Shown here: positions 1 to 64,000 of the stretch, in pieces
How the letters are laid out: every line of letters starts with the position of its first letter
Position numbering within the stretch: the stretch's first letter is position 1
Source: Hormiphora californensis
Lineage: Eukaryota; Animalia; Ctenophora
Direction of reading: 5' to 3'
Assembly: GCA_020137815.1 (NCBI GenBank)
Contig: CM035356.1
Coordinates: 4,154,001-4,218,000, forward strand
Length of the DNA stretch: 64,000 nt
Translations under genes and position numbers: made by a program
Notes under the pieces: model-generated
What the model saw: the letters and a program-made list of their open reading frames with translations, nothing else
Told to the model about the DNA's origin: nothing
Databases searched by the model: none

Positions 1-197
1 CTAAGTAACAGCAAGACTGTACCAGTGCAGATACATGCAGACATATAGGCAATTGAATGGTGTGTTAGGACACTACAAAGTAACACCAAGACTCTGCTGT
101 ACAGACAAACACATGAGTGGGGGGAGGTTGGGTGTTACTGACTAGCACATGCTGCTGATCTCACACTATCACGTACAACAATAAACAATTTGCTTAC

Positions 198-539
198 CAG
201 ATATAGGGAGATCCAGCGCCTTTAGGATATCTTTTAGTTCTGATACCTTCATCTTTGACAGGTTATCAAGATCAACTGTCAGCTCTTCTTCCTCCTCTTC
301 ACCTGGCTGAGAGATTAGAGAGGGTCAGGGGTGGCGTGAAGATGGGACATTGGAGAGGGTCAGGGGCGGCGGAACCGGGTTATACTCTTATGGACAATAG
401 AGTTGAGGCTCTGCGAGAGAGATAATTAAACGCTACCATATATGCATACCATTTCTGATTCTATCTTCTCAGCCTCTGGTTCTTCTTCAGCTGGTGCAGC
501 GGGGGTCATTTCCACGGGCGTTTCTTCGGTTTCTGACAT
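198..539 (-). CDS. 5' exons of a SAP-domain protein (gene continues beyond the window start)
   Basis: Exon 1 450-539 (MSETEETPVEM...ESEM, GT donor). Exon 198-306 (AG acceptor, GTAAGC donor) reads PGEEEEELTVDLDNLSKMKVSELKDILKALDLPIS(G), the SAP motif LxKMKVxELKxxLKxxxLPxSG. Confidence 0.7.
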
Positions 540-695
540 GTTTCTGGGGAGGGCACTGCAAAACAGATGTCTAATTGAGAAAATGATATTTGAAATGGAG
601 CATTTTTTAAATTGTGTGCACTCCCCTCGGAAGTTGGGTCAGGGGAGAGAAAGGTAATCATTCTGATTAAGTCGCAGACAAACAAAATGGTTTAA

Positions 696-1972
696 GGGTA
701 CACCTCGGCAAAATTTTTGTCGAGTGCCCGCTTAGCTCTCCATATGGGGTTGTAGGGCATACCAAGCCGACCTCAAATATGCAATTTTAGCCCTTAACTC
801 GAATTCATATTTTTGCTACAGCCCCTCAAAGTTTGACCCTAAAAACCGGTTTTTAAGGTCCCTAAATTTTATTTTTAGGGCTAGAAAGCTGAAAATTTAG
901 GGATTCATAGAGGATACCAAGGTGTATAGCTCAAACAGAAATTTTTTGAAATGGAGCTCAATTTTTTGTCTGAGACTATTTTACTTTTTTTGACTTTGAG
1001 GCCATATTTGGACATGTTCCTATGGACCGTTAAGGCTAAAAATTGGATATTTGGTGCTCCTAACAATTGTCAAAGTAGCCACAAATTTTCAGGAGGTCCG
1101 AATTTGAAATGTGGCCTACAGGTTTCTTTTTGTAAAGCACATATTTTAGGAAAACTTAAAATGGCTATATCTCAAAAACGGTAGGTCCTAGCGATCTAAT
1201 TTCGTGCTAAATCGATTCAGCGGGTCCGATTTTGGGGGGGTCGTCTCTTAGACATTTTGCTCTAAGTCTAACCGTTTTTTCAGAAATCGTATTTTAAGGT
1301 TTGTACATGTTTAGCAGAAATAGGTAAGATTAGCTCTAGCTAGAAGCATTTCTGCTAAACATGTACAAACCTTAAAATACGATTTCTGAAAAAACGGTTA
1401 GACTTAGAGCAAAATGTCTAAGAGACGACCCCCCCAAAATCGGACCCACTGAATCGATTTAGCACGAAATTAGATCGCTAGGACCTACCGTTTTTGAGAT
1501 ATAGCCATTTTAAGTTTTCCTAAAATATGTGCTTTACAAAAAGAAACCTGTAGGCCACATTTCAAATTCGGACCTCCTGAAAATTTGTGGCTACTTTGAC
1601 AATTGTTAGGAGCACCAAATATCCAATTTTTAGCCTTAACGGTCCATAGGAACATGTCCAAATATGGCCTCAAAGTCAAAAAAAGTAAAATAGTCTCAGA
1701 CAAAAATTGAGCTCCATTTCAAAAAATTTCTGTTTGAGCTATACACCTTGGTATCCTCTATGAATCCCTAAATTTTCAGCTTTCTAGCCCTAAAAATAAA
1801 ATTTAGGGACCTTAAAAACCGGTTTTTAGGGTCAAACTTTGAGGGGCTGTAGCAAAAATATGAATTCGAGTTAAGGGCTAAAATTGCATATTTGAGGTCG
1901 GCTTGGTATGCCCTACAACCCCATATGGAGAGCTAAGCGGGCACTCGACAAAAATTTTGCCGAGGTGTACCC
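696..1972. mobile_element. Non-autonomous foldback DNA transposon, Kolobok-like (TTAA TSD, GG...CC termini)
   Basis: Near-perfect inverted arms of about 625 bp (696-1321 / 1348-1972) around a 26-bp spacer. TTAA at 692-695 and 1973-1976. Termini GGGTACACC...GGTGTACCC. Confidence 0.85.
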
Positions 1973-2050
1973 TTAAAAGACTGAAGAATCTACCGAATAT
2001 AGTATTATGGTCACAAAACTGTAATAAATTATATTAAAAACCCGTCAATC

Positions 2051-3993
2051 TCACGAAGCAGCAACTTTTGCTTCAGCTTTCGCAGTTTCATCTTCAATCC
2101 GTTTCCTTTTTCTCTCAAAGTATGCCTGAAATCCTTTCACTCCTGCCGGTTTCTTCCTTTCTGGTTGTTTACTGACCACCATCTCTGACCATTTGACATC
2201 CTCCACCCCCTCTTCCACCTTTAGAGCCTCTCCCAATACACCCTCACTACTGATAGAGTACAATAGAACACCAGATTGAGTCAACACGGCCACAGTGCTA
2301 CCAGATACAGCAGTTGATACAATACCACCAGGGATAGTTACCATGGAAACCTGGTTATTTGGATTGTCTGCGGAGTGAATTGAAAGGGTGTCTGCGGTGC
2401 TGAGGAGAAGAGAGGAGGAAGGGAGGTAGGATATGGAGGTGTAGGGGACGGGGGAGGTGTGGGTTGAAGTACAGGTGTCAGATGTTAGATCCCATAACTT
2501 TAACGTACAATCACCTGTAGAAAGGGTAGGGGTCCGTCAGGTTTATCTAGGGTATAAAAACTGTCAGATCCAGGCTAGGCCAAAAGAAACACCATGTATC
2601 TCTCAACTTTGAAAAACAAAAACGAATTCGATATGACCAGGGTCCAGGGGTATCTTGTTTTACATAACCAAAGAAAAAAAAACATCGCTAAATTTGAGAA
2701 CCAAAGAAATATAACATCACTTACCCCCAATTGAGGCGAGAGTGGTATCGGATGTTTGCACGACGCCATGTACAAACTCAGTGTGACCCATTAGGTATGA
2801 TTGTACATTGTAACAGTTAGGGTAGTGTGACACTCTTATCTTCTCATCCCTGGGGAGTGGGGGGACATGGGGTCAATCTGGGCCGGATTGGGGTGGGGGC
2901 GAGGAGACGGCCAACAATCAACATCCCTGGATGGAGGGGGCTGGGGGATCAACAATCAACATCAGTGGGGAAAACTCACTACTCAGGTGAGGTTCAACAT
3001 CAATATTTAGTGAGGGGGTGAAGGGGTCAATATCAGTAGAGATATAATCATCAGTGATCTAACACATGGGTTTCCTTATTACTGATCATTCACACACAAG
3101 GAAAGAAATTATGAGAGTTGTTGTTCATGTCCCCTTGAACAACAGCAATTTATAGTGGTAAAACCATCGCTCTCTCTATCTCACCTGTCACAAGTAACAA
3201 GATATTTCCCGTCTCTAGACATGAGACAGTCCATGACAACACTAACGTGCCCCAGTAGGTATTGTCTATCAGTCAATTGGAATGTGTAGGAGTACGCATC
3301 ACCCGCCTTGTCACTCACAATAACTCGACCATCTGATGGGCTTACTTGGACAGCCGTGGGACGTTTTACTGCCTAGAAGATAGTTGTGTGTGAGCTGTCC
3401 CCACTCCCCGGACCCTTGCATTTAACTACGAGCCCCCGCCCTAAGACTTCAACCCCCCCCCCCCCGTCATATAGAAAAGACACTCTTTTAAACTCCCTTC
3501 CAACAAACAAGACACTACTCCATTAGTACCGCTCCAAATGATACCTACCACGGAAGAAGCGAGACGTTCCCCACTCCAAGACCATGTTTCCAACACTTTG
3601 TTATTGCTGCTGGTCACAACACCATCCCTGCCTGATGCTACACCGGATATAAAAGCAGCCCCCTCACACTCCTTACCCTCTACACTCTCTGGTACCTGTG
3701 TGTGGAGAAGATGTGATGTTACTTACAGAGTGGTTACTAAGTGGTTACCATGTGCTATTTAATGGTTACTTGGTTACAGGTTACTCCTTTTTCACCATGG
3801 TTACAATGGTTACCACTGTAGATGGTATCCCGTTATCAGCAACGTGTTTGTGTAGTTAGCTAACACATAACACACACACCTGCCCACAAGTAGCAAAACG
3901 TTTCAACTCTCCCCCAGACAGTTTGTAGAGTTCGGTTCCTATAGCAACCAGGAACGGAGGGTCTTCCCGACACGTAGTGTGCACAAGAGCCAT
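2051..3993 (-). CDS. WDR4: tRNA (guanine-N7)-methyltransferase non-catalytic WD40 subunit (WDR4/TRM82), about 5 exons
   Basis: Spliced exons (about 3880-3993, 3549-3695, 3185-3372, 2725-2849, 2051-2514) give VIVSDKAGDAY...LLGHVSVVMDCLMSRDGKYLVTCDR|DEKIRVSHYPNCYNVQSYLMGHTEFV...GDCTLKLWD, the TRM82 signature. Basic C-terminus YFERKRKR. Confidence 0.9.
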
Positions 3994-4587
3994 GCTCTGG
4001 GATGGAGGATATATTACTGGGGCTACTATTGTGGGGTAGTTATTGTTGGGATGCGGGAGGTACCGCGCTGGGAGTGATGGAGGGTTGCTGGGAAGGCGGT
4101 ATTGAAAGATAATGGTGTGTAACACAGAAACACTTCTAATTGTTAGAAAAACTAAAAGCATTACATAGTAATAATAACACAAGCTAATATCATGCTTATA
4201 TACAGTGTATATAATATCTCACTAGAATAGAAATCTTAAACTGACTGATAATACATTTACTGATAATACATTTACAGAAACACAATATAAAAACTAAAAT
4301 GGATATACATTTTTTTCGTGGGTATAATAATACCGATACATCTCCGAGAAAATTAGAGAAATATAATTTTCGTATCGTGGTTTGCTTTTTTATTTGCATT
4401 TTTCATTGTTCCACCTCTGTCATCCAACCGATACCCATCCTGACACATCACGAGATGGAAACACTGTTTGATATTGTTATTGACACAGCTCCACATTTAC
4501 AGGTTGTCCCTTGCTCCACTCTGTCTCACCACTCACCAGTCACCACACCCCGGGGTTTGACCAAAACAAGGTCCAGTTCTCTCAGAG

Positions 4588-6219
4588 TTACCAGATTAAC
4601 ATCCTAACTACCACAACCACCGCACTCATCATCACACTGGTACTAACACTCCCGGCACCAGATACTGCCAGGAACCCGACACAGTGCCAACAGTTAAACC
4701 GACTATCCGGATCAAACTGCTTCTTCAGCTCCTCCAATCTCTCCCTGTTCTCTCCCCACAGTTGATTCTCCCAGTCAGGTTCATTGGCAGCGGCGTGGTT
4801 GAACCCTGCCCCTGAATCAGTGAACACATCACGGAGTTTCTGGGCGGTGTTCTCAGCAAAGGTTTCCATTTGGAGAACAGCCTTTCTCATAGCGGGGTGA
4901 ACTGCTGTTTCGTTTTCTCCAACGGTCATCATGGCCCCACCCAGTATGTAGTTGAAGGTATAAAACCCGTTCACAGCGATCCATTTCAAAGTCTCCTTGG
5001 TGGTAGCAGCTTCGTTTTGAATGTAGTCGAGGGTGATGAGACGACTGGCAATATCGATATTCGCCTGACCAGTCTCATCCGTGGTCATGTCGTCTGGACC
5101 TCCCCGAGCCTCATAATACGATGCCCCACACCTCTTACTATAAACTGCCATGTTACCTAGGGCTAGTGCTCCTTTATAAAACTCATCATTGTTCAGTTCT
5201 TCCTCCGTACCCTGGTAGTAAAAAACTCCAGAACTCAGGGTCCAGTATCCTCCCCATTTGGTGTCCAAATTCTCAATAGAGTCAACCAGGTAATCAATCC
5301 ACTTGTAAACAGTCGTCATATCGTAGTTAGTTGCCTCAGATAAATCAGTAACATACCATAATATCTCACAAAATGGAAGGGTCTCGTGGAGTTGATAATG
5401 CACGGCTGTGACGACCCCAAATGTGCCACCTCCACCCCCTCTCAGTGCCCAGAAGAGATCCTCATTCTCACACTCACTTGCCTCAACCTCACTCCCATTA
5501 GCGAGGACCACCGTGAAATCTAGGACCTGGTCCACGCCCATCCCGTACATCCGGGCGGAAGCGGACAATCCACCTCCCATTAACCATCCACCCGCTGCCC
5601 CGACGGTTAACCCACCACCCCCAACCACGTGGTACTCAGACCCAACCTCGTTATAAACCTCCTTCCAGTTCTGGCCTCCCCCAACTTTAATAGCGGCATT
5701 GTAGGTTGTACCACACTTTGTATAGTTCCCTATCACTCCCTCATCGCTATACTTTACAAAGGACCTCATCCAGATAAGGAGTGCCCCAGCACCCATACTG
5801 GCCCCTGCGTAGTTGTGTCCGGAACTCTTCACCACCACTTGGATGTCGTGCTCATTGGCAAACTTGATCGCTTCAACTATATCATTTGTAGTTTTAGCTT
5901 CAACCGAATATGCAGGGATGTTCCAGCTGGCCTTATCACTGCACTTGTCTTTAGCGCAGTCACTATACTGCATGCATCTTCCCTCTCCCTCATCTTGCAG
6001 GGTATACGCAGCAAAGGCTCCCGTAGCGGAACAACTAGAACTGTAACTATCCGGATCACCAATATAGTGAAGGAGATCAGTGCTAGAGAGTTTAGTTTTT
6101 AATTCATCCCATTCTGCAGAGGTGGGCCAGCATGTTGAGTTGCTCGGCATACAGTAGTCGAATTTATCTCTGGCCTGGACCAGGGATAGAAGAAGAGACA
6201 GCCATAATAATAATAACAT
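4588..6219 (-). CDS. Secreted BBE-like FAD-linked oxidoreductase, intronless, probable GPI/TM anchor
   Basis: Signal peptide MLLLLWLSLLLSLVQA (ATG 6219); CMPSNSTCWP; FAD-attachment KSSGHNYAG; TVGAAGGWLMGGG; DLFWALRGGGGGTFGVV; BBE tail WGENRERLEELKKQFDP; hydrophobic C-terminus. Confidence 0.9.
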   Translation of the reverse strand: MLLLLWLSLLLSLVQARDKFDYCMPSNSTCWPTSAEWDELKTKLSSTDLLHYIGDPDSYSSSCSATGAFAAYTLQDEGEGRCMQYSDCAKDKCSDKASWNIPAYSVEAKTTNDIVEAIKFANEHDIQVVVKSSGHNYAGASMGAGALLIWMRSFVKYSDEGVIGNYTKCGTTYNAAIKVGGGQNWKEVYNEVGSEYHVVGGGGLTVGAAGGWLMGGGLSASARMYGMGVDQVLDFTVVLANGSEVEASECENEDLFWALRGGGGGTFGVVTAVHYQLHETLPFCEILWYVTDLSEATNYDMTTVYKWIDYLVDSIENLDTKWGGYWTLSSGVFYYQGTEEELNNDEFYKGALALGNMAVYSKRCGASYYEARGGPDDMTTDETGQANIDIASRLITLDYIQNEAATTKETLKWIAVNGFYTFNYILGGAMMTVGENETAVHPAMRKAVLQMETFAENTAQKLRDVFTDSGAGFNHAAANEPDWENQLWGENRERLEELKKQFDPDSRFNCWHCVGFLAVSGAGSVSTSVMMSAVVVVVRMLIW

Positions 6220-6442
6220 TACTAAAGAAGAATAGTTTGGGTTAAATATGTACACTCTGCAGATGTATAATTAGAAGAGAGTTATTTGAAAGAATGATGA
6301 ATTTATCAAAATATAGATTTTAAACTAAAACAGCTTTAGAAAAATAAAACATGCACAAAAGTTTGTTTTTGTAATCTGGATGTGTCGTCTGAAAAATAAA
6401 CAGTTCAAAAGTAGTCTCGCCAGGAGTAAAATAATGGTGTGT

Positions 6443-6703
6443 TCAGTAGACCTGTTGGCGTCTCGAGTGTGCTCCAATACACGCAAAAACACCCAACACT
6501 CCTGACAGAAAGAGGAAACTCGTAAAATGGAATACCACTTATAACAGCACATTGAATCAAGTAATTATCACGACGATAACAAACAAAAACATACCAAGGG
6601 TCATCCCGATTATGAGAGCAAAACCATCTCCAGAATCGAACGCAGCAACGGGCTTTACACACGCAATTAGGATGATTACCAACACCGCCAACAGAGATTT
6701 CAT
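6443..6703 (-). CDS. SMIM30: SMIM30-like 55-aa membrane microprotein (2 exons: 6595-6703, 6443-6501)
   Basis: Splicing a GTATGT...TCAG intron gives MKSLLAVLVIILIACVKPVAAFDSGDGFALIIGMTLGVLGVFACIGAHSRRQQVY*, matching the SMIM30 pattern (GDxxAL...G..AC.G.y.R). Absent from the ORF track. Confidence 0.75.
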
Positions 6704-6842
6704 TGTGCTAATAATCGATGGGTATTCAAATCAAAACAAAAAGTTTTGAAATTTGATTAGTTCAACAAAAATCAACTTTTAATCTAAATATGTTAAAATG
6801 TGACAAAATTCTGGTTTTTCTATTATATCGAGCTTATTGTAA

Positions 6843-7112
6843 AGTCCGTTTCAAGCGACTTGACCCGTAATTCTTGGAATTTGGCGCATTGCGCGTGTAT
6901 TTACAAAGGGGAAATCCTGAATTTCCAGGAATCTCAGGTCAAGTCGTTTGAAACGCACTTTAAAGTCGGATTTTTTGAAACTGTCACCCCCAAATGACCG
7001 CGCATGTGAAATTTATCAATTTTGACGCGCACACCACACGTTAACATGTGATGTGACGCGCAAAAACATTCCGCGCACGAGAAGGGGGGTGACAGTTTCA
7101 AAAAATTCGACT
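6843..7112. mobile_element. Two adjacent mini inverted-repeat elements (6843-6959, 6964-7112) sharing a central TTAA
   Basis: AGTCCGTTTCAAGCGACTTGACC...GGTCAAGTCGTTTGAAACGCACT, then TTAA, then AGTCGGATTTTTTGAAACTGTCACCCCC...GGGGGTGACAGTTTCAAAAAATTCGACT. Confidence 0.55.
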
Positions 7113-7630
7113 TTATGTATTGGCTCAGATCATTAATTGAATCAAATAAAAACAGAGGCCACGACACGAAGTTCTCTAGAGGGCGGTGCGAAGCGGCAGG
7201 GGGTTTTGGGCCGCAGGTCGATTTCCACGCATTTTAGGCATTTAGAAGTCCGACTTGAGAGTAAAACTGTTGGTCAGCACCCCCTCCCGGCTCCCCTTCC
7301 TCGATGCCTGCGGCCAAGAAAGACGTTTGGAAAGTTTATAGTAGGGTTTCTTAATTTCGCGCGCAGTAGTGAAATTCGTAAATGGATTTGCGCGTGCAAG
7401 TGCGCGGCTCTTTCTGAGCGAGAAGTTCGTCCAAAGCCGAGCCGAACCAGAAATGTTTCATTTCCACTTTGGTGGATTTTGATATGTTTGATCCGGACGC
7501 TCTTGGCAATTTCTTTCTGATTTCTATCAACTTCTTTACTTTCTGTTTTATTTGTGCCATATTTGATTGCAATCTTATTAATTTTCTCGCTTCTCACAAT
7601 TTGCTGCTTTTAAATCACTTCTTCCTCCTA

Positions 7631-7834
7631 CTAAAGTACCCAGCAAACACAGTTGGCGTAGATTGCTGGCCAGCGCTAAATTTCAGACGGCCATAGATCC
7701 ACCCCCTGATGATATAGAGACTCGAAATTTGTTTTGTAAGGAGATCACGTCGAGTTCTTCTTACACAACAAATTTCAAGTCTCTATCTACGCTGGCCAGC
7801 AATCTACGCCAACTGTGTTTGCTGGGTACTTTAG
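7631..7834. mobile_element. MITE with about 45-bp perfect TIRs
   Basis: CTAAAGTACCCAGCAAACACAGTTGGCGTAGATTGCTGGCCAGCG at 7631 and its reverse complement ending at 7834. Confidence 0.7.
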
Positions 7835-9769
7835 ACAACTTCCCACCTTGGAGCCCCCTTCTGTACTTCCTCTAGAGTTTGGACTTAGGCCTCTCCTGGG
7901 CACCTCTTTGCACCCTCCCTTGTACCTGTTTGTACATCCTCCTTCCTGAGTCTTTGGTGTATCCTTTTGCCATCTGTGGTACCTGCTTCTACATTCTCCC
8001 TCGCTCCTGGGTAGTGGCCAGTGGGTATATCTTTCTGCTCTCTTCCTTAGCCCGGTTAACCTCTTCCTGCACTCTCCCCTTTCCGAGTACCACCTTCCCT
8101 CCGTACCCTAGGTACTTCCTTCTGCACCCCAGCCCGGCCCTGGGTCTTTCCTTCTGCATTCTCTCTTGGCCCACCTTTCATGCACACCCAGCACCCTTCC
8201 TCTTTATGGTACCTGCTTCTTCATCCCCCTCCTGGGTATCTCCTTCAGCCTTCTGTACCCTTACTCCTTCATACCTGCTTCTACATCCTCCCCCTTTTGG
8301 GTAACTTCTTTTGCATCCCCCTTTTTGGTACCTGCTTCTACATCGTCTCTCCTCGGTACCTACATTTTAACCCTCCTTCCTTGTTACTATACCTATCCCC
8401 TCTATTTATAATTATCCTTTAATCCCTAAATTTCTTATTTATAACTGGATGTATTTAATAGTTTAATGCTGCAAACGGAAAACTTAAAAGTAGGAATTAA
8501 ATGTGATGTGTACGGATGTCGGATGTGTAATGTCTATAAAGAGGAAAAGTCTTCTTCTTTTCTCTCGGGGAATCATTACAAAAGAGGTACTGTTACTACT
8601 AATTACTAAATTCTGTACCAGCTGATGTTGCACGATCGATAAACCGACTATTATAATACATGTTCACCATTTTTGTAGCTAGGTACATCATCATGTCTAT
8701 AAACCATCTTTGCCCCATCCAGGTACCAACTGATATGATAAACATGGGAATCTAGCTTTCACCGCAGTAACGATTAGACGTTGGCCAACTAGTATGTGGC
8801 TGGGATATTTTCCGAAAAGAGAACTGGACTGGACGTGTGAACTACACTCATCTTCATAACCAAGAAGGTTAGTTGTCAAATCGTCCCTTCCCAAATCCCT
8901 CCCGAGTTCCATTCTCTTCCCAGTTATTTATTCTATTCTCCTCCCAGTTATTTATTAAATTTCTATTTAGTATTTATCTTAATTACATGCTATTCAACAT
9001 GGAGGTTTAATGATTTTGATAGAGGAATCTGTCTCCCTCTGTCGTTCGCTTTCAGATGTCTTCTCTCTATCTCTTGCTCTATCTCTAGCTCTATTTCGGA
9101 GAGCGAACTGTATTGACATGTTTCTGGCCCACCCTGTATCTCCATCTTGTTATGTTCTAACCCTCCTAGGAAAGAGGTTCGAGCAAGGCCATCTCCATCG
9201 CTATCTTTCTATCTCTATCTCTCCATCCCTTTGATCTATTTCTCCATACCGGGTATGGTGTAGACTGTAGGTCATGGGTATGGCATACCCATGACCTACA
9301 CTATAGTCTGTCTTAGAGTGTTTCTCTAGCTCTATATATATCCCAAGTTTGACATGTATTAGAGGGAAATGATGTACATACATTTATTGTGTGAACCTCA
9401 ACAATACAGTCATGTACAATAATTTTCGCCTTTATATTATCACTAGAAAGCCCGTTGAAGTATAGCACCCGTTGACCCGAATACCCACGGCCCACCCCTA
9501 ACCCAGGAGCACCCCTCTCACTCGCTGCACCAACCCGCACGTGCAACCTTCAATCACCCGCTGCGTAGCTGGGCTATGGCACCTCCTTGGCAACCCCCTC
9601 TATTTGCACGTGAGGATAGGACATCATCACCATCACGCCACTCATTTGCATCTTTTAATTAAGATTATTATATTATTATTATATTATATCTCGATTCTCT
9701 CCGATTGTCTCTGTATTTCTCTCTGTATCTCCCTATCTCTATTTCTCTCTCGCCACCCCCTCCCGCTCT

Positions 9770-9790
9770 CTTTCTCTCTCTCTCTCTCCC

Positions 9791-9856
<66 letters not shown>
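9770..9856. repeat. (CT)n microsatellite; similar tracts at about 10452-10538, 11983-12054, 18059-18186, 18541-18662, 42800-42878, 44871-45065, 49116-49188, 61027-61087
   Basis: Direct dinucleotide repeats; these generate the spurious SLSL/RERE ORFs. Confidence 0.95.
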
Positions 9857-9859
<3 letters not shown>

Positions 9860-9997
9860 CTCCCTCACCACTATATTCTTTCAGGAAAACTCATCACAGA
9901 ACGGCGCTCAGTTGGAACGGCCGGAATACCTGGGTGGAAGGGGAAAATATCTGCAATAAGAGGTGTATCCTGCTTCTCAAAGATCCCTTTCGAAGTT

Positions 9998-10285
9998 ATG
10001 AACTCTCTAAACGAGAAGCCTGTGATCTCCAAGTGTTCTAGAGTAGTTGCTGCTGCTGATGGAAAAGTGAGACCTGTCGTTGTCTCTCTGAACTCCAGGG
10101 AAACTCTGAGGAAGGCGAGGGAGCTCAAGACTACTACGGCCTACTCCAAGGTGTTTCTGGAGCCTGATCGGACTCTAGAGCAGAGGGTTGAGAGAAAGAG
10201 AACATTAAAGACTTTGAGTGAGTTGAGAAGGTCGCATCCTGAGGGACGCTATTTGATTATGGGTGGAGTAATACAGTGTGTGTAG
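9998..10285 (+). pseudogene. Relic resembling the C-terminus of a LINE ORF1 (RRM/CTD-like)
   Basis: RPVVVSL...LRKARELK...VFLEPDRTLEQRVERKR resembles CR1/L2 ORF1 C-termini. No ORF2 follows. Confidence 0.5.
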
Positions 10286-10447
10286 GACTCTGGGTGTCGC
10301 CTGTCATATCGGGATTATTCCTGTGTTGGCGAAGCCCTTGAATGAGTGTTTGAAATATTTGAACTTTCATTGTTTTCCGTACTAATTATTAGTAAACAAT
10401 TACAAGAACAGTGTGGTTAAATCATTGAAACATGTTTGTAATTATCC

Positions 10448-10538
<91 letters not shown>

Positions 10539-11976
10539 CCCTTACTCTTTCCCTCTCTGTATACAAACATGTTTCATTTTGTGTTTAATAACGGAATACT
10601 GGAACTTGGAAATGGTCTTAAAATGAGGAAGAAATTCATAAACATGGTTACGGCACTTGTCAGCGCATTTCTTAGCTGTTTCCATGAGACCTCCTTCCTT
10701 TGTCCTTGAGCAAGGTGTCCTGCTTGGCGCGCACGGTACATATTGGTGCGCGCGGTATAAAAGTACAGATGAAAGTCAAAAGGTGACGGCATTTGAAACG
10801 TAGACAATTTATTGGTTTTGGCGGGTGTTTGGCCCAGGTTCCAAAAACCTGATTTCGAACCTATTTCATCCAATTTTTTTACTGGATCTTGTTCGCAGAG
10901 TGATTTGGAACACTGTGCTTTTTATTAGACCAAAATCCGATGTGTCAATCAGGAATAAGGGGCATTTATATCGTTTGACTGGCAATTATACCTTAATTGA
11001 CTCCTAGTGACCAATTTACCCAGTCACGCGTATATTTCTGGTAATTCACATGACTTCTAATGAGTTTCTTAACCATTTCCAAGGATAAAATAGGGGGGTA
11101 AAATTCGTGACTGGATCAGATTAGGGTCCCTACTATTAAGGAAATTTACAAATTTTGTGACTTTGAGTTCATGATCTGAATTGCTCGAACCGCGCGCATT
11201 TAAGAATCGAACGCGCGATCAAATTTGCAGTGGACTTTGTTTAAAGTGGCGCTTGACATTTCACGAACCGTGAGTGATAAATTCCCATCGTGGGAAAATC
11301 GCGCCTTCTGGCTTGTGAAACAAGCACCGCGCGCAACGTTTATGCCAAGAGCATGAGAACCTTGAGTCTGACATGTTCCTCGCCTGTCAGCTCTCATATC
11401 ACAGAATGCCCGATGTGAGCCAACCCCCGTCTTGATTCTCAAATGGGATCGGCGCCGCCCGACAGAACCCCAGAAACAAAATTCTTACTAAAAGAACACC
11501 AAATGTTTCTTCATACTATGAATCACAGTGTCTGAACTGTCTGTCAAAATGCCAATTGTATTGAGTGACAAAACTGTAAACAGTACCCCTTTACTTTTTT
11601 TACAATTCATTCTCTATTTTGCAGTTCAGTGTTCACTCAATCTCTGGATCAGCTGTGTTTGAAGTTGTTCACTTAGTAAAATCTCGAGTCGTCTCTGAAC
11701 CACGTGAGTTCACCACAGGGGTCACTCCCTCCACATTCACTCACTGTTGTTAATTGGTTCAACTAAATACAGTCAGAATGGTGTTATTTGATAGAACTAT
11801 TACATGCTTTAACTCGCGCTTGACTGGGTGCAACAATTGAGGTGCAACAGCATCTCACATCTGGTGATGGGTGATATATTGAAGGGACTAAACTGACACA
11901 AACATATGTATACAAACACATATTGTTCGCTCATTAAGAGTTCATTTGTCAGATTGTGACTTTCCTTCGAGAACTA

Positions 11977-12061
<85 letters not shown>

Positions 12062-13399
12062 TCTCTATGAAAATATGAACCAAGGATAGGGACAGGATTC
12101 AAACAGGTGGCTAATTTGGGCAACAAAATTATTCTAGGTCCAGTCTAACTATCTTGTTGAGTGTCGAAGTGGTTGTAGTTCGTACCCTTCCCATTTCCGG
12201 AACACAACATCTGATCTTTAGTGTTGTGTTTCAACTGAACATGTAGTTGTATGTTTTCAATCATTATATTTTATCATGGTTTTGATGAGTGCTGCTTGAC
12301 GTCTTTTAGTCTCCAGAGTCCAAAACAGTCTTTCTTTCTTTCCCACGGTAAGCTGCACTTGTAACACAGTTCTGTGACAATATCTCACTTGTGTTACACA
12401 TATGATATAGCTTTAATGTAACTTGATTATATTACATGACGTTATCTCATGAATTATATCGATACATAGAGAACCATAATTAAATTGTCATTATCCTGAT
12501 ACAGTGATACCATTATTCGGTCAATAAATGACACCGTCGAATTATCATTTTATATACCCTGCAGTACTATTACTAATATTTGTGGGTAGTAGCTGTCAGA
12601 GCATTGGCCTGATGCGCAAGAACTGTGGTCAGAGCATTGGCCTAACAGGGTAGTAGAGTCCTCGTCAAGTATTCTATACAGCTATAGTGCTTCCTCCTGC
12701 ATTGTAGAGAGTTTGTCGGCTGGAGTGTCAGACTAGAAGGGAGTTTGAATTAACTTGTCAACAGCCACTACATGAATAACGCCAAATCTGGTGCCCACAT
12801 GACTACTTAATATCTCTCTACAACAACTCGTCAAATCGACTCACCCCCCAAGCCATGCAGTCTCTAAGTTATCCCGCTTTTTAAGCTCTTTTTATGTACC
12901 ATGGCACGCCTCACATAAACATTGGTACGCCTTATATCATGTCTGTCTATACGTCCATTGTTGTTAAACCGCTACGTCTTGTAACTACATAATAAATACT
13001 TAGAGATATCTTGTCTTGTCAAGATATTGCAGCTGTTCTTATACACTTGTCTCAGTCTGCAGTACTTGCCACTTCTAACATGTCATGCGGTTACAGTTTC
13101 TGCAAACTATTCAATGGTATTAGTTTCAAAAGTTACACCTGTATTTACAGCAGACTGAAATTTGTTTTCTGACTTCTGCTGAACAATTTTCAGTTCCGTT
13201 TTTTTTAAAGTTGTCAGTGATTGTCAAATTGATAAACGTTATAATGGTTTTGTTTTGTTGTTTTGACTGTCATATTTTCGGATAAAACCCATTTGACCCG
13301 ATTTGACACTAAATGAAAATGCTAACAAAACCAGGTTATAGAGATCAGGGGATTGCTATAGTAGGAACCGGTGATGCTTGATATTTTTTTCTCCATAAT

Positions 13400-13665
13400 C
13401 CATTCGATCTCGATCCTTTTTGAACGATAAAAAATTCTATTAGATCTCGATTCGACCTTTATGCGATCAAAAACTTTTGATTCCATCTAGATTCGATCTT
13501 TGGGCAAACAAAAAATATCGATTCGATCTTTTGGGGTTCAAAAACTTTCGATTCGATCTCGATTCGATCTTTGGGCAATCAAAAACTTTTGATTCGATCT
13601 CGATTCGATCTTTGGGCGGTCAAGATGACCGGGTCAACAAATATCGATTCAACTCGATCTTTCGA
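13400..13665. repeat. Degenerate TTCGATCT/TCGATTCGA repeat array, probably the interior of a small DNA transposon
   Basis: More than ten TTCGAT(CT)-type units; weak inverted match of flanks (ACCGGTGAT / ATCGCCGGT). Confidence 0.5.
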
Positions 13666-14024
13666 TTTGATAATATCGCCGGTACTGTGTAGCCAGAACT
13701 CTGGTGTTCTAACCCCCCTCTTTCTCTCTGGTGTAGTGACCAGCTGCAGGTATTTAACAACTCTCGCTTTATTTGCTCTATCAAGTTCTCCTCGACCTCA
13801 ACAATTATTTCCGAGGTTTTTTTTCGCAATTTTTCGCAGTTATGTTTCGCATTGTCCTTTTTTCGCAACTTCTCGGCTAAGCATTTCCGAGGTTCCTAAT
13901 TCTTTTTCTTAGAGGCTATGCAGAGACAGCCACGAATGATATTAATAATCTTTTTCGATACCGGATAAATGTGCGAAGCCTCCATGACTTTTATTAATAA
14001 TATACTGTTTTCCAGAGTAAATAT

Positions 14025-16931
14025 TAGTCCAGTAAAAGTTCGATTTAAAATCGGCATTTCTGCAAGAAAGCAAATTCCGGTTGATTTTGGTCAATTCGAG
14101 TACGCTGATCACGACTATAAACTTTTCGTGAACTTTTTCGTGGGGGAAAGTGGCTTAATTGGCCTTAATTGGCCAAAACTTAAAATGTGTCTAAAATTTA
14201 TTCTGCACAGCTCAAAAAATCGGGGAAAATTCACTGATTATCGGAAAAATATTTCCAGATTTTATTTGTGTCGAAAATAGGCGGAATTGGCCTAATTGGG
14301 CTTAAGGGTACACCGACCGAAATTTTTTGTCGAGTGCAGGGCAATCTCTCACCGTAGGGTTGTAGGCCATGCCAAGGAGACCTCAAATATGCAATTTGAG
14401 CTCTCAAGTCGAATTCATATTTTTGCTACAGCTGTTTAAAAAATGTCCTGTAAATTCGTTTTTGGCATCCCAAAAAAATTTTTTTAAAGATAGGAGCATG
14501 AAAATTTGGGGATTTGAAGAGGACATGAAGGTGAATAACCACAAAAAATTTTTTTGCAATCCGAGCTGATTTCCGGTCCTGAGATGGATTTCTTTTTTTC
14601 CACTTTAACGCCCTATTTGGCAAAGTTCCGAAAACATGTGAAAGCTGTAAATTGGTGAAAAGTTGCGTCTAACGATTATCTAAGTGGCCATAAATTTTGG
14701 GCGTATCCTTATTTGAGATAAGCTGAACAGAGTTTTTTTTGTGAAAGCCGTCATTTCAGAAATAAATAAATTCCCTGTATCTCAAAAACGGCTGATCGTA
14801 GAGACCTGAGACTATGCTTAAACGATTCAGAAGGTCCGATTTTGGGGGGGTCTTCTGAGAGACATTTTGCTCCTACTTCAACCGTTTTTGCTGTAATTGC
14901 GAAAAACAAAAATTCATCTTCGCCATCGTGGATTTTTTGTGATTTTGTTTTTGGTGATTATAGGGACCCATATGGACCAAATAGTGAAGGAATTAGCTTG
15001 TTACACATTTTTCCATCGTTTCGGTCCTTTCCTAGCCAAAATTCCCTAATTACAGGATATTGGAGTTTAGCTTTTGCCCTTTTCATAGAATTTGTTTATC
15101 GCAGTTACAGCAAAAACGGTTGAAGTAGGAGCAAAATGTCTCTCAGAATACCCCCCCAAAATCGGACCTTCTGAATCGTTTAAGCATAGTCTCAGGTCTC
15201 TACGATCAGCCGTTTTTGAGATACAGGGAATTTATTTATTTCTGAAATGACGGCTTTCACAAAAAAAACTCTGTTCAGCTTATCTCAAATAAGGATACGC
15301 CCAAAATTTATGGCCACTTAGATAATCGTTAGACGCAACTTTTCACCAATTTACAGCTTTCACATGTTTTCGGAACTTTGCCAAATAGGGCGTTAAAGTG
15401 GAAAAAAAGAAATCCATCTCAGGACCGGAAATCAGCTCGGATTGCAAAAAAAATTTTTTGTGGTTATTCACCTTCATGTCCTCTTCAAATCCCCAAATTT
15501 TCATGCTCCTATCTTTAAAAAAAATTTTTTGAGATGCCAAAAACGAATTTACAGGACATTTTTTAAACAGCTGTAGCAAAAATATGAATTCGACTTGAGA
15601 GCTCAAATTGCATATTTGAGGTCTCCTTGGCATGGCCTACAACCCTACGGTGAGAGATTGCCCTGCACTCGACAAAAAATTTCGGTCGGTGTACCCTTAA
15701 TTGGGCTTGATTACTGGAATTTAAAGTTTATTCTGCATAGCTCAAAAAATCGGGAAAAATTCACTGATTATCGGAAAAATATTTTCAGATTTTATTTGTG
15801 TCGAAACTAGGCGGAATTGGCCTAATTGGGCTTAATTGGGCTTGATTACTGGAATTTAAAGTTTATCAAAAATGGATTTTATATAGCTTAAAAAATCGAG
15901 AAAAATAAGCTGATTATCAGAAAAATACTCTTTGAATTTATTCTTGTCTCAATTAGACGGTAGAGCTAATTAAAAAACAATTAAATCACCCAATTGGTGT
16001 TGCGCAACATAATATGAGCCTCAGGAATGTAAAACTGAACTTTATAAGCTAATTCCTTCACTAATGTGTCCCCAAGGGTCTCCCCTATCTAGTAGGGTCA
16101 GAGGGGTATATAATGTGGCTTGAGAGGTGTCTCCAAAATGCCGATTTTTACGATTTTCAGTTTCTCGCCCACAGCACATGCAGTGTGCATGCACAATATC
16201 CCGGAAATGAACATGTTGCACCTCGCACAGAATGTTAGGGTTTCCTATTGTGTTAGGGGAGACCCTTGGGGACACATTAGTGAAGGAATTAGCTTATGAA
16301 GTTCAGTTTTACATTCCTGAGGCTCATATTATGTTGCGCAACACCAATTGGGTGATTTAATTGGTTTTTAATTAGCTCTACCGTCTAATTGAGACAAAAA
16401 TAAATTCAAAGAGTATTTTTCTGATAATCAGCTTATTTTTCTCGATTTTTTAAGCTATATAAAATCCATTTTTGATAAACTTTAAATTCCAGTAATCAAG
16501 CCCAATTAAGCCCAATTAGGCCAATTCCGCCTAGTTTCGACACAAATAAAATCTGAAAATATTTTTCCGATAATCAGTGAATTTTTCCCGATTTTTTGAG
16601 CTATGCAGAATAAACTTTAAATTCCAGTAATCAAGCCCAATTAAGCCCAATTAGGCCAATTCCGCCTATTTTCGACACAAATAAAATCTGGAAATATTTT
16701 TCCGATAATCAGTGAATTTTTCCCGATTTTTTGAGCTATGCAGAATAAATTTTAGACACATTTTAAATTTTGGCCAATTAAGGCCAATTAAGCCACTTTC
16801 CCCCACGAAAAAGTTCACGAAAAGTTTATAGTCGTGATCAGCGTACTCGAATTGACCAAAATCAACCGGAATTTGCTTTCTTGCAGAAATGCCGAAATTT
16901 GGCCTATTTTTTTAGAACTTTTACTGGACTA
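14025..16931. mobile_element. Large foldback element (host of the nested element at 14306-15696)
   Basis: Left arm (14025-14305 plus 15697-16087) is the reverse complement of the right arm (about 16254-16931). Terminal TAGTCCAGTAAAAGTTC. Internal tandem duplication of about 130 bp in each arm. Confidence 0.8.
14306..15696. mobile_element. Kolobok-like TTAA foldback element, diverged relative of 696-1972, nested in the outer foldback
   Basis: Arms of about 597 bp with a spacer of about 196 bp. GGGTACACC termini. TTAA at 14302-14305 and 15697-15700. The opposite arm of the host shows the empty site with a single TTAA. Confidence 0.9.
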
Positions 16932-18055
16932 TATATCCAATTCTGGACTGCAGTTATTAATTTTGATCTCTGTAGAAATCGAAATGAACTTTCAACCTCT
17001 ACTTCTACTACTATACGTATAGACACAGCAGACTTTCATGCAGCCCTGTGATTTTTGTCTGGCTTGCTCACACCACAAATTATGCTCTGTCCACTGTCTT
17101 CTCACAGAGACAGGGAGATATCCCTTGGTTACTATCACAATATTACAATTTATCTTGATATATGCAGTAGAACATCATACAAGATTTATCAGCTGCACTA
17201 CCAAGTCTTTCCTTCGTAGGGCTACTACTGCGAGACACATATTGGTGGAAGAGTGTCGTGTAGCTGAGCTGCAAATGAGACAGTGACTGATAGAGACATA
17301 AATTTGTGCACAAATGAAACATGTTTTAATGAAATGGATATAATATGGCTCACTGGGACTGGGGTAGATTTGTGTTGTTCTGCAGATCTTCCATGCACCC
17401 ATACTACCTTTGTTCATGGGATGCCGGATGCGGACTTGATAGGTGTGTCAGAGAGGGATCCATGTTATCACGTGTAACACGGCTGTCATCACTAACACTA
17501 CCACGTTACCACTAGACTGCATATCAGTACGTTATCAGATGTTATCCGAACTATACTCAAGATCCACTGATCCAGTGGCCTGGTACTAAAGGACAAATAT
17601 TGCCAATATGATCTAGTGATGACGACTCTATATCTTGTGATGACGGCACTATCTTGGGGATGCATTGACATCTGCGGCCGCGGGCATGGTGACTCCATCA
17701 TCATTGATGATGCCATATATGATTGTAATACAGAAATTACGTAAAAAAGATACCGTATATGAATATGAATGTGTAACTACGTCAGCCTCCTGCGATCTCC
17801 GACAAACTTAACTTGACATACAGCATTCTAGGATTTCAAATGTCAACAGATGTGTTACTAAATCTGAAAGGCGGATATGAGTAGTTATTACAAGATACGG
17901 CATGTCATGACACCATACCGACATAAGCAGAGCGACGAGCGTACTATAAAATTGTAGTATAGACATTAGACAGTGCAGAGTCCATGTAGGTTCCTGATGA
18001 ACATTTGTTGAATAATTCAGTCCATTTTTCTTAATCATTTATTTCACTAGTCATG

Positions 18056-18142
<87 letters not shown>

Positions 18143-18537
18143 GAGAGATAGAGAGGGAGAGAGAGGGAGAGAGAGTGAGAGAGAGAAGAGTTCTAGCTAC
18201 CCTTGTCTACCGAGGAAGAGTCCATGATAGCTTTCAGATCTACAAGCTTGGCTTCCCCGGTCTATCACACCACGTGACGCAAGATAACACGTGGGATGAG
18301 TTCTCTCCCTTTTATCATTTTAGTCTCTCAACAACATCTCCTAGGAGCACTTCTCTCTATCTTCCCCACTCCTCACATTATCCCTTCTATCTCTATCTCT
18401 ATCTCTCTCTCTCTATCTCTCTCTCTCTCTCTCTCTCACTATCTGCCCTCGCACTTTCCCTCTACAGCTCTTCTTTGCGAAGCCACATCCAGGTATTGAC
18501 GCTCTGCACTGCTGACACGATAAGAGACTAAAGTGAT

Positions 18538-18620
<83 letters not shown>

Positions 18621-18622
18621 GG

Positions 18623-18662
<40 letters not shown>

Positions 18663-21338
18663 AATAAAGAGAGAGGAGTAAAGAGAGTGCATATATTCCG
18701 GGACGGGAGCGATGACGCTTTGTATTTTGCGGCAGACGACACTCCACAGCATCAGAGCTTCTCTCTCTCTCATTCACCATCGCCTATCTTTGCTATCTTT
18801 TGCGTCGACACGCAGCATGCGATTTGTCATCACGCGTGTCCTCGAAACCTCTCAGTAAGTTACTGCTTCAATATAGGATCCATATTTCCATATTTTGGGT
18901 CAACTATCAAACCTAGCAGTACTTGCCCACTAACTGAAGCCATCTTATTTTCTATCGCTTACAAAGTTTGTACCATCAAGGATAATTTCGATGCTAAAAT
19001 ACAGAGCACGTGTGTCGTGTCCTAATGACTGCTAAGTTATGAGACTATCTCAGCATAATATAGGTCTGGATTCCAGCCTCTGCACTCCACTTATTAAAGA
19101 TCAGTATTATATGGGGTGCATTTATGGGCAGGTGCGTACCCCCTGAATCAACTATTATTATGAATATATTAGAATGGGAATCATCGCCACGCCTGTGTTC
19201 ACTGTTCAATCGATATATTCCGTTAATAAAGGGTAATAAAGGGTAATCTCTTACTCTAATACTGTAGTATATCGAAACCGAAAATTATTGGGAGCAATGT
19301 TCAGGTTTTCTTTTTGGTTTCCAATCGAGTTCATTTCTTTATGTTCTGTCGACATCATCCCGGCCGCTATACTATAACTGTGAGACACACCCTTCAGCAG
19401 CGGATAGCACTGTAAATCTAAAACACTTTGAGAACATTTGGGAGAGAGAGATAGAGACAATGTACTATTATATGTGTTTACTAGATCAGAGGTGTTATAA
19501 ATTGTTTGGCGGCCCGCTTTAGACGCTTTGAAATAGTACTGTCTAAGCTTCAAATATTCATGGCCTAGGTGTTATGCTATTTCTTTAGAATGCTTTGATC
19601 TTTTGATGGCTGCACACACTTTCGTACATATTGTATACTTTCTTCCGCGAATTTTTCCCATCGAGGCTGTCTTATTCGGTGTATTTATCACTTGATGGGT
19701 ATAGCTTTTCCCAATCCAGTGTCATTCAAAACTCATTCTCTCTCAAGAGCTTATGTTGTTCCGCTACTGACTATTATTATGAATATTAACATATTGTCTA
19801 ACATACTACTAATAGTAGTAGTATTGTCTAACATGTCACCCCTTCTATAATAGCGATGCCAAGTTCTGATCCGCTGAATGTCTGCTGGGTGACTAACACA
19901 TCCGTCTGTGGGGTCCATGTGGGAGGAGAGAACTGGACTGATACTTCACAGTTCTGTTATCGAGTAAGTACACTTGGATTGGCAAGGAAATTACCTCACA
20001 TTCTCGTTTAGCTTTGCTACCTAATTCATGCGCCGGCAAGGGAGAGGTAACAATTCGTTACCAAACACTTGGCATACGCTGCAGACCACTCATTGTACAG
20101 GGCGGGATACATGCGAGGGGACTGCAGTGCATACCTTAACGGCAAACGTTTGCAAACCCAGTTTGAATACTAGTTCTGAGGTCTGCTAGGCTACATTTGC
20201 AGCATTATTAGCGAATAGGCATTGGGTCTTGACTCTTGACCGTATCTTCACTCCATATAATGGCCTTATTCCAGAAGAAATGTATAATGTATGGAGGTTC
20301 AAATCATCCGCAATCTTTGGTGATGAGATCCCCTATTATGGGCTTCGTTTGCCGCGCTTCGCGCGGCCCTAGTGTAGGGGTGACCGCGTCACCAACCGCA
20401 ATCTAGACATTTTAATGTGACAGCTGGGTTTATTAGAACTTCCCTGCACTGTTAAACACATGATTGCAAACCCCGGCCCTGAGGTGTTGCAGCTGTGGTA
20501 GGTGTCGAAATATAGCTACATCATGTTGTAACACAATTCTGCAAGATACCAGCTCTCTGTAACTCTGACATCACTTTAACAAGATGAAATGTCAGAAAGT
20601 TTAAAGTTCCTGATCCCCAACTCAGATAGTTGTACATGCTGAATGATAGAAATTTTTTAGCTTTAATAACTGGAACATACGGGTAAAAAGGTCTAGTTAT
20701 AAAATTCGAAGTACTTTTTGTTTTTATGGACCTTTTCAAGTACAACTTGCTGCACGTCAAACTATCTTTTGCTCTCTTTAGTAAAAGTAACAATCTTTCT
20801 TTTGCTCTCTTTAGTAAAAGTACCAATCTCACCTCGTGGAGGTGATCAGTCTACTGTACGTGCATGTGTACTACTTCTAGTCGGGATTGAGATCAAATGT
20901 TTATTTCGTTGGCTTCTCGACTCCCTCTACTTTTCTCCCTAAAACAATTCCAATAGTACCAGAGTCTCCATATCTTTGTTACCACAATACTTGTAGAGAG
21001 AAAGAGAGAAAGGGAAAGAGCGAGAGGGGAAGATGGATAGAGATCACTATCTCAAGTCTATCGAGATAGTGATCTCTTGAGAGATAGAGGGGGAGAGAGA
21101 AAGAAAGAGGGAGAGACAGAGAGAGAGATAGAGTTGGTAGAGAAATATACAAAGATACTTGATAGGGAATCAAGAATCCACGTAAGAATTGTGTGGCATA
21201 GACTAAGTCTAAATTCTAATATTTCATGCATACTCTAATAATATTAATTCTAATAACGACCAGATATTACCATTACTGCAACAGTGCATAACTTTTCTTT
21301 ATCCTGTTTATAGACATTATATATTTCAAAGGGAACTG

Positions 21339-22692
21339 GTGCAATCACATCAATGTCTTGGACAACGTGTTCTCAGATTGACTAACTCAATTCTTTCTCA
21401 GGAAAACGTATCACTGGCAGAGACGATAATCTTTGCTACATTTTCCCTTTTCGCACTGGTGATGGGGATTGGGGGAAATCTCATTGTCATTCTAGCTACC
21501 CTCAAGTACACGGTGTTCAGTCTGGACAGTATAACCATGGTCTTCGTACGACATTTAGCCATCGCCGATATTTTCTATGTTTGTCTGAGGATATTTCCAT
21601 CTCTGACCGTTCATTTTGGAAGAGGGTAAGTGGGAACATGGGAGCCAATCTACAACAATAATCGTTTCATTATTACAAGCCGATGATTTTTGATGCTCTA
21701 GTCTAAGATTTTAATAAAATTCTCACCACCTTCCTTCCCCTCCACCAGGTGGGTGCTTGGACGAGGGATTTGCCAGTTCGTAGCAAACACTGTCATGATC
21801 AGTACCCTGGCGTCGATGAACTTCATTCTAACCATCTCCGTCCACCGTCTCCTTCGTTGCATGTTTCCTCTCCGGTTTTCCCTTTCCGTTCGGAACAAAG
21901 GCCACCATTCTGGCACTCATCCTGTGGGCTTACTCTTGCCTGGGTACAGTTGTTTCCCTAAGCTTGGACATTGATGTCTACTTTAAACCTGGTATCTCGG
22001 CGTGTGATATCGAGTACTCTGGGAACTCCAGAACTGATGTCAAGACGGCTGCTCTTATCGGTGTAGTCATGCAAATGTTGATTCCCTTCATATCAATCAT
22101 CTTGATTAACATAGCAATGTATATAATCGCGAAGAAGAGATTCAAGGATCTATCAACTAACCAGGCCCTCATGACAGGTCTCAAGCGTGTCAGGTCTCTT
22201 TGTGGCGTCTTGGTTGCCCAGCATTCTAATCATCCTTGATGAGCGTCTCTAAAGCAGTCAGCCCGGGAACCTTCCTGCTTTTGGACAAAATCCAGATCCA
22301 CTTTTATTACCTGAGCATCTTCGGTAACCCCCTACTCTACTCGTTTGTCCATAAGGGCTTTGGAAGGTTTGCTCGCTCTAAGTTCTCCGTGTTCCTGCGT
22401 AACTTGCCAGAATAGCGTTGAAGCACAGTGGAACAACTCTCTGTCGCGAGACTCCGACCACCCACAGCAGGATTTCAGTGCAGAAGCGAAGAGAGAGAAT
22501 ATGAAGAAAAGTAAGAAGAAGAAGAAGGGACCGTCTTCTTTGGAGATGGCAGATCAAAAGCCGTCTGTCAGCGGTGAGGGGGGTACTGCTGCTCCTGCTC
22601 CACCTACTATCGAGGAAGATAAAGACTGCTATATTTATCAGGGTGAAAGTGCTCACTCTAAAGACTCGGGATTATGCTCTGCCATGAACTAG
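21339..22692 (+). CDS. Rhodopsin-like (class A) GPCR with one intron (21626-21748); appears frameshifted
   Basis: TM1 GIGGN, TM2 HLAIAD, WVLGRGIC, TM3 SVHR, TM6 SWLP, TM7 GNPLLYSF. Four +1 shifts (about 21894, 22178, 22234, 22404), each in a doubled base. Confidence 0.8.
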
Positions 22693-22959
22693 TGTAATTA
22701 TCATGACATCATGTATTATACATGATAATTAATCATTTTTCACTTAGTGTAATACGAGTATAAAATTATACACAATCACATTGTATCCATTATTAATTGA
22801 TAAACTTACTATACTGTTATTATTCTGTTTTTCAAGAAAAACGTGTTTCAATTTCGTCTTGTAGTTTTGTAGCTTTGTGTTTTTTACTCTGAAGAAAGCA
22901 GTAAATGCATTTAAATGTAAAGAACGGCTCAGAAGGTATGTAGCTTCATGAACAAACCC

Positions 22960-23206
22960 AGCTGTCTGGCGCCACGGATCCCACCTAAGCACAATGTCGC
23001 ATTGCCAGACAAATCGGTAGCGTGTGACATGTGAATTGCAAGCCGTTCACAATACTAAAGATCACAGTTAATTTTAGCTGGGACCCAGCTAAAATTAACT
23101 GTGATCTTTAGTATTGTGAACGGCTTGCAATTCACATGTCACACGCTACCGATTTGTCTGGCAATGCGACATTGTGCTTAGATGGGGCCCGTGGCGCCAG
23201 ACAGCT
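22960..23206. repeat. 247-bp near-perfect palindrome (hairpin element)
   Basis: AGCTGTCTGGCGCCACGG...GCTGGG-A-CCCAGC...CCGTGGCGCCAGACAGCT, symmetric about 23083. Confidence 0.9.
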
Positions 23207-24330
23207 ACCAATTTGAATCCAAAACTACATTTCTGTATGTGTATATTCGTGAATCGTGCGCCCCTCATGCACATTCTTAAAAACGTACCCGCAAACTGCA
23301 AAGTAGGACAAACCTCCATGCTGCGGCCTTACACATGGGCTAAATTAAAAATTCCCACCCACAATGGTCGCAACACGAACTCTCATACCCACCAGGACAC
23401 ACCCTGGGGGCTGGGCATTTGAAAATTGAACTCCTGGTGATAATCAATTCCGATCGCGAACTGCTGAGGCCCAGAGGTAATATCATCATCACAATACATT
23501 TTATATTCCGCTTAATGCCTAAACATTCATTCACGTGGGAGTTAAACTTTGCCAAAATCTTGTCAAAAGACAAAAACTTGTCAAAAATCTTGACAAGCCT
23601 TGCTTTTTTAAAATGAGGTGAAAACGAGGGGGGGGGCCAATATCGGCCTTAAAATAAAATATATAATAAATTATACTGTAGAAATCAATGGAATCAATAA
23701 ATTATTGTGGAATTAGTCCATACGATATAAATATTCATCAGCGTCACTTGCGGCTGCCTTGCCCCTGCCCCGATATCCCCTAATCGATACAGTTATTGAG
23801 CGAACCATCGCAAATGATAAGCGCAGTCTAAGATACCGAATACAGTCCTGGCGCTCATATCCAGTTTTTGAAGATTTTCGGTGGGCCAACTGATTTGATT
23901 TGGAAAAGGATAAAAATCGATATATTTATAAAGACAATATCCCGGTTGGCTCCTATTGACGGAGTGTCAATATCGACGGAGCGCTTACACCTCAAAATAC
24001 TCTAAAAATTCACACACAGACAGTTCTCACACACTACGGACAAACAGACTAATACAGTATATTTTTAATAGAATAAACAAAATCTAATATGGCTACTATA
24101 ATAGATAATATATTGATTATTTCCCCCTCCCTAGCCAACCCCCCAAAATTCTTGTTTGTAAATGTCTTGTAATCAATTATGTGATTAGATTCGCGACTGT
24201 GCGATTGCTTGTTGTATAGTTTCAACTCTTCAACACCACACCAAAGAAATAAATAATTTGAAGTCCATGAGATAGGAGAGATTGATCTAAAGTTTAGAAA
24301 GTAGGTGAAGTCAATAGCACAGCCGCGAAT

Positions 24331-27300
24331 TTACGAATTTGGAATGTTATTCCAGAGATAATCTTTGAGCTTGGCCACAAAGGCATCATGAGAATCTAGG
24401 CATCGTAGGTCATGCGGAAGGTTATTCCATTTCACATGGATACGGTAAAAATAACTATGCTTAAAAGCGTCAATATTAGGGTTATGTGTGCAAATGATGT
24501 CTGTTTGGTCCCGGTTTGTCTGTTGTCTAGTTGTACGCCTGTCGTGTCTGTCAGGGATGTATTTGTGAAGGAACATTGGAAGTTTTAGGGATGAAGATCC
24601 GTAGAATATCTTATGAAACAGTTTTAAGTCATTATAAAGGAACCTTTCGGTAATAGGAAGAATCTTTCTTTGTTTAAGTTTACTGACATACGTTTTCCAA
24701 TCATAGCTGAGCTCCATTTCATTATTTATCCATTTTAATGCACGTTTTTGGAGCTTTTCGAACTTTTCAATACTAGAGGCTGAAACTGGTCGCCATATCT
24801 GGCTGCAGTGTTCAAACAACGAACTAACAAGACTGACATAAAGTGTTCTCCTCTTTAGAGGGGAATCAACCAGAGCACTAGTTCTCTTGACTAGGCCTAA
24901 CCTCTGAGACGTTTTAGAAATTATCATGTTTTGGTGTTCTAGAGGCGATAATTTTCTATTGGTGATCACCCCCAGGTCAGTTTCATTTGTACATTGTTGA
25001 ATCTCACTACTTCCTAAGTAATATTTTAGGTTAACAGGCTTATGCTTCAAGGTACATCTAAGAAGTTTACATTTATTAGGGTGGAACTTCATTTTATTTT
25101 TCACACTCCACTCAATCAATCTATCAATATCAGGCTGGAGACTATCATTTTCATTCTTAATCGTCCTCCAGATTTTTAGATCATCTGCATATAGCTTTAT
25201 ATTGGTTTCTCCTTCATCCCCGATGGCCTCAACTATATCATTTATAAATAGAACAAAAAGGAATGGGCCGAGGATGGATCCTTGAGGGACTCCACTCTTA
25301 ACATTAGACCATTCCGAGAATTCACCATCTAATGTTACTCTCTGTCGACGTCCAGATAAGTACGCTTTAAGAAATTGCAACATTTTACCGTTTATGTTAT
25401 ACTGGACTTTAAGTTTTTCAAGTATGACATCGTGTGATACGCTGTCAAAAGCCTTTTGAAAATCAAAATATATAATATCTGTTTGCAAGTGTTGGTTTAA
25501 ATTTATTGCTAGCTCACAGTTAAACTCGATCAGTTGGGTCGTACATGACTTCAGTGGTACGAACCCATGCTGATGAGGTGTAACTTTCTCCAGACAAGCC
25601 CTATACAGGCGCTCTCTAACCAACTTTTCGAAGACCTTCATAATTAGACACGTAAGAGAAATCGGTCTATAATTCTCTACATTAGACTTATCTCCTTTTT
25701 TGTGGACTGGCACAACATTTGCATTTTTCCACTCAGTTGGAATAGACCCTTCATCAAAAACTTTGTTAAAAATTAATACTAGTGGATATGCCAATGATTT
25801 GTGACATTTTTTCAAAACTATACCGTCTATATTATCTGGGCCAGTGGCCTTGGATGCATCTAATTTTCTTAATATATCTACAACTTCATCAAAGTGAAAA
25901 GTTTCGTTGTTAAAATCATTATCATGGTTTCTATCAAAATCAATTGGTGTGCTATACGTACTGGCTTGTGTGAACTGTTTACAAAAAAAATCATTAAACA
26001 TTTTGCATTTTTGTTGACTACTTTTTTCAGAGTTATCCTCGTAATGAACTATATCAGGGACTCTAGTGCTGCTAGTTTTTGATTTCACATGTTTAAAAAA
26101 CTTTTTGGAAATTGCAGCTGTAGAGGCAGACTCATCAATGGAGGAGAGTTCTAGAAAGTGTGTTTCTTTCTCCCTTGACGCTTTTCTGTACTCTGCCTCC
26201 ATACAAGTAAATACATTTTTTAGGGAAACATCATTTGGAAACTTCAGAGAAGCTTTTCTAGAATTATCCATTGACCTTTTTAACTGTCTCGACTCATCAT
26301 CGTACCAGGGTGGTTGAGATCCTATTTTTACATTAACTAATGGTACATGGTGTCTTAGGGTAATATCTAATTTTGATTTAAATTTCTGAAGAGATTGTTC
26401 GGCCCTGAGGTGTTTGAATTCCTTAGTCCAGTCATACCGAATCAGTCCCTCATTAATCGCATCCCAATCAGCTTTCTTGTAAGAAAACTTTTTAGCCGTC
26501 TTAAACTTGGGTCTTATCTTTTTGATTTGCACCTCACATTTAATAGTGAAGTGGTCAGATTTGACTAAACAATTTTCTTCTACCGATACATTGGAAAAAC
26601 ACGAACTATTATTTGTGAGAATTAGATCTAATACATTTCCATCCCTGTGTGTTGGTGCGTTTATTAACGAACTCATACCCAGAGATGTAAAAAGGTGAGC
26701 AAAGCCTTCGTGTATACTATTGCTCGATACTGGGTCATCCCAATCTTTAACCGAGCTTAGATTGAGATCCCCGATGATTGCTAGGTTTTTATATTTTCTA
26801 GATAGGCGTGTGTAGTACCGCTCAGTTTCTTCAAGACAATCTGACCCCGAGTAGTCATACCTGTAGAATGTTGAGATACATATCGGGGTCAGGTTTTTTG
26901 ACTTGAGCAGTATGGTGACAATAGGCAGATTTACCTTGTCCTTTACCTGATCAACTTCAATACCCATGTTATTCTTACATAGAATCATAACTCCTCCCCC
27001 ACCCTTTTTATCATACATTTCCATGTCCCTTTTAGTTCTATCTTTTCTGTATATTGTATAGAACTGATCGGACACTAATTCACCATCATTGACATGCTTG
27101 TTCAACCACGTTTCATTTAATACTACAATTTCTGGCTCATAAGTAAACAAGTATGCTCGGAGATCAGAGAGTTTAGATACTTGAAACTGGGGCTGATCAC
27201 CACTAATTGATTGCATATTTATGAGACCATTAACGTTGCAGTACACCACACTAATTTTTGTTTTTGGTTCAGTAGGCCCAGGATTTACAATACTGGGCTG

Positions 27301-27723
27301 GTGGATAACAATAAGTGCTTTTGCTAGACTCGAAAGAAAGATTAATAGTACGACTAGTCGACACCTAACTATGATTTTGGAACAGGTGTTCCCTATTTTC
27401 CCCATACTTTTGAATATCACCAGGGTTAACACACAATTAGCATACCAAATGTAATGCTGGTTGATACTCTTACCGACTTCTTCTCGGCCTGTTTCCATAC
27501 ATAGTTCTCTACAGGACAGAGAGTAAGTACATCTGGACATAGAGCCTAAAAGAATAAGTATTAGTATACTGTAACTTAGGTAGAGAATCAAATGAAATGG
27601 TGATATTGATGATGTTTGTCTGTACTGTCGGTCAAGGGTTTTGTTAGTAAACATTTTTCTTTTTCCACCCCTCCCCCCTGCAAACCTCCCAATAGTTTGT
27701 CTGTACTGTTCAGCACTTATCAT
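24331..27723 (-). CDS. LINE ORF2: APE endonuclease plus reverse transcriptase, open frame
   Basis: CNVNGL, LNETWL, GDLN, LDLILTN, SDH (APE); NYRPISL, QHGF, DFQKAFD, GVPQGS, YADD (RT). Likely start MISAEQYRQTIGRF at 27723; frame open to 27795. Confidence 0.95.
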   Translation of the reverse strand: MISAEQYRQTIGRFAGGRGGKRKMFTNKTLDRQYRQTSSISPFHLILYLSYSILILILLGSMSRCTYSLSCRELCMETGREEVGKSINQHYIWYANCVLTLVIFKSMGKIGNTCSKIIVRCRLVVLLIFLSSLAKALIVIHQPSIVNPGPTEPKTKISVVYCNVNGLINMQSISGDQPQFQVSKLSDLRAYLFTYEPEIVVLNETWLNKHVNDGELVSDQFYTIYRKDRTKRDMEMYDKKGGGGVMILCKNNMGIEVDQVKDKVNLPIVTILLKSKNLTPICISTFYRYDYSGSDCLEETERYYTRLSRKYKNLAIIGDLNLSSVKDWDDPVSSNSIHEGFAHLFTSLGMSSLINAPTHRDGNVLDLILTNNSSCFSNVSVEENCLVKSDHFTIKCEVQIKKIRPKFKTAKKFSYKKADWDAINEGLIRYDWTKEFKHLRAEQSLQKFKSKLDITLRHHVPLVNVKIGSQPPWYDDESRQLKRSMDNSRKASLKFPNDVSLKNVFTCMEAEYRKASREKETHFLELSSIDESASTAAISKKFFKHVKSKTSSTRVPDIVHYEDNSEKSSQQKCKMFNDFFCKQFTQASTYSTPIDFDRNHDNDFNNETFHFDEVVDILRKLDASKATGPDNIDGIVLKKCHKSLAYPLVLIFNKVFDEGSIPTEWKNANVVPVHKKGDKSNVENYRPISLTCLIMKVFEKLVRERLYRACLEKVTPHQHGFVPLKSCTTQLIEFNCELAINLNQHLQTDIIYFDFQKAFDSVSHDVILEKLKVQYNINGKMLQFLKAYLSGRRQRVTLDGEFSEWSNVKSGVPQGSILGPFLFVLFINDIVEAIGDEGETNIKLYADDLKIWRTIKNENDSLQPDIDRLIEWSVKNKMKFHPNKCKLLRCTLKHKPVNLKYYLGSSEIQQCTNETDLGVITNRKLSPLEHQNMIISKTSQRLGLVKRTSALVDSPLKRRTLYVSLVSSLFEHCSQIWRPVSASSIEKFEKLQKRALKWINNEMELSYDWKTYVSKLKQRKILPITERFLYNDLKLFHKIFYGSSSLKLPMFLHKYIPDRHDRRTTRQQTNRDQTDIICTHNPNIDAFKHSYFYRIHVKWNNLPHDLRCLDSHDAFVAKLKDYLWNNIPNS

Positions 27724-27841
27724 TGTGGGGGTTTTGGATTTTGGTTTCGGCACTAAGGGTTCACGGAGGGTCTGTTGGTTGGGGTAATAAAACAACTTCT
27801 CCCCCCAAACATATATATTATCAATGCAGCAAAATCAGCAA

Positions 27842-28698
27842 TCAGCGTAAAACTTCGTTATAAATCAGGTCAGTTAAGACCGAGTAACCATATTTATTCA
27901 AATGCACACCATCCCTACAATAAAGTGATGAGTTGAAAAACAAATCACGCGTTAGGAAATCAGCCATCCAACTCACAAAACTGCAATTCATGAGTTGGGA
28001 CACACAATTTACAATTTTGTTGTACATGGTAACATTAGAGACCGTATATGAGAAGTCTCCTCTCAGGGGAAGGACATGTGTAATCACTATCTCCGGGTCC
28101 CCATACAACCGTCTAATCTGCCTCACTAGGTGGCATAGTGCCCCTTGGAGTCGGTTCTTCGTTGCGCTGTTCTCACAGAAGTTCTTATCAAACCTAATAT
28201 CGTTCGTACCATAGCAGATAACAACCTTCTCAAAGTGTGCCTCAGGGTGGCTCTGGTGGTACCTGGACAGCTCTTCAAACGCTGTAGTACCCTTCCATTT
28301 CGAATGGGGCTTCACAATCCTTGCACCCGACACAGAGATATTCTCAAGCCCCCGGATCTCAGGTACCCATTTGGACAGGCTCGTGCCCAAGAGCAGAGTA
28401 GTGGGGCTCCTAGGGTTGACGGCATGTCTCAAAGAAGGGACCACTCCAGAAGGGGTAGGAAGTAGGGGTGGTCTAACGGAGGGTACCGGCACGTTCGCCA
28501 CTGGGGGAGGAGGAGGAGGATCCGGTTGGTAACCATCCCCATTAGGAGGAGGAGGGGAATGCTGGACTCCTATTGTTGCCCTCGATGGTGGGGAGGGCAG
28601 TCTCCGTGGGCTAGGTGGTGGTGGTGGTGGTACCAGATCTGTTGAGGGGAGCTGTGGGGTTGCTCTTCTGAAGGACAGAGCATACCGCTTCTCAGTAG
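27842..28698 (-). CDS. LINE ORF1 remnant: Pro-rich linker plus SGNH/GDSL esterase domain (now in frame with the CRE RT)
   Basis: LLLGTSL (block I), SVSGARI (II), CYGTNDI (III), DGVHLN (V). Confidence 0.85.
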
Positions 28699-31619
28699 AC
28701 TGTTTCAGTGTGTTCTGAAATTCTCTACCAAGTCCGCCTGATGTTGACATGACAAGCGGAGTGAACACCGCCTTCTCAACCTGGAGAACTCGTTGCAGAT
28801 AAGCTTTCTTCTTCTCAGTTTCATGCTTCTCATAGGTCTTCTGTATACTCTGGTTGGCATTAGACTTTACCCTTGGATTAAAAATCCTTACGTCAAAATA
28901 GGTACAGTCTAAGCTTGACCAGAGTCCACGGGTTCTGATGTCAAGACGAGCCCCGTCTGCTGTGATGGTCCCAGCTGGAAGGGACGTCCCCCGAACGTTG
29001 AGAAGGTGAGGTTCGACCTTGGTATCGAGGCCGACAGTGCTAAGCTCTTTCGCAATAAAGTCTCTCACGTTGTCGTGCCTGAAGTTAACAAATCCTCCAA
29101 GCTTGCAGGAGATAGCATGATCGATACTGTTAGCTTCTCCGCATGTACACTGATCTGGTAGAGGTTCGCCAACAAGGGGGAGATTGTACCTAGCCGAGAT
29201 AGCGTCGAACCATTCCTGTCGGTTTAGAGTGAAGTTAAGAGATTCTAGTGGGAGACAAGTTAGCCAGGAGGATGCACCCTTTTCGGCCAGGAGATCGAGG
29301 GTCCTCTTCTCTTCTGGTGTCGATTTTGATTTAATTTGATCGATTGCCGTCTGATGTTGTTCGTTTTTCGTTCGACGCACAATGAGTTTGTTCTCTGAGT
29401 TTTTGACATCATCTGCAGTAAACGTATCTTCCTGGTTCAGCACAGCTGCAGACAGATTTTCAGTCATGAGTTTGGAGAAATAGTACTCGCTATCCGATGT
29501 AGCGACGGGGTTTTGAATCCCGAGTCCTCCAAATCTCGCTGGAAGAGAGAAAACTGATCGAAGTCTCTCGTTGATAACAGGTTGTCCAGTCATAGAAGGG
29601 ATGAGTTGCTGCAGAATTGAATCCTCAATCGGGCCCAACTGATCAGAAATGCCTGGAGTCGTTCTCATAAGATACGACCACCGTTTAGATACTCCCATGG
29701 TGTAGGCTGTATAAGCAAGCTGAGGCTCACTGTTTGCAATCTCCGCAAGTGATGTTATTTCTGCAACCCACTTATCTACCTCTTTCTGAACAAACTTGTC
29801 CTGACCTTCCTTAGTTCCGATATACGATCCCAGGTAACGTTGCCCTTCGGTGGTAATGTTAACATCAGGGAAAAGGGCTTTTGCCTCGTCCTCCAGGTGA
29901 GGTTTAACAATCAACCAAGATTTTCCTGGATTGGGTAGGTAGCCGTATTCAGGTCCCTTCAGTTTGATTTTATCCCACCACTGATTTACAGAAGCCAAAG
30001 TCCCTCCGCCCAGGCCATCATCGGCATAAAATATCTGGGTAACCTGTTCAATGTCCTTCAATGAAATTACAAGGGGCATAAGGCAGCTGGCGTACATAAA
30101 CATGGCCGCAGTATCACCCTGGGTCGTCCCTTCAGCAGATTTAATAATTTCATGATTAGTTCCATCGCATAGGAATAAGTTAGATGTTAAACCATATGTA
30201 TTTTTTAAATAATGCTCAAACTCAGGGCAAACTGTATTTAATATTATTTAGAGCAGCATTTCGATTTAAGGAATTAAAAGCATTACTTGCATCAATTAAT
30301 AGCACACACTCACATTTCCCGGATTCAAACAGTTCTCTCGCTGCATGCACGGCAGCCTCTACTCCGCTCTCCAGCCCAGCACATAGCTGTATCGGGGCGG
30401 TAGATTCAACAATATTAGGTTTCAGTGAGCGGGTAATCACCTTGCCGACTAGCCGGCGTAAGACTTCACCAATCCCGATTGGGCGGATTCCAGATGGTTT
30501 TTTGCTCAGAGGGACAAGTCTAGATGCAACGTATGCCGAAAGGTGAAGAGGATTAACTACTTCCGTAGCTAATTTGATAGCGAAAGTTGATATGGCCTGT
30601 GCTAGTTCGTTTGAGGCGGGGCTGAGTTTTTTGGACAGGAGCATATGTTTCCAGAGATCAGAGTCCGCTCCTGACGGGCCGCCTGAACCAGTTAGAGTTT
30701 TAGCAGCTTTGAGAACTGAATTTGCCGATATATGAGAGAATGTACAATCAATTTTGGGGAAAACTGGGCCCTCCAACAGTGACGATGAGGCTGCTGGTGC
30801 AGGATGTTTTTTGATCAACTCTGTAACAACTTCTGGTGTAACAGGAACTGGAGCAACATCGCTATCACGGATTGCACGTAGAGCCTGTCCTACCTTGCCA
30901 TGTAGCATTAATCTAGTGAAGGCCTTGAGGACATTTCGAGCCTTGCCTTCCCTACTAGGCAATCTGCTCTGAATTACACGTCCTTCACGGAGTAGAGATT
31001 GAAAATCTCCGGTGCGAAATAATTCGAGTCGTCGTTCAATAGCTATAACATGGTCCCTTGTTTTACTGGTAGCGGATGGTTTTTGAAGTACTAGCGGGAA
31101 AAGTAGCATCAGAAGCATGATTGCAATTGTACTGTTCTGGCTGTTTTTATTGAAAGAGTTCAGAACATTAGCCACTTCATGCACAAAGTCCTTCCCAGTT
31201 TTCCCGGATGGTACCTGGCACAAATTTGCTCTCCAGAATACAACCTCGTGATACGCTTCGCTCACCTCACGGTGGTGCTCTGATTCGTACTGTTGTTCTG
31301 GATCGGTGTGATCGATGGGTAGAGATGTAGATGTTGAGGCGATGTTTTCCTCTAGCAAGGCAAGTAACTGTGGTTTCAATAGGTTTGTTCTGTAGGGAAT
31401 ACCACGTTTTCGGAGCTCCTGCTTGATCTCATCCTTCTTCATCTCAAATTAATTTCTTCATCTCAAATTAATTTCTTCATCTCAAATTAAATGAGGTGAA
31501 ATGAAAAAAATAGGGTGCGCGGCGCTATTTTCTATTTGCGCGGCGCTATATTTTGATTTGCGCGTTGCAAAACGCGCAGCGCGCTGCATTTTTTTGAAAA
31601 AAATCCCAGCGCTGAGTTG

Positions 31620-34085
31620 TGATTTCGTTGTCAATCAGCTGAAACTTAAACACCCTGAGCCGGCTGATTCAACTTACTTCCTTCATGGCCCTGTGCTGCC
31701 CACCAACGACGTGATATTCTCCAGTATTACCCCTGAATCAGTGCTCCGTGCTGCCAAACACCTTACGGGATCAGGTGGTCCGTCTGGAGCTGACGCTGGA
31801 CTCTGGAAACACATTCTGCTGTGCAAGAAGTTCAAACCCAAATCGTATGACCTAGCACGGGCGATTGCGACCCTTGCAACCAAACTGGCAACTGAAAAAA
31901 CTGATCCCATGTACCTTGAAGCATTCGTTGCTAGCAGACTGATTCCCTTATCGAAAAAGCCAGCAGGTATCAGGCCGATCGGTGTGGGTGAAGTGATTCG
32001 AAGGCTTGTGGGGAAAGTTGTTGTAACGGTCCTAAAACCTGACATTATAGAGGCAACAGCCCCAATACAACTGTGTGGGGGACTGAAGAGTGGTGTTGAA
32101 GCTGCAGTGCATGCTTTAAGAGAAAAATTTAATGATGATAAATGTGAATGTATACTGTTAATTGACGCGTCCAATGCCTTTAATTCTTTAAACCGAAAGA
32201 TTGCTCTAAGCAATATTGATTATTTATGTCGTGATTTTAGCATGTATTTATCTAACACTTACGGCTTGCCAGCCAAACTATTCATATCTGATGGAAATTC
32301 ACATGACACCCTACTATCAAAAGAAGGAACAACACAGGGTGATACCACTGCCATGCCCATGTATGCATGTGGCCTTATGCCATTAGCTAATTCTCTCCGT
32401 AACATTGAAAATTCATTAGATGATGAACTCTTTCAGATCCTCTATGCAGATGATGCAGGTGGCGGAGGCACTCTAGCCATTATCGAGAAGTGGTGGAGCA
32501 AGGTGAAAGAGAGGGGTCCAGGCTTTGGATACTACCCTGAGCCTTCGAAAAGTTGGCTGATTGTGAAAGAAGACAAGGAGGAAAGAGCCAAGGAACTGTT
32601 TCCAGATGTCAACATAACAACTGTTGGTCACCGTTACCTGGGTTCCTTCATTGGGAGCGAGGATGGTATGAAGGAGTGGGTGAAGAATGAAGTGAAGACT
32701 TGGGTCGAGGAGATAGAACAACTGAGCGACATTGCCCGCAACGAACCCCAACTAGCCTATTCAGCCTACACAATCGGGTTGAGTAAGAAGTGGAACTACT
32801 TGCTGCGGACAACACCAGGGATCGCTACAGAACTAGAGCCCATCGAGAAGGCAATCAGAGAGAAATTCCTCCCAGCTATCACAGGACAACCATTCATTCC
32901 TGATACGCTACGATCCATAATGGCACTTCCTACGAGAATGGGAGGGCTGGGTGTCGAAAACCCCTGTCACATGGCTGACCTGGAGTACCAGAACTCGCTG
33001 AAAGCGACAGAAGAACTTCAGAAGGCTATCCAGAAACAAGACGTAGAATACATACCGAATCCTGAGACTGAGAAAGCCATAGCCCTCAGCATCAAAACTG
33101 GCAAAGCTAATTACCACAAGGAATGCAGGGAAAAAATCGTTCAGTCAATCAAGCCAAGAGAGGCGAGGAACCTTGATCTACTCAGCGAGAAAGGGGCATC
33201 AACATGGCTCACTTGTCTACCCCTAGAGTCATTGAAGCTCACACTCAATCGCCAGGAGTTCTTTGATTCAATCTCAGCACGATACGATCTCCCACTAGTG
33301 GGACAGCCGAGAGCAACACAGTGCGTTTGTGGAGAGGAAAACAGCATCGATCACTCCATGTCATGCAAACGCGGGGGATTTGTTGCGGTCAGACACGATT
33401 GCGTTCGAGACTTTCTAACTGCGGAGCTGGACAAAGTGTGCTACGACACTAAGGCTGAACCCCACCTACTGGAAGTTAGAGGAGCAAAACTACCACCTGG
33501 GACCATTACAGAGGATGGAGCTCGCCTTGACATTCGAACGAGGGGATTCTGGGGACCAATGGACTGCACCTATTTTGACGTAAGGGTTTTTAACCCAAGG
33601 GCACAGTCTAATGAGACTCAGGATATCCCTCAAACGTATATCAAGCACGAGGAAGGGAAGAAGAAGAACTATCTACATCGCATTCTCGAGGTGGAAAAAG
33701 CTTCTTTTACTCCCCTCGTTATGTCAACGACCGGTGGACTTGGTCAAGAGTTCAGCAGAACTCTGAAGCAACTCGCAACCAAGAAATCACGGAAAACTGG
33801 CTATACCTACCAGGAGTGTATTCGATACCTCCGTGTTCGTCTATCATTTTCAATGGTTCGCTCCATAACTTGTTCTATTCGGGGTTACAGAGGAAAGAAC
33901 AAGAATGATGGCTCTTCATCAGATCTGTACCATACATACTAGTCTTTAACTGTTGCATGTATTTTATGTGATTTTCTTCGTGTAGCCAGTCAGGCAAAAA
34001 CAATTTATATATACTATTATTGACATTGTTAGGCCAGATGCATGTGGCTTCTTTTATTTTCCTCGATTTTTTTCTTTTTTTTTCA
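31620..34085 (+). mobile_element. CRE-clade non-LTR retrotransposon B, 5'-truncated; uninterrupted RT-RLE frame to 33942
   Basis: Collinear paralog of element A from VVNQLKLKHP onward, with the same RT/CCHC/RLE motifs. 3' UTR has an AGGCC..TGGC hairpin, CCTCG and a T-rich tail like element A. No TSD found. Confidence 0.9.
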
Positions 34086-34104
34086 TCACAAACTCGTGGA
34101 AACT

Positions 34105-34376
34105 AGGGATCCCTAAAAAAGTTCAGTATTTACACAGAGTTTACACAGTCTTTACACAGTCATTACACCCAGAGCGGCGCGTGCTGCTTTTTGCGGCTTT
34201 TTCTAAGAAAATATTGGATTGTGTGCTGCACAATTGAGTAAATTGAGCGCTGCGGCGAAAAAAGTTTGCGAAAGACGCAGTCTTTACACCCAGAGCGGCG
34301 CGGGCGCTCTGGGTGTAACGACTGTGTAAAGACTGTGTAAACTCTGTGTAAATACTGAACTTTTTTAGGGATCCCT
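34105..34376. mobile_element. MITE with about 70-bp TIRs containing TTTACACAG subrepeats
   Basis: AGGGATCCCTAAAAAAGTTCAGTATTTACACAGAG... and its reverse complement ending at 34376. Confidence 0.75.
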
Positions 34377-34516
34377 CTCCATGCTGCAGACTGCAGGACT
34401 AAAATGCTTGCCCTACAATCATTGAAACGTTTTAAATGCCAAATTTATCATGAAACGTCCCCCCACCAAAAGTCTAGTTGGCGCCTCGTCTTTGGAATGG
34501 GATTTACGGTCTTTTG

Positions 34517-34820
34517 CAGGGGTGTAGGAACTATTTTTAAAGTGAGGGGGCGAAGTCACGTGACCAATTACAGCGCTGGACAGCGCCCAAGAAAACTTTT
34601 TGTGAGCAAGATTTAGTCACCTATTCCATTGTATTTACCATGCATCGGGCGGAGCGAGAGCGGAGCCCGAGAAAATTTTTAGGGTTTTGAGCCAAAAAGT
34701 CATGATTTCGTCATTTGGGAGTGAGTATTGACTGTTGGTGACAGAAGTGAGGGGACGAACCTGGCTAAAAGCGGGGGGGGGGGGGCGCCCCTCGCCCCCC
34801 CCCCTGTTCCTACACCCCTG
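34517..34820. mobile_element. hAT-type MITE with 8-bp TSD
   Basis: TIR CAGGGGTGTAGGAAC / GTTCCTACACCCCTG; TSD GTCTTTTG at 34509-34516 and 34821-34828. Confidence 0.9.
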
Positions 34821-35315
34821 GTCTTTTGACACTTTGCGATTTGCCGATCTAGCACTTTTTGGAATTCTGGAGCACGAACCGGCCAGGTTTCCGTAATGCT
34901 CAGGAAAGTCATCGAGTGGTCTTAGCGTCTACCATATCTCTTAACACCTCAAGTTTCCAAGCGGATGAACAAAAAACTTCCAACATTTAGGAGGTGAACA
35001 GTGAAACTCTGAAGTATGGGGCCAGGGGCGCATTCCTAAATTATAATATCGTCAGACTGTCTGCACCACTAGACGATGGCTTCTTCTTCTTCTAGAATTA
35101 ATTGCCACAGAATTATTCCCAATTCTTTTTTATCATATTTGATATTTTTATCTCGCTGGTTCAAAATAGTTGCCACTTAACTACAGAGTACATGCCAAAT
35201 TCCTTTTCCAAATCTGTTAATGAGAAGCTTTTTCTTTCTGTTTACTGTAAATCTTATCTCTGTACAACTGACAAATAATAATGATGATACATTTACAAGT
35301 AGCTCGATAAAACAG

Positions 35316-35561
35316 ATGATAAGATGCGACGGATTATCATGCAAAAGGGTACCAACGGACTTGGTTTCTCGGTCCAAGGAGGGGGAGATCAGCCCCTGCT
35401 GGTTTCCAGAGTAGAGGCGGGCGGGGGTGCCGTGGGCTTACTGACAGTGGGAACAGAACTGATTGCTGTAAATGGCATCTCTCTTACTGGGTTGCCACAT
35501 TTTGCTGCTGTTGAGATTCTGAGGAGAACTTTCTCACCCGCCATATTGTCTGTACGGAAAG
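35316..35561 (+). CDS. PDZ-domain exon
   Basis: KGTNGLGFSVQGG...VSRVEAGGGA...LTVGTELIAVNGISL...HFAAVEILR; CAG acceptor and GTAAAT donor. Confidence 0.8.
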
Positions 35562-37927
35562 GTAAATATGGGCTGATCGTTTTAGTTTCTTATAATCCTC
35601 CTTTACATTTATGTGGGGGCAGCGCGGTGTTGAACAAGGCAAGTTTTTGTTTGATCAGAACATGTAGTGACCTGACAAAAAATAGTTCTAGTTCCTTCAT
35701 GGAACAACTGCAACAGTATTAGCAGGTCCCCGTCTAGATGTCCGAATGTCTGACGTCCTGCAAATTGAATTGCTGAGAAAATGTGTATATTCCGAGTTGG
35801 GTTACATAGCGTTTCTCAATTTTCCCGCCCCTCCCTCCTGCATACAGTGTCTCGTCCCCTCTCTAGTCTCTGTCTCTATTTTGACACTTTGAACAATTAT
35901 TATTCTCTGTGGTTGTGGGGTATCCTTTGAATTGTGGTGCTGCTGCAGACACCACATGTCTCCCCTTCCCCCTAAAATTAAAATAATTCTAACCCCCTCT
36001 TTAATGCTATTCCTTCCGGTTTGCTAAATCTTTCTTTCTCGTGCCTCCTTTCTTCCTCTCCTGTTATATCGCTCATTGGCAGCTCACACACTCCTTCTTC
36101 CTATGGCCTTACTAAGGTTTTAAACCGCAAAAGCTAACAATCACTCCTATGCACATCCTCGCCTTCCCTACCTCTCCATCTCTCTATCTCTTGCTGCATT
36201 CACTCTCCTTCCTTCTCCATCCATTTCTCCTCTCTATCACTCTCTCTCATTCTCTCTCTACTCGCAGGAAGACCATCATCCATGGAGAACAATTGCAGCG
36301 ATCAACAACGCGACTCAGGTACGTCTGTGTGTGTGTGTGTGGGGCGAGGGAGGTCACAATGTCCCTGCTCTTCCGGTGTAGTAGTAATGCACTAAAATTT
36401 CCAAATAACCAAGCGTTTCCTCCTCCCCACCAGCTCAAGCTCTCTCACTCGCTCTCCATAATTATCTCACCTTCTTTCTTTCTTTCTTTGATTAACTGCC
36501 AGAGAAGAGAATGTCCGAAAGTAAGACGTGTTATTATAACAAGTCTCAGTTTCCGATGTGACATGTATAATACTGCATGCTATCGAGACATGAGAGAGTT
36601 ATCTGCTCAGTCCCTATTGAGCAGTAGCTGCAGCAGTAGCTTTTAATGGCCCCGTTAGCAGATAGTGTGTGACGTGACTACTGTCCAATGTCTGCAGAGG
36701 GGTCTACAAGAGAGAGCTGGATAGAGTCCGTTCTGCATAGATGCACCAGCAGCAGGAGTAGATCTTTCTATCTGGATCTCTCTGGAGATCTGCTAGAGCT
36801 CTAGTAGATCGACTACGCGCGATATCGATCCGAGCTCTTATCGATAGCTGTCTCTCTCTCTGCAACTCCTCTCTAGAATACTCTCTCTCCTCTATCTTCT
36901 CTCTCGCTCTCTATATTTCTCTCTTCTCTCGTCTCTCTCTCTCTCCTCTCTCTCTCTCTCTATATCCCCCCTCTCTCCCTCTCAGTATGTGTGTATACCG
37001 TTAGCAGACACAATGTGTGCAGAAGGAAGCTTAGCTCCTGCGGCGGACGGGGGACACGAAGACTGAAGAGAGAGAGAAGAAGAGAGATATAAAGAATAAG
37101 GATAGAGAGAGAGAGAGACGCCGGAAACACTGTGAATAATAATAGATCATCTGATAGTTCAGTAGATGGAAGTGCGTCCCGGAATTAGAAACGGAAAGAA
37201 TAAAGATGTTCAATAGACATATATTTTGTGTGAAGAACTGTCCAGAAGTTGCTCTTCACAGAGCACGCTTTTTATTTCATGAAATAAAATTCAGTGCTAC
37301 ACAGTCTAGCAGAAGAGAGTAAGAAATATCTTGTGATTTCCTGAAACGAGTGTGGTATACAGCAAAGTAGTGTAATGGTGTGTCGGTGTGATTAAACATT
37401 ACCGAGTTAGAAAGAAAGGTGTAAGAAACAGGTGTGCTTTATGTGTGAACTGTGAAGTAGTTGGATGAACTAGTAATCAGATCTGAGTTGTTCAGTACAT
37501 ATAATTGCCAATATAATATCTCAACAACACACAGTGTGTTTCGATAATATTTCGTGTAATCACGAATCTTCATAATTAATGTTGGTTCGCTCTGTCATTG
37601 GTAGGAGAGAATGATTATCGAATAATTATGTCATGCGGAAAACAGTCATTGAGACTCCTGTTATAGAGGTCATTTTTAGAATTCTACATGGACAATGGCT
37701 CTGGATAGTCTGGAGAGAGATAGAGAGATAGAGAGAGAGATAGTACTGAAATGGAATAAAAGATGCTGTTTCTTCGCAATCTCGAGTTCTTTCATTTCTC
37801 CAGCATTTATAATGTACTTTCTCAATTGTCTTCCTTCTTTATCTATCTCTATCTCTCTCACTCATACACAGTCCACGCTGCACAATGCAGTTTAGCACAA
37901 AACCACACGTCGTTCTGAAAGGATTAA

Positions 37928-38396
37928 AGTGAGAGTGGACCGGATCAAAATTGGACAAGTTTGTTGTAGCTAGTAGAGAATAGCTCCCTGAGCATTTTGC
38001 GTTTTTCCCGCTCAAAATCGACCCACCCAACACTGAGATATTTTTGTTATGTTGGGAGAATTTCTGCTGGATCAATATTTATCAAACAGGATAGAAACAA
38101 TCCTTGTGTTTTACTAACACATTCTTTAAATTTGTAATATGCTGGCTTGCATTGCCCTGCTTCTGTGCATGGACATGTCAACCTCACTGCTTATATTCAG
38201 AATGTGTTTGTAAAACACCACGATTGTTTCTATTCTGTTTTATACATACTGATTAAACAGGAGTTCTCCCAACATAACAAAAATATCTCAGTGATGGGTG
38301 GGTCGATTTTGAGCGGCAAAAACGCAAAATGCTCAGAAAACTAATCTCTACTAACTACAACAAACTTGTTCAATTCTGATTCGGTCCACTCTCACT
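37928..38396. mobile_element. Kolobok-like TTAA foldback MITE (AG...CT termini), older copy with imperfect arms
   Basis: TTAA|AGTGAGAGTGGACCG...CGGTCCACTCTCACT|TTAA; arms of about 210 bp with scattered mismatches. Confidence 0.8.
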
Positions 38397-38739
38397 TTAA
38401 TAAACGTGTGTGTGGTAGTTTGAAGTTGGAAACAACTCTCCCCGTTTACCAGTTTAGTGGTTTCCTACTAAATTGTACAAATTTGCGGTTTTAGGAGAGA
38501 TGGAAATAAAGATAGGCTTGGCTCCGGGGGATAGAGAGAGATGGAATTGGAGCTGGCAGCTGCTTTTGTTCTAGTGCATCTTATTATCATTTTCTCTCTC
38601 TTAAACAGGAAGGATTCGATCGACAGATGCTGGTAAACTAAACCTTTGTGGTATCTACTAAAGATCATCTGTCCAAATCACTGTCCAAATCACTGTCCAA
38701 ATCACTGTCCAAATCACTAGATCTACCAATCTCCGTGTA

Positions 38740-39853
38740 CCGCGTGGCCCAAATTAAAGGGAGGGTACGTTGGCCTTCTTTTCACCCAGAAGTTTAATTT
38801 CAATCACTCTGATATTTTGACACAATGTCTGCATGGGTACTCATTCGAGGAATCCGAAGTTTCAAATCATAAAAGTTGAAAGTTCATTAATGAACTCAAT
38901 TTTTCGTTTTTCGGGTTTTTTGAGGTTTTCTCTTCATTAAATTCGATTTTATTATTTTAAAAACCGCCATACAATAGAGCAAGTATCAACAAATGGCAAT
39001 CTGCATTTTTATTAAAATTGAATCAAGTTTAGTGGGTGAAATAAGTTATTTAAAGATGATATTTTTTACCAAACATCGATTTTGACCTGTTTTGACCAGA
39101 AATCGGTAAATTCAGGCGCTAAAAATCTGAACGGCCACTACACTTGATCAATTTTGATGTTAGCCGGAATTTAAGCTCTCTGTCTTAAAATTCATTTTTC
39201 CGACTGGAATGAATCCTGAATGAACTTGAAAACAGGAATGCTTTTTGGAACCGGAATTTCACAGTCGCCTTCGGGTATCGATTTCCTTTCAAACGCGACT
39301 AATTTGAGCTCAATTGGACCACCACAAGAGACACAGTGTCTAGTTATCTAATCCTAGGTTTGGTCATCTGAGACCTAATGAGACGATAGCGTCATTACTA
39401 AGTGCCAATAAGCAGGTGTAACAGTCGAGTATCACGTATCACGTCTGCTAATGAGGATGGTGTACCGATACAGCATCCGTTAAAATGTAAGCTCTCTAAT
39501 CTCTTGCTAACACGTCATAATTTGATGGGGATCACATGACTTACCCTAGGCTTAGAAAACGGATCACTGTGATTCTTGTGGTGATCCAATTAAGCTCAAA
39601 CTGGTCCCATTCGAAAGGAAATCGATAGCCAAACAAATTTGTGAAACTTTGGTACCGAAATATGGTCCCATATTGGTGTTCATTCAATGTTCATTCGGTC
39701 GAAAAAAATGAACTTTTATCCAGAGGGCTGAAAATTTGGATTCCTCGAATGAGTAACCATGCAGACATTGTGTCAAAATATCAGAGTGATTGAAATTAAA
39801 CTTCTGGGTGAAAAGAAGGCCAACGTACCCTCCCTTTAATTTGGGCCACGCGG
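38740..39853. mobile_element. TA-flanked (Tc1/mariner/pogo-like) non-autonomous element
   Basis: TIRs of about 115 bp starting CCGCGTGGCCCAAATTAAAGGGAGGG; TA at 38738-38739 and 39854-39855; additional degenerate internal inverted repeat. Confidence 0.8.
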
Positions 39854-40015
39854 TACATGACCATCAGAATGACACACAACCTGGATGAGAGATACACCTC
39901 ATGTATATGGCACCTGTCTCACACTGTGACTGTGTGGTCAAATTACAAAGTGAGATTCTACTGCACCTCTCGGACCACTTTAACTTACGGTATCTACCTA
40001 TCTCCCTTCTCTATC

Positions 40016-40052
<37 letters not shown>

Positions 40053-42798
40053 CTGGTAGTTTGGTACCTCGTATTGGTTCGGTATAATTCATGAGAGATA
40101 ACGTCATGTAGTATAATCAAGTTACATCAGCTGTTGCAGTACATATTGATATACCTCAACTCTCCAAGAGGCTTGATAAAGCCTTCCTTTTTTACAAAAT
40201 AAACTTTAGCCACACCTTTTAAACAGCTGAACACTGAGTAGATTTTCTCACACAGTATAGGCTCCGTTCTCAAAAAGTGCCGAAATGTCTCCTCCCCCTA
40301 ACTCCGCCGCCGCTCCTCCTTTCGCTATGAATAACAAGCTCTCAACAAAGGCAGCCTGAGAAACTTTTAAAATTAGTACCACCACACAATTTGTTGTTCC
40401 AAATTTCACTTTAAAAAGTATCCAAAACTATGGGGAGAGCCAACCGATAGGCCCATTTTCCCATACAAAATACCGCATTTTTTTCTGTCATAGTTTTCCT
40501 CGTTTGTGGGAGGGGAAGATAGAATTGTGATTTTTATGGGAAAAAAAAATATTTTGGGCCAATGATTGAGAATAATTATACAACATCAACAATATTGAAG
40601 AAGTTATAACAGGAAATGATAATTTCAAATTTGTTCGAACCATCATCCCCTTTCAATTGATTCAACACTTGACCATGAAAATTTCTCATCTGACCGGAGT
40701 CCCCTTAAAAAGGTGTTTAGAAAATACCAAATTAATTAACCCAATTTTTAAAAAAGGTTTTTTCTTTTTTTAAATTTAGCCAGATTAACCCTCCCGGTTA
40801 CTTTTCCCCAGAATTTGGGAAACCCCCCCCTCTGATTCCCCTTCCGGGCAAAAGGGGTTCTCCCTTTTCTTCCCGGGGGGGACCCAAAGAAAAAATGGAC
40901 CCCAAAATTTTTCTTTTAAAAAAAGTTGGGGATAGAGGGGGCGAGGGGAAAGGGGAAATGGCAGAAGAGAAGGGGAGAGAGACAAAGAATGGAGAAGGGT
41001 TAGGAACGGGCAGGAGAGATAAAGGGGAAAACAAAGAGAGAAAAAGCATGAGAGGGCGAGAGGGAAGAAAGAGTAACGATTGGCGTCAAAGATGATATTT
41101 CCGGAAAGGTCTCGGACCCGGGGAAAAGGGGGGCGGAGATTTCCCTGGGGCCCCAAGTGCCCCCCCCCTTTTCCCCCTTTTTTTGAAACCCTCCCACCCC
41201 CGGTTTTAAAAGGGGGATTTTTTTTGGTTTTTTAAAAAAAGGGGCCCCGGGGCAATTTTTCTTTTTTCGGGCCCTTTCTTTAGGGTGGTGGTTTGTTGAA
41301 TGCCCCCCCCGGGTTTTTTTTTTTTGGATTGCCCCCCTTCAAAAGGGGAAGAGGAGGGGGAAAAGGGGATTTTCCCCCCCCCCCGGGGGGAAAAAAAGGG
41401 GGGGGGGGGGGCCCAAAGGGGGGAAAACCGAAGGGAAAAACCCCGGGGGGGGTAAAAGGGGGGGGGAAAAAATGGGGAGAGAAGAGAAGAGGGGAGAAAG
41501 GGGAAAGGGAAAGGGAGTTTAAAACGGGGGGGAAAAGGGAAAGAGGAGGGGGGGGAAGAGGGGGAGAGGAAGGAGGGGACGGGAAGAGGAGAGAGGGGGG
41601 GGAGGGGCCCCGGAAGGGGAAAAAACAGAAGGGACGGAGTTAGGGAGAATAGCGATTTTGGAGAGCGATAAGCGGGTTTCTGTGTTGTTAGAGCCAATGA
41701 TTCCCCCTCCCTCTCTCCTATCTCCTCTCTCTCTTCGATAATTTTGCTACTTGCCCTCTCTACAGTTCGGGCCACTATGTGTGGGAAAAGGGTTTTGGGC
41801 AGAGTTTGCCCCAGTAGAGAGACTACACATGTGACATTACTTTGCCCTTTTCCCGAAAATTATTCGAGAGGAACCCCCGGTCCCAGGTTTTTTTAGGGGT
41901 TTCGGATGATTGGTTTATGGCCCAAAGGCACTTCTGGTCAGGGCTTTAGAGGTGGTCGGATGATTGGATATGGACAAAGAGCTATAATTGCGGATTGTTT
42001 TCGTTACAAAATGTCTATGAATACTATTCCGGGACAATTTGGCTGTTACTTGTTATGAAGTTGAATTTAGAAAAAAAAACCTCATCAGCAAAATAAAGAG
42101 AACGGTTGTGCCCTGGAGCGTTTTTTATAATTGATGACATTCAATATTCATGAAATAGACCATTGTTAGCAGAAAGTGGTCAGTCAGATCGCCTCTAGAT
42201 ATTACACACACACACACATATACGTTAGAGCTAGTGAAGCCATGAGATTGTCAGTGCAATGACGCATGAACCCATCCTGCACTTGGTAGTCGATAGGAGG
42301 GAAACCATTCTCAGATCTAGCTAGTTTCTGACATCCATAGATCCAAAGAGAGAGCTGCAGAGATATGGAGGAATGAGGCGCGCGCGCTGTGACTGCGCGG
42401 TGATGAAAGTGCAACTTTTCAGCACCTACCGTAACAGTGTGTGAGATATTCTGATAAGCAATATATTGATCTTCACTTCGATTTCAGGTACACCTGTCAG
42501 TAGCAGTACATACAAGCTTTGCTTCGGAATGTAAGTAATTAATTGACAAGTACTGCAGATTGACATGCAGGCTTGTGAAGAGGCGTTTTTTTATTATTTT
42601 AACCGCTTCGTTTTTCTGTCAAACCGACCCAACCCGTTTATCTCTTTCTCCGTTTCCTGTTACAATGTCTACTGTCTGTGTGAAAGTATGATTATATTCA
42701 AAACGTGACTGCACATGTGTCTGTTGCACTGTCTGCTGCAAACTGTGCGAGTTGTCTACTACCAGTCATGCTAACACTTCATACCTACCATTATATTA

Positions 42799-42883
<85 letters not shown>

Positions 42884-44867
42884 CATACTGTCTATATAAA
42901 TCTCTCCTCCCCATAGGTCTCCACAACCAGTGGTAGTTGAAGAGGAAGATGGAATGCAGCCAGCAGTTGTTTCAGGTAAATATGTTCTAGAAGTATGGAT
43001 CCTCTGCTTGCAGTCATGTGTAATTCGGGTTCTCTAGCTCTCTATCAGAGCATTGACCTGACATTGGCATATATTCTCAATTCTTCCAAACAGCGGTCAG
43101 AGCATTGGCCTGACAGCAAGCCCTAAACCCATACTTCCCAGAGGTGCAACCTTAGATAGGATATCATTAATTGGAATTTACCCTCACCCTCTAATTAACT
43201 GAAACCATGCACTGCATGCAATAGTAATACCAAGAATACAAGACGCCATTGTTCTAGGATATCGCTTACTGGAGAAGCCATCTTATATTAACTGATTAGC
43301 GTATTATCCTAGTTGGCACTATTGCAGTGCCGGGGGTGGGTAACTAACAGGGCTTCTAAATCACTGTTTAGGGTTGGTTAGGAATGGCTTCTCTCATAAA
43401 CACGGCCCGGCTAGCTGTACAATCGGAGGGAGGGGTTGCACTGAAAAATGTGGGTTGAAAAATGGTGAAGGGAAAAATGCTTTCAATTTATATAGCCGGA
43501 GTTTTTCACGTTTAGAAATTTAGAGTAGAGATGATTCTGGGTAACAATTGTAGCGAGTTGTGAGACTGATGCTGCAGTGCTGCACTCTAAGCGTGTGATA
43601 TATCTCTGCTATGTAACCACAAATACTCTGTGATGCACTCCAATATACGGCTACTTATGTATCTAGTTAGCGAATAGTTACCTTCGCTTAAAAATCTCAT
43701 GCAGTATGCTCATTGCTCATTTTACGTTACCTTAGTCACTGGCCACTGGACACCAAAAGTTTTTTTGAGAGAAGGGGTGAGAGAAGAGAGAAGGAGAAGA
43801 GATAGAGGAACGAGGTTTGAAAATCAGACAAAAGCTGTTTTTACTCACGACCGAAAGGAAATTGGAAGGGTTTAGGGCCTCCACCCAAAGGGTTTAAATT
43901 TATTTGTCATGGCCCCCAAAAACAGTTAATACCCTGGAAACTTAATTCCAAATTTCATGTTCCTTCATTCATTCTATCTCCCCCGAGGCTTTCAACGCCC
44001 CAACCACCTTCTCTCCTTCCATTCTTCCAAACTCTTTTAATTCTTCTTCTTTAACCCTTTTTTTCCTTATTACCTTATCTGTTTCATTTATTCATGTTTC
44101 TTCCATTACCTTCCATCTTTTCCCCGGGTTTCGAGCCCCCAGAACACCTTTTTCCCCTAATTCCGATTCACATACCCATATTTGCGGGTTTTTCCCCTCC
44201 CCCCTTTTAGTTTTCCTATGCCATCCCTCCCCATACCGGGGCTGACCTTTCAGAGCCTGGTTTTTTTTCTACCCGGGGCTCAAAACTTTCACTCTAAAAA
44301 CTATGGTTAGTTATGGATCGCCAAACCATTATTTTCTCACGCCAACCTAAAATTGCCCGGGGCCGGGGTAAATGTTAAAATTGTAATGTCTTGGGTTTTG
44401 ACTTAAAAAGAAACCCCTTAATTTTTGTAATACTTTAAATTCATAATTTCTTCCCAAATTCATTCCAATTCTTACACCAACTTTGCGCCTTTTTCCCTTT
44501 TTATTTTAAGCCGATTTTTATACCCTTATTTTGACGTTTTCCCGTCTACCCTTATAGGTTTGGGTATGGCCATCGCCACACCCCCTATACGTCGCGGGAC
44601 CTCGAGACCTTTCCAACGAGCCATAGAACACCTCTCTACTACTTCAGGGGGCTTCAAAACTTTCACTCTAAAAATATCTATGGTTATGGTTTTATGGTTT
44701 TATGGTTTTACTCGTATCTAATCCTTGAGAGCAGCCGGTCGAGAGAGGGTCAGTTTACCTGCACAAACCGGTTATCCGTTATTGCTTCATCTGTTTTTCC
44801 CACACTGCAGTTTCACTATCCCTGGCACGTTCATCTCCTGTATCTTTATCTCTCTTCTATTCTATCT

Positions 44868-45067
<200 letters not shown>

Positions 45068-47174
45068 GGCCCTTCTCTCAGAGCGTGTTTTTGTCTCGTA
45101 GAGGCCAGGACAATCATCAAGGCATCAAGCGCCACTCTCTCGGGGACCTCTCATCAAGCAAAGCAATAGAGCATGATCTATCTCACTCTCTCTCTGTACT
45201 TTCTCTTCGCTCCATCACTAACACTCCGGGGGCGGATTGCTTTGCTTGTTTTTTTGAAAGGTGTTTAAAATTTGAGTGCAAGTTATCCTTTACTTTTCCT
45301 ACGTCAAACAGAAGAGAGAGAGGAAGGCAAAGGGGGTGCCGAAAAAGACTTTAGAATGCTATCTCAAGTAGCAGTTTCATATATTCTATAGTCTGAATTG
45401 CGTTCTAACCATCTTTGTCTTCGTGTGTGGTCCCTGCATTGTATATACTACCGCCTGCATTATATACTACCACATGTATTAGTTGGTAACGAAATAACCC
45501 CTCCCTTGCCAGTACGCGAAGGTTGCGGCCTCTTTAGAGGGGTTATTTCTTGTTTTGTTCAAACCGCGCGGGGAGGGAGGGTCGAACAAGGCAAGTTATT
45601 TCGTAACCAACTGTATTAGTTACCTTGGTGTTATTTACAAGCTTTCATTATGCAAATATTCAGATGTGGGCTGCATGTTAATGGTCCAGATGCATTAGTT
45701 TGAGTTGATGTTAGTTAATTGTGAAATCAGGGCCTATGAAATACTGTCGATGACTTTCAAAGGCCGTTTCTCTGTTCCCCCCTCAGCCCTCTCCCGCTTT
45801 CTCCGTTCTACACCTTCCACCCGATTTTGTCTCTCCCTCCGGCGTTCCATTTCATGTGTCTATTACGTTTGTAACGTTTAGACGCTAGAAGTGACATTTA
45901 GTGACTCTTTGGCGCCTTTACGTTAGCTCATATATTGGGGAGAGAATACGGTAAATACTTCATGGGGGAATACTTCATACTTCAGGAACTCACATCTGTT
46001 CGCCACGTGAAGTTAGAACTTTTATATTAAATCTCTCTCTCTCTCCAAAGGTTTTCTAACACATGTCTGTTTACCTTACGGCACGCTCTCTTTCTCGTTC
46101 ATTCCTAAAACTCATTCCCACCCTCTAATGTGTCTCTCTTCTTTTTTCAGCTGTCCACAATTTAGTCTCCATCTGTTTTTCTTTGATAAACTTCTAATTT
46201 TATTTTTTTTAATGACTTCATCGTTCCTACAGTACATATATCTCATATATCTCATTTTATTTCTCTTTATTTTTAATCCTAACTAATCTGAAATCTCTCC
46301 ACACTCTCTCTCTCTCTCTCCGTCCCCTCTCTTCTGTCCCTCTCTCTCATCCTTCTCTCTCACTCTCTCTCCGCCCCTCTCTCTCCATGATTTGTTGCCG
46401 TGAAGATGCGTCAACTCTGTGTAGCCTATGGAAATTGTTGACCTTGCTCCCTCATCTTATGCATGTTTGTTTGCATTAACCTCCTCTTGACAGATACATC
46501 ATGCGTTGAGGGAGCAATGCTGTGAGAAAAGTGAGGCATGGAGAGAGAGCTAGAGACGGATAAATAGAGAGAGAGATAGACGGTCAGTCAAGAGAGATCG
46601 AGGGGGGGGGGGGGCAAGAAAAGTAAGAAAAAACAAAGAACACGTGTGATGGTGATGATTTTAGCGTGACTCAGTACTTGATCTGTCAGCATATTTGGTC
46701 TCGATCATAGATCACCAACATATTATTACCAAATAATTCTTCTGTATGCTACTCAACCTACTAAAATTCTCTTATTCACTTCTCTCTGAAGTCTGATCTA
46801 ACATGTTTTTTACTAGACACTAAAATAACTCTTTTATTAGTGCCCCTACGATATATAAACTGTAAGTTGTGTCTGCCGCTCTGTTACAACTACATACCCT
46901 ATTTTTTGCACGTTTTTTTGTTCCATAAAAGGGTAAACGTGTTGCAAGCGGGACACCTCATAGCTCCTCACTTTTCTGTCTAAAAGCGTTTCATTTCTTC
47001 ATTACTTTATAGTCAAGTTATAGTAGCTTCTCCTTCTGAAAGAATCCCTTTACTGGAGCATATTGGGATGAAGAAGAGAGTGGGTATAAAGAAACCCTAG
47101 ATTCCGTGTCACGATGATCATTGACGCACATAACACATTTGCAAATTCTAAACTTAGTGCAGCTGTTTTGTATC

Positions 47175-47310
47175 CTAGTAACCCCCTAGCAACCCCTTAG
47201 CAACCCGTTAGTAACCCCCTAGCAACCCCCTAGCAACCCCTTAATATCCCCTAGTAACTCCCTTAGTAACTCCCTTAGTATCCCTTAGTAACCTCCTAGG
47301 CCCTAGTAAT
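47175..47310. repeat. Minisatellite (TAGYAACCCC-like, about 11-12 bp)
   Basis: Roughly ten imperfect tandem units. Confidence 0.8.
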
Positions 47311-47818
47311 AACCCCGCAAGTGTCGTGGAAGTACACGGGGCCGGTCTTGCATTGCTTGTATTGCTCGTGCCCTATTTTTAAAAGCTAGGCTCTGAGGAA
47401 GGCCGGTCATGACTCAACCACGCCTGCTAGAGAAAGAGAGGGGGAGATAGATAGAAAGAGAGGGAGAGAGAGGGATAGAGAGAGAGAGTGAGGGAGACTC
47501 AAAAGAGTTTTCTGTTTGACGAATCCCTACTAACGTACTATAGCTCTACAACACTCTTTACTACTACACATGTTTGTTGCTTGATCACATTTCTCCTACT
47601 CTTTCTAGGTCAACAAAGTTGCAGCACGCCCTGCTTTCTTTGGTTTAGTCAAACAGTCTCACTCCTAACCCCCTCCTTCAAAAACGACAAACAGTCTCAC
47701 TCCAAACTTGTCCTTCTCAACCACTGTGTGCTCTCAACCACTGTCTGCTCCCTTCTGTGCTCCCTAGTCTCTGACAGTGCCCCGGTTTTATTCTCCTAAC
47801 CTCGTTTTCCTTTGCTAG

Positions 47819-49113
47819 ATGTGTACGATCTACGGACAATCAAACGTGCGGTCAAGGATCTAATTCACCTACCGAAGGAAGTTTTTGCAACCAAACTCGC
47901 CTGGCTTTATCCCCCACTTGCTCTTGGTCGCTTTCACAAGTGGCTACTTTATAAACTGAGAAGATTTGATTCCTGCGAGGCGGATCTTCCGACAGACTCA
48001 CTCGATTTCCTGTTTGACGCTTTTTCCCAGGTTCGGTTAATAGAATTGAATCCTGTTTAAATATTTTATCCGGCCTTTTATTTATTTGTTGAGTTACTCA
48101 AAAAGTATTGTTCTGTGAACTACATCTAACACCCCCACTCCTATCTGCAGAGTCTCTACCTAGCCCGATCTATATACGACCTGGTCCATCTGATTCGGAA
48201 ACTAATGGCAGCTGAGAGAGTTGACCAGCCCGCCATCACCCACAGTCCTGAGCTGATGAGCTCCTTTCTTAATGAACTAAAGGAAATTAGAGCCCAACTT
48301 GCCACATCACGACAACTGAACAGCGGAGCTTGTCATCAGGTGAGTGTCCCAGTTTTACTTTTTAATGATTTTAATCATCATGACGTATTCAGTGACATTT
48401 ATAATGAATATTTAAAAGTTTAAAGTAAAGAACAATTCAACCCTTGCCTAGCAAACTCATAAATGCAAATGATCCTTCTCAGGAGGAGTTGATCTCCCTA
48501 CGCAAGAAGGTCCGGCTGTATGAAGCTCAGATAGCTGCTCTGAACGCAGCTACCACCAGCACCGCCGACTTTGGAACGCTTGTAAAGGCGGGTCTTCGCA
48601 GGTTGATCTACCCTGGCCGGAAGCAATGTCATGAAGTGGTGGTGGAGGTGGGCAAGGGTGGGGTGGATGCCCACATCACGGACCACCCTATTCCAAGGAG
48701 AAAGAGTTCTGCTAGTAGCAGTACCTGTAGTGTCGAGAGTATCAAGTTGAAACGAAAGGGTGCTATTGTTGTAATAGCAGATGAAGAGGAAGTGATAGAG
48801 GAGGAGGATAGAGTGATAGAAGAAGAAGATAGAGTGATAGAAGATGAAGATAGAGTGATAGAAGATGAAGATAGAGTGATAGAAGAGGAAGATAGAGTGA
48901 TAGGGGATGAAGATAGAATGATAGAAGACGAAGATAGAGGGGTGTTCTATCAAGATGAAGATGAAATGGATTATACGGAGATGAGATTAAGATCGTCAGC
49001 TCATGATCTAGAGATGGCGGACTATGTTGAGAGTGATCAGTTACCGACTACCTCCCTGCTTCCTGTTACCCGTGTAAGTCTTTGAGCTTACACTTTAGAC
49101 TCTGGGAGGGTGG

Positions 49114-49173
<60 letters not shown>

Positions 49174-51413
49174 AGAGAGAGAGAGAGAACAGAGATGGGG
49201 AGAGACACATACACATATATAGCGAGAGCGAGACATATGGTAAGAGAGGGGGAGGGGTTTCGCAGAAGATAAATTGCAGTGTAACTTTTCCCTCATGCGG
49301 TGTTGTAAATCTTGCACTCATTTCTTACTATCCTGTATTTCCCAGTTCTCCCCTCCAACGTCTGACGACGCCCTGACAAAAACTACCTCCACCGCAATCG
49401 AGAAGGAACCTGCTTATACGATGTTGTTAGTTGAGAAAGAAGAGGAGGGTGATAATTCAGTAGCACCGGCCCCCACGCCAAGTAAAAGTTGCAGTTCTCT
49501 TCAACCTATTCATGGTGCGTTTAATTTTATTTCTGTGAGGGTTCGGCAGAGCAATGGTGTGTGTTTCTTGACTGTAACTCATTTCTCATTATTTTCAACT
49601 CATTATTAGTTCTGCTCGTGCTCTGTCTGAATCTTTTATTTCTCTCAGTCTCAACGCCAGTTATAGGAGGAATGGTACGGGCAGTCGAGGTTCCAATCTA
49701 TGCTAAGGTTGAACGAGTTTTCAGTCCTCCGCCCTCCACCAGAATCAGACCACTTTCCTTTGGGGAATCAAGCAACTGCATTTACACCAGTAATAACGAG
49801 GTACAGTCGCATTATAATTTCCATGGCAACGCATTTGGAATTGAAGTGTTTACCGTATAGGTATTTGCCTGGCATATGGCAATTCAGTAATCCATCTTGT
49901 AGCACCCTCTACAATTTTAGTTGTACCGTCACGATGTCTGCAATACGACCACGAGAAAGAATTGCCTGACGAGCAACGGTAGCAGTTTAGAGCATAGTTC
50001 ACTCTTGGAATCTTCGGAGAGACCTAGTTCTTTTGGAACCAGTACGAACACAAGGTAACGGTTAACTGATTTTCTGGGCTATCCGGCATTCATTTGAGAC
50101 AATTCGGGAACATTTTGTAGTGTTCTGAAACCTAACTACTCTCCATTTTAACTGTGTTAGTTCTAACCACTTCCCATTTCAGAACATCGAATCTGAGCAG
50201 TGAGTTATCGATTAGCCCGGAGCGTCCTGACACCTGTGATCCCTTCTCGCCTCCTCCAAAACCTCCCCGAAAGGCCCGAACTGGCCAGAGAAGTGACACA
50301 TCGTGCAGCCAGCTATCCGACACCAGTACCCAGGATTCCCGAGGAGTCTTCTCTCCCGAACTCCACTCCAGTCCCTCTCACTTCTCCCTGCCCAGCACCA
50401 GTTCTGGAGCTGCTAGGTTGGAGGAGACGTCTCTCTGTAACAACTCCAGTGTGATAGAGGATAGTATTGACCAGGAGGTAGGGGAAGAATTCTTCTTGCG
50501 GGGAAAAAAGAAGAAGCAGAGTTCCTTTAAACGGATTCTGAGTTTTGGCATCGGTAGGAAGAAGCGAAGTCCATCGGAGTGTTCCGTGTCAACCGATGGA
50601 GGACAGAAGAAGTACGAATTCAAGCACTCCCGACACTTTACCGTGAGTCAGGAGCGAGACCTCTCCTCGACATCTCTCTCTGGCCTTGTATCTCCATCCA
50701 GTCAGAGGACTCTTCCCCTCTCTCCCTCCTCCATCTCGGTTCCCCTGATTGATATTGCTCTGCTGAATGAGTTAGCAGGCACTGACGTCATTCCTGAGGA
50801 GGAGGATGAGGAACACAAGAAGATGGAAACACTCCAGGAGGAGATCAGGATGAACGAGGCACCATCCAGCTCCCCGCCCTCTTCGACACATCCCTTGTCA
50901 GACGAGGCACCATCCAGCTCCCCGCCCTCCTCAACACATCCCTTGTCGGAAGACCCCTCATCTTCAATCCATCCCTTGTCGGATCAAGATCCCTCATCTG
51001 GGACATCCTCCCCTGCCGCTGAGAAACGATCCAATCGAAACAGTGCCAGTAGTAGTGGTTGTAGTAGCAGCAAGTCACCGCCGGGGGAACCTGATATCGA
51101 TAACAAGGAGGTGTTGGATAATGTTTTTGCAATGTTAGATTTGGACAAAGAGAACAATGAATTTTTGAATCCGTGTGAGATAATCCTGGACGGTAAATCA
51201 TCAATTGAGAGACGAGCCATAATTACAGATGAACTGAGTAGAAAGGTTGAGAAAGAACTAGAAATAGAGGATGAGATGGACTGCCGAATTCGAGAGGTGA
51301 CCTTGTCGCCTCCACCTGTAACAGCGGTACCTCGGTCCAAGAGCCCGACTTTCTCCGAAATTGACATAATGCTATGTAATATTTCTGCAGATTTAGACAT
51401 GCTTGAAATTTAG
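47819..51413 (+). CDS. Multi-exon gene encoding a Ser/Glu-rich largely disordered protein; possibly the 3' part of the PDZ gene
   Basis: AG/GT-bounded open exons at about 47819-48030, 48151-48340, 48483-49074, 49346-49515, 49648-49800, 49921-50054, 50183-51413. (VIEEEDR)n repeat and PPPKPPR motif. The link to the PDZ exon via small exons (36268-36318, 42918-42975) is inferred. Confidence 0.6.
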
Positions 51414-51852
51414 AGGACATGTCAAATAATATTGTCCCAGTTTGTGTGACACCGTGACTGTGAGAACTTTGTGTGTTCGTGTGTGTTTTGAAAATAATTT
51501 TTCCAGAAAAAATAGTTTTTTGTTTTTTTTTGAAGTTATAAGTTGCACAGTTTTATTTATAACAACGTTTAATAAATTCCGTTCTTTTTCTTTTCCCAAT
51601 TGTAACACTGTTACTTCATAGACCAAATATTCGAGTACCAATTGTCCCTACTACCTTCTCATCCCCAATGAATGACCACTTCTGATCAGTTCATCTGCAG
51701 TGTAATGTCGTTACCAACTCCCATCTACCTAACTCCAATACCCTATATTTGTCTCTGTCACCAACCGTGCCATTTCAGTTTGTTTCCATGGTGTCACGCG
51801 TGGCAAGTTATCAGATGTGACGTCACGCAATAACGCGTGAGACATCACGCAC

Positions 51853-54557
51853 TCACACGGCGGTACTGTAGGTATTCTGTTTGACAGCCATCTTGTCCTT
51901 CGCTTCCTTCACGGTGGCCACCTTGTGTGTCTACAAAAAAGAGGATGATCGTTAGGTATGAATTCCTTTTTTCGCGTCTTCCCCGAACATTTATCGTGGG
52001 ACAAGACAACCCTCCCTCTCTAGCTTTCTGAATGAAAATCAGAGAGCTGGAGAGAGAAGTGTCTGATCTCTATTTTCCACCCCAACTCCCAACTCTCACC
52101 CCATCTATCCCCCAGCGGCCAGTACCCCAACATCCATCCACCCAACCCCTCTCTCACCCCTCCCTTTATCCCCCTATCGACATTCCACCCTGCTCTACCC
52201 CCAAACTCCACCCCAACCCGGCAATCCCCTTCTGCCTTCACCCCACTCCACCCCATCCCCCTCTCTCACCCAGTACCCAAACCCCCCCTGCACCCCTCCC
52301 CCACTATATCCCGAACTCCCCCTCCACCCCTCTCCCTCTATCGACTATCCCCAACCTCCCATCCGCCCCTCCCCTCTCTATTCCAATTCTTTCACCCCAA
52401 CTCCCCCACTCTATCCCGAACTCCCCCGCCCTCACCTGGAGCTGGTAATCCTCGTGTTCCTTATATCGTTTCTGCAGGACAACATTGAGGAACACCGCCA
52501 CGACCTGAATGAACATGAACACGAGGGCCATGAACCCAGCGAGAAGGAGCCAGAACTGTAGCAGGTCATTCGTCTTCTCCCAGCACGCCTAGGTAAGTGA
52601 GGGAGATCATGGGATATGGGTTATTTTAGGAAATTGGAGGGGTTAATTAGGGGTTTAGGGGTTTAGTTGGACAGTGGGCTTTGGGTGGCTCTATTTGTGG
52701 GATAGCTGGATATAACTCACATCTGTTCTGATGGTAGCTGGTGGGTTTTTAGGATCGTGGTAGGTAGAAAACAGATTCTTTCCACACCCCTCCTTGTACT
52801 CTTTACAACATGTATCGGGTAGACTCTGAGACAGAGAACTATTGTTGGCACATGGTGTGAATGGTGAAGATGTAGAAAGTAAAAAGCGTTAGCAACCGGG
52901 AGGTAACCATGGGGTTACCATGGTTACCTCCCCAGTTACCCTTTTGTTGTCGTGTTTACCTGTGCAAAATAGCTGTTGACATCAAGGTTGTTTGAATACC
53001 AGTTTGATGCATTTGTCGACAAGAATTCCTCCCATCCATACTGCCCACAACAGTCCACTTTCTTGTGTATGTAATCCATGGCATCTGTGTACTTCTGATT
53101 GATACCAGCCTTACCTGCAAACCGCAAAGTTATTGGAAGTTGTTGTTTCTGCAAGGAAACTGTTCACCAAAACCAAGTCGATATACAAATGCAGAGCCTA
53201 GAGAAGGACACGAGTCAGAACTTCATGTAGGTAATAGGCCATAGAGACTCTATGGCCTAATCTACGGGTACATGACTACATGGAGCTCCTGTCAGAGCAT
53301 TGTCCTGACAGTGGAGCTATGACTCGATAAACATGAAATGGGCACCATAATTACCGTAGAACAGCATACTGTACTTCATTCCATCATGAATGTAATAATG
53401 ACAGGCACCATTAGAAGTGAATAGGATTACCACGGCAGCGAACTGAGCTAGAAGGGTTATAATCATGGCGGCCAGAAACTGAAAATATATTTTTGGTTAG
53501 ATAGTTACTGTTAGACAGTTAGTTACTGTTAGACAGGTAAATCAAGGTTTTGAGCAAGTGAATACTTGTGTAGCTCATACTGCAACGCTCTGTGAAGTGT
53601 GAGGGAGATTAAATACCTGCCGAGTGATAAAACACCTGATCCCTTGTTGAAATTCAACGAGAAATCATGTGTTCTGCAGAAAGCTGTCAGGCCAATGCTC
53701 TGACCACAGTTCTCGCGAGAATGGGTCAGGCCAATGCTCTAACAGGCAGCAAGTGGTCCTTTCATTTTTAGGGTGGGCGGACTCTAGTGCTAACGGACTC
53801 TTTATCTAAATCCAAGGCGGACTCTATATCTAAAAACGGACTCTTTATCTACAGTTAGACTTTGAAAAAAGTTTAGATAAAGAGTCCTCCCTGTGTAGAC
53901 TTTTTAGATAAAGAGTCCGCCCTGTGTAGAATTTTTAGATATAGAGTCCTCTAGTACATTTTGGCGCCAAATCCTCCAACCCGGACTCTATGTCTAAAAT
54001 CCTAACCCAACCCAAAACCTAACCCTAACACTAACCCTAACCCTAACCTCGAACCCAAATAACGGCCCTAACACTTCTAAATTAGTATAGGGGTAGAGCA
54101 AACTCTCGTTTCCGGCCTAACGGCCGAAATCTCGAGTTCGCGGCGAAAGGCGGACTCTATATCTAATTTAGATTTATGTAGATATAGAGGTCCACTTTGT
54201 TTAGACTTTTTAGATAAAGAGTCCGCCCTGTGTAGACTTTTTAGATAAAGAGTCCTCCTAGAGTTTAGACTTATTTGGACTCTTTATCTAAATCTAAATT
54301 TAGATATAGAGTCCACTGTAGACTTAGAGTGTAGCACTAGAGTCCGCACACCCATTTTTAGTACTTACCCCGGAAAGGAACAGCGACTGCTTTCTGAAGA
54401 CACCACAGAATCCAATCAGAGCAGTAACGACCAGAACACTGCCTATTACAACCAATACCAACATGATCGGTGATAGCTCATTGTTGATGGCTGTCCCGAT
54501 ATCTTCCGTGAGAATGAAAACGTATGCTCCAACTCCAGTTAGGGCCAGGCCTATCAA
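51853..54557 (-). CDS. Tetraspanin A (exon 1 lost in low-quality sequence)
   Basis: Exons encode TM1-2 (LIGFCGVFRKQSLFL), TM3 (QFAAVVILF), EC2 CCG (VDCCGQYGW), PDTCC, ACWEK, TM4, and the tail THKVATVKEAKDKMAVKQNTYSTAV*. Confidence 0.85.
53772..54352. mobile_element. Mutator-like MITE with 9-bp TSD in a tetraspanin intron
   Basis: TIR GGTGGGCGGACTCTAGTGCTA / TAGCACTAGAGTCCGCACACC; CATTTTTAG at 53763-53771 and 54353-54361; internal GGACTCT(A/T)TATCTAAA repeats and (TAACCC)n. Confidence 0.8.
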
Positions 54558-55499
54558 CTGGAAAAACAGAAAATTTATAAAATTTTGGAAGTTTTTCCAA
54601 AATTCAGCGGGGGGGTGCCCGAAGAGAGGGAAGGGTTTCCCCATGGAAACCCAAAAAAAGGAGGGAAATTAACCGAAAACGAAAACGGTTTAGAGTGGAA
54701 TGGGGAGGGGGGCCCAAAATTCCCAATTTCGGGTTTTTACGGGGGGAAAAGCGGGGGGGGGGGGAGAAAAGGGGAGAGAAGGGGGGGGGGGAAAAAAAAA
54801 AAAAACAAAAGGAAAAAAAAAAAGGGGAAGGGGGAAAAAAAGGGGGGGGGGGAAAAAGGGGGCAGGGGCGGGGGAGAGAGGGGAAAAAAAAAAAAAAAAC
54901 CCCCCCCTTCTTTTTTTTTTTTCCTCATTTTTTTTTTTTTTCCCCCCCCCCTTTTTCTCTCTCTTTCTCTTTTTTCCCCTTTTCCTCTCTCTATCTCTTT
55001 TTTTTCTTCAATGTAAAATCAGTTTCGATACTTTCCATCACACACAATCGGGAAACCCAGGGCCCAAAGAAATAACAATTCTTTAATTAGCGAAATCAAA
55101 ATATTAAAACTGGTTTTTTTGGTATCTTCAATAAGGAACAATAAATCTGAGGTCCCGGAAAAAAAAAGGCCCATTTAGTGTCTTCCTGCACACAACGGTC
55201 AACTTGTTTCCCTTTTAAAACGCCATTTTCAGAATTTGGCCTCCTCCGCTTTCCCCCCTCAGGTTTATGGGGGCTACTTTACTCGTTTCCCTTTTGAAAA
55301 AGGGGGGGAAGAATTTTTAAAACAAAGATAATTTAGGCTCGGCAAATAAGGAATGAATAATGTGAGTGGGGGTTTGGAAAAATGTAAAAATTTTAAAAAA
55401 TTAAACGGGTTACCTGGTATTGGTTACCATGGTAAATGGTTTTTGAGAAAAATTCGTGTCCAACCTGTAACTTGTAAACCTCGGTCCTTTAAACTTTTT

Positions 55500-57086
55500 G
55501 TAGGAGTAATCAAGGGGTACCCAAACCTGAAAAAGAACAGAACCCAGGGCCATGAGCCCGCCAGGGTTAACCAAACTCAGGTGGTCCCTTTTTCTTTCCC
55601 CAAAAACATGCCCGGGGTTTGGGAATAGTGGTTGGGGATCTGTTCGATCGCCCCCCGTTCCCAAAAAGCAAAAAACCCCGGGGAGGGGCAGCGAAAGTTT
55701 TAAATTTTTCCCGTTTGATTTTTTTTGGTTTTAATTAAGGAGACCCCTGTGTACAAAAAATTAGTGATTAAACAGGGGGTTTTACTTGAATGTTTGACAG
55801 TTAGAACTCCCGATCCACAATTGGGGTTATTCAAAACAGGAATCTGGAAAAGAGGGAAGGGGAAATTTTGGGAAAAACTTTTGGGGGAATGTTTGTTTTG
55901 GCTGTTCAAAATTTTTAATGTTTTAGTCTAAGTTAGATCTAAAGTTGGCAACAGAAGTCACAATACTGAAGAAGGAAAAAAGAAGAATACTGACCTTGGT
56001 AGCAGTTTTAGTAAAGTTACTAGCCCACCCAGTGCTATTATGATTAGGAGTAGCCCACTCCTTCCACCCCCAGTGCCCACAACATCCCATGTGCTGGTGG
56101 ACCCAGTCCATTGACTCAGTGTAGTCAGCCGCCTGTACATCTTTTTCTGTGGGAGATATCTCAGCATTACACATGTACCATAAAACTAACATAATTTGCA
56201 ACAAAAGACATTCTGAAGGGTATGGGAATCATAGCTGCGTGCCAGACTACTTCCTTGAAGCTGATATACAGTTTCAATATCATACCGTCTCCGTATTGCT
56301 GCACAGTAGTCGTCATCCCACTGGTAATGTAGTAATGAAGACTGGCCTCCGAGGTGAAGAGTATAACTACTGCTGCAAACTGGCCCAACAAAACTAGAAC
56401 CATACACACAAGGACCTGCAGAAGTAGAGACATATAGTAAAGCCGCAAAGTAAATTCATCGATTGACTGATAGTTTAGCCGTTTTTGCATCTTTCGAATT
56501 CAAAGAGCGTTTTCCTAACCTATTCGCCATGTATCAATAACAAAGCTTACCACGGCAAGGAGTATAGATTGTTTCCTGAATACCCCGATAATACTAATAA
56601 CAGCTGTCACCATCAACACGCTCCCAATCACCAGTAGTATTATCATAACGGGTGCTATCTCATTTCCTACAGTCGTCCCAATGCTACTGGTCCGACCGTA
56701 GAGGTAACCGCCGACTGTCGTCAGGGCAATGCCAATCAACTGGGGATAAGGAGAATTTGTTTATTTGTTCTATCCCTCCTTTACAGTTTACAAGGGTCGC
56801 ACAAGGCAATAGAGAGGGGCCTGTGGAGTCAGACGGGGTAGGTGTCTGACTTGATGCATAACAACAGACGTTTTACCCAGTAAATCAGATTCCTAAGACG
56901 CGTCGTATACAAATAAACAAACAAACAAACAACAGATGAGTTGGGTACAGGCTGTCTGGCGCCGCAAACCCCATCTGAGAATCAAACCGGGGTCTGGCGC
57001 CGCTAGACAGGGTGTAGGATACTGACCATGAGAACGACATTGAAGAAGCTAGCAATGCTGGCCAGGAGGGTTTCTTTGACCTCCAT
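55500..57086 (-). CDS. Tetraspanin B, tandem paralog (3' exons garbled)
   Basis: Exon 1 MEVKETLLASIASFFNVVLM (57027-57086); LIGIALTTVGG...GVFRKQSILL; QFAAVVILFTS; MGCCGHWGW; traces of PDSC and TM4 exons at about 55.8 and 55.55 kb. Confidence 0.8.
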
Positions 57087-57813
57087 ATCTCTCACTCCGC
57101 CGCTCCCTTTTGGAGCTCACAGAAACAGGTTTTGTAAAATCAGGCGTCTACAATCAGGGGGTAATGTGTAGTATCGAGCTCAGCTGCGTATACAATCAGT
57201 AATGTATACTATTATAGAGCTCAGAGAAGTTGGTATCAGAAGAAACAATGTTCAATTGGTCGTCTGTCATGGAAGATTGTTGTGTGTGTATATTGTGCAA
57301 GCTATGTGTTTCCCAGTGTAAACACAGTGCGGAAAAGAGTAGTTTTATCTCCCCAGCGGCCCCACTTATCACTGCACTGGCAATTGCCCCGGGGCCTGCA
57401 TCCACCTCGCCCTTTGACCAAACATACCATAGCTGTCCAAGGCTCAAGGACCTTTGGACGCCGGGAGACCTCGACGACATGATTGGTCTCATCCCAGCCT
57501 AACGATTCCAGTTTTCAATGTTACTTTCACAAATAGAAAGATAGTGTTCTAGGGATCAGAGAACAAGCAAAAGTACAGAAGAATATCTTTTCGATCAACA
57601 GACGCAGAACAGTTCATTTTCATAAATTCTAAAGTTGCTCACGTGATTTGTTCAAAGACACCCATGATTTTAAAGATACTCAGTTTCAAAGACACCCATG
57701 ATTCAAATACACCCAGACACATTATGACAGTCCCAGCTGCTTCTCACAGTTTCAAAGACCCACAGTCCCAGCTGCTCCTCACAGTTTCAAAGATCCACAG
57801 TCCCAGCTGCTCC

Positions 57814-58176
57814 TCACAGGAGGTGTATACAGGCCAGGATGGTAGTTATCAGGGCTGGTAGTGCTGTGCAGTAGTGTCCCATCCCACTGTTATCCACCTT
57901 ATCTAAAGAGGGAAGCAAAGGTACAGTAGGTCCCGATATACTGGGATGCTCGGGGGGAAGGGGTAAATCGGGGTTCCGGTAAATCGGGGTCAGACTGTAT
58001 AGTTTGGAATGGGGCAAGTCCATAGCAAGCTATTAGCATGTGACCTAGTTACCTTCAGTTCCAGTTTCGTGGGTTAGTCCAGGTTGGGAATCCAACAGAG
58101 ATACCACATCAATATCGTCACCAAGAGAGGTGAGGTTGCCAATGATGTCGTTCAAGGGATCAGCAACCTCATTATC
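57814..58176 (-). CDS. Last two exons of an unknown protein with a GPI-signal-like C-terminus
   Basis: AG/GT-bounded DNEVADPLNDIIGNLTSLGDD...TE, then DKVDNSGMGHYCTALPALITTILACIHLL*. Upstream exons not found. Confidence 0.4.
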
Positions 58177-58184
58177 TGGATGGG

Positions 58185-59770
58185 ACAGGGAGGTAGTTAT
58201 AGTGGGCTAGGGGCGGGGTGTGTACTGTTTAGTGGGCTGTGGGCCGGTAGGGAGGTAGTTAGTGGGCTGGGGAGGTAGTTAGTGGGCTGGACAGTAGGGG
58301 ACAGGGAGGTAGTTAGTGGGGTAGGGGGGAGGTGTTTACTGTTTAGTGGGCTGTGGGCCGGTAGGGAGGTAGTTAGTGGGCTGGGGAGGTAGTTAGTGGG
58401 CTGGACAGTAGGGGACAGGGGTATTTTTGGGGGGGGGGGGGAGGGGTTTCGTTTTTTGGGCGTGGGCCCGGAGGGAGGTATTTTTGGGCGGGGGGTGTTA
58501 GTGGGGGGGCATAGGGACGGGGGTAGTTATGGGGTAGGGAGGTTTTTACTGTTTTTGGGGTGGGGGCCGGGAGGGAGGTAGTTAGTAGCTGGGGGGGTGT
58601 TAGTGGGCTGGACGTAGGGGACAGGGAGGTAGTTTTTTGGGGGTTTGGGGAGGGTGTTTCTTTTATGGGTGTGGGCCGGTAAGGGGGGATTTGGGGGGTG
58701 GGGAGGTTTGGGGGGGACAGGGGGGGCGGGAGGTTTTTGGGTAGGGGGGGGGTTGTTTCTGTTTATGGGCTGGGGGCCGGGGGGGGAGGTAGTTATGGGC
58801 TGGGAGGTATTGTGGGGGGAAGTAGGGGACAGGGAGGGAGTTGTGGGGTAGGGGGGGGGGTTTTTTGTTTTTGGGCTTGGGCCGGTAGGGAGTATTAGGT
58901 GGGGTGGGGATTTAAGTTAGTGGGCTGGGCAAGGGGAGGAGGATTAGTGGGTGTGGGGATTTTTTTTACTGTTTTTTGGGGGGGGGCCGTAGGGGGGTAG
59001 TTAGTTGGGGCTGGGGAGGGAGTTGTGGGCTGGACGTAGGGGCAGGGGGTAGTTTAGTGGGCTAGGGGGAGTGTTTACGTTTAGTGGGCGTGGGGCCCGG
59101 GAGGGGTAGGGGGCTTGGGGCGGGAAGGGCTGGCCAAGGGGACAGGGGGTATTTTGTGGGAGGGGGGGGTTTTACTTTTTGGGGCTGTGGCCGGTAGGGG
59201 TTTGTTTTGGGCTGGGGAGGTATTATGGGCGGACAGTAGGGGGGCAGGGAGGGAGTTTTTGTGGGGGGGGGGGGGAGGTGTTTACTGTTTGGGGCGTGGG
59301 CCGGTAGGGGGGGTAGTTTTTGGGCGGGGGGGTGTTTGGGGGCTGGACTAGGGGCAGGGAGGGAGTTGTGGGGTAGGGGGGGGGTTTTTTTGTTTTGTGG
59401 GGGTGGGGGGTGGGGGGGTATTGGGGCTGGGGGGGTAGTTTTGTGGGGGGGACGTAGGGGGGGGAGGTGTTAGTGGGGTAGGGGGAGGGTTTTTTGTTTT
59501 GTGGTTGGGCCGGGAAGGAGTAGTTTTGGGCGGGGAGGAGTTATGGGCTGGACATAGGGGCAGGGAGGTAGTTATGGGGGAGGGGGAGGTGTTTTTTATT
59601 TTTGGGGTGTGGGCCCCTTTGGGGGGGATTATGGGCTGGGGGGAGGTATTGTGGGGTGGACGTAGGGGGCAGGGGGGTATTTTGGGGTAGGGGGGGGGGG
59701 GGTTTTTTACTGTTTATGGGCTGGGGGGGGTAGGGGGTTATTTTGGGCCCAGGGGCCGGAGGGGGGGACA
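58185..59770. repeat. G-rich tandem repeat (GGGAGGTAGTTAGTGGGCT units) decaying into low-quality sequence
   Basis: Clean units at 58.19-58.42 kb, then increasingly noisy copies. Confidence 0.8.
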
Positions 59771-61023
59771 GGGGCTGGGGAATTCGATTTTCTTGAAACA
59801 AAATTTCCCAAAAACCCTAAAAAACGAAAATCGAGTTTACTTTTCCTTATATGGTACGGGGGTCAATCTTCTTTTTTTTGTAGCCCTTTTGCAGCCCTCC
59901 GAATTTTACCGTTTGGGTTTGTTCAAAAAAAAAAAGGGCGAGCACATACAACAATAAGAAAATTCTATCGGGGCAGGAAAGGGAATGAAAAAGTAGTGAT
60001 GTGGTAGAACTACTAATAATAAAGTTCCCTTTTATTACCTCTCCGGGCGATGTGAGAGAGAGATAGAGTCTCCCTCGTCTCTCTCCTCCTCTCTCCTCTC
60101 TCACTTTCTCCGAATTGCTGTCAGGCGTCGCGCTGACCCTTTCTGATCAAAGTGGCCAGGCATCGCGCTGACAGCCGAATTGGGATTCTTGACTTGCAGT
60201 ATTAATAATATGAATACTGCAATATAATATTATTATGAGGTTTCACTTTCACTATGTCAAATAAGACAGAATATGCTGCAGTACAGCAGACTGCAGCGGC
60301 GACGGAGTGAACTGACGTCTGATATTGTGCACCATTCCAAATATGTCCAATAGCAGAAAACCCAAATCACATGCTTGAATTTGAGAAAATCCCTGGAAAA
60401 TGAACTTTGCGTTTTGAGCAAAGATCTCCGAAAATCGAGCATACTCCCGGCCCGTAGTTTTTTCACACAACACACTTCACCGTTTTTGACCTACATCTCT
60501 CCAGCCGTTACTTAGAACCAATGGCGGCAATGGGACGTACCCTGTATAGTAATCAGATTACTAATCTTCGAATGAGTAGGTATATACCACTGTTATAGTG
60601 GTAGTAGTGAACCCGGAAACTACTATCACACCATCAGTACGTTAGTACTACTCATTCAATCACACACATCCTGTTAGTGTTAGTGTAGATAACCTAGGAT
60701 ACATACTGTGTAGAGTGTTCTGCAGCATGCTGTTGAGTAGAACAAGTGGTCTGTAATGGCATTTCTATTCCTTTCCGGTAAATAGGATACTGTCTTGATG
60801 ACTTGTGGGTAGTAGCTCGATGATCTATAATATCTTGTCAGTGACAGTCCTGTCGGTGTTTAACCTCTGTTCACTGTTGAGTGCATCCTGGGACACATAC
60901 GATTGTTAATCAATTAGTTATGTGTACTAATTATGTCACACTTCACACCAAATTGTTACTGTTGTACAGTCACTGTCACAGCAATGGAGATGTTGGTGTG
61001 TTAGCCAAGCAGTTTGTCTACAT

Positions 61024-61090
<67 letters not shown>

Positions 61091-61536
61091 CTCGAAAGTC
61101 GTCGAGTCGGGGGGGGGGGGTCTCCTCGCTCGGTCCTTCGTCTCTCTCTCTCGGGGGGGGGGTGGCTCTCTCACTCTCTAAAAACCTTCTCCCTCGTCGG
61201 GGTCTGGCAGTGACGCAGCTGGGGGGGGTCTCTCTCACTCTCTCGACGGTCGGGGGATGCGGGAACTCCGTCGACGGGTCGTGAGCGTGCGGGAGCGGGG
61301 GGTGCTCGGGGGGGGGGGGCCACAGGGTCGGGGCTTCCAAGAGGGATGGGGCGGGGGGGGGGGGCATGGGCTCGTCGAAACGGAGGTCTCTCGGGGGGGG
61401 GGGGGGGGCGGGGGGTCTCTCCTCTAAACAGTACATGCGGAGTCCTCGGTTCGGGAGAAAGAAGAGCGGGGTCGGAGGACGTCGGGGGGAGGCAGTCTCT
61501 CTCCTCTCTCTCATCTCTCTCCTCGCTCATTCTGCA

Positions 61537-62493
61537 GCTGTTTTACATTGACCAGGACCCATATTTTGTATGTGCATTTCATGGTGCTAACGAGAAAGAG
61601 AGCATGATATATCGAGTCAGAAAGAGAGAGAAAGATAGACAGGAGGGAGAGAGGAGAGAGAAAGATAGACAGATAGGGAGAGAGGAGAGAGAAAGATAGA
61701 CAGAGAGAAAGATAGACAGAGAGAAAGATAGACAGAGAGAGAAAAAGATAGGCAACACTTTTGGGATTGTGACGTAGTTGATTGTGCCAAGAAAATGTGA
61801 TTGTATTTGTATACTCCAGTTTAGTTTGGCTTTCTGAATATGGCCCATAATAGTATGTAGTGCTATCATCATTGACTCCACCCCAGTATTGTTTGTGTTA
61901 TATGTCAGCCATGCGTGTGTTGTGTGGTTTACCTGCAGCTGATGTAGTGTGTTGGAACTTGGAAGTAAATGTAACACAACAGTTATCTATAATCGTGTTT
62001 CTCATACAGCCTTTTCCTGTCTAAACTGTTGACATCGACTACCGCACAGCTGCTACGACTCAGTGATCCAAAACCAAAACTGTCGACATCGACCATGTTT
62101 ATAATCCTTAGTAAAACTCTGATCCCAATCTAGTTGTTGTATAACCCCCTGTCCACCCAGAACTGTCATGATGGACTCGGTAGTGACGAATGATGATGAT
62201 GGTACAGACCCAGCTTCTAGACCCACTGATGTTTTGGATGAAAACTGGTCCTGGCTCTCTCAGGTAACAGCATTGTTCCCAAACTCTTGGACCAATCGGT
62301 TATTACAATGATCACCTTTTCCCAGCTCTCTATTTGATTTTCAACTAATTTGACAGCTAAATTACTAATGAAGTAATACCCCCTACAGGTGCACACAGCT
62401 CAGATGGGTCACCTAATTATCCTCTTCGTTATTGTTGCCACCACATTTGGAGCCCTCTTCAACGCCATCCTCGCCAGAACTGCATTTATGTGA
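61537..62493 (+). CDS. 3' exons of a small protein with a C-terminal transmembrane helix
   Basis: Exons about 61537-61610, 62161-62263, 62389-62493 ending ...MGHLIILFVIVATTFGALFNAILARTAFM*. Confidence 0.4.
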
Positions 62494-62967
62494 GTTTTAA
62501 ATTGCAGAGTAACTGATCTCTGCTTGTTTGTTCATGTATGGGGGGTTTGTGCATGTTTCTTTGATTCTTGAATAATTCCAGCTGAATCTTAACTCAAATG
62601 GAATTTCAAGTGAGAGAAACTTGTTTTAAAGATGAGACAAATCAAAACACTTCAGATATCTTTTTTCAACCTTTGAAATAAGCACATGATATTCAGCAAT
62701 GCAATCTTTCACATACATATGAAACTTGACATCTTCACTAAGAGCATACAGTTTCACACACAGATTTGGTCATATCGACTGCTTATAAGTACCTAGAATA
62801 CCTATGATAGTTACACGTCATTGTAACAAAGACCGGAGATAAATGTAATATATGACGGAGTAAAGATGTGATATATCCGATTTTCGGTCTGTGCAGGATA
62901 AATTAGATCATCAAATTCCTATAGATCTCTCTGAATGTCTCCCTACACACACGATCTATATTCTCCT

Positions 62968-63995
62968 CTATTCCTCATCATCATCAAGGTCTAGAGCCTT
63001 GCCAATGGCCCAGTTGCAGAACTCGTCGAATAGAATCTGACCTCCACCATTGGCGTCTGAAGAAAGGGGAGATAAAGATTAGAGGGAGGGATCATGGTTC
63101 ATGGGTTGGAAAATTTTATTTGAGGGACTCAAGCCAGGGGTGAAATATTAACGCTACAAAACTAACCGATCTTGGCGAATTCAGCCTCCATGTCGTCGAC
63201 AGGACCGACCCAGGCCTCGACCTTATCCTTGGCGGCTATAAACTCCTCCAAGTTTACCCTCCTGTCTCCCCCCTCATCGATCCTCTCAAAAGCTACAAAG
63301 TACTCAAAGTATTGTCGGAGGGAGAGGAGGAAATACCTAAACTCCCTCTTCTCAATGTAATCGTCACCGTGCCCGTCTGATCGGTTGGACTTGGTGCAGT
63401 TCTTGGCGATTTGGAAGGCTCTCATGATAGCAGGTTTAGCATCAAACAAGTCATCAATAGCAAGGACGTCTCTCATGGCCTTGTCAACCTCAGCCAGCGA
63501 CAGGATACCGTTACCTAAACGTGATATGTGTTAGGTTATGATTTAATAATCGGTCAAGTAGTTATCATAAAACATGTCTGTCGCTGAATTCTTTAATCCC
63601 ATGTCACTATATCTGGCATGGCAGAGGTATAGGAGTTGCACCATGATGTACCTACCCACCGCCCACTGCCAACTGCCCAGTGCCCACTACCCACTGCCAA
63701 CTGCCCACCGCCCACCGCCCACTGCCCAGTGACCAGTGACCAGTGCCCAGTGCCCAGTGCCCACCGCTCACTGCCAACTGCCAACTGCCCACTACCCACC
63801 GCCCACTGCCCACCGCCCACTGCCAACTGCCCAGTGCCCAGTGCCAACTGCCAACTGCCAACTGCCCAGGTCACTTCTTCTATAACACTCACCATTAGGA
63901 TCAAACTGATTAAACATGGCCATCCTCCTCTCCTTCTCCTCAGGAGTCTTCTCATAGGGGAGCTTGGCATTGATCTCGGCCCAGTCAATAGACAT
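62968..63995 (-). CDS. Calflagin / flagellar calcium-binding protein-like EF-hand protein, 179 aa, 3 exons (63893-63995, 63167-63514, 62968-63056)
   Basis: Spliced: MSIDWAEINAKLPYEKT...FDPNGNGILSLAEVD...AIMRAFQIAK...YIEKREFRYFLLSLRQYFEYFVAFERIDEGGDRRVNLEEF...EFAKIDANGGGQILFDEFCNWAIGKALDLDDDEE*. Confidence 0.85.
63652..63868. repeat. Intronic 7-bp tandem repeat (ACTGCCC/ACTGCCA)
   Basis: About 30 imperfect heptamers in intron 1 of the calflagin-like gene. Confidence 0.9.
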
Positions 63996-64000
63996 GATGG

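Follow-up and report, generated by a model that had tools for sequence, protein, structure and literature searches.

A 5'-truncated LINE lies in frame within a CRE-like retrotransposon of a ctenophore and comes from a family with a predicted AlkB-esterase ORF1

Layout of the nested elements

The window, which is the whole stretch of 64,000 nucleotides of Hormiphora californensis DNA that was analysed, contains on its minus strand a CRE-like single-ORF element that runs from approximately 31490 to 23624 and is split by a 4.8-kb LINE (28701-23889). The LINE is 5'-truncated, lies on the same strand as and in frame with the surrounding CRE-like element, and contains an ORF1 remnant and an intact ORF2 of 1130 aa encoding an APE endonuclease and a reverse transcriptase (RT). 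The CRE-like element is flanked by a 13-mer, of which the 5' copy (31489-31501) and the identical 3' copy (23611-23623) are the only two in the window, one on each side; it is likely the target-site duplication of the CRE-like element.

Following the minus strand from the 5' end, the element starts with three 19-bp repeats (31435-31491; repeat family D1) that combine a spliced-leader 3' end with the bases that open the CRE ORF. Codons 1-403 (30234-31442) encode a SAP-like N-terminus and the first half of the RT and are 89% identical to protein P0253. They are followed by one extra base at 30233, left out in the contigs of runs X4 and X5, which breaks the CRE frame. Codons 404-914 (28699-30232) encode the rest of the RT, a CCHC knuckle and the core of a restriction-like endonuclease; they are 92% identical to P0253 residues 404-914, and the motifs are present in alignment A2. 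The 5' junction with the LINE is CAGT (28699-28702), of which AGT (28701-28699) is common to both elements, a microhomology. The LINE then contributes the truncated ORF1 (27842-28701; 285 aa with the last AlkB strand, a Pro-rich linker and an SGNH esterase), ORF2 (24331-27723; identified by Pfam and by its match to P0025) and a 3' UTR (23889-24330) that ends in two CAAAT units followed by a second CAGT (23892-23889). Beyond it lie the separated CRE C-terminus (23713-23892; Q, 58 residues and a stop; 88% identical to P0253) and the CRE 3' UTR (23624-23712), which consists of an AT-rich stretch, a short GGCC hairpin and a pyrimidine run, without poly(A). The exact CRE 3' end is uncertain: one X7 contig reaches 23628 and another diverges at 23650. 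Outside the nest, a second CRE-like element of another family, also 5'-truncated, lies head to head on the plus strand (31627-34085; 61% amino acid identity to P0253); an X4 contig extends 58 nt past 31627 and is there unlike the window.

The label "CRE-like" is a putative assignment from motifs. The features of the CRE clade that are present are a single ORF with an RT and a C-terminal restriction-like endonuclease, and the CCHC, RH, D...D and K..Y motifs. Pfam analysis of the upstream CRE frame gave SAP at E 0.004, which is below the cut-off, and RVT_1 at E 2e-4. The endonuclease motifs are read here by analogy with R2, in whose type of enzyme RH, D...D and K..Y form the catalytic core (PMC4838377). 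The full CRE-like protein has 974 residues in a single ORF (P0253, P0255). P0131, P0253, P0255 and P0127-P0129 all begin at the same Met as the ATG at 31442, which, on these protein comparisons, is the true start of the family. The possibility that the window holds a 5'-truncated CRE copy was ruled out, since its relatives start at this Met. Neighbours in the Atlas are unnamed single-ORF RT proteins, most commonly from Cnidaria, Porifera and Arthropoda, and one homolog is labelled Mnemiopsis leidyi. A CRE profile had no match in the PDB, and AlphaFold models P0253 poorly (mean pLDDT 52, below 50 in the endonuclease region). That poor model sets the junction within a helix (906-923), an observation that we do not count as evidence. 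The 3' ends of the two CRE copies and of the LINE fold no better than shuffled sequences (z -0.22, -0.88 and +0.83), and Rfam gave no match at the gathering score, only hairpin look-alikes of a 123-bp inverted repeat.

The sequence of the ctenophore spliced leader is printed in PMC8527503. Its last 13 nt (13/13 match) are found at 31455-31443, abutting the CRE ATG. The leader end occurs again at 31474-31462 and partially at approximately 31491-31481, together making up the three 19-bp repeats; the two exact copies compare with a chance mean of 0.28 at up to one mismatch. An X4 contig of the family stops exactly at the CRE ATG, as expected if CRE copies differ upstream of it. The position of the leader directly before the ATG in this one copy suggests that a trans-spliced RNA served as template and was re-primed repeatedly. 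We also considered that the element had entered an SL RNA gene and rejected this, since no leader gene lies in either flank. A CRE-like element starting at the spliced leader would, if the suggestion is right, have host trans-splicing replace its own 5' UTR. No leader-capped CRE was found in the full-text papers searched. The trypanosomatid elements CRE, SLACS and CZAR (PMC12278014) share with this element a single ORF that encodes both an RT and a restriction-like endonuclease, a target duplication and a link to the spliced leader; their insertion sites are SL RNA genes, and they carry zinc fingers and end in poly(A). In contrast, the window copy lies outside an SL gene, and its 5' junction carries no more than 10-13 nt of the leader end. 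It also differs from most trypanosomatid copies in its SAP-like start (weak in Pfam) and in its end, which has a hairpin, is pyrimidine-rich and lacks poly(A).

The junction and the coding capacity of the fused frame

An earlier, sequence-only reading of this DNA had proposed an in-frame chimera of CRE RT and endonuclease with the SGNH esterase of a LINE ORF1. The frame is indeed open across the junction: the minus-strand frame 30247-27842 contains 801 codons from stop to stop, or 753 aa if counted from the ATG at 30103. Pfam identifies SGNH/GDSL after the junction, at residues 636-789 of the chimeric frame (E 9e-10, above the cut-off). The 753-aa ORF begins at an internal Met within the RT and is thus without the first RT half. 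The switch had been placed between ...FQNTLKQ and STEKRYALSFRR, where we also find it; in the chimeric frame the junction reads ...NTLKQ/STEKR. The same reading had taken STEKRYALSFRR for part of a linker, but this stretch, at the start of the ORF1 remnant, forms the final strand of an AlkB domain. The AlkB domain of the LINE ORF1 had been overlooked there.

The missing CRE C-terminus resumes in frame, at the next codon, 4.8 kb away (23892-23713), as had been stated. CAGT is present at both ends (28702-28699 and 23892-23889), but AGT of the 5' copy is a 3-nt microhomology. An 801-nt X4 contig that matches 28667-28701 runs on upstream, so AGT is native to both elements; as it is the LINE's own sequence too, the true duplication is 0-4 bp. 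A 4-bp duplication taken alone would be weak evidence of insertion. What carries the insertion beyond chance is the precision with which the CRE frame is taken up again after 4.8 kb, together with contigs in which the CRE is uninterrupted. The view that a 5'-truncated LINE landed in frame in a CRE-like element, with both lying between the CRE termini, therefore stands, as does the integrity of the 1130-aa APE-RT ORF (PF03372 and PF00078, both above the cut-off). A same-strand insert whose end falls within coding sequence has a one-in-three chance of being in frame, and by a rough estimate ~18% of the LINE's length is ORF1 upstream of the esterase. Ordinary nested transposons consist of a young element within an older one, with a short duplication and 5' microhomology, and the CRE-LINE nest differs from them only by its in-frame join. 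For zebrafish ZfL2-1, PMC4245944 reports inserts with short duplications and with 5' joins of the annealing type.

A +1 shift had been suspected near 30232. It is a single extra base, whose position we correct to 30233, outside a homopolymer. The base is missing from the family contigs (334/334 depth in X4 and 649/649 in X5), which represent other copies rather than the window's own reads and are silent on whether it is an error or a mutation. A flank indel at 22176 is common to the window and X4 and not X5, so single-base indels do occur here as true variants. With the frame open, the read-through fusion would have 1199 residues and would drop the last 58 CRE residues. These hold conserved positions: of the ten columns that are invariant in alignment A2, counting only those covered by its short C-terminal row, nine are at residues 915-956, in the part cut off by the LINE. 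As it stands, the window would encode a SAP/half-RT peptide of 406 aa and, besides it, no more than the 753-aa frame that starts inside the RT. A whole CRE protein is impossible, owing to the frame break at 30233, be it mutation or error, and to the loss of the 58 C-terminal residues. The fusion does retain the RH, D...D and K..Y motifs and an intact esterase triad, and on the R2 analogy a read-through fusion protein would not certainly be inert.

Origin of the fused frame

To follow the junction in other material, Logan contigs of five runs (X4, X5, X7, X16 and X22, of 22 runs) were compared; runs with a share of at most 0.16 were mostly left out of the comparison and are not used. X4 and X5 are two samples of the same organism, and neither seems to be the source individual, as their flanks differ. 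An X4 contig joins 23888 to 28699, which is uninterrupted CRE, at a depth of 594, compared with 53-58 on the single-copy flank, and in X5 the same joint is visible as loose ends. Both elements look multi-copy by contig depth, a quantity that is not a copy number. None of the eight contig pieces aligned to a 97-bp stretch at the junction bridges it (two from X4, five from X5, none from X7 and one from X16). The depths on the CRE and LINE sides are 594 and 326 in X4 and ~6500 and ~5500 in X5, where a variant contig of depth 12.6 was retained beside contigs of 5500-6500. At the junction, CRE-side and LINE-side pieces each continue into their own element. Logan contigs drop rare variants and so show presence, not absence, and X7 had no piece at the junction. 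Within these limits, the lack of a bridging contig argues against an amplified or fixed composite in the two other samples, the source individual apart.

The copies are young. Compared with X4 contigs, the CRE copy has nine substitutions and one gap in 2413 nt and the LINE copy has 11 substitutions in 3800 nt; at 0.3-0.4% from the family contigs, their open frames need no selection. Very probably, the nest arose as a one-off accident when a LINE, truncated at its 5' end, entered a full-length CRE-like copy in frame, leaving what is likely a dead fusion and not a mobile unit. In a first step, reverse transcription of a CRE RNA that probably carried the ctenophore leader by trans-splicing would have placed the element at this site, duplicating 13 bp of target and leaving the leader end in three stuttered copies. 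Later, a young LINE would have primed at CAGT in CRE codons 914-915, its copying ending inside the AlkB part of ORF1. The 5' join would then have formed via the 3-nt AGT microhomology, which has equal codon phase in both genes; of these events, the anatomy of the junction is what can be seen directly. The LINE copy retains an intact ORF2 and has lost its own 5' end.

The sequence-only reading had raised the possibility of a composite element with two RTs. Were it mobile, a read-through RNA from the CRE 5' to the CRE 3' end would code for a SAP-RT-RLE-esterase ORF1 plus the LINE ORF2 and be copied as a unit. Several features are in keeping with it: both parts lie on the same strand, in frame and inside CRE termini with the 13-bp duplication, the extra base is missing from family contigs, ORF2 is intact, and the core motifs of the endonuclease are retained. 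The outer duplication is, however, expected anyway from the first CRE insertion, the in-frame join has the one-in-three chance given above, and the frame is broken in the window. No fused copy was detected among the eight contig pieces from four runs, and the protein searches gave no such case: the best 120 of the 297 matches to the chimeric ORF (440-1402 aa) cover at most 67% of it, and with our own profiles 118 of these 120 are CRE-type and two are ORF1-type. By the same profiles, none of 437 proteins carries both CRE and SGNH or AlkB. The composite is not supported, and we consider it very improbable.

An assembly artefact that joined two abundant repeats at the junction is, in our estimate, just as improbable. 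Both sides are multi-copy and no contig of another sample bridges the join, but a mis-join would not produce this anatomy, in which the CRE continues from precisely the following codon and a short duplication is present, the LINE finishes at its natural 3' tail and joins at its 5' end with 3-nt microhomology, and matching 13-bp flanks border the CRE. We give as little credence to an accidental nest that the host retained as a transcribed chimeric gene of RT remnant, endonuclease core and esterase: the 753 codons are open through the junction, but young frames stay open without selection, the junction is unseen in two other samples of the same organism, and the RNA contig from X16 spans 28716-28748 only, on the CRE side, with nothing from X22 within the nest (neither X16 nor X22 is established as a deep RNA run of this organism). 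The chimera itself is an ordinary nest, and its interest is limited to illustrating how retrotransposons may start to exchange domains in frame.

The ORF1 family of the inserted LINE

The ORF1 remnant encodes an SGNH esterase (PF13472, E 1.4e-10) and corresponds to residue 235 onward of the 514-aa protein P0130, to which it is 80% identical (77% to P0001). In all five homologs of the remnant, PF13532, an AlkB-type 2OG-Fe(II) oxygenase, precedes the esterase, above the cut-off. The loose 30 nt of the LINE-side X4 contig, translated by eye in the ORF1 frame, read VLKHRAVKNE before STEKR; from LKHRA onward they are the P0130 sequence and contain the third iron ligand. Because the upstream read of this contig is the AlkB sequence of P0130, the AlkB domain, the esterase and ORF2 belong to one element here. 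P0259 is an ORF2 93% identical to that of the window; P0130 and P0259 are each on a 5989-nt contig, probably one and the same. The homologs and this upstream-running contig show that the full ORF1 of this LINE family has the order AlkB, linker, SGNH esterase. Two ORF1 homologs are labelled Pleurobrachia bachei, and the nearest Atlas clusters, with 1-16 members each, are from Ctenophora where a phylum is recorded.

ORF2 starts 118 nt after the ORF1 stop and is identical to P0025 at 1124 of 1130 residues (99.5%), which suggests that an active family is at hand. Pfam detected no RNase H in ORF2 at E 0.1. An APE-RT ORF2 without RNase H and an esterase ORF1 are features of the CR1 group, and the clade name CR1/L2 is a putative assignment from motifs. 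CR1-group LINEs end in a short tandem repeat rather than poly(A); the present copy has only two CAAAT units.

A profile search of 1.84 billion representatives identified 134 proteins at E up to 1e-30. We examined 153 proteins (150 matches listed plus three further homologs): 113 have both domains, 32 AlkB only and eight SGNH only, and AlkB comes first in 113/113. As the profile favours two-domain proteins, 113/153 is no unbiased share. The full-length set comprises 91 two-domain proteins of 420-600 aa, 22 having been dropped for length. They are mostly 21-32% identical to P0130 and come from ctenophores where taxa are recorded. The H, D, H iron ligands (HxD...H) are present in 91/91, both 2-oxoglutarate-binding arginines in 89/91, and 85/91 retain S, N and H of the esterase. 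Among the 38 PDB matches of the family profile, human ALKBH3 and ALKBH2 are the best (E 3e-20), ALKBH5 and FTO are absent, and the esterase of ZfL2-1 ORF1 (4c1b) is matched at E 6.5e-16.

Reverse transcriptase is blocked by m1A and m3C, the marks that ALKBH2 and ALKBH3 take off, which makes repair of element RNA or cDNA the likeliest predicted role. The AlkB domain is predicted to remove methyl lesions of the m1A/m3C type from the RNA or cDNA of the element. The wider proposition is that ctenophores carry a large, old and still-active class of CR1-group LINEs with an ORF1 of ALKBH2/3-like and SGNH domains, a so far undescribed type predicted to let the element itself strip RT-blocking m1A and m3C marks from its RNA or cDNA. 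Among the AlkB-SGNH protein clusters, LINE context is shown for the window's family only, and we regard the proposition as evenly balanced between holding and failing. The same even balance applies to the reading that the window holds a 5'-truncated copy of an active family within this class.

Like the ZfL2-1-type LINEs of the CR1 group (4c1b; PMC3905857, PMC4120745 and PMC13343379), the inserted LINE has two ORFs with an APE-RT ORF2, a C-terminal SGNH esterase in a type IV ORF1, a short duplication and 5' truncation. Unlike in those elements, an ALKBH2/3-like dioxygenase domain here precedes the esterase. According to PMC3905857, none of the esterase ORF1 proteins then in Repbase had a structural RNA-binding domain. 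AlkB is absent from the main text of PMC4120745, PMC13343379 and PMC8557442, and the first two mention no oxygenase either. No AlkB domain in a LINE ORF1 was found in the full-text papers searched, and an earlier description of an AlkB-esterase ORF1 may exist in Repbase entries, Repbase Reports or subscription reviews. The one retrotransposon AlkB that the literature search found is that of the Phalaenopsis Ty3/Gypsy elements (PMC9289625), which likewise encode their own AlkB-family 2OG-Fe(II) dioxygenase. Those are LTR elements with a separate, recently acquired ORF for an ALKBH5-like m6A demethylase, whereas here AlkB is fused into a LINE ORF1, is closest to ALKBH3 and ALKBH2 and is old, its relatives being mostly 21-32% identical.

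Plant RNA viruses carry AlkB domains, and the AlkB-esterase ORF1 would be a parallel to these and to the orchid Gypsy elements. It would also bring an enzyme that modifies nucleic acids into the small repertoire of LINE ORF1 domains, and it raises a testable question: does RNA methylation or alkylation damage in the host limit LINEs, and do LINEs counter it? A related-locus search identified no intact AlkB-esterase LINE locus; viral contigs gave no AlkB-esterase match and bacteria six weak, SGNH-only matches. One frameshifted metagenome contig of 1186 nt contains AlkB-like, Pro-rich and GTND pieces. Finally, ...PSIVNPGP, which lies ahead of the APE domain, resembles a 2A-like peptide but lacks the D-x-E part of that pattern.

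Termini of the two CRE-like elements

The 3′ end of a spliced leader of the ctenophore type is present in three stuttered copies at 31435-31491, immediately 5′ of the start codon of the full-length CRE-like element (CRE), and it is possible, judging from these leader copies, that the RNA of this retrotransposon is trans-spliced. A second CRE-like element, which is 5′-truncated, lies head to head with the first at 31627-34085 (+), and its reading frame is open up to the stop codon. Its 3′ end has an AGGCC hairpin resembling that of the first CRE, and CCTCG and a run of T come after this hairpin. The similarity of these 3′ ends suggests that a T-rich terminus, and not poly(A), is common to both elements.

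The nested LINE and relatives of its ORF1

In ORF2 of the LINE nested in the CRE, the N-terminal ~150 residues (27723-27270, -) precede the APE domain. This part includes hydrophobic stretches, and its NPGP motif is reminiscent of a degenerate 2A peptide. The ORF2 start region is kept among relatives within its cluster.

The full ORF1 of this family joins AlkB, a Pro-rich linker and an SGNH esterase. The SGNH domain was not detectable in some AlkB-containing relatives of 550-700 aa, found by profile search (e.g., P0359, P0382, P0402, P0405 and P0419) and in clusters of the Atlas protein resource; in ctenophore elements, other C-terminal domains may be joined to the same AlkB type. Metagenome contig L001 carries a distant, frameshifted copy of an AlkB-linker-SGNH gene (420-1175).

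Inverted repeats, allele variation and neighbouring genes

Long inverted-repeat elements, MITE- or foldback-like, are numerous in the window (691-1977, 14021-16936, 22960-23206, 34105-34376, 34517-34820 and 37923-38401). The repeat at 34105-34376 has very high contig depth, which does not equal copy number, in both X4 and X5, contig sets from two other samples of the source organism. An X4 allele lacks the 218 bases at 23260-23479 and has 15 other letters instead.

Gene pieces just past the CRE 3′ flank (21213-22239, +) presumably belong to a seven-transmembrane receptor gene, judged by motifs. An intronless ORF of ~540 aa (4588-6270, -) resembles, by its motifs, a secreted berberine-bridge-type FAD-linked oxidase.

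What the first reader, a model, noticed from the sequence alone, without database searches (positions are those of the whole stretch)
31434..31501. CRE retrotransposon copy whose 5' end looks like a spliced leader joined directly to the ATG (candidate trans-spliced retroelement)
Seen: on the minus strand, just inside the 13-bp TSD, element A begins AATTTGAG-ATGAAG-AAATTAATTTGAG-ATGAAG-AAATTAATTTGAG-ATGAAGAAGGATGAG..., the last ATG opening the ORF. Recalled knowledge: ctenophore spliced-leader exons end ...CAAATTAATTTGAG, and CRE-clade elements in trypanosomes (CRE/SLACS/CZAR) insert into SL genes. Here the SL-like 13-mer is followed by ATG rather than the SL-gene GT donor. Inference: the element RNA was SL trans-spliced, reverse-transcribed into the leader and integrated, so this family may borrow the host trans-splicing machinery for its cap and translation start. 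The triple 19-bp unit could be template slippage at 5' joining or a relic-leader phenomenon.
Basis: partly seen in the sequence, partly recalled or inferred. Interest (0 to 1): 0.9.

Follow-up and report, generated by a model that had tools for sequence, protein, structure and literature searches.

The report
Comb-jelly retrotransposons headed by spliced leader
A jumping gene in a comb-jelly genome starts with a DNA copy of the short leader that these animals splice onto their messenger RNAs, joined straight to its start codon, as do other copies and two distant relatives, which likely means that these elements copy themselves from leader-spliced RNA instead of carrying a front end of their own.

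Summary
Observation confirmed. Element A (23624-31488, minus) is a single-ORF RT plus restriction-like-endonuclease retrotransposon inside an exact 13-bp target-site duplication. It has no 5' UTR: its ATG follows a 13-mer identical to the end of the published Hormiphora spliced leader. A host gene's best hit cluster holds a Bolinopsis protein. Contigs from two samples show two more junctions, both leader-headed; one extends the match to 17 nt. Two distant relatives (38-44% identical) also carry ctenophore-type leaders 12 and 28 nt before the ATG; 0 of 6 loci outside the clade do. Best reading (0.72): trans-spliced RNA was reverse-transcribed into the leader. The triple unit is a tandem duplication at the junction, not relic-leader recycling. 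Not shown: an RNA junction, an acceptor-bearing master copy, the targets of other copies, the species' own leader. SLACS-type read-through from a leader gene stays open. Leader-tagged retrocopies are known in dinoflagellates and suggested for Schistosoma; this scan noted the same in euglenids and dinoflagellates before. No ctenophore case turned up in nine literature searches.

The parts
31489..31501 (.). Target-site duplication, copy at the element's 5' side (13 bp); its 2 bases next to the element also fit the leader (microhomology)
   Evidence: exact second copy at 23611-23623, no third copy at up to 1 mismatch
31481..31488 (-). Outermost leader piece: last 8 nt of the spliced leader (10 with the microhomology)
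31456..31480 (-). Duplicated junction material: ATGAAG (31480-31475), 13-nt leader end (31474-31462), ATGAAG (31461-31456); gives two MKKLI-stop mini-ORFs
   Evidence: period-19 identity 31435-31471; translation; present in contigs of X1, X3, X6
31443..31455 (-). 13-nt spliced-leader end joined directly to the start codon; contains a 10-nt self-complementary stretch
   Evidence: identical to the end of the published leader; palindrome at leader positions -13 to -4
28701..31442 (-). Main part of the single ORF of element A: SAP/HeH-like N-terminus (weak), RT, CCHC motif, restriction-like endonuclease motifs; frameshift near 30235
   Evidence: Pfam RVT_1 E 2e-4 and SAP E 7e-3, both below cut-off; motifs; 69-76% identity to intact P0001/P0002
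23893..28700 (-). Nested CR1/L2-type element, 5'-truncated in its esterase ORF1, with an intact 1154-aa APE-RT frame; interrupts A
   Evidence: Pfam Lipase_GDSL_2, Exo_endo_phos, RVT_1; junctions
23713..23892 (-). C-terminal end of the ORF of A with its stop codon
   Evidence: translation resembles the C-termini of P0001/P0002
23624..23712 (-). 3' UTR of A; ends in a GC-rich stretch running into the T-rich start of the target duplication; no poly(A)
23611..23623 (.). Target-site duplication, copy at the 3' side
31627..34070 (+). Neighbour, element B: 5'-truncated copy of a sister family, head to head with A; no leader because its front is missing
   Evidence: ORF and RVT_1; loose ends before 31627 continue its ORF; sister to the A group in the tree, support 0.995

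Best explanation
Element A is a non-LTR retrotransposon copy whose DNA begins with the 3' end of the ctenophore spliced leader joined directly to its start codon, most likely because the element's RNA was trans-spliced like a host mRNA before being reverse-transcribed. Shown: the leader piece lies inside the target duplication, so it belongs to the inserted DNA; it ends exactly at the leader's last base; the element has no 5' UTR; other copies carry leader pieces of other lengths; two distant lineages are also leader-headed. Inferred: (1) a source copy is transcribed from an upstream promoter; (2) the spliceosome adds the capped leader at an AG next to the ATG (known host pathway: at least 56% of Hormiphora reads carry it); (3) target-primed reverse transcription runs into the leader and usually stops within it; (4) in this copy the cDNA end slipped back twice on a 2-nt microhomology, or the DNA slipped after insertion, giving the three units, and then joined the target on another 2-nt microhomology; (5) the copy later decayed.
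For: 13-mer equal to the published leader end, inside the duplication, 0 nt from the ATG. Host is a ctenophore by the best hit of a host gene and by Mnemiopsis-named elements in the same tree clade. All 3 distinct 5' junctions displayed at the ATG are leader-headed: this one; a longer one (X3, 17 nt identical to the published leader by eye; X6, 16 nt); and a diverged copy with 10 nt of leader after an unrelated T-rich flank (X1, X3). At least 2 of the 3 lie outside leader genes. Of 6 metagenome loci with a placed N-terminus, 2 (L001, L004) have the 8-nt leader end within 60 nt of the ATG; expected 0.01; local shuffles 0.002 and 0.003. Both resemble the published leader well beyond 8 nt (by eye). 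A, L001 and L004 are 1.9-2.2 substitutions per site apart, with spacers of 0, 28 and 12 nt, as short host-type 5' UTRs would be. In the 38-tip clade (support 0.999) 3 of 4 loci with DNA are leader-headed, A included; outside it 0 of 6. L001 has a candidate target duplication just outside its near-complete leader (10-mer; shuffle p 0.03; 0 of 245 other windows reach 10).
Against: No RNA read or contig with the junction was examined. No copy with an outron and acceptor before the ATG was seen among the displayed loose ends (18 of 42 hidden). The 3' flanks of other copies are unknown, so a master in a leader gene is not excluded. Both L001 and L004 have GT right after the leader, as a leader-gene donor would. 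The species' own leader was not determined; the comparison is to another ctenophore. The hosts of L001 and L004 are unknown. L002, in the same clade, lacks the motif. The L001 duplication is weak and has one indel.
Confidence: 0.72

Rival explanations
1. SLACS-type read-through: a master copy is inserted in a spliced-leader RNA gene at or just after the exon end and is transcribed from the leader promoter, so its RNA begins with the leader without trans-splicing; off-target progeny such as A inherit the leader piece.
For: Trypanosome CRE elements insert in leader genes and SLACS transcription is reported to start at +1 of the interrupted gene. Ctenophores hold hundreds of leader copies (718 and 491). 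GT follows the leader in both L001 and L004. The long X3 junction could be a whole short leader variant, since only 30 of its 78 loose letters are shown.
Against: At least 2 of 3 junctions seen, and element B, lie in non-leader flanks, so the endonuclease is not strictly leader-specific. Three distant lineages would each need a master in a leader gene at a different offset (0, 12, 28 nt). For A the insertion would have to put the ATG exactly at the exon end. AG-GT is also common at acceptor sites (general knowledge). No Rfam family on L001 or L004 (uninformative if ctenophore leader RNAs are not in Rfam).
Confidence: 0.14
2. Template switching: the reverse transcriptase jumps from element RNA to free leader RNA during insertion, as in U6-L1 chimeras (recalled), making leader-element chimeras only at the DNA level.
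For: The junction shows RT-type stutter: the triple unit here and a 7-nt near-duplicate of the leader end in a second copy. GT after the leader in L001 and L004 could be the start of the leader intron.
Against: In family A, 2 of the 3 junctions join the leader's exact last base to the ATG. A jump has no reason to hit the splice site, nor the start codon, repeatedly. Chimeras of this kind are normally a small minority of copies (recalled), whereas every displayed junction is leader-headed.
Confidence: 0.08
3. The leader-like piece is an ordinary, heritable part of the element's own 5' end (captured once long ago) or a chance AT-rich match.
For: The sequence is AT-rich and partly palindromic. 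A single old capture would be inherited by all copies of family A.
Against: Chance 8e-8 per position for the 13-mer. The match grows to 17 nt in another copy. The leaders of L001 and L004 differ from A's and from each other, like species variants, while the proteins are about 40% identical, which fits repeated renewal from the host leader rather than one capture.
Confidence: 0.06

Closest known systems
Dinoflagellate retrogenes with DinoSL relicts (PMC5585692, passages read)
   Same: DNA copy of the spliced leader at the 5' end marks origin from trans-spliced RNA; multiple leader pieces can occur; the paper notes that an AG in the relict can accept another leader.
   Different: There the tagged sequences are host genes retroposed passively and repeats arise by repeated recycling. 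Here it is the retrotransposon itself, in an animal, with no 5' UTR, and the repeat includes the element's first six coding bases, which recycling cannot produce.
Leader-containing transposable elements of Schistosoma mansoni (PMC5832876, passages read)
   Same: Animal retroelements with a genomic leader exon; the authors suggest trans-spliced, retro-transcribed elements.
   Different: Six cases, not characterised in the passages read, and the authors allow chimeric assembly. Here the junction, target duplication, several copies and three lineages are resolved.
CRE clade of trypanosomatids: SLACS, CZAR, CRE1, CRE2 (PMC12278014 and PMC3447711, passages)
   Same: Single ORF with RT and restriction-like endonuclease, target duplication, RNA that begins with leader sequence.
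   Different: Those insert site-specifically into leader RNA genes, generally end in poly(A), and take the leader from the interrupted gene. A lies in a non-leader target, has no poly(A) and has the leader piece inside the duplication.
NeSL of nematodes (PMC4640811, passages; the original paper was not held)
   Same: Restriction-like-endonuclease element associated with the spliced leader in an animal.
   Different: NeSL targets leader genes, belongs with Utopia and has a protease domain; none is seen in A.
Cer1 of C. elegans (PMC3315495, passages)
   Same: A retrotransposon RNA that receives the spliced leader.
   Different: LTR element; only the 2.4-kb spliced mRNA gets SL1, the 8-kb gag-pol RNA does not, so the leader does not enter new copies by that route.

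Membership tests
CRE clade of non-LTR retrotransposons | Single ORF with reverse transcriptase | tested here: met
   One ORF broken by a frameshift and a nested element; intact relatives of 964-993 aa; RVT_1 above cut-off in P0002, B, L001, L004
CRE clade of non-LTR retrotransposons | C-terminal CCHC motif and restriction-like endonuclease; no APE | tested here: met
   C-x-C...H...C-xx-GG...RH followed by R-x-D, D-V and E-x-x-K motifs in A, B, P0001, P0002, L001, L004, P0012; reading them as the RLE is from recalled motif knowledge, no Pfam model hit
CRE clade of non-LTR retrotransposons | Target-site duplication | tested here: met
   13 bp, exact
CRE clade of non-LTR retrotransposons | RT phylogeny groups it with named CRE references (SLACS, CRE1, Cnl1) | not testable with these tools
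   No named CRE reference came up among the hits; trees hold none. The label CRE-like rests on recalled motifs.
Leader-gene-targeting CRE elements (SLACS/CZAR/CRE1/CRE2 type) | Insertion at a fixed site in the leader RNA gene | tested here: not met
   For this copy and a second one the flanks are not leader genes; not tested for the remaining copies
Leader-gene-targeting CRE elements (SLACS/CZAR/CRE1/CRE2 type) | 3' poly(A) tail | tested here: not met
   A ends in a GC-rich stretch and T residues
Leader-tagged retrocopies (DinoSL-relict type) | Leader 3' end in DNA at the 5' boundary of a retroposed unit, ending at the splice junction | tested here: met
Leader-tagged retrocopies (DinoSL-relict type) | A source copy without the leader, with an acceptor at the same place, and trans-spliced RNA | not tested
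   No whole genome held; no RNA run laid; none seen among the 24 loose ends shown of 42
Leader-tagged retrocopies (DinoSL-relict type) | Stacked relicts from repeated recycling | tested here: inconclusive
   Not met for the triple unit of A (it repeats coding bases). A second copy with leader plus a 7-nt near-copy lacking the AG fits recycling or duplication plus mutation.

The most novel reading that the evidence does not exclude
A clade of ctenophore retrotransposons has given up promoter, 5' UTR and ribozyme altogether and renews its 5' end from the host: each new copy keeps the leader's T-rich end and terminal AG, which would serve as its own trans-splice acceptor, so any read-through transcript is cut and recapped exactly at the ATG and no acceptor-bearing master copy is needed.
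Probability: 0.25. Interest if true: 0.8.

Novelty: new variant of a known kind. Interest (0 to 1): 0.58.

Why it matters
How promoter-poor non-LTR elements with a restriction-like endonuclease make a defined, translatable 5' end is known for few cases (read-through plus ribozyme in R2, recalled; leader-gene read-through in SLACS). A lineage that uses host trans-splicing for this would be a further solution. It would link SLACS-type leader targeting to leader tagging, and it is directly testable in ctenophores with finished genomes and full-length cDNA. It also suggests that some of the hundreds of genomic 'leader copies' counted in ctenophore genomes are retrocopy heads rather than leader genes. 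If the leader is only a by-product of a host that trans-splices most RNAs, the value is mainly as a marker of full-length copies.

Tried and rejected
No whole genome is held. A tempting argument was dropped: contigs ending exactly at the ATG (31442) are explained by a SNP at 31412, 31 bases away, not by branching at the ATG. Depth arithmetic for the long X3 junction (about 72) fits two copies or many copies sharing only the leader part, so it was not used. The X5 loose end at 31468 was set aside as uninterpretable at 85% likeness. The 3' junctions of other copies could not be read (one search gave no result). Viral contigs gave no relative; genome contigs gave none with the narrow alignment and 17 loci with the broad one. 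Of 28 loci, 22 were left out of the count for want of a placed N-terminus; the motif scan of all 28 gave sense hits only in L001, L004 and inside the coding region of L008. Of 17 loci, 6 were examined: L032 and L043 lack a clear N-terminus, L037 repeats L030; 11 were not examined. Trees left out 21 of the first 120 proteins (under 900 aa). Rfam on L001 and L004: nothing. PDB sequence search: nothing useful. Protein atlas: no answer. A donor-like hexamer in the target duplication, opposite in strand to the element, occurs in 0.4% of window 13-mers but was noticed after the fact and is not used. Derelle 2010 and the NeSL-1 paper were not held; supplements of PMC8527503 could not be read and may list leader variants. 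PMC13188248, PMC4558846, PMC6875170 and PMC7986045 (passages) held nothing on leader-headed ctenophore elements in the passages seen.

Full report
The observation. On the minus strand the window reads: target duplication (31501-31489), 8 nt of leader end, ATGAAG, 13 nt of leader end, ATGAAG, 13 nt of leader end, then the ATG at 31442. The 13-bp duplication has one exact partner at 23611-23623 and no third copy at up to one mismatch, so element A spans 23624-31488. The 13-mer is identical to the last 13 nt of the Hormiphora californensis leader printed in PMC8527503, which also states that Mnemiopsis and Hormiphora leaders share a mostly conserved AATTTGAG end and that at least 56% of Iso-Seq reads carry the leader (passages). 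Chance per position is 8e-8; the 13-mer plus ATG occurs twice in the window against 0.01 expected.

The host and the element. A host FAD-binding gene (4588-6255) has its best hit, 62% identical, in a cluster that contains a Bolinopsis microptera protein. Mnemiopsis-named retroelement proteins fall in the same tree clade as A. The host is therefore taken to be a ctenophore; its own leader was not determined. A encodes one ORF with a weak SAP/HeH-like N-terminus, RT, a CCHC motif and endonuclease-like motifs. Intact relatives P0001-P0003 start within four residues of the same methionine, so A is full length at the protein start and has no 5' UTR. It is dead: a frameshift near 30235, and a 4.8-kb CR1/L2-type element nested at about 23893-28700; without that element A is 3057 nt. 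The label CRE-like rests on recalled motifs; no named CRE reference could be put in a tree.

Other copies. Contigs of four runs from two samples were laid on 30900-31750 (24 loose ends shown, 18 hidden). Depth on A is 8-10 times that of the junction contigs in sample S1 and about 64 times in X6 (the tool warns that depth is no copy number). Three distinct junctions at the ATG are displayed, and all three are leader-headed. One is this copy (X1, X3, X6), which shows that the tandem is real. One is longer: 17 nt identical to the published leader in X3, 16 nt in X6 (by eye). One is a diverged copy (11 differences in 96 letters in X1) with an unrelated T-rich flank, 10 nt of leader end, a 7-nt near-copy of the leader end lacking its AG, and the ATG. 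No copy with a non-leader acceptor was displayed. No empty allele appears in X3, whose bin depths add up without one (52.0 of 52). The 3' flanks of the other copies could not be read.

Distant relatives. A metagenome scan gave 28 loci. Of the 6 with a placed N-terminus, L001 and L004 carry the 8-nt leader end within 60 nt of the ATG; 0.01 expected, local shuffles 0.002 and 0.003. L001 has an intact 1045-aa ORF preceded by about 46 nt that resemble the whole published leader (first 12 nt 10 of 12 identical, last 13 identical but for one extra A, by eye) and a 28-nt spacer; a 10-mer just outside the leader recurs after the 3' UTR (shuffle p 0.03). L004 has an intact 1074-aa ORF, about 26 nt of leader and a 12-nt spacer. 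A, L001 and L004 are 38-44% identical and 1.9-2.2 substitutions per site apart. In a midpoint-rooted tree of 113 proteins a 38-tip clade (support 0.999) holds A, B, L001, L002, L004 and the Mnemiopsis proteins. Within it 3 of 4 loci with DNA and a placed start are leader-headed (A is the ascertainment case; L002 is the miss); outside it 0 of 6 (L003, L006, L007, L029, L030, L031). Branching among the three leader-headed lineages is unresolved (support 0.2-0.6), and the hosts of these loci are unknown.

Mechanism. Because the leader piece lies inside the duplication, it came in with the cDNA. Its exact end at the leader's last base, its varied length between copies, and short spacers of 0, 12 and 28 nt in three lineages are what reverse transcription of trans-spliced RNA predicts (0.72). 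The triple unit repeats the element's own ATGAAG, so it is a tandem duplication, either by cDNA slippage on a 2-nt microhomology or after insertion, and not relic recycling. The leader pieces start at an edge or the centre of a 10-nt self-complementary stretch, which may favour stalling there (inference). The main rival is read-through from a leader gene that holds a master copy, as reported for SLACS. It gains from the GT after the leader in both L001 and L004, and loses from the non-leader targets and the three different offsets (0.14). Template switching to leader RNA (0.08) and an old capture or chance (0.06) fit worse. The boldest reading not excluded is that the retained leader end is itself the acceptor in the next round (0.25); PMC5585692 notes this role for an AG in dinoflagellate relicts.

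What is known. Leader relicts mark dinoflagellate retrogenes. Six leader-containing transposable elements in Schistosoma were suggested to be trans-spliced and retro-transcribed. Cer1 has a trans-spliced subgenomic RNA. SLACS-type and NeSL elements target leader genes. All papers were seen as passages only. Nine searches (listings and abstract starts) showed no ctenophore case, but Derelle 2010, the NeSL-1 paper and most subscription journals are not held. This scan's notes describe the same pattern in euglenids and dinoflagellates and none in ctenophores; these are unchecked leads, not support.

Verdict. Real, well supported at the DNA level, extended here from one copy to a family and three lineages in an animal phylum; mechanism likely but not shown at the RNA level. 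New variant of a known kind; interest 0.58.

Noticed in passing
window 31502-31626 and 23520-23610: A inserted into a repeated, MITE-like sequence with short internal inverted and direct repeats; several contigs of other copies match 31533-31597. Element B inserted about 110-125 nt further on, head to head with A.
   Followed up: partly
window 31613-31627 and about 34080-34095: The bases just before the truncated 5' end of B look like an inverted copy of about 10 nt of the sequence just after its 3' end, instead of a direct duplication. An X6 contig shares A's junction but leaves at 31613, suggesting an allele without B.
   Followed up: no
window 24331-27795 and 27842-28700: The nested CR1/L2-type element has an intact 1154-aa APE-RT frame and a GDSL-esterase ORF1 fragment fused in frame to the ORF of A; probably young.
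   Followed up: partly
L002 about 393-415: No AATTTGAG, but a short AT-rich stretch beginning GGTTT and ending in GAG lies one base before the ATG, after unrelated sequence; it could be another taxon's leader or an acceptor region.
   Followed up: no
L001 332-362: The 28-nt spacer starts with a strong donor-like GT hexamer and holds a short upstream ORF whose stop overlaps the main ATG.
   Followed up: no
runs X5 and X6 on window 30900-31750: Depth on both A and B is about 60-80 times that of the flanks in sample S2 but about 9 times in S1; copy-number difference or an enriched library, unexplained.
   Followed up: no
window 691-1977 and 14051-16895: Long, nested, 99-100% perfect inverted repeats (arms of 250-390 nt), foldback-like.
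   Followed up: no
window 4588-6255: Single-frame FAD-binding, berberine-bridge-like gene; named relatives in Bolinopsis and Clytia, others in protist sets.
   Followed up: partly
L029-L032, L035-L038, L043: Megabase contigs filed under prokaryotic MAGs carry these eukaryotic retrotransposons and microsatellites, so they are probably host DNA in the bins.
   Followed up: no
window 58200-59770: G-rich, strand-biased degenerate tandem repeat with a unit of about 105 nt.
   Followed up: no
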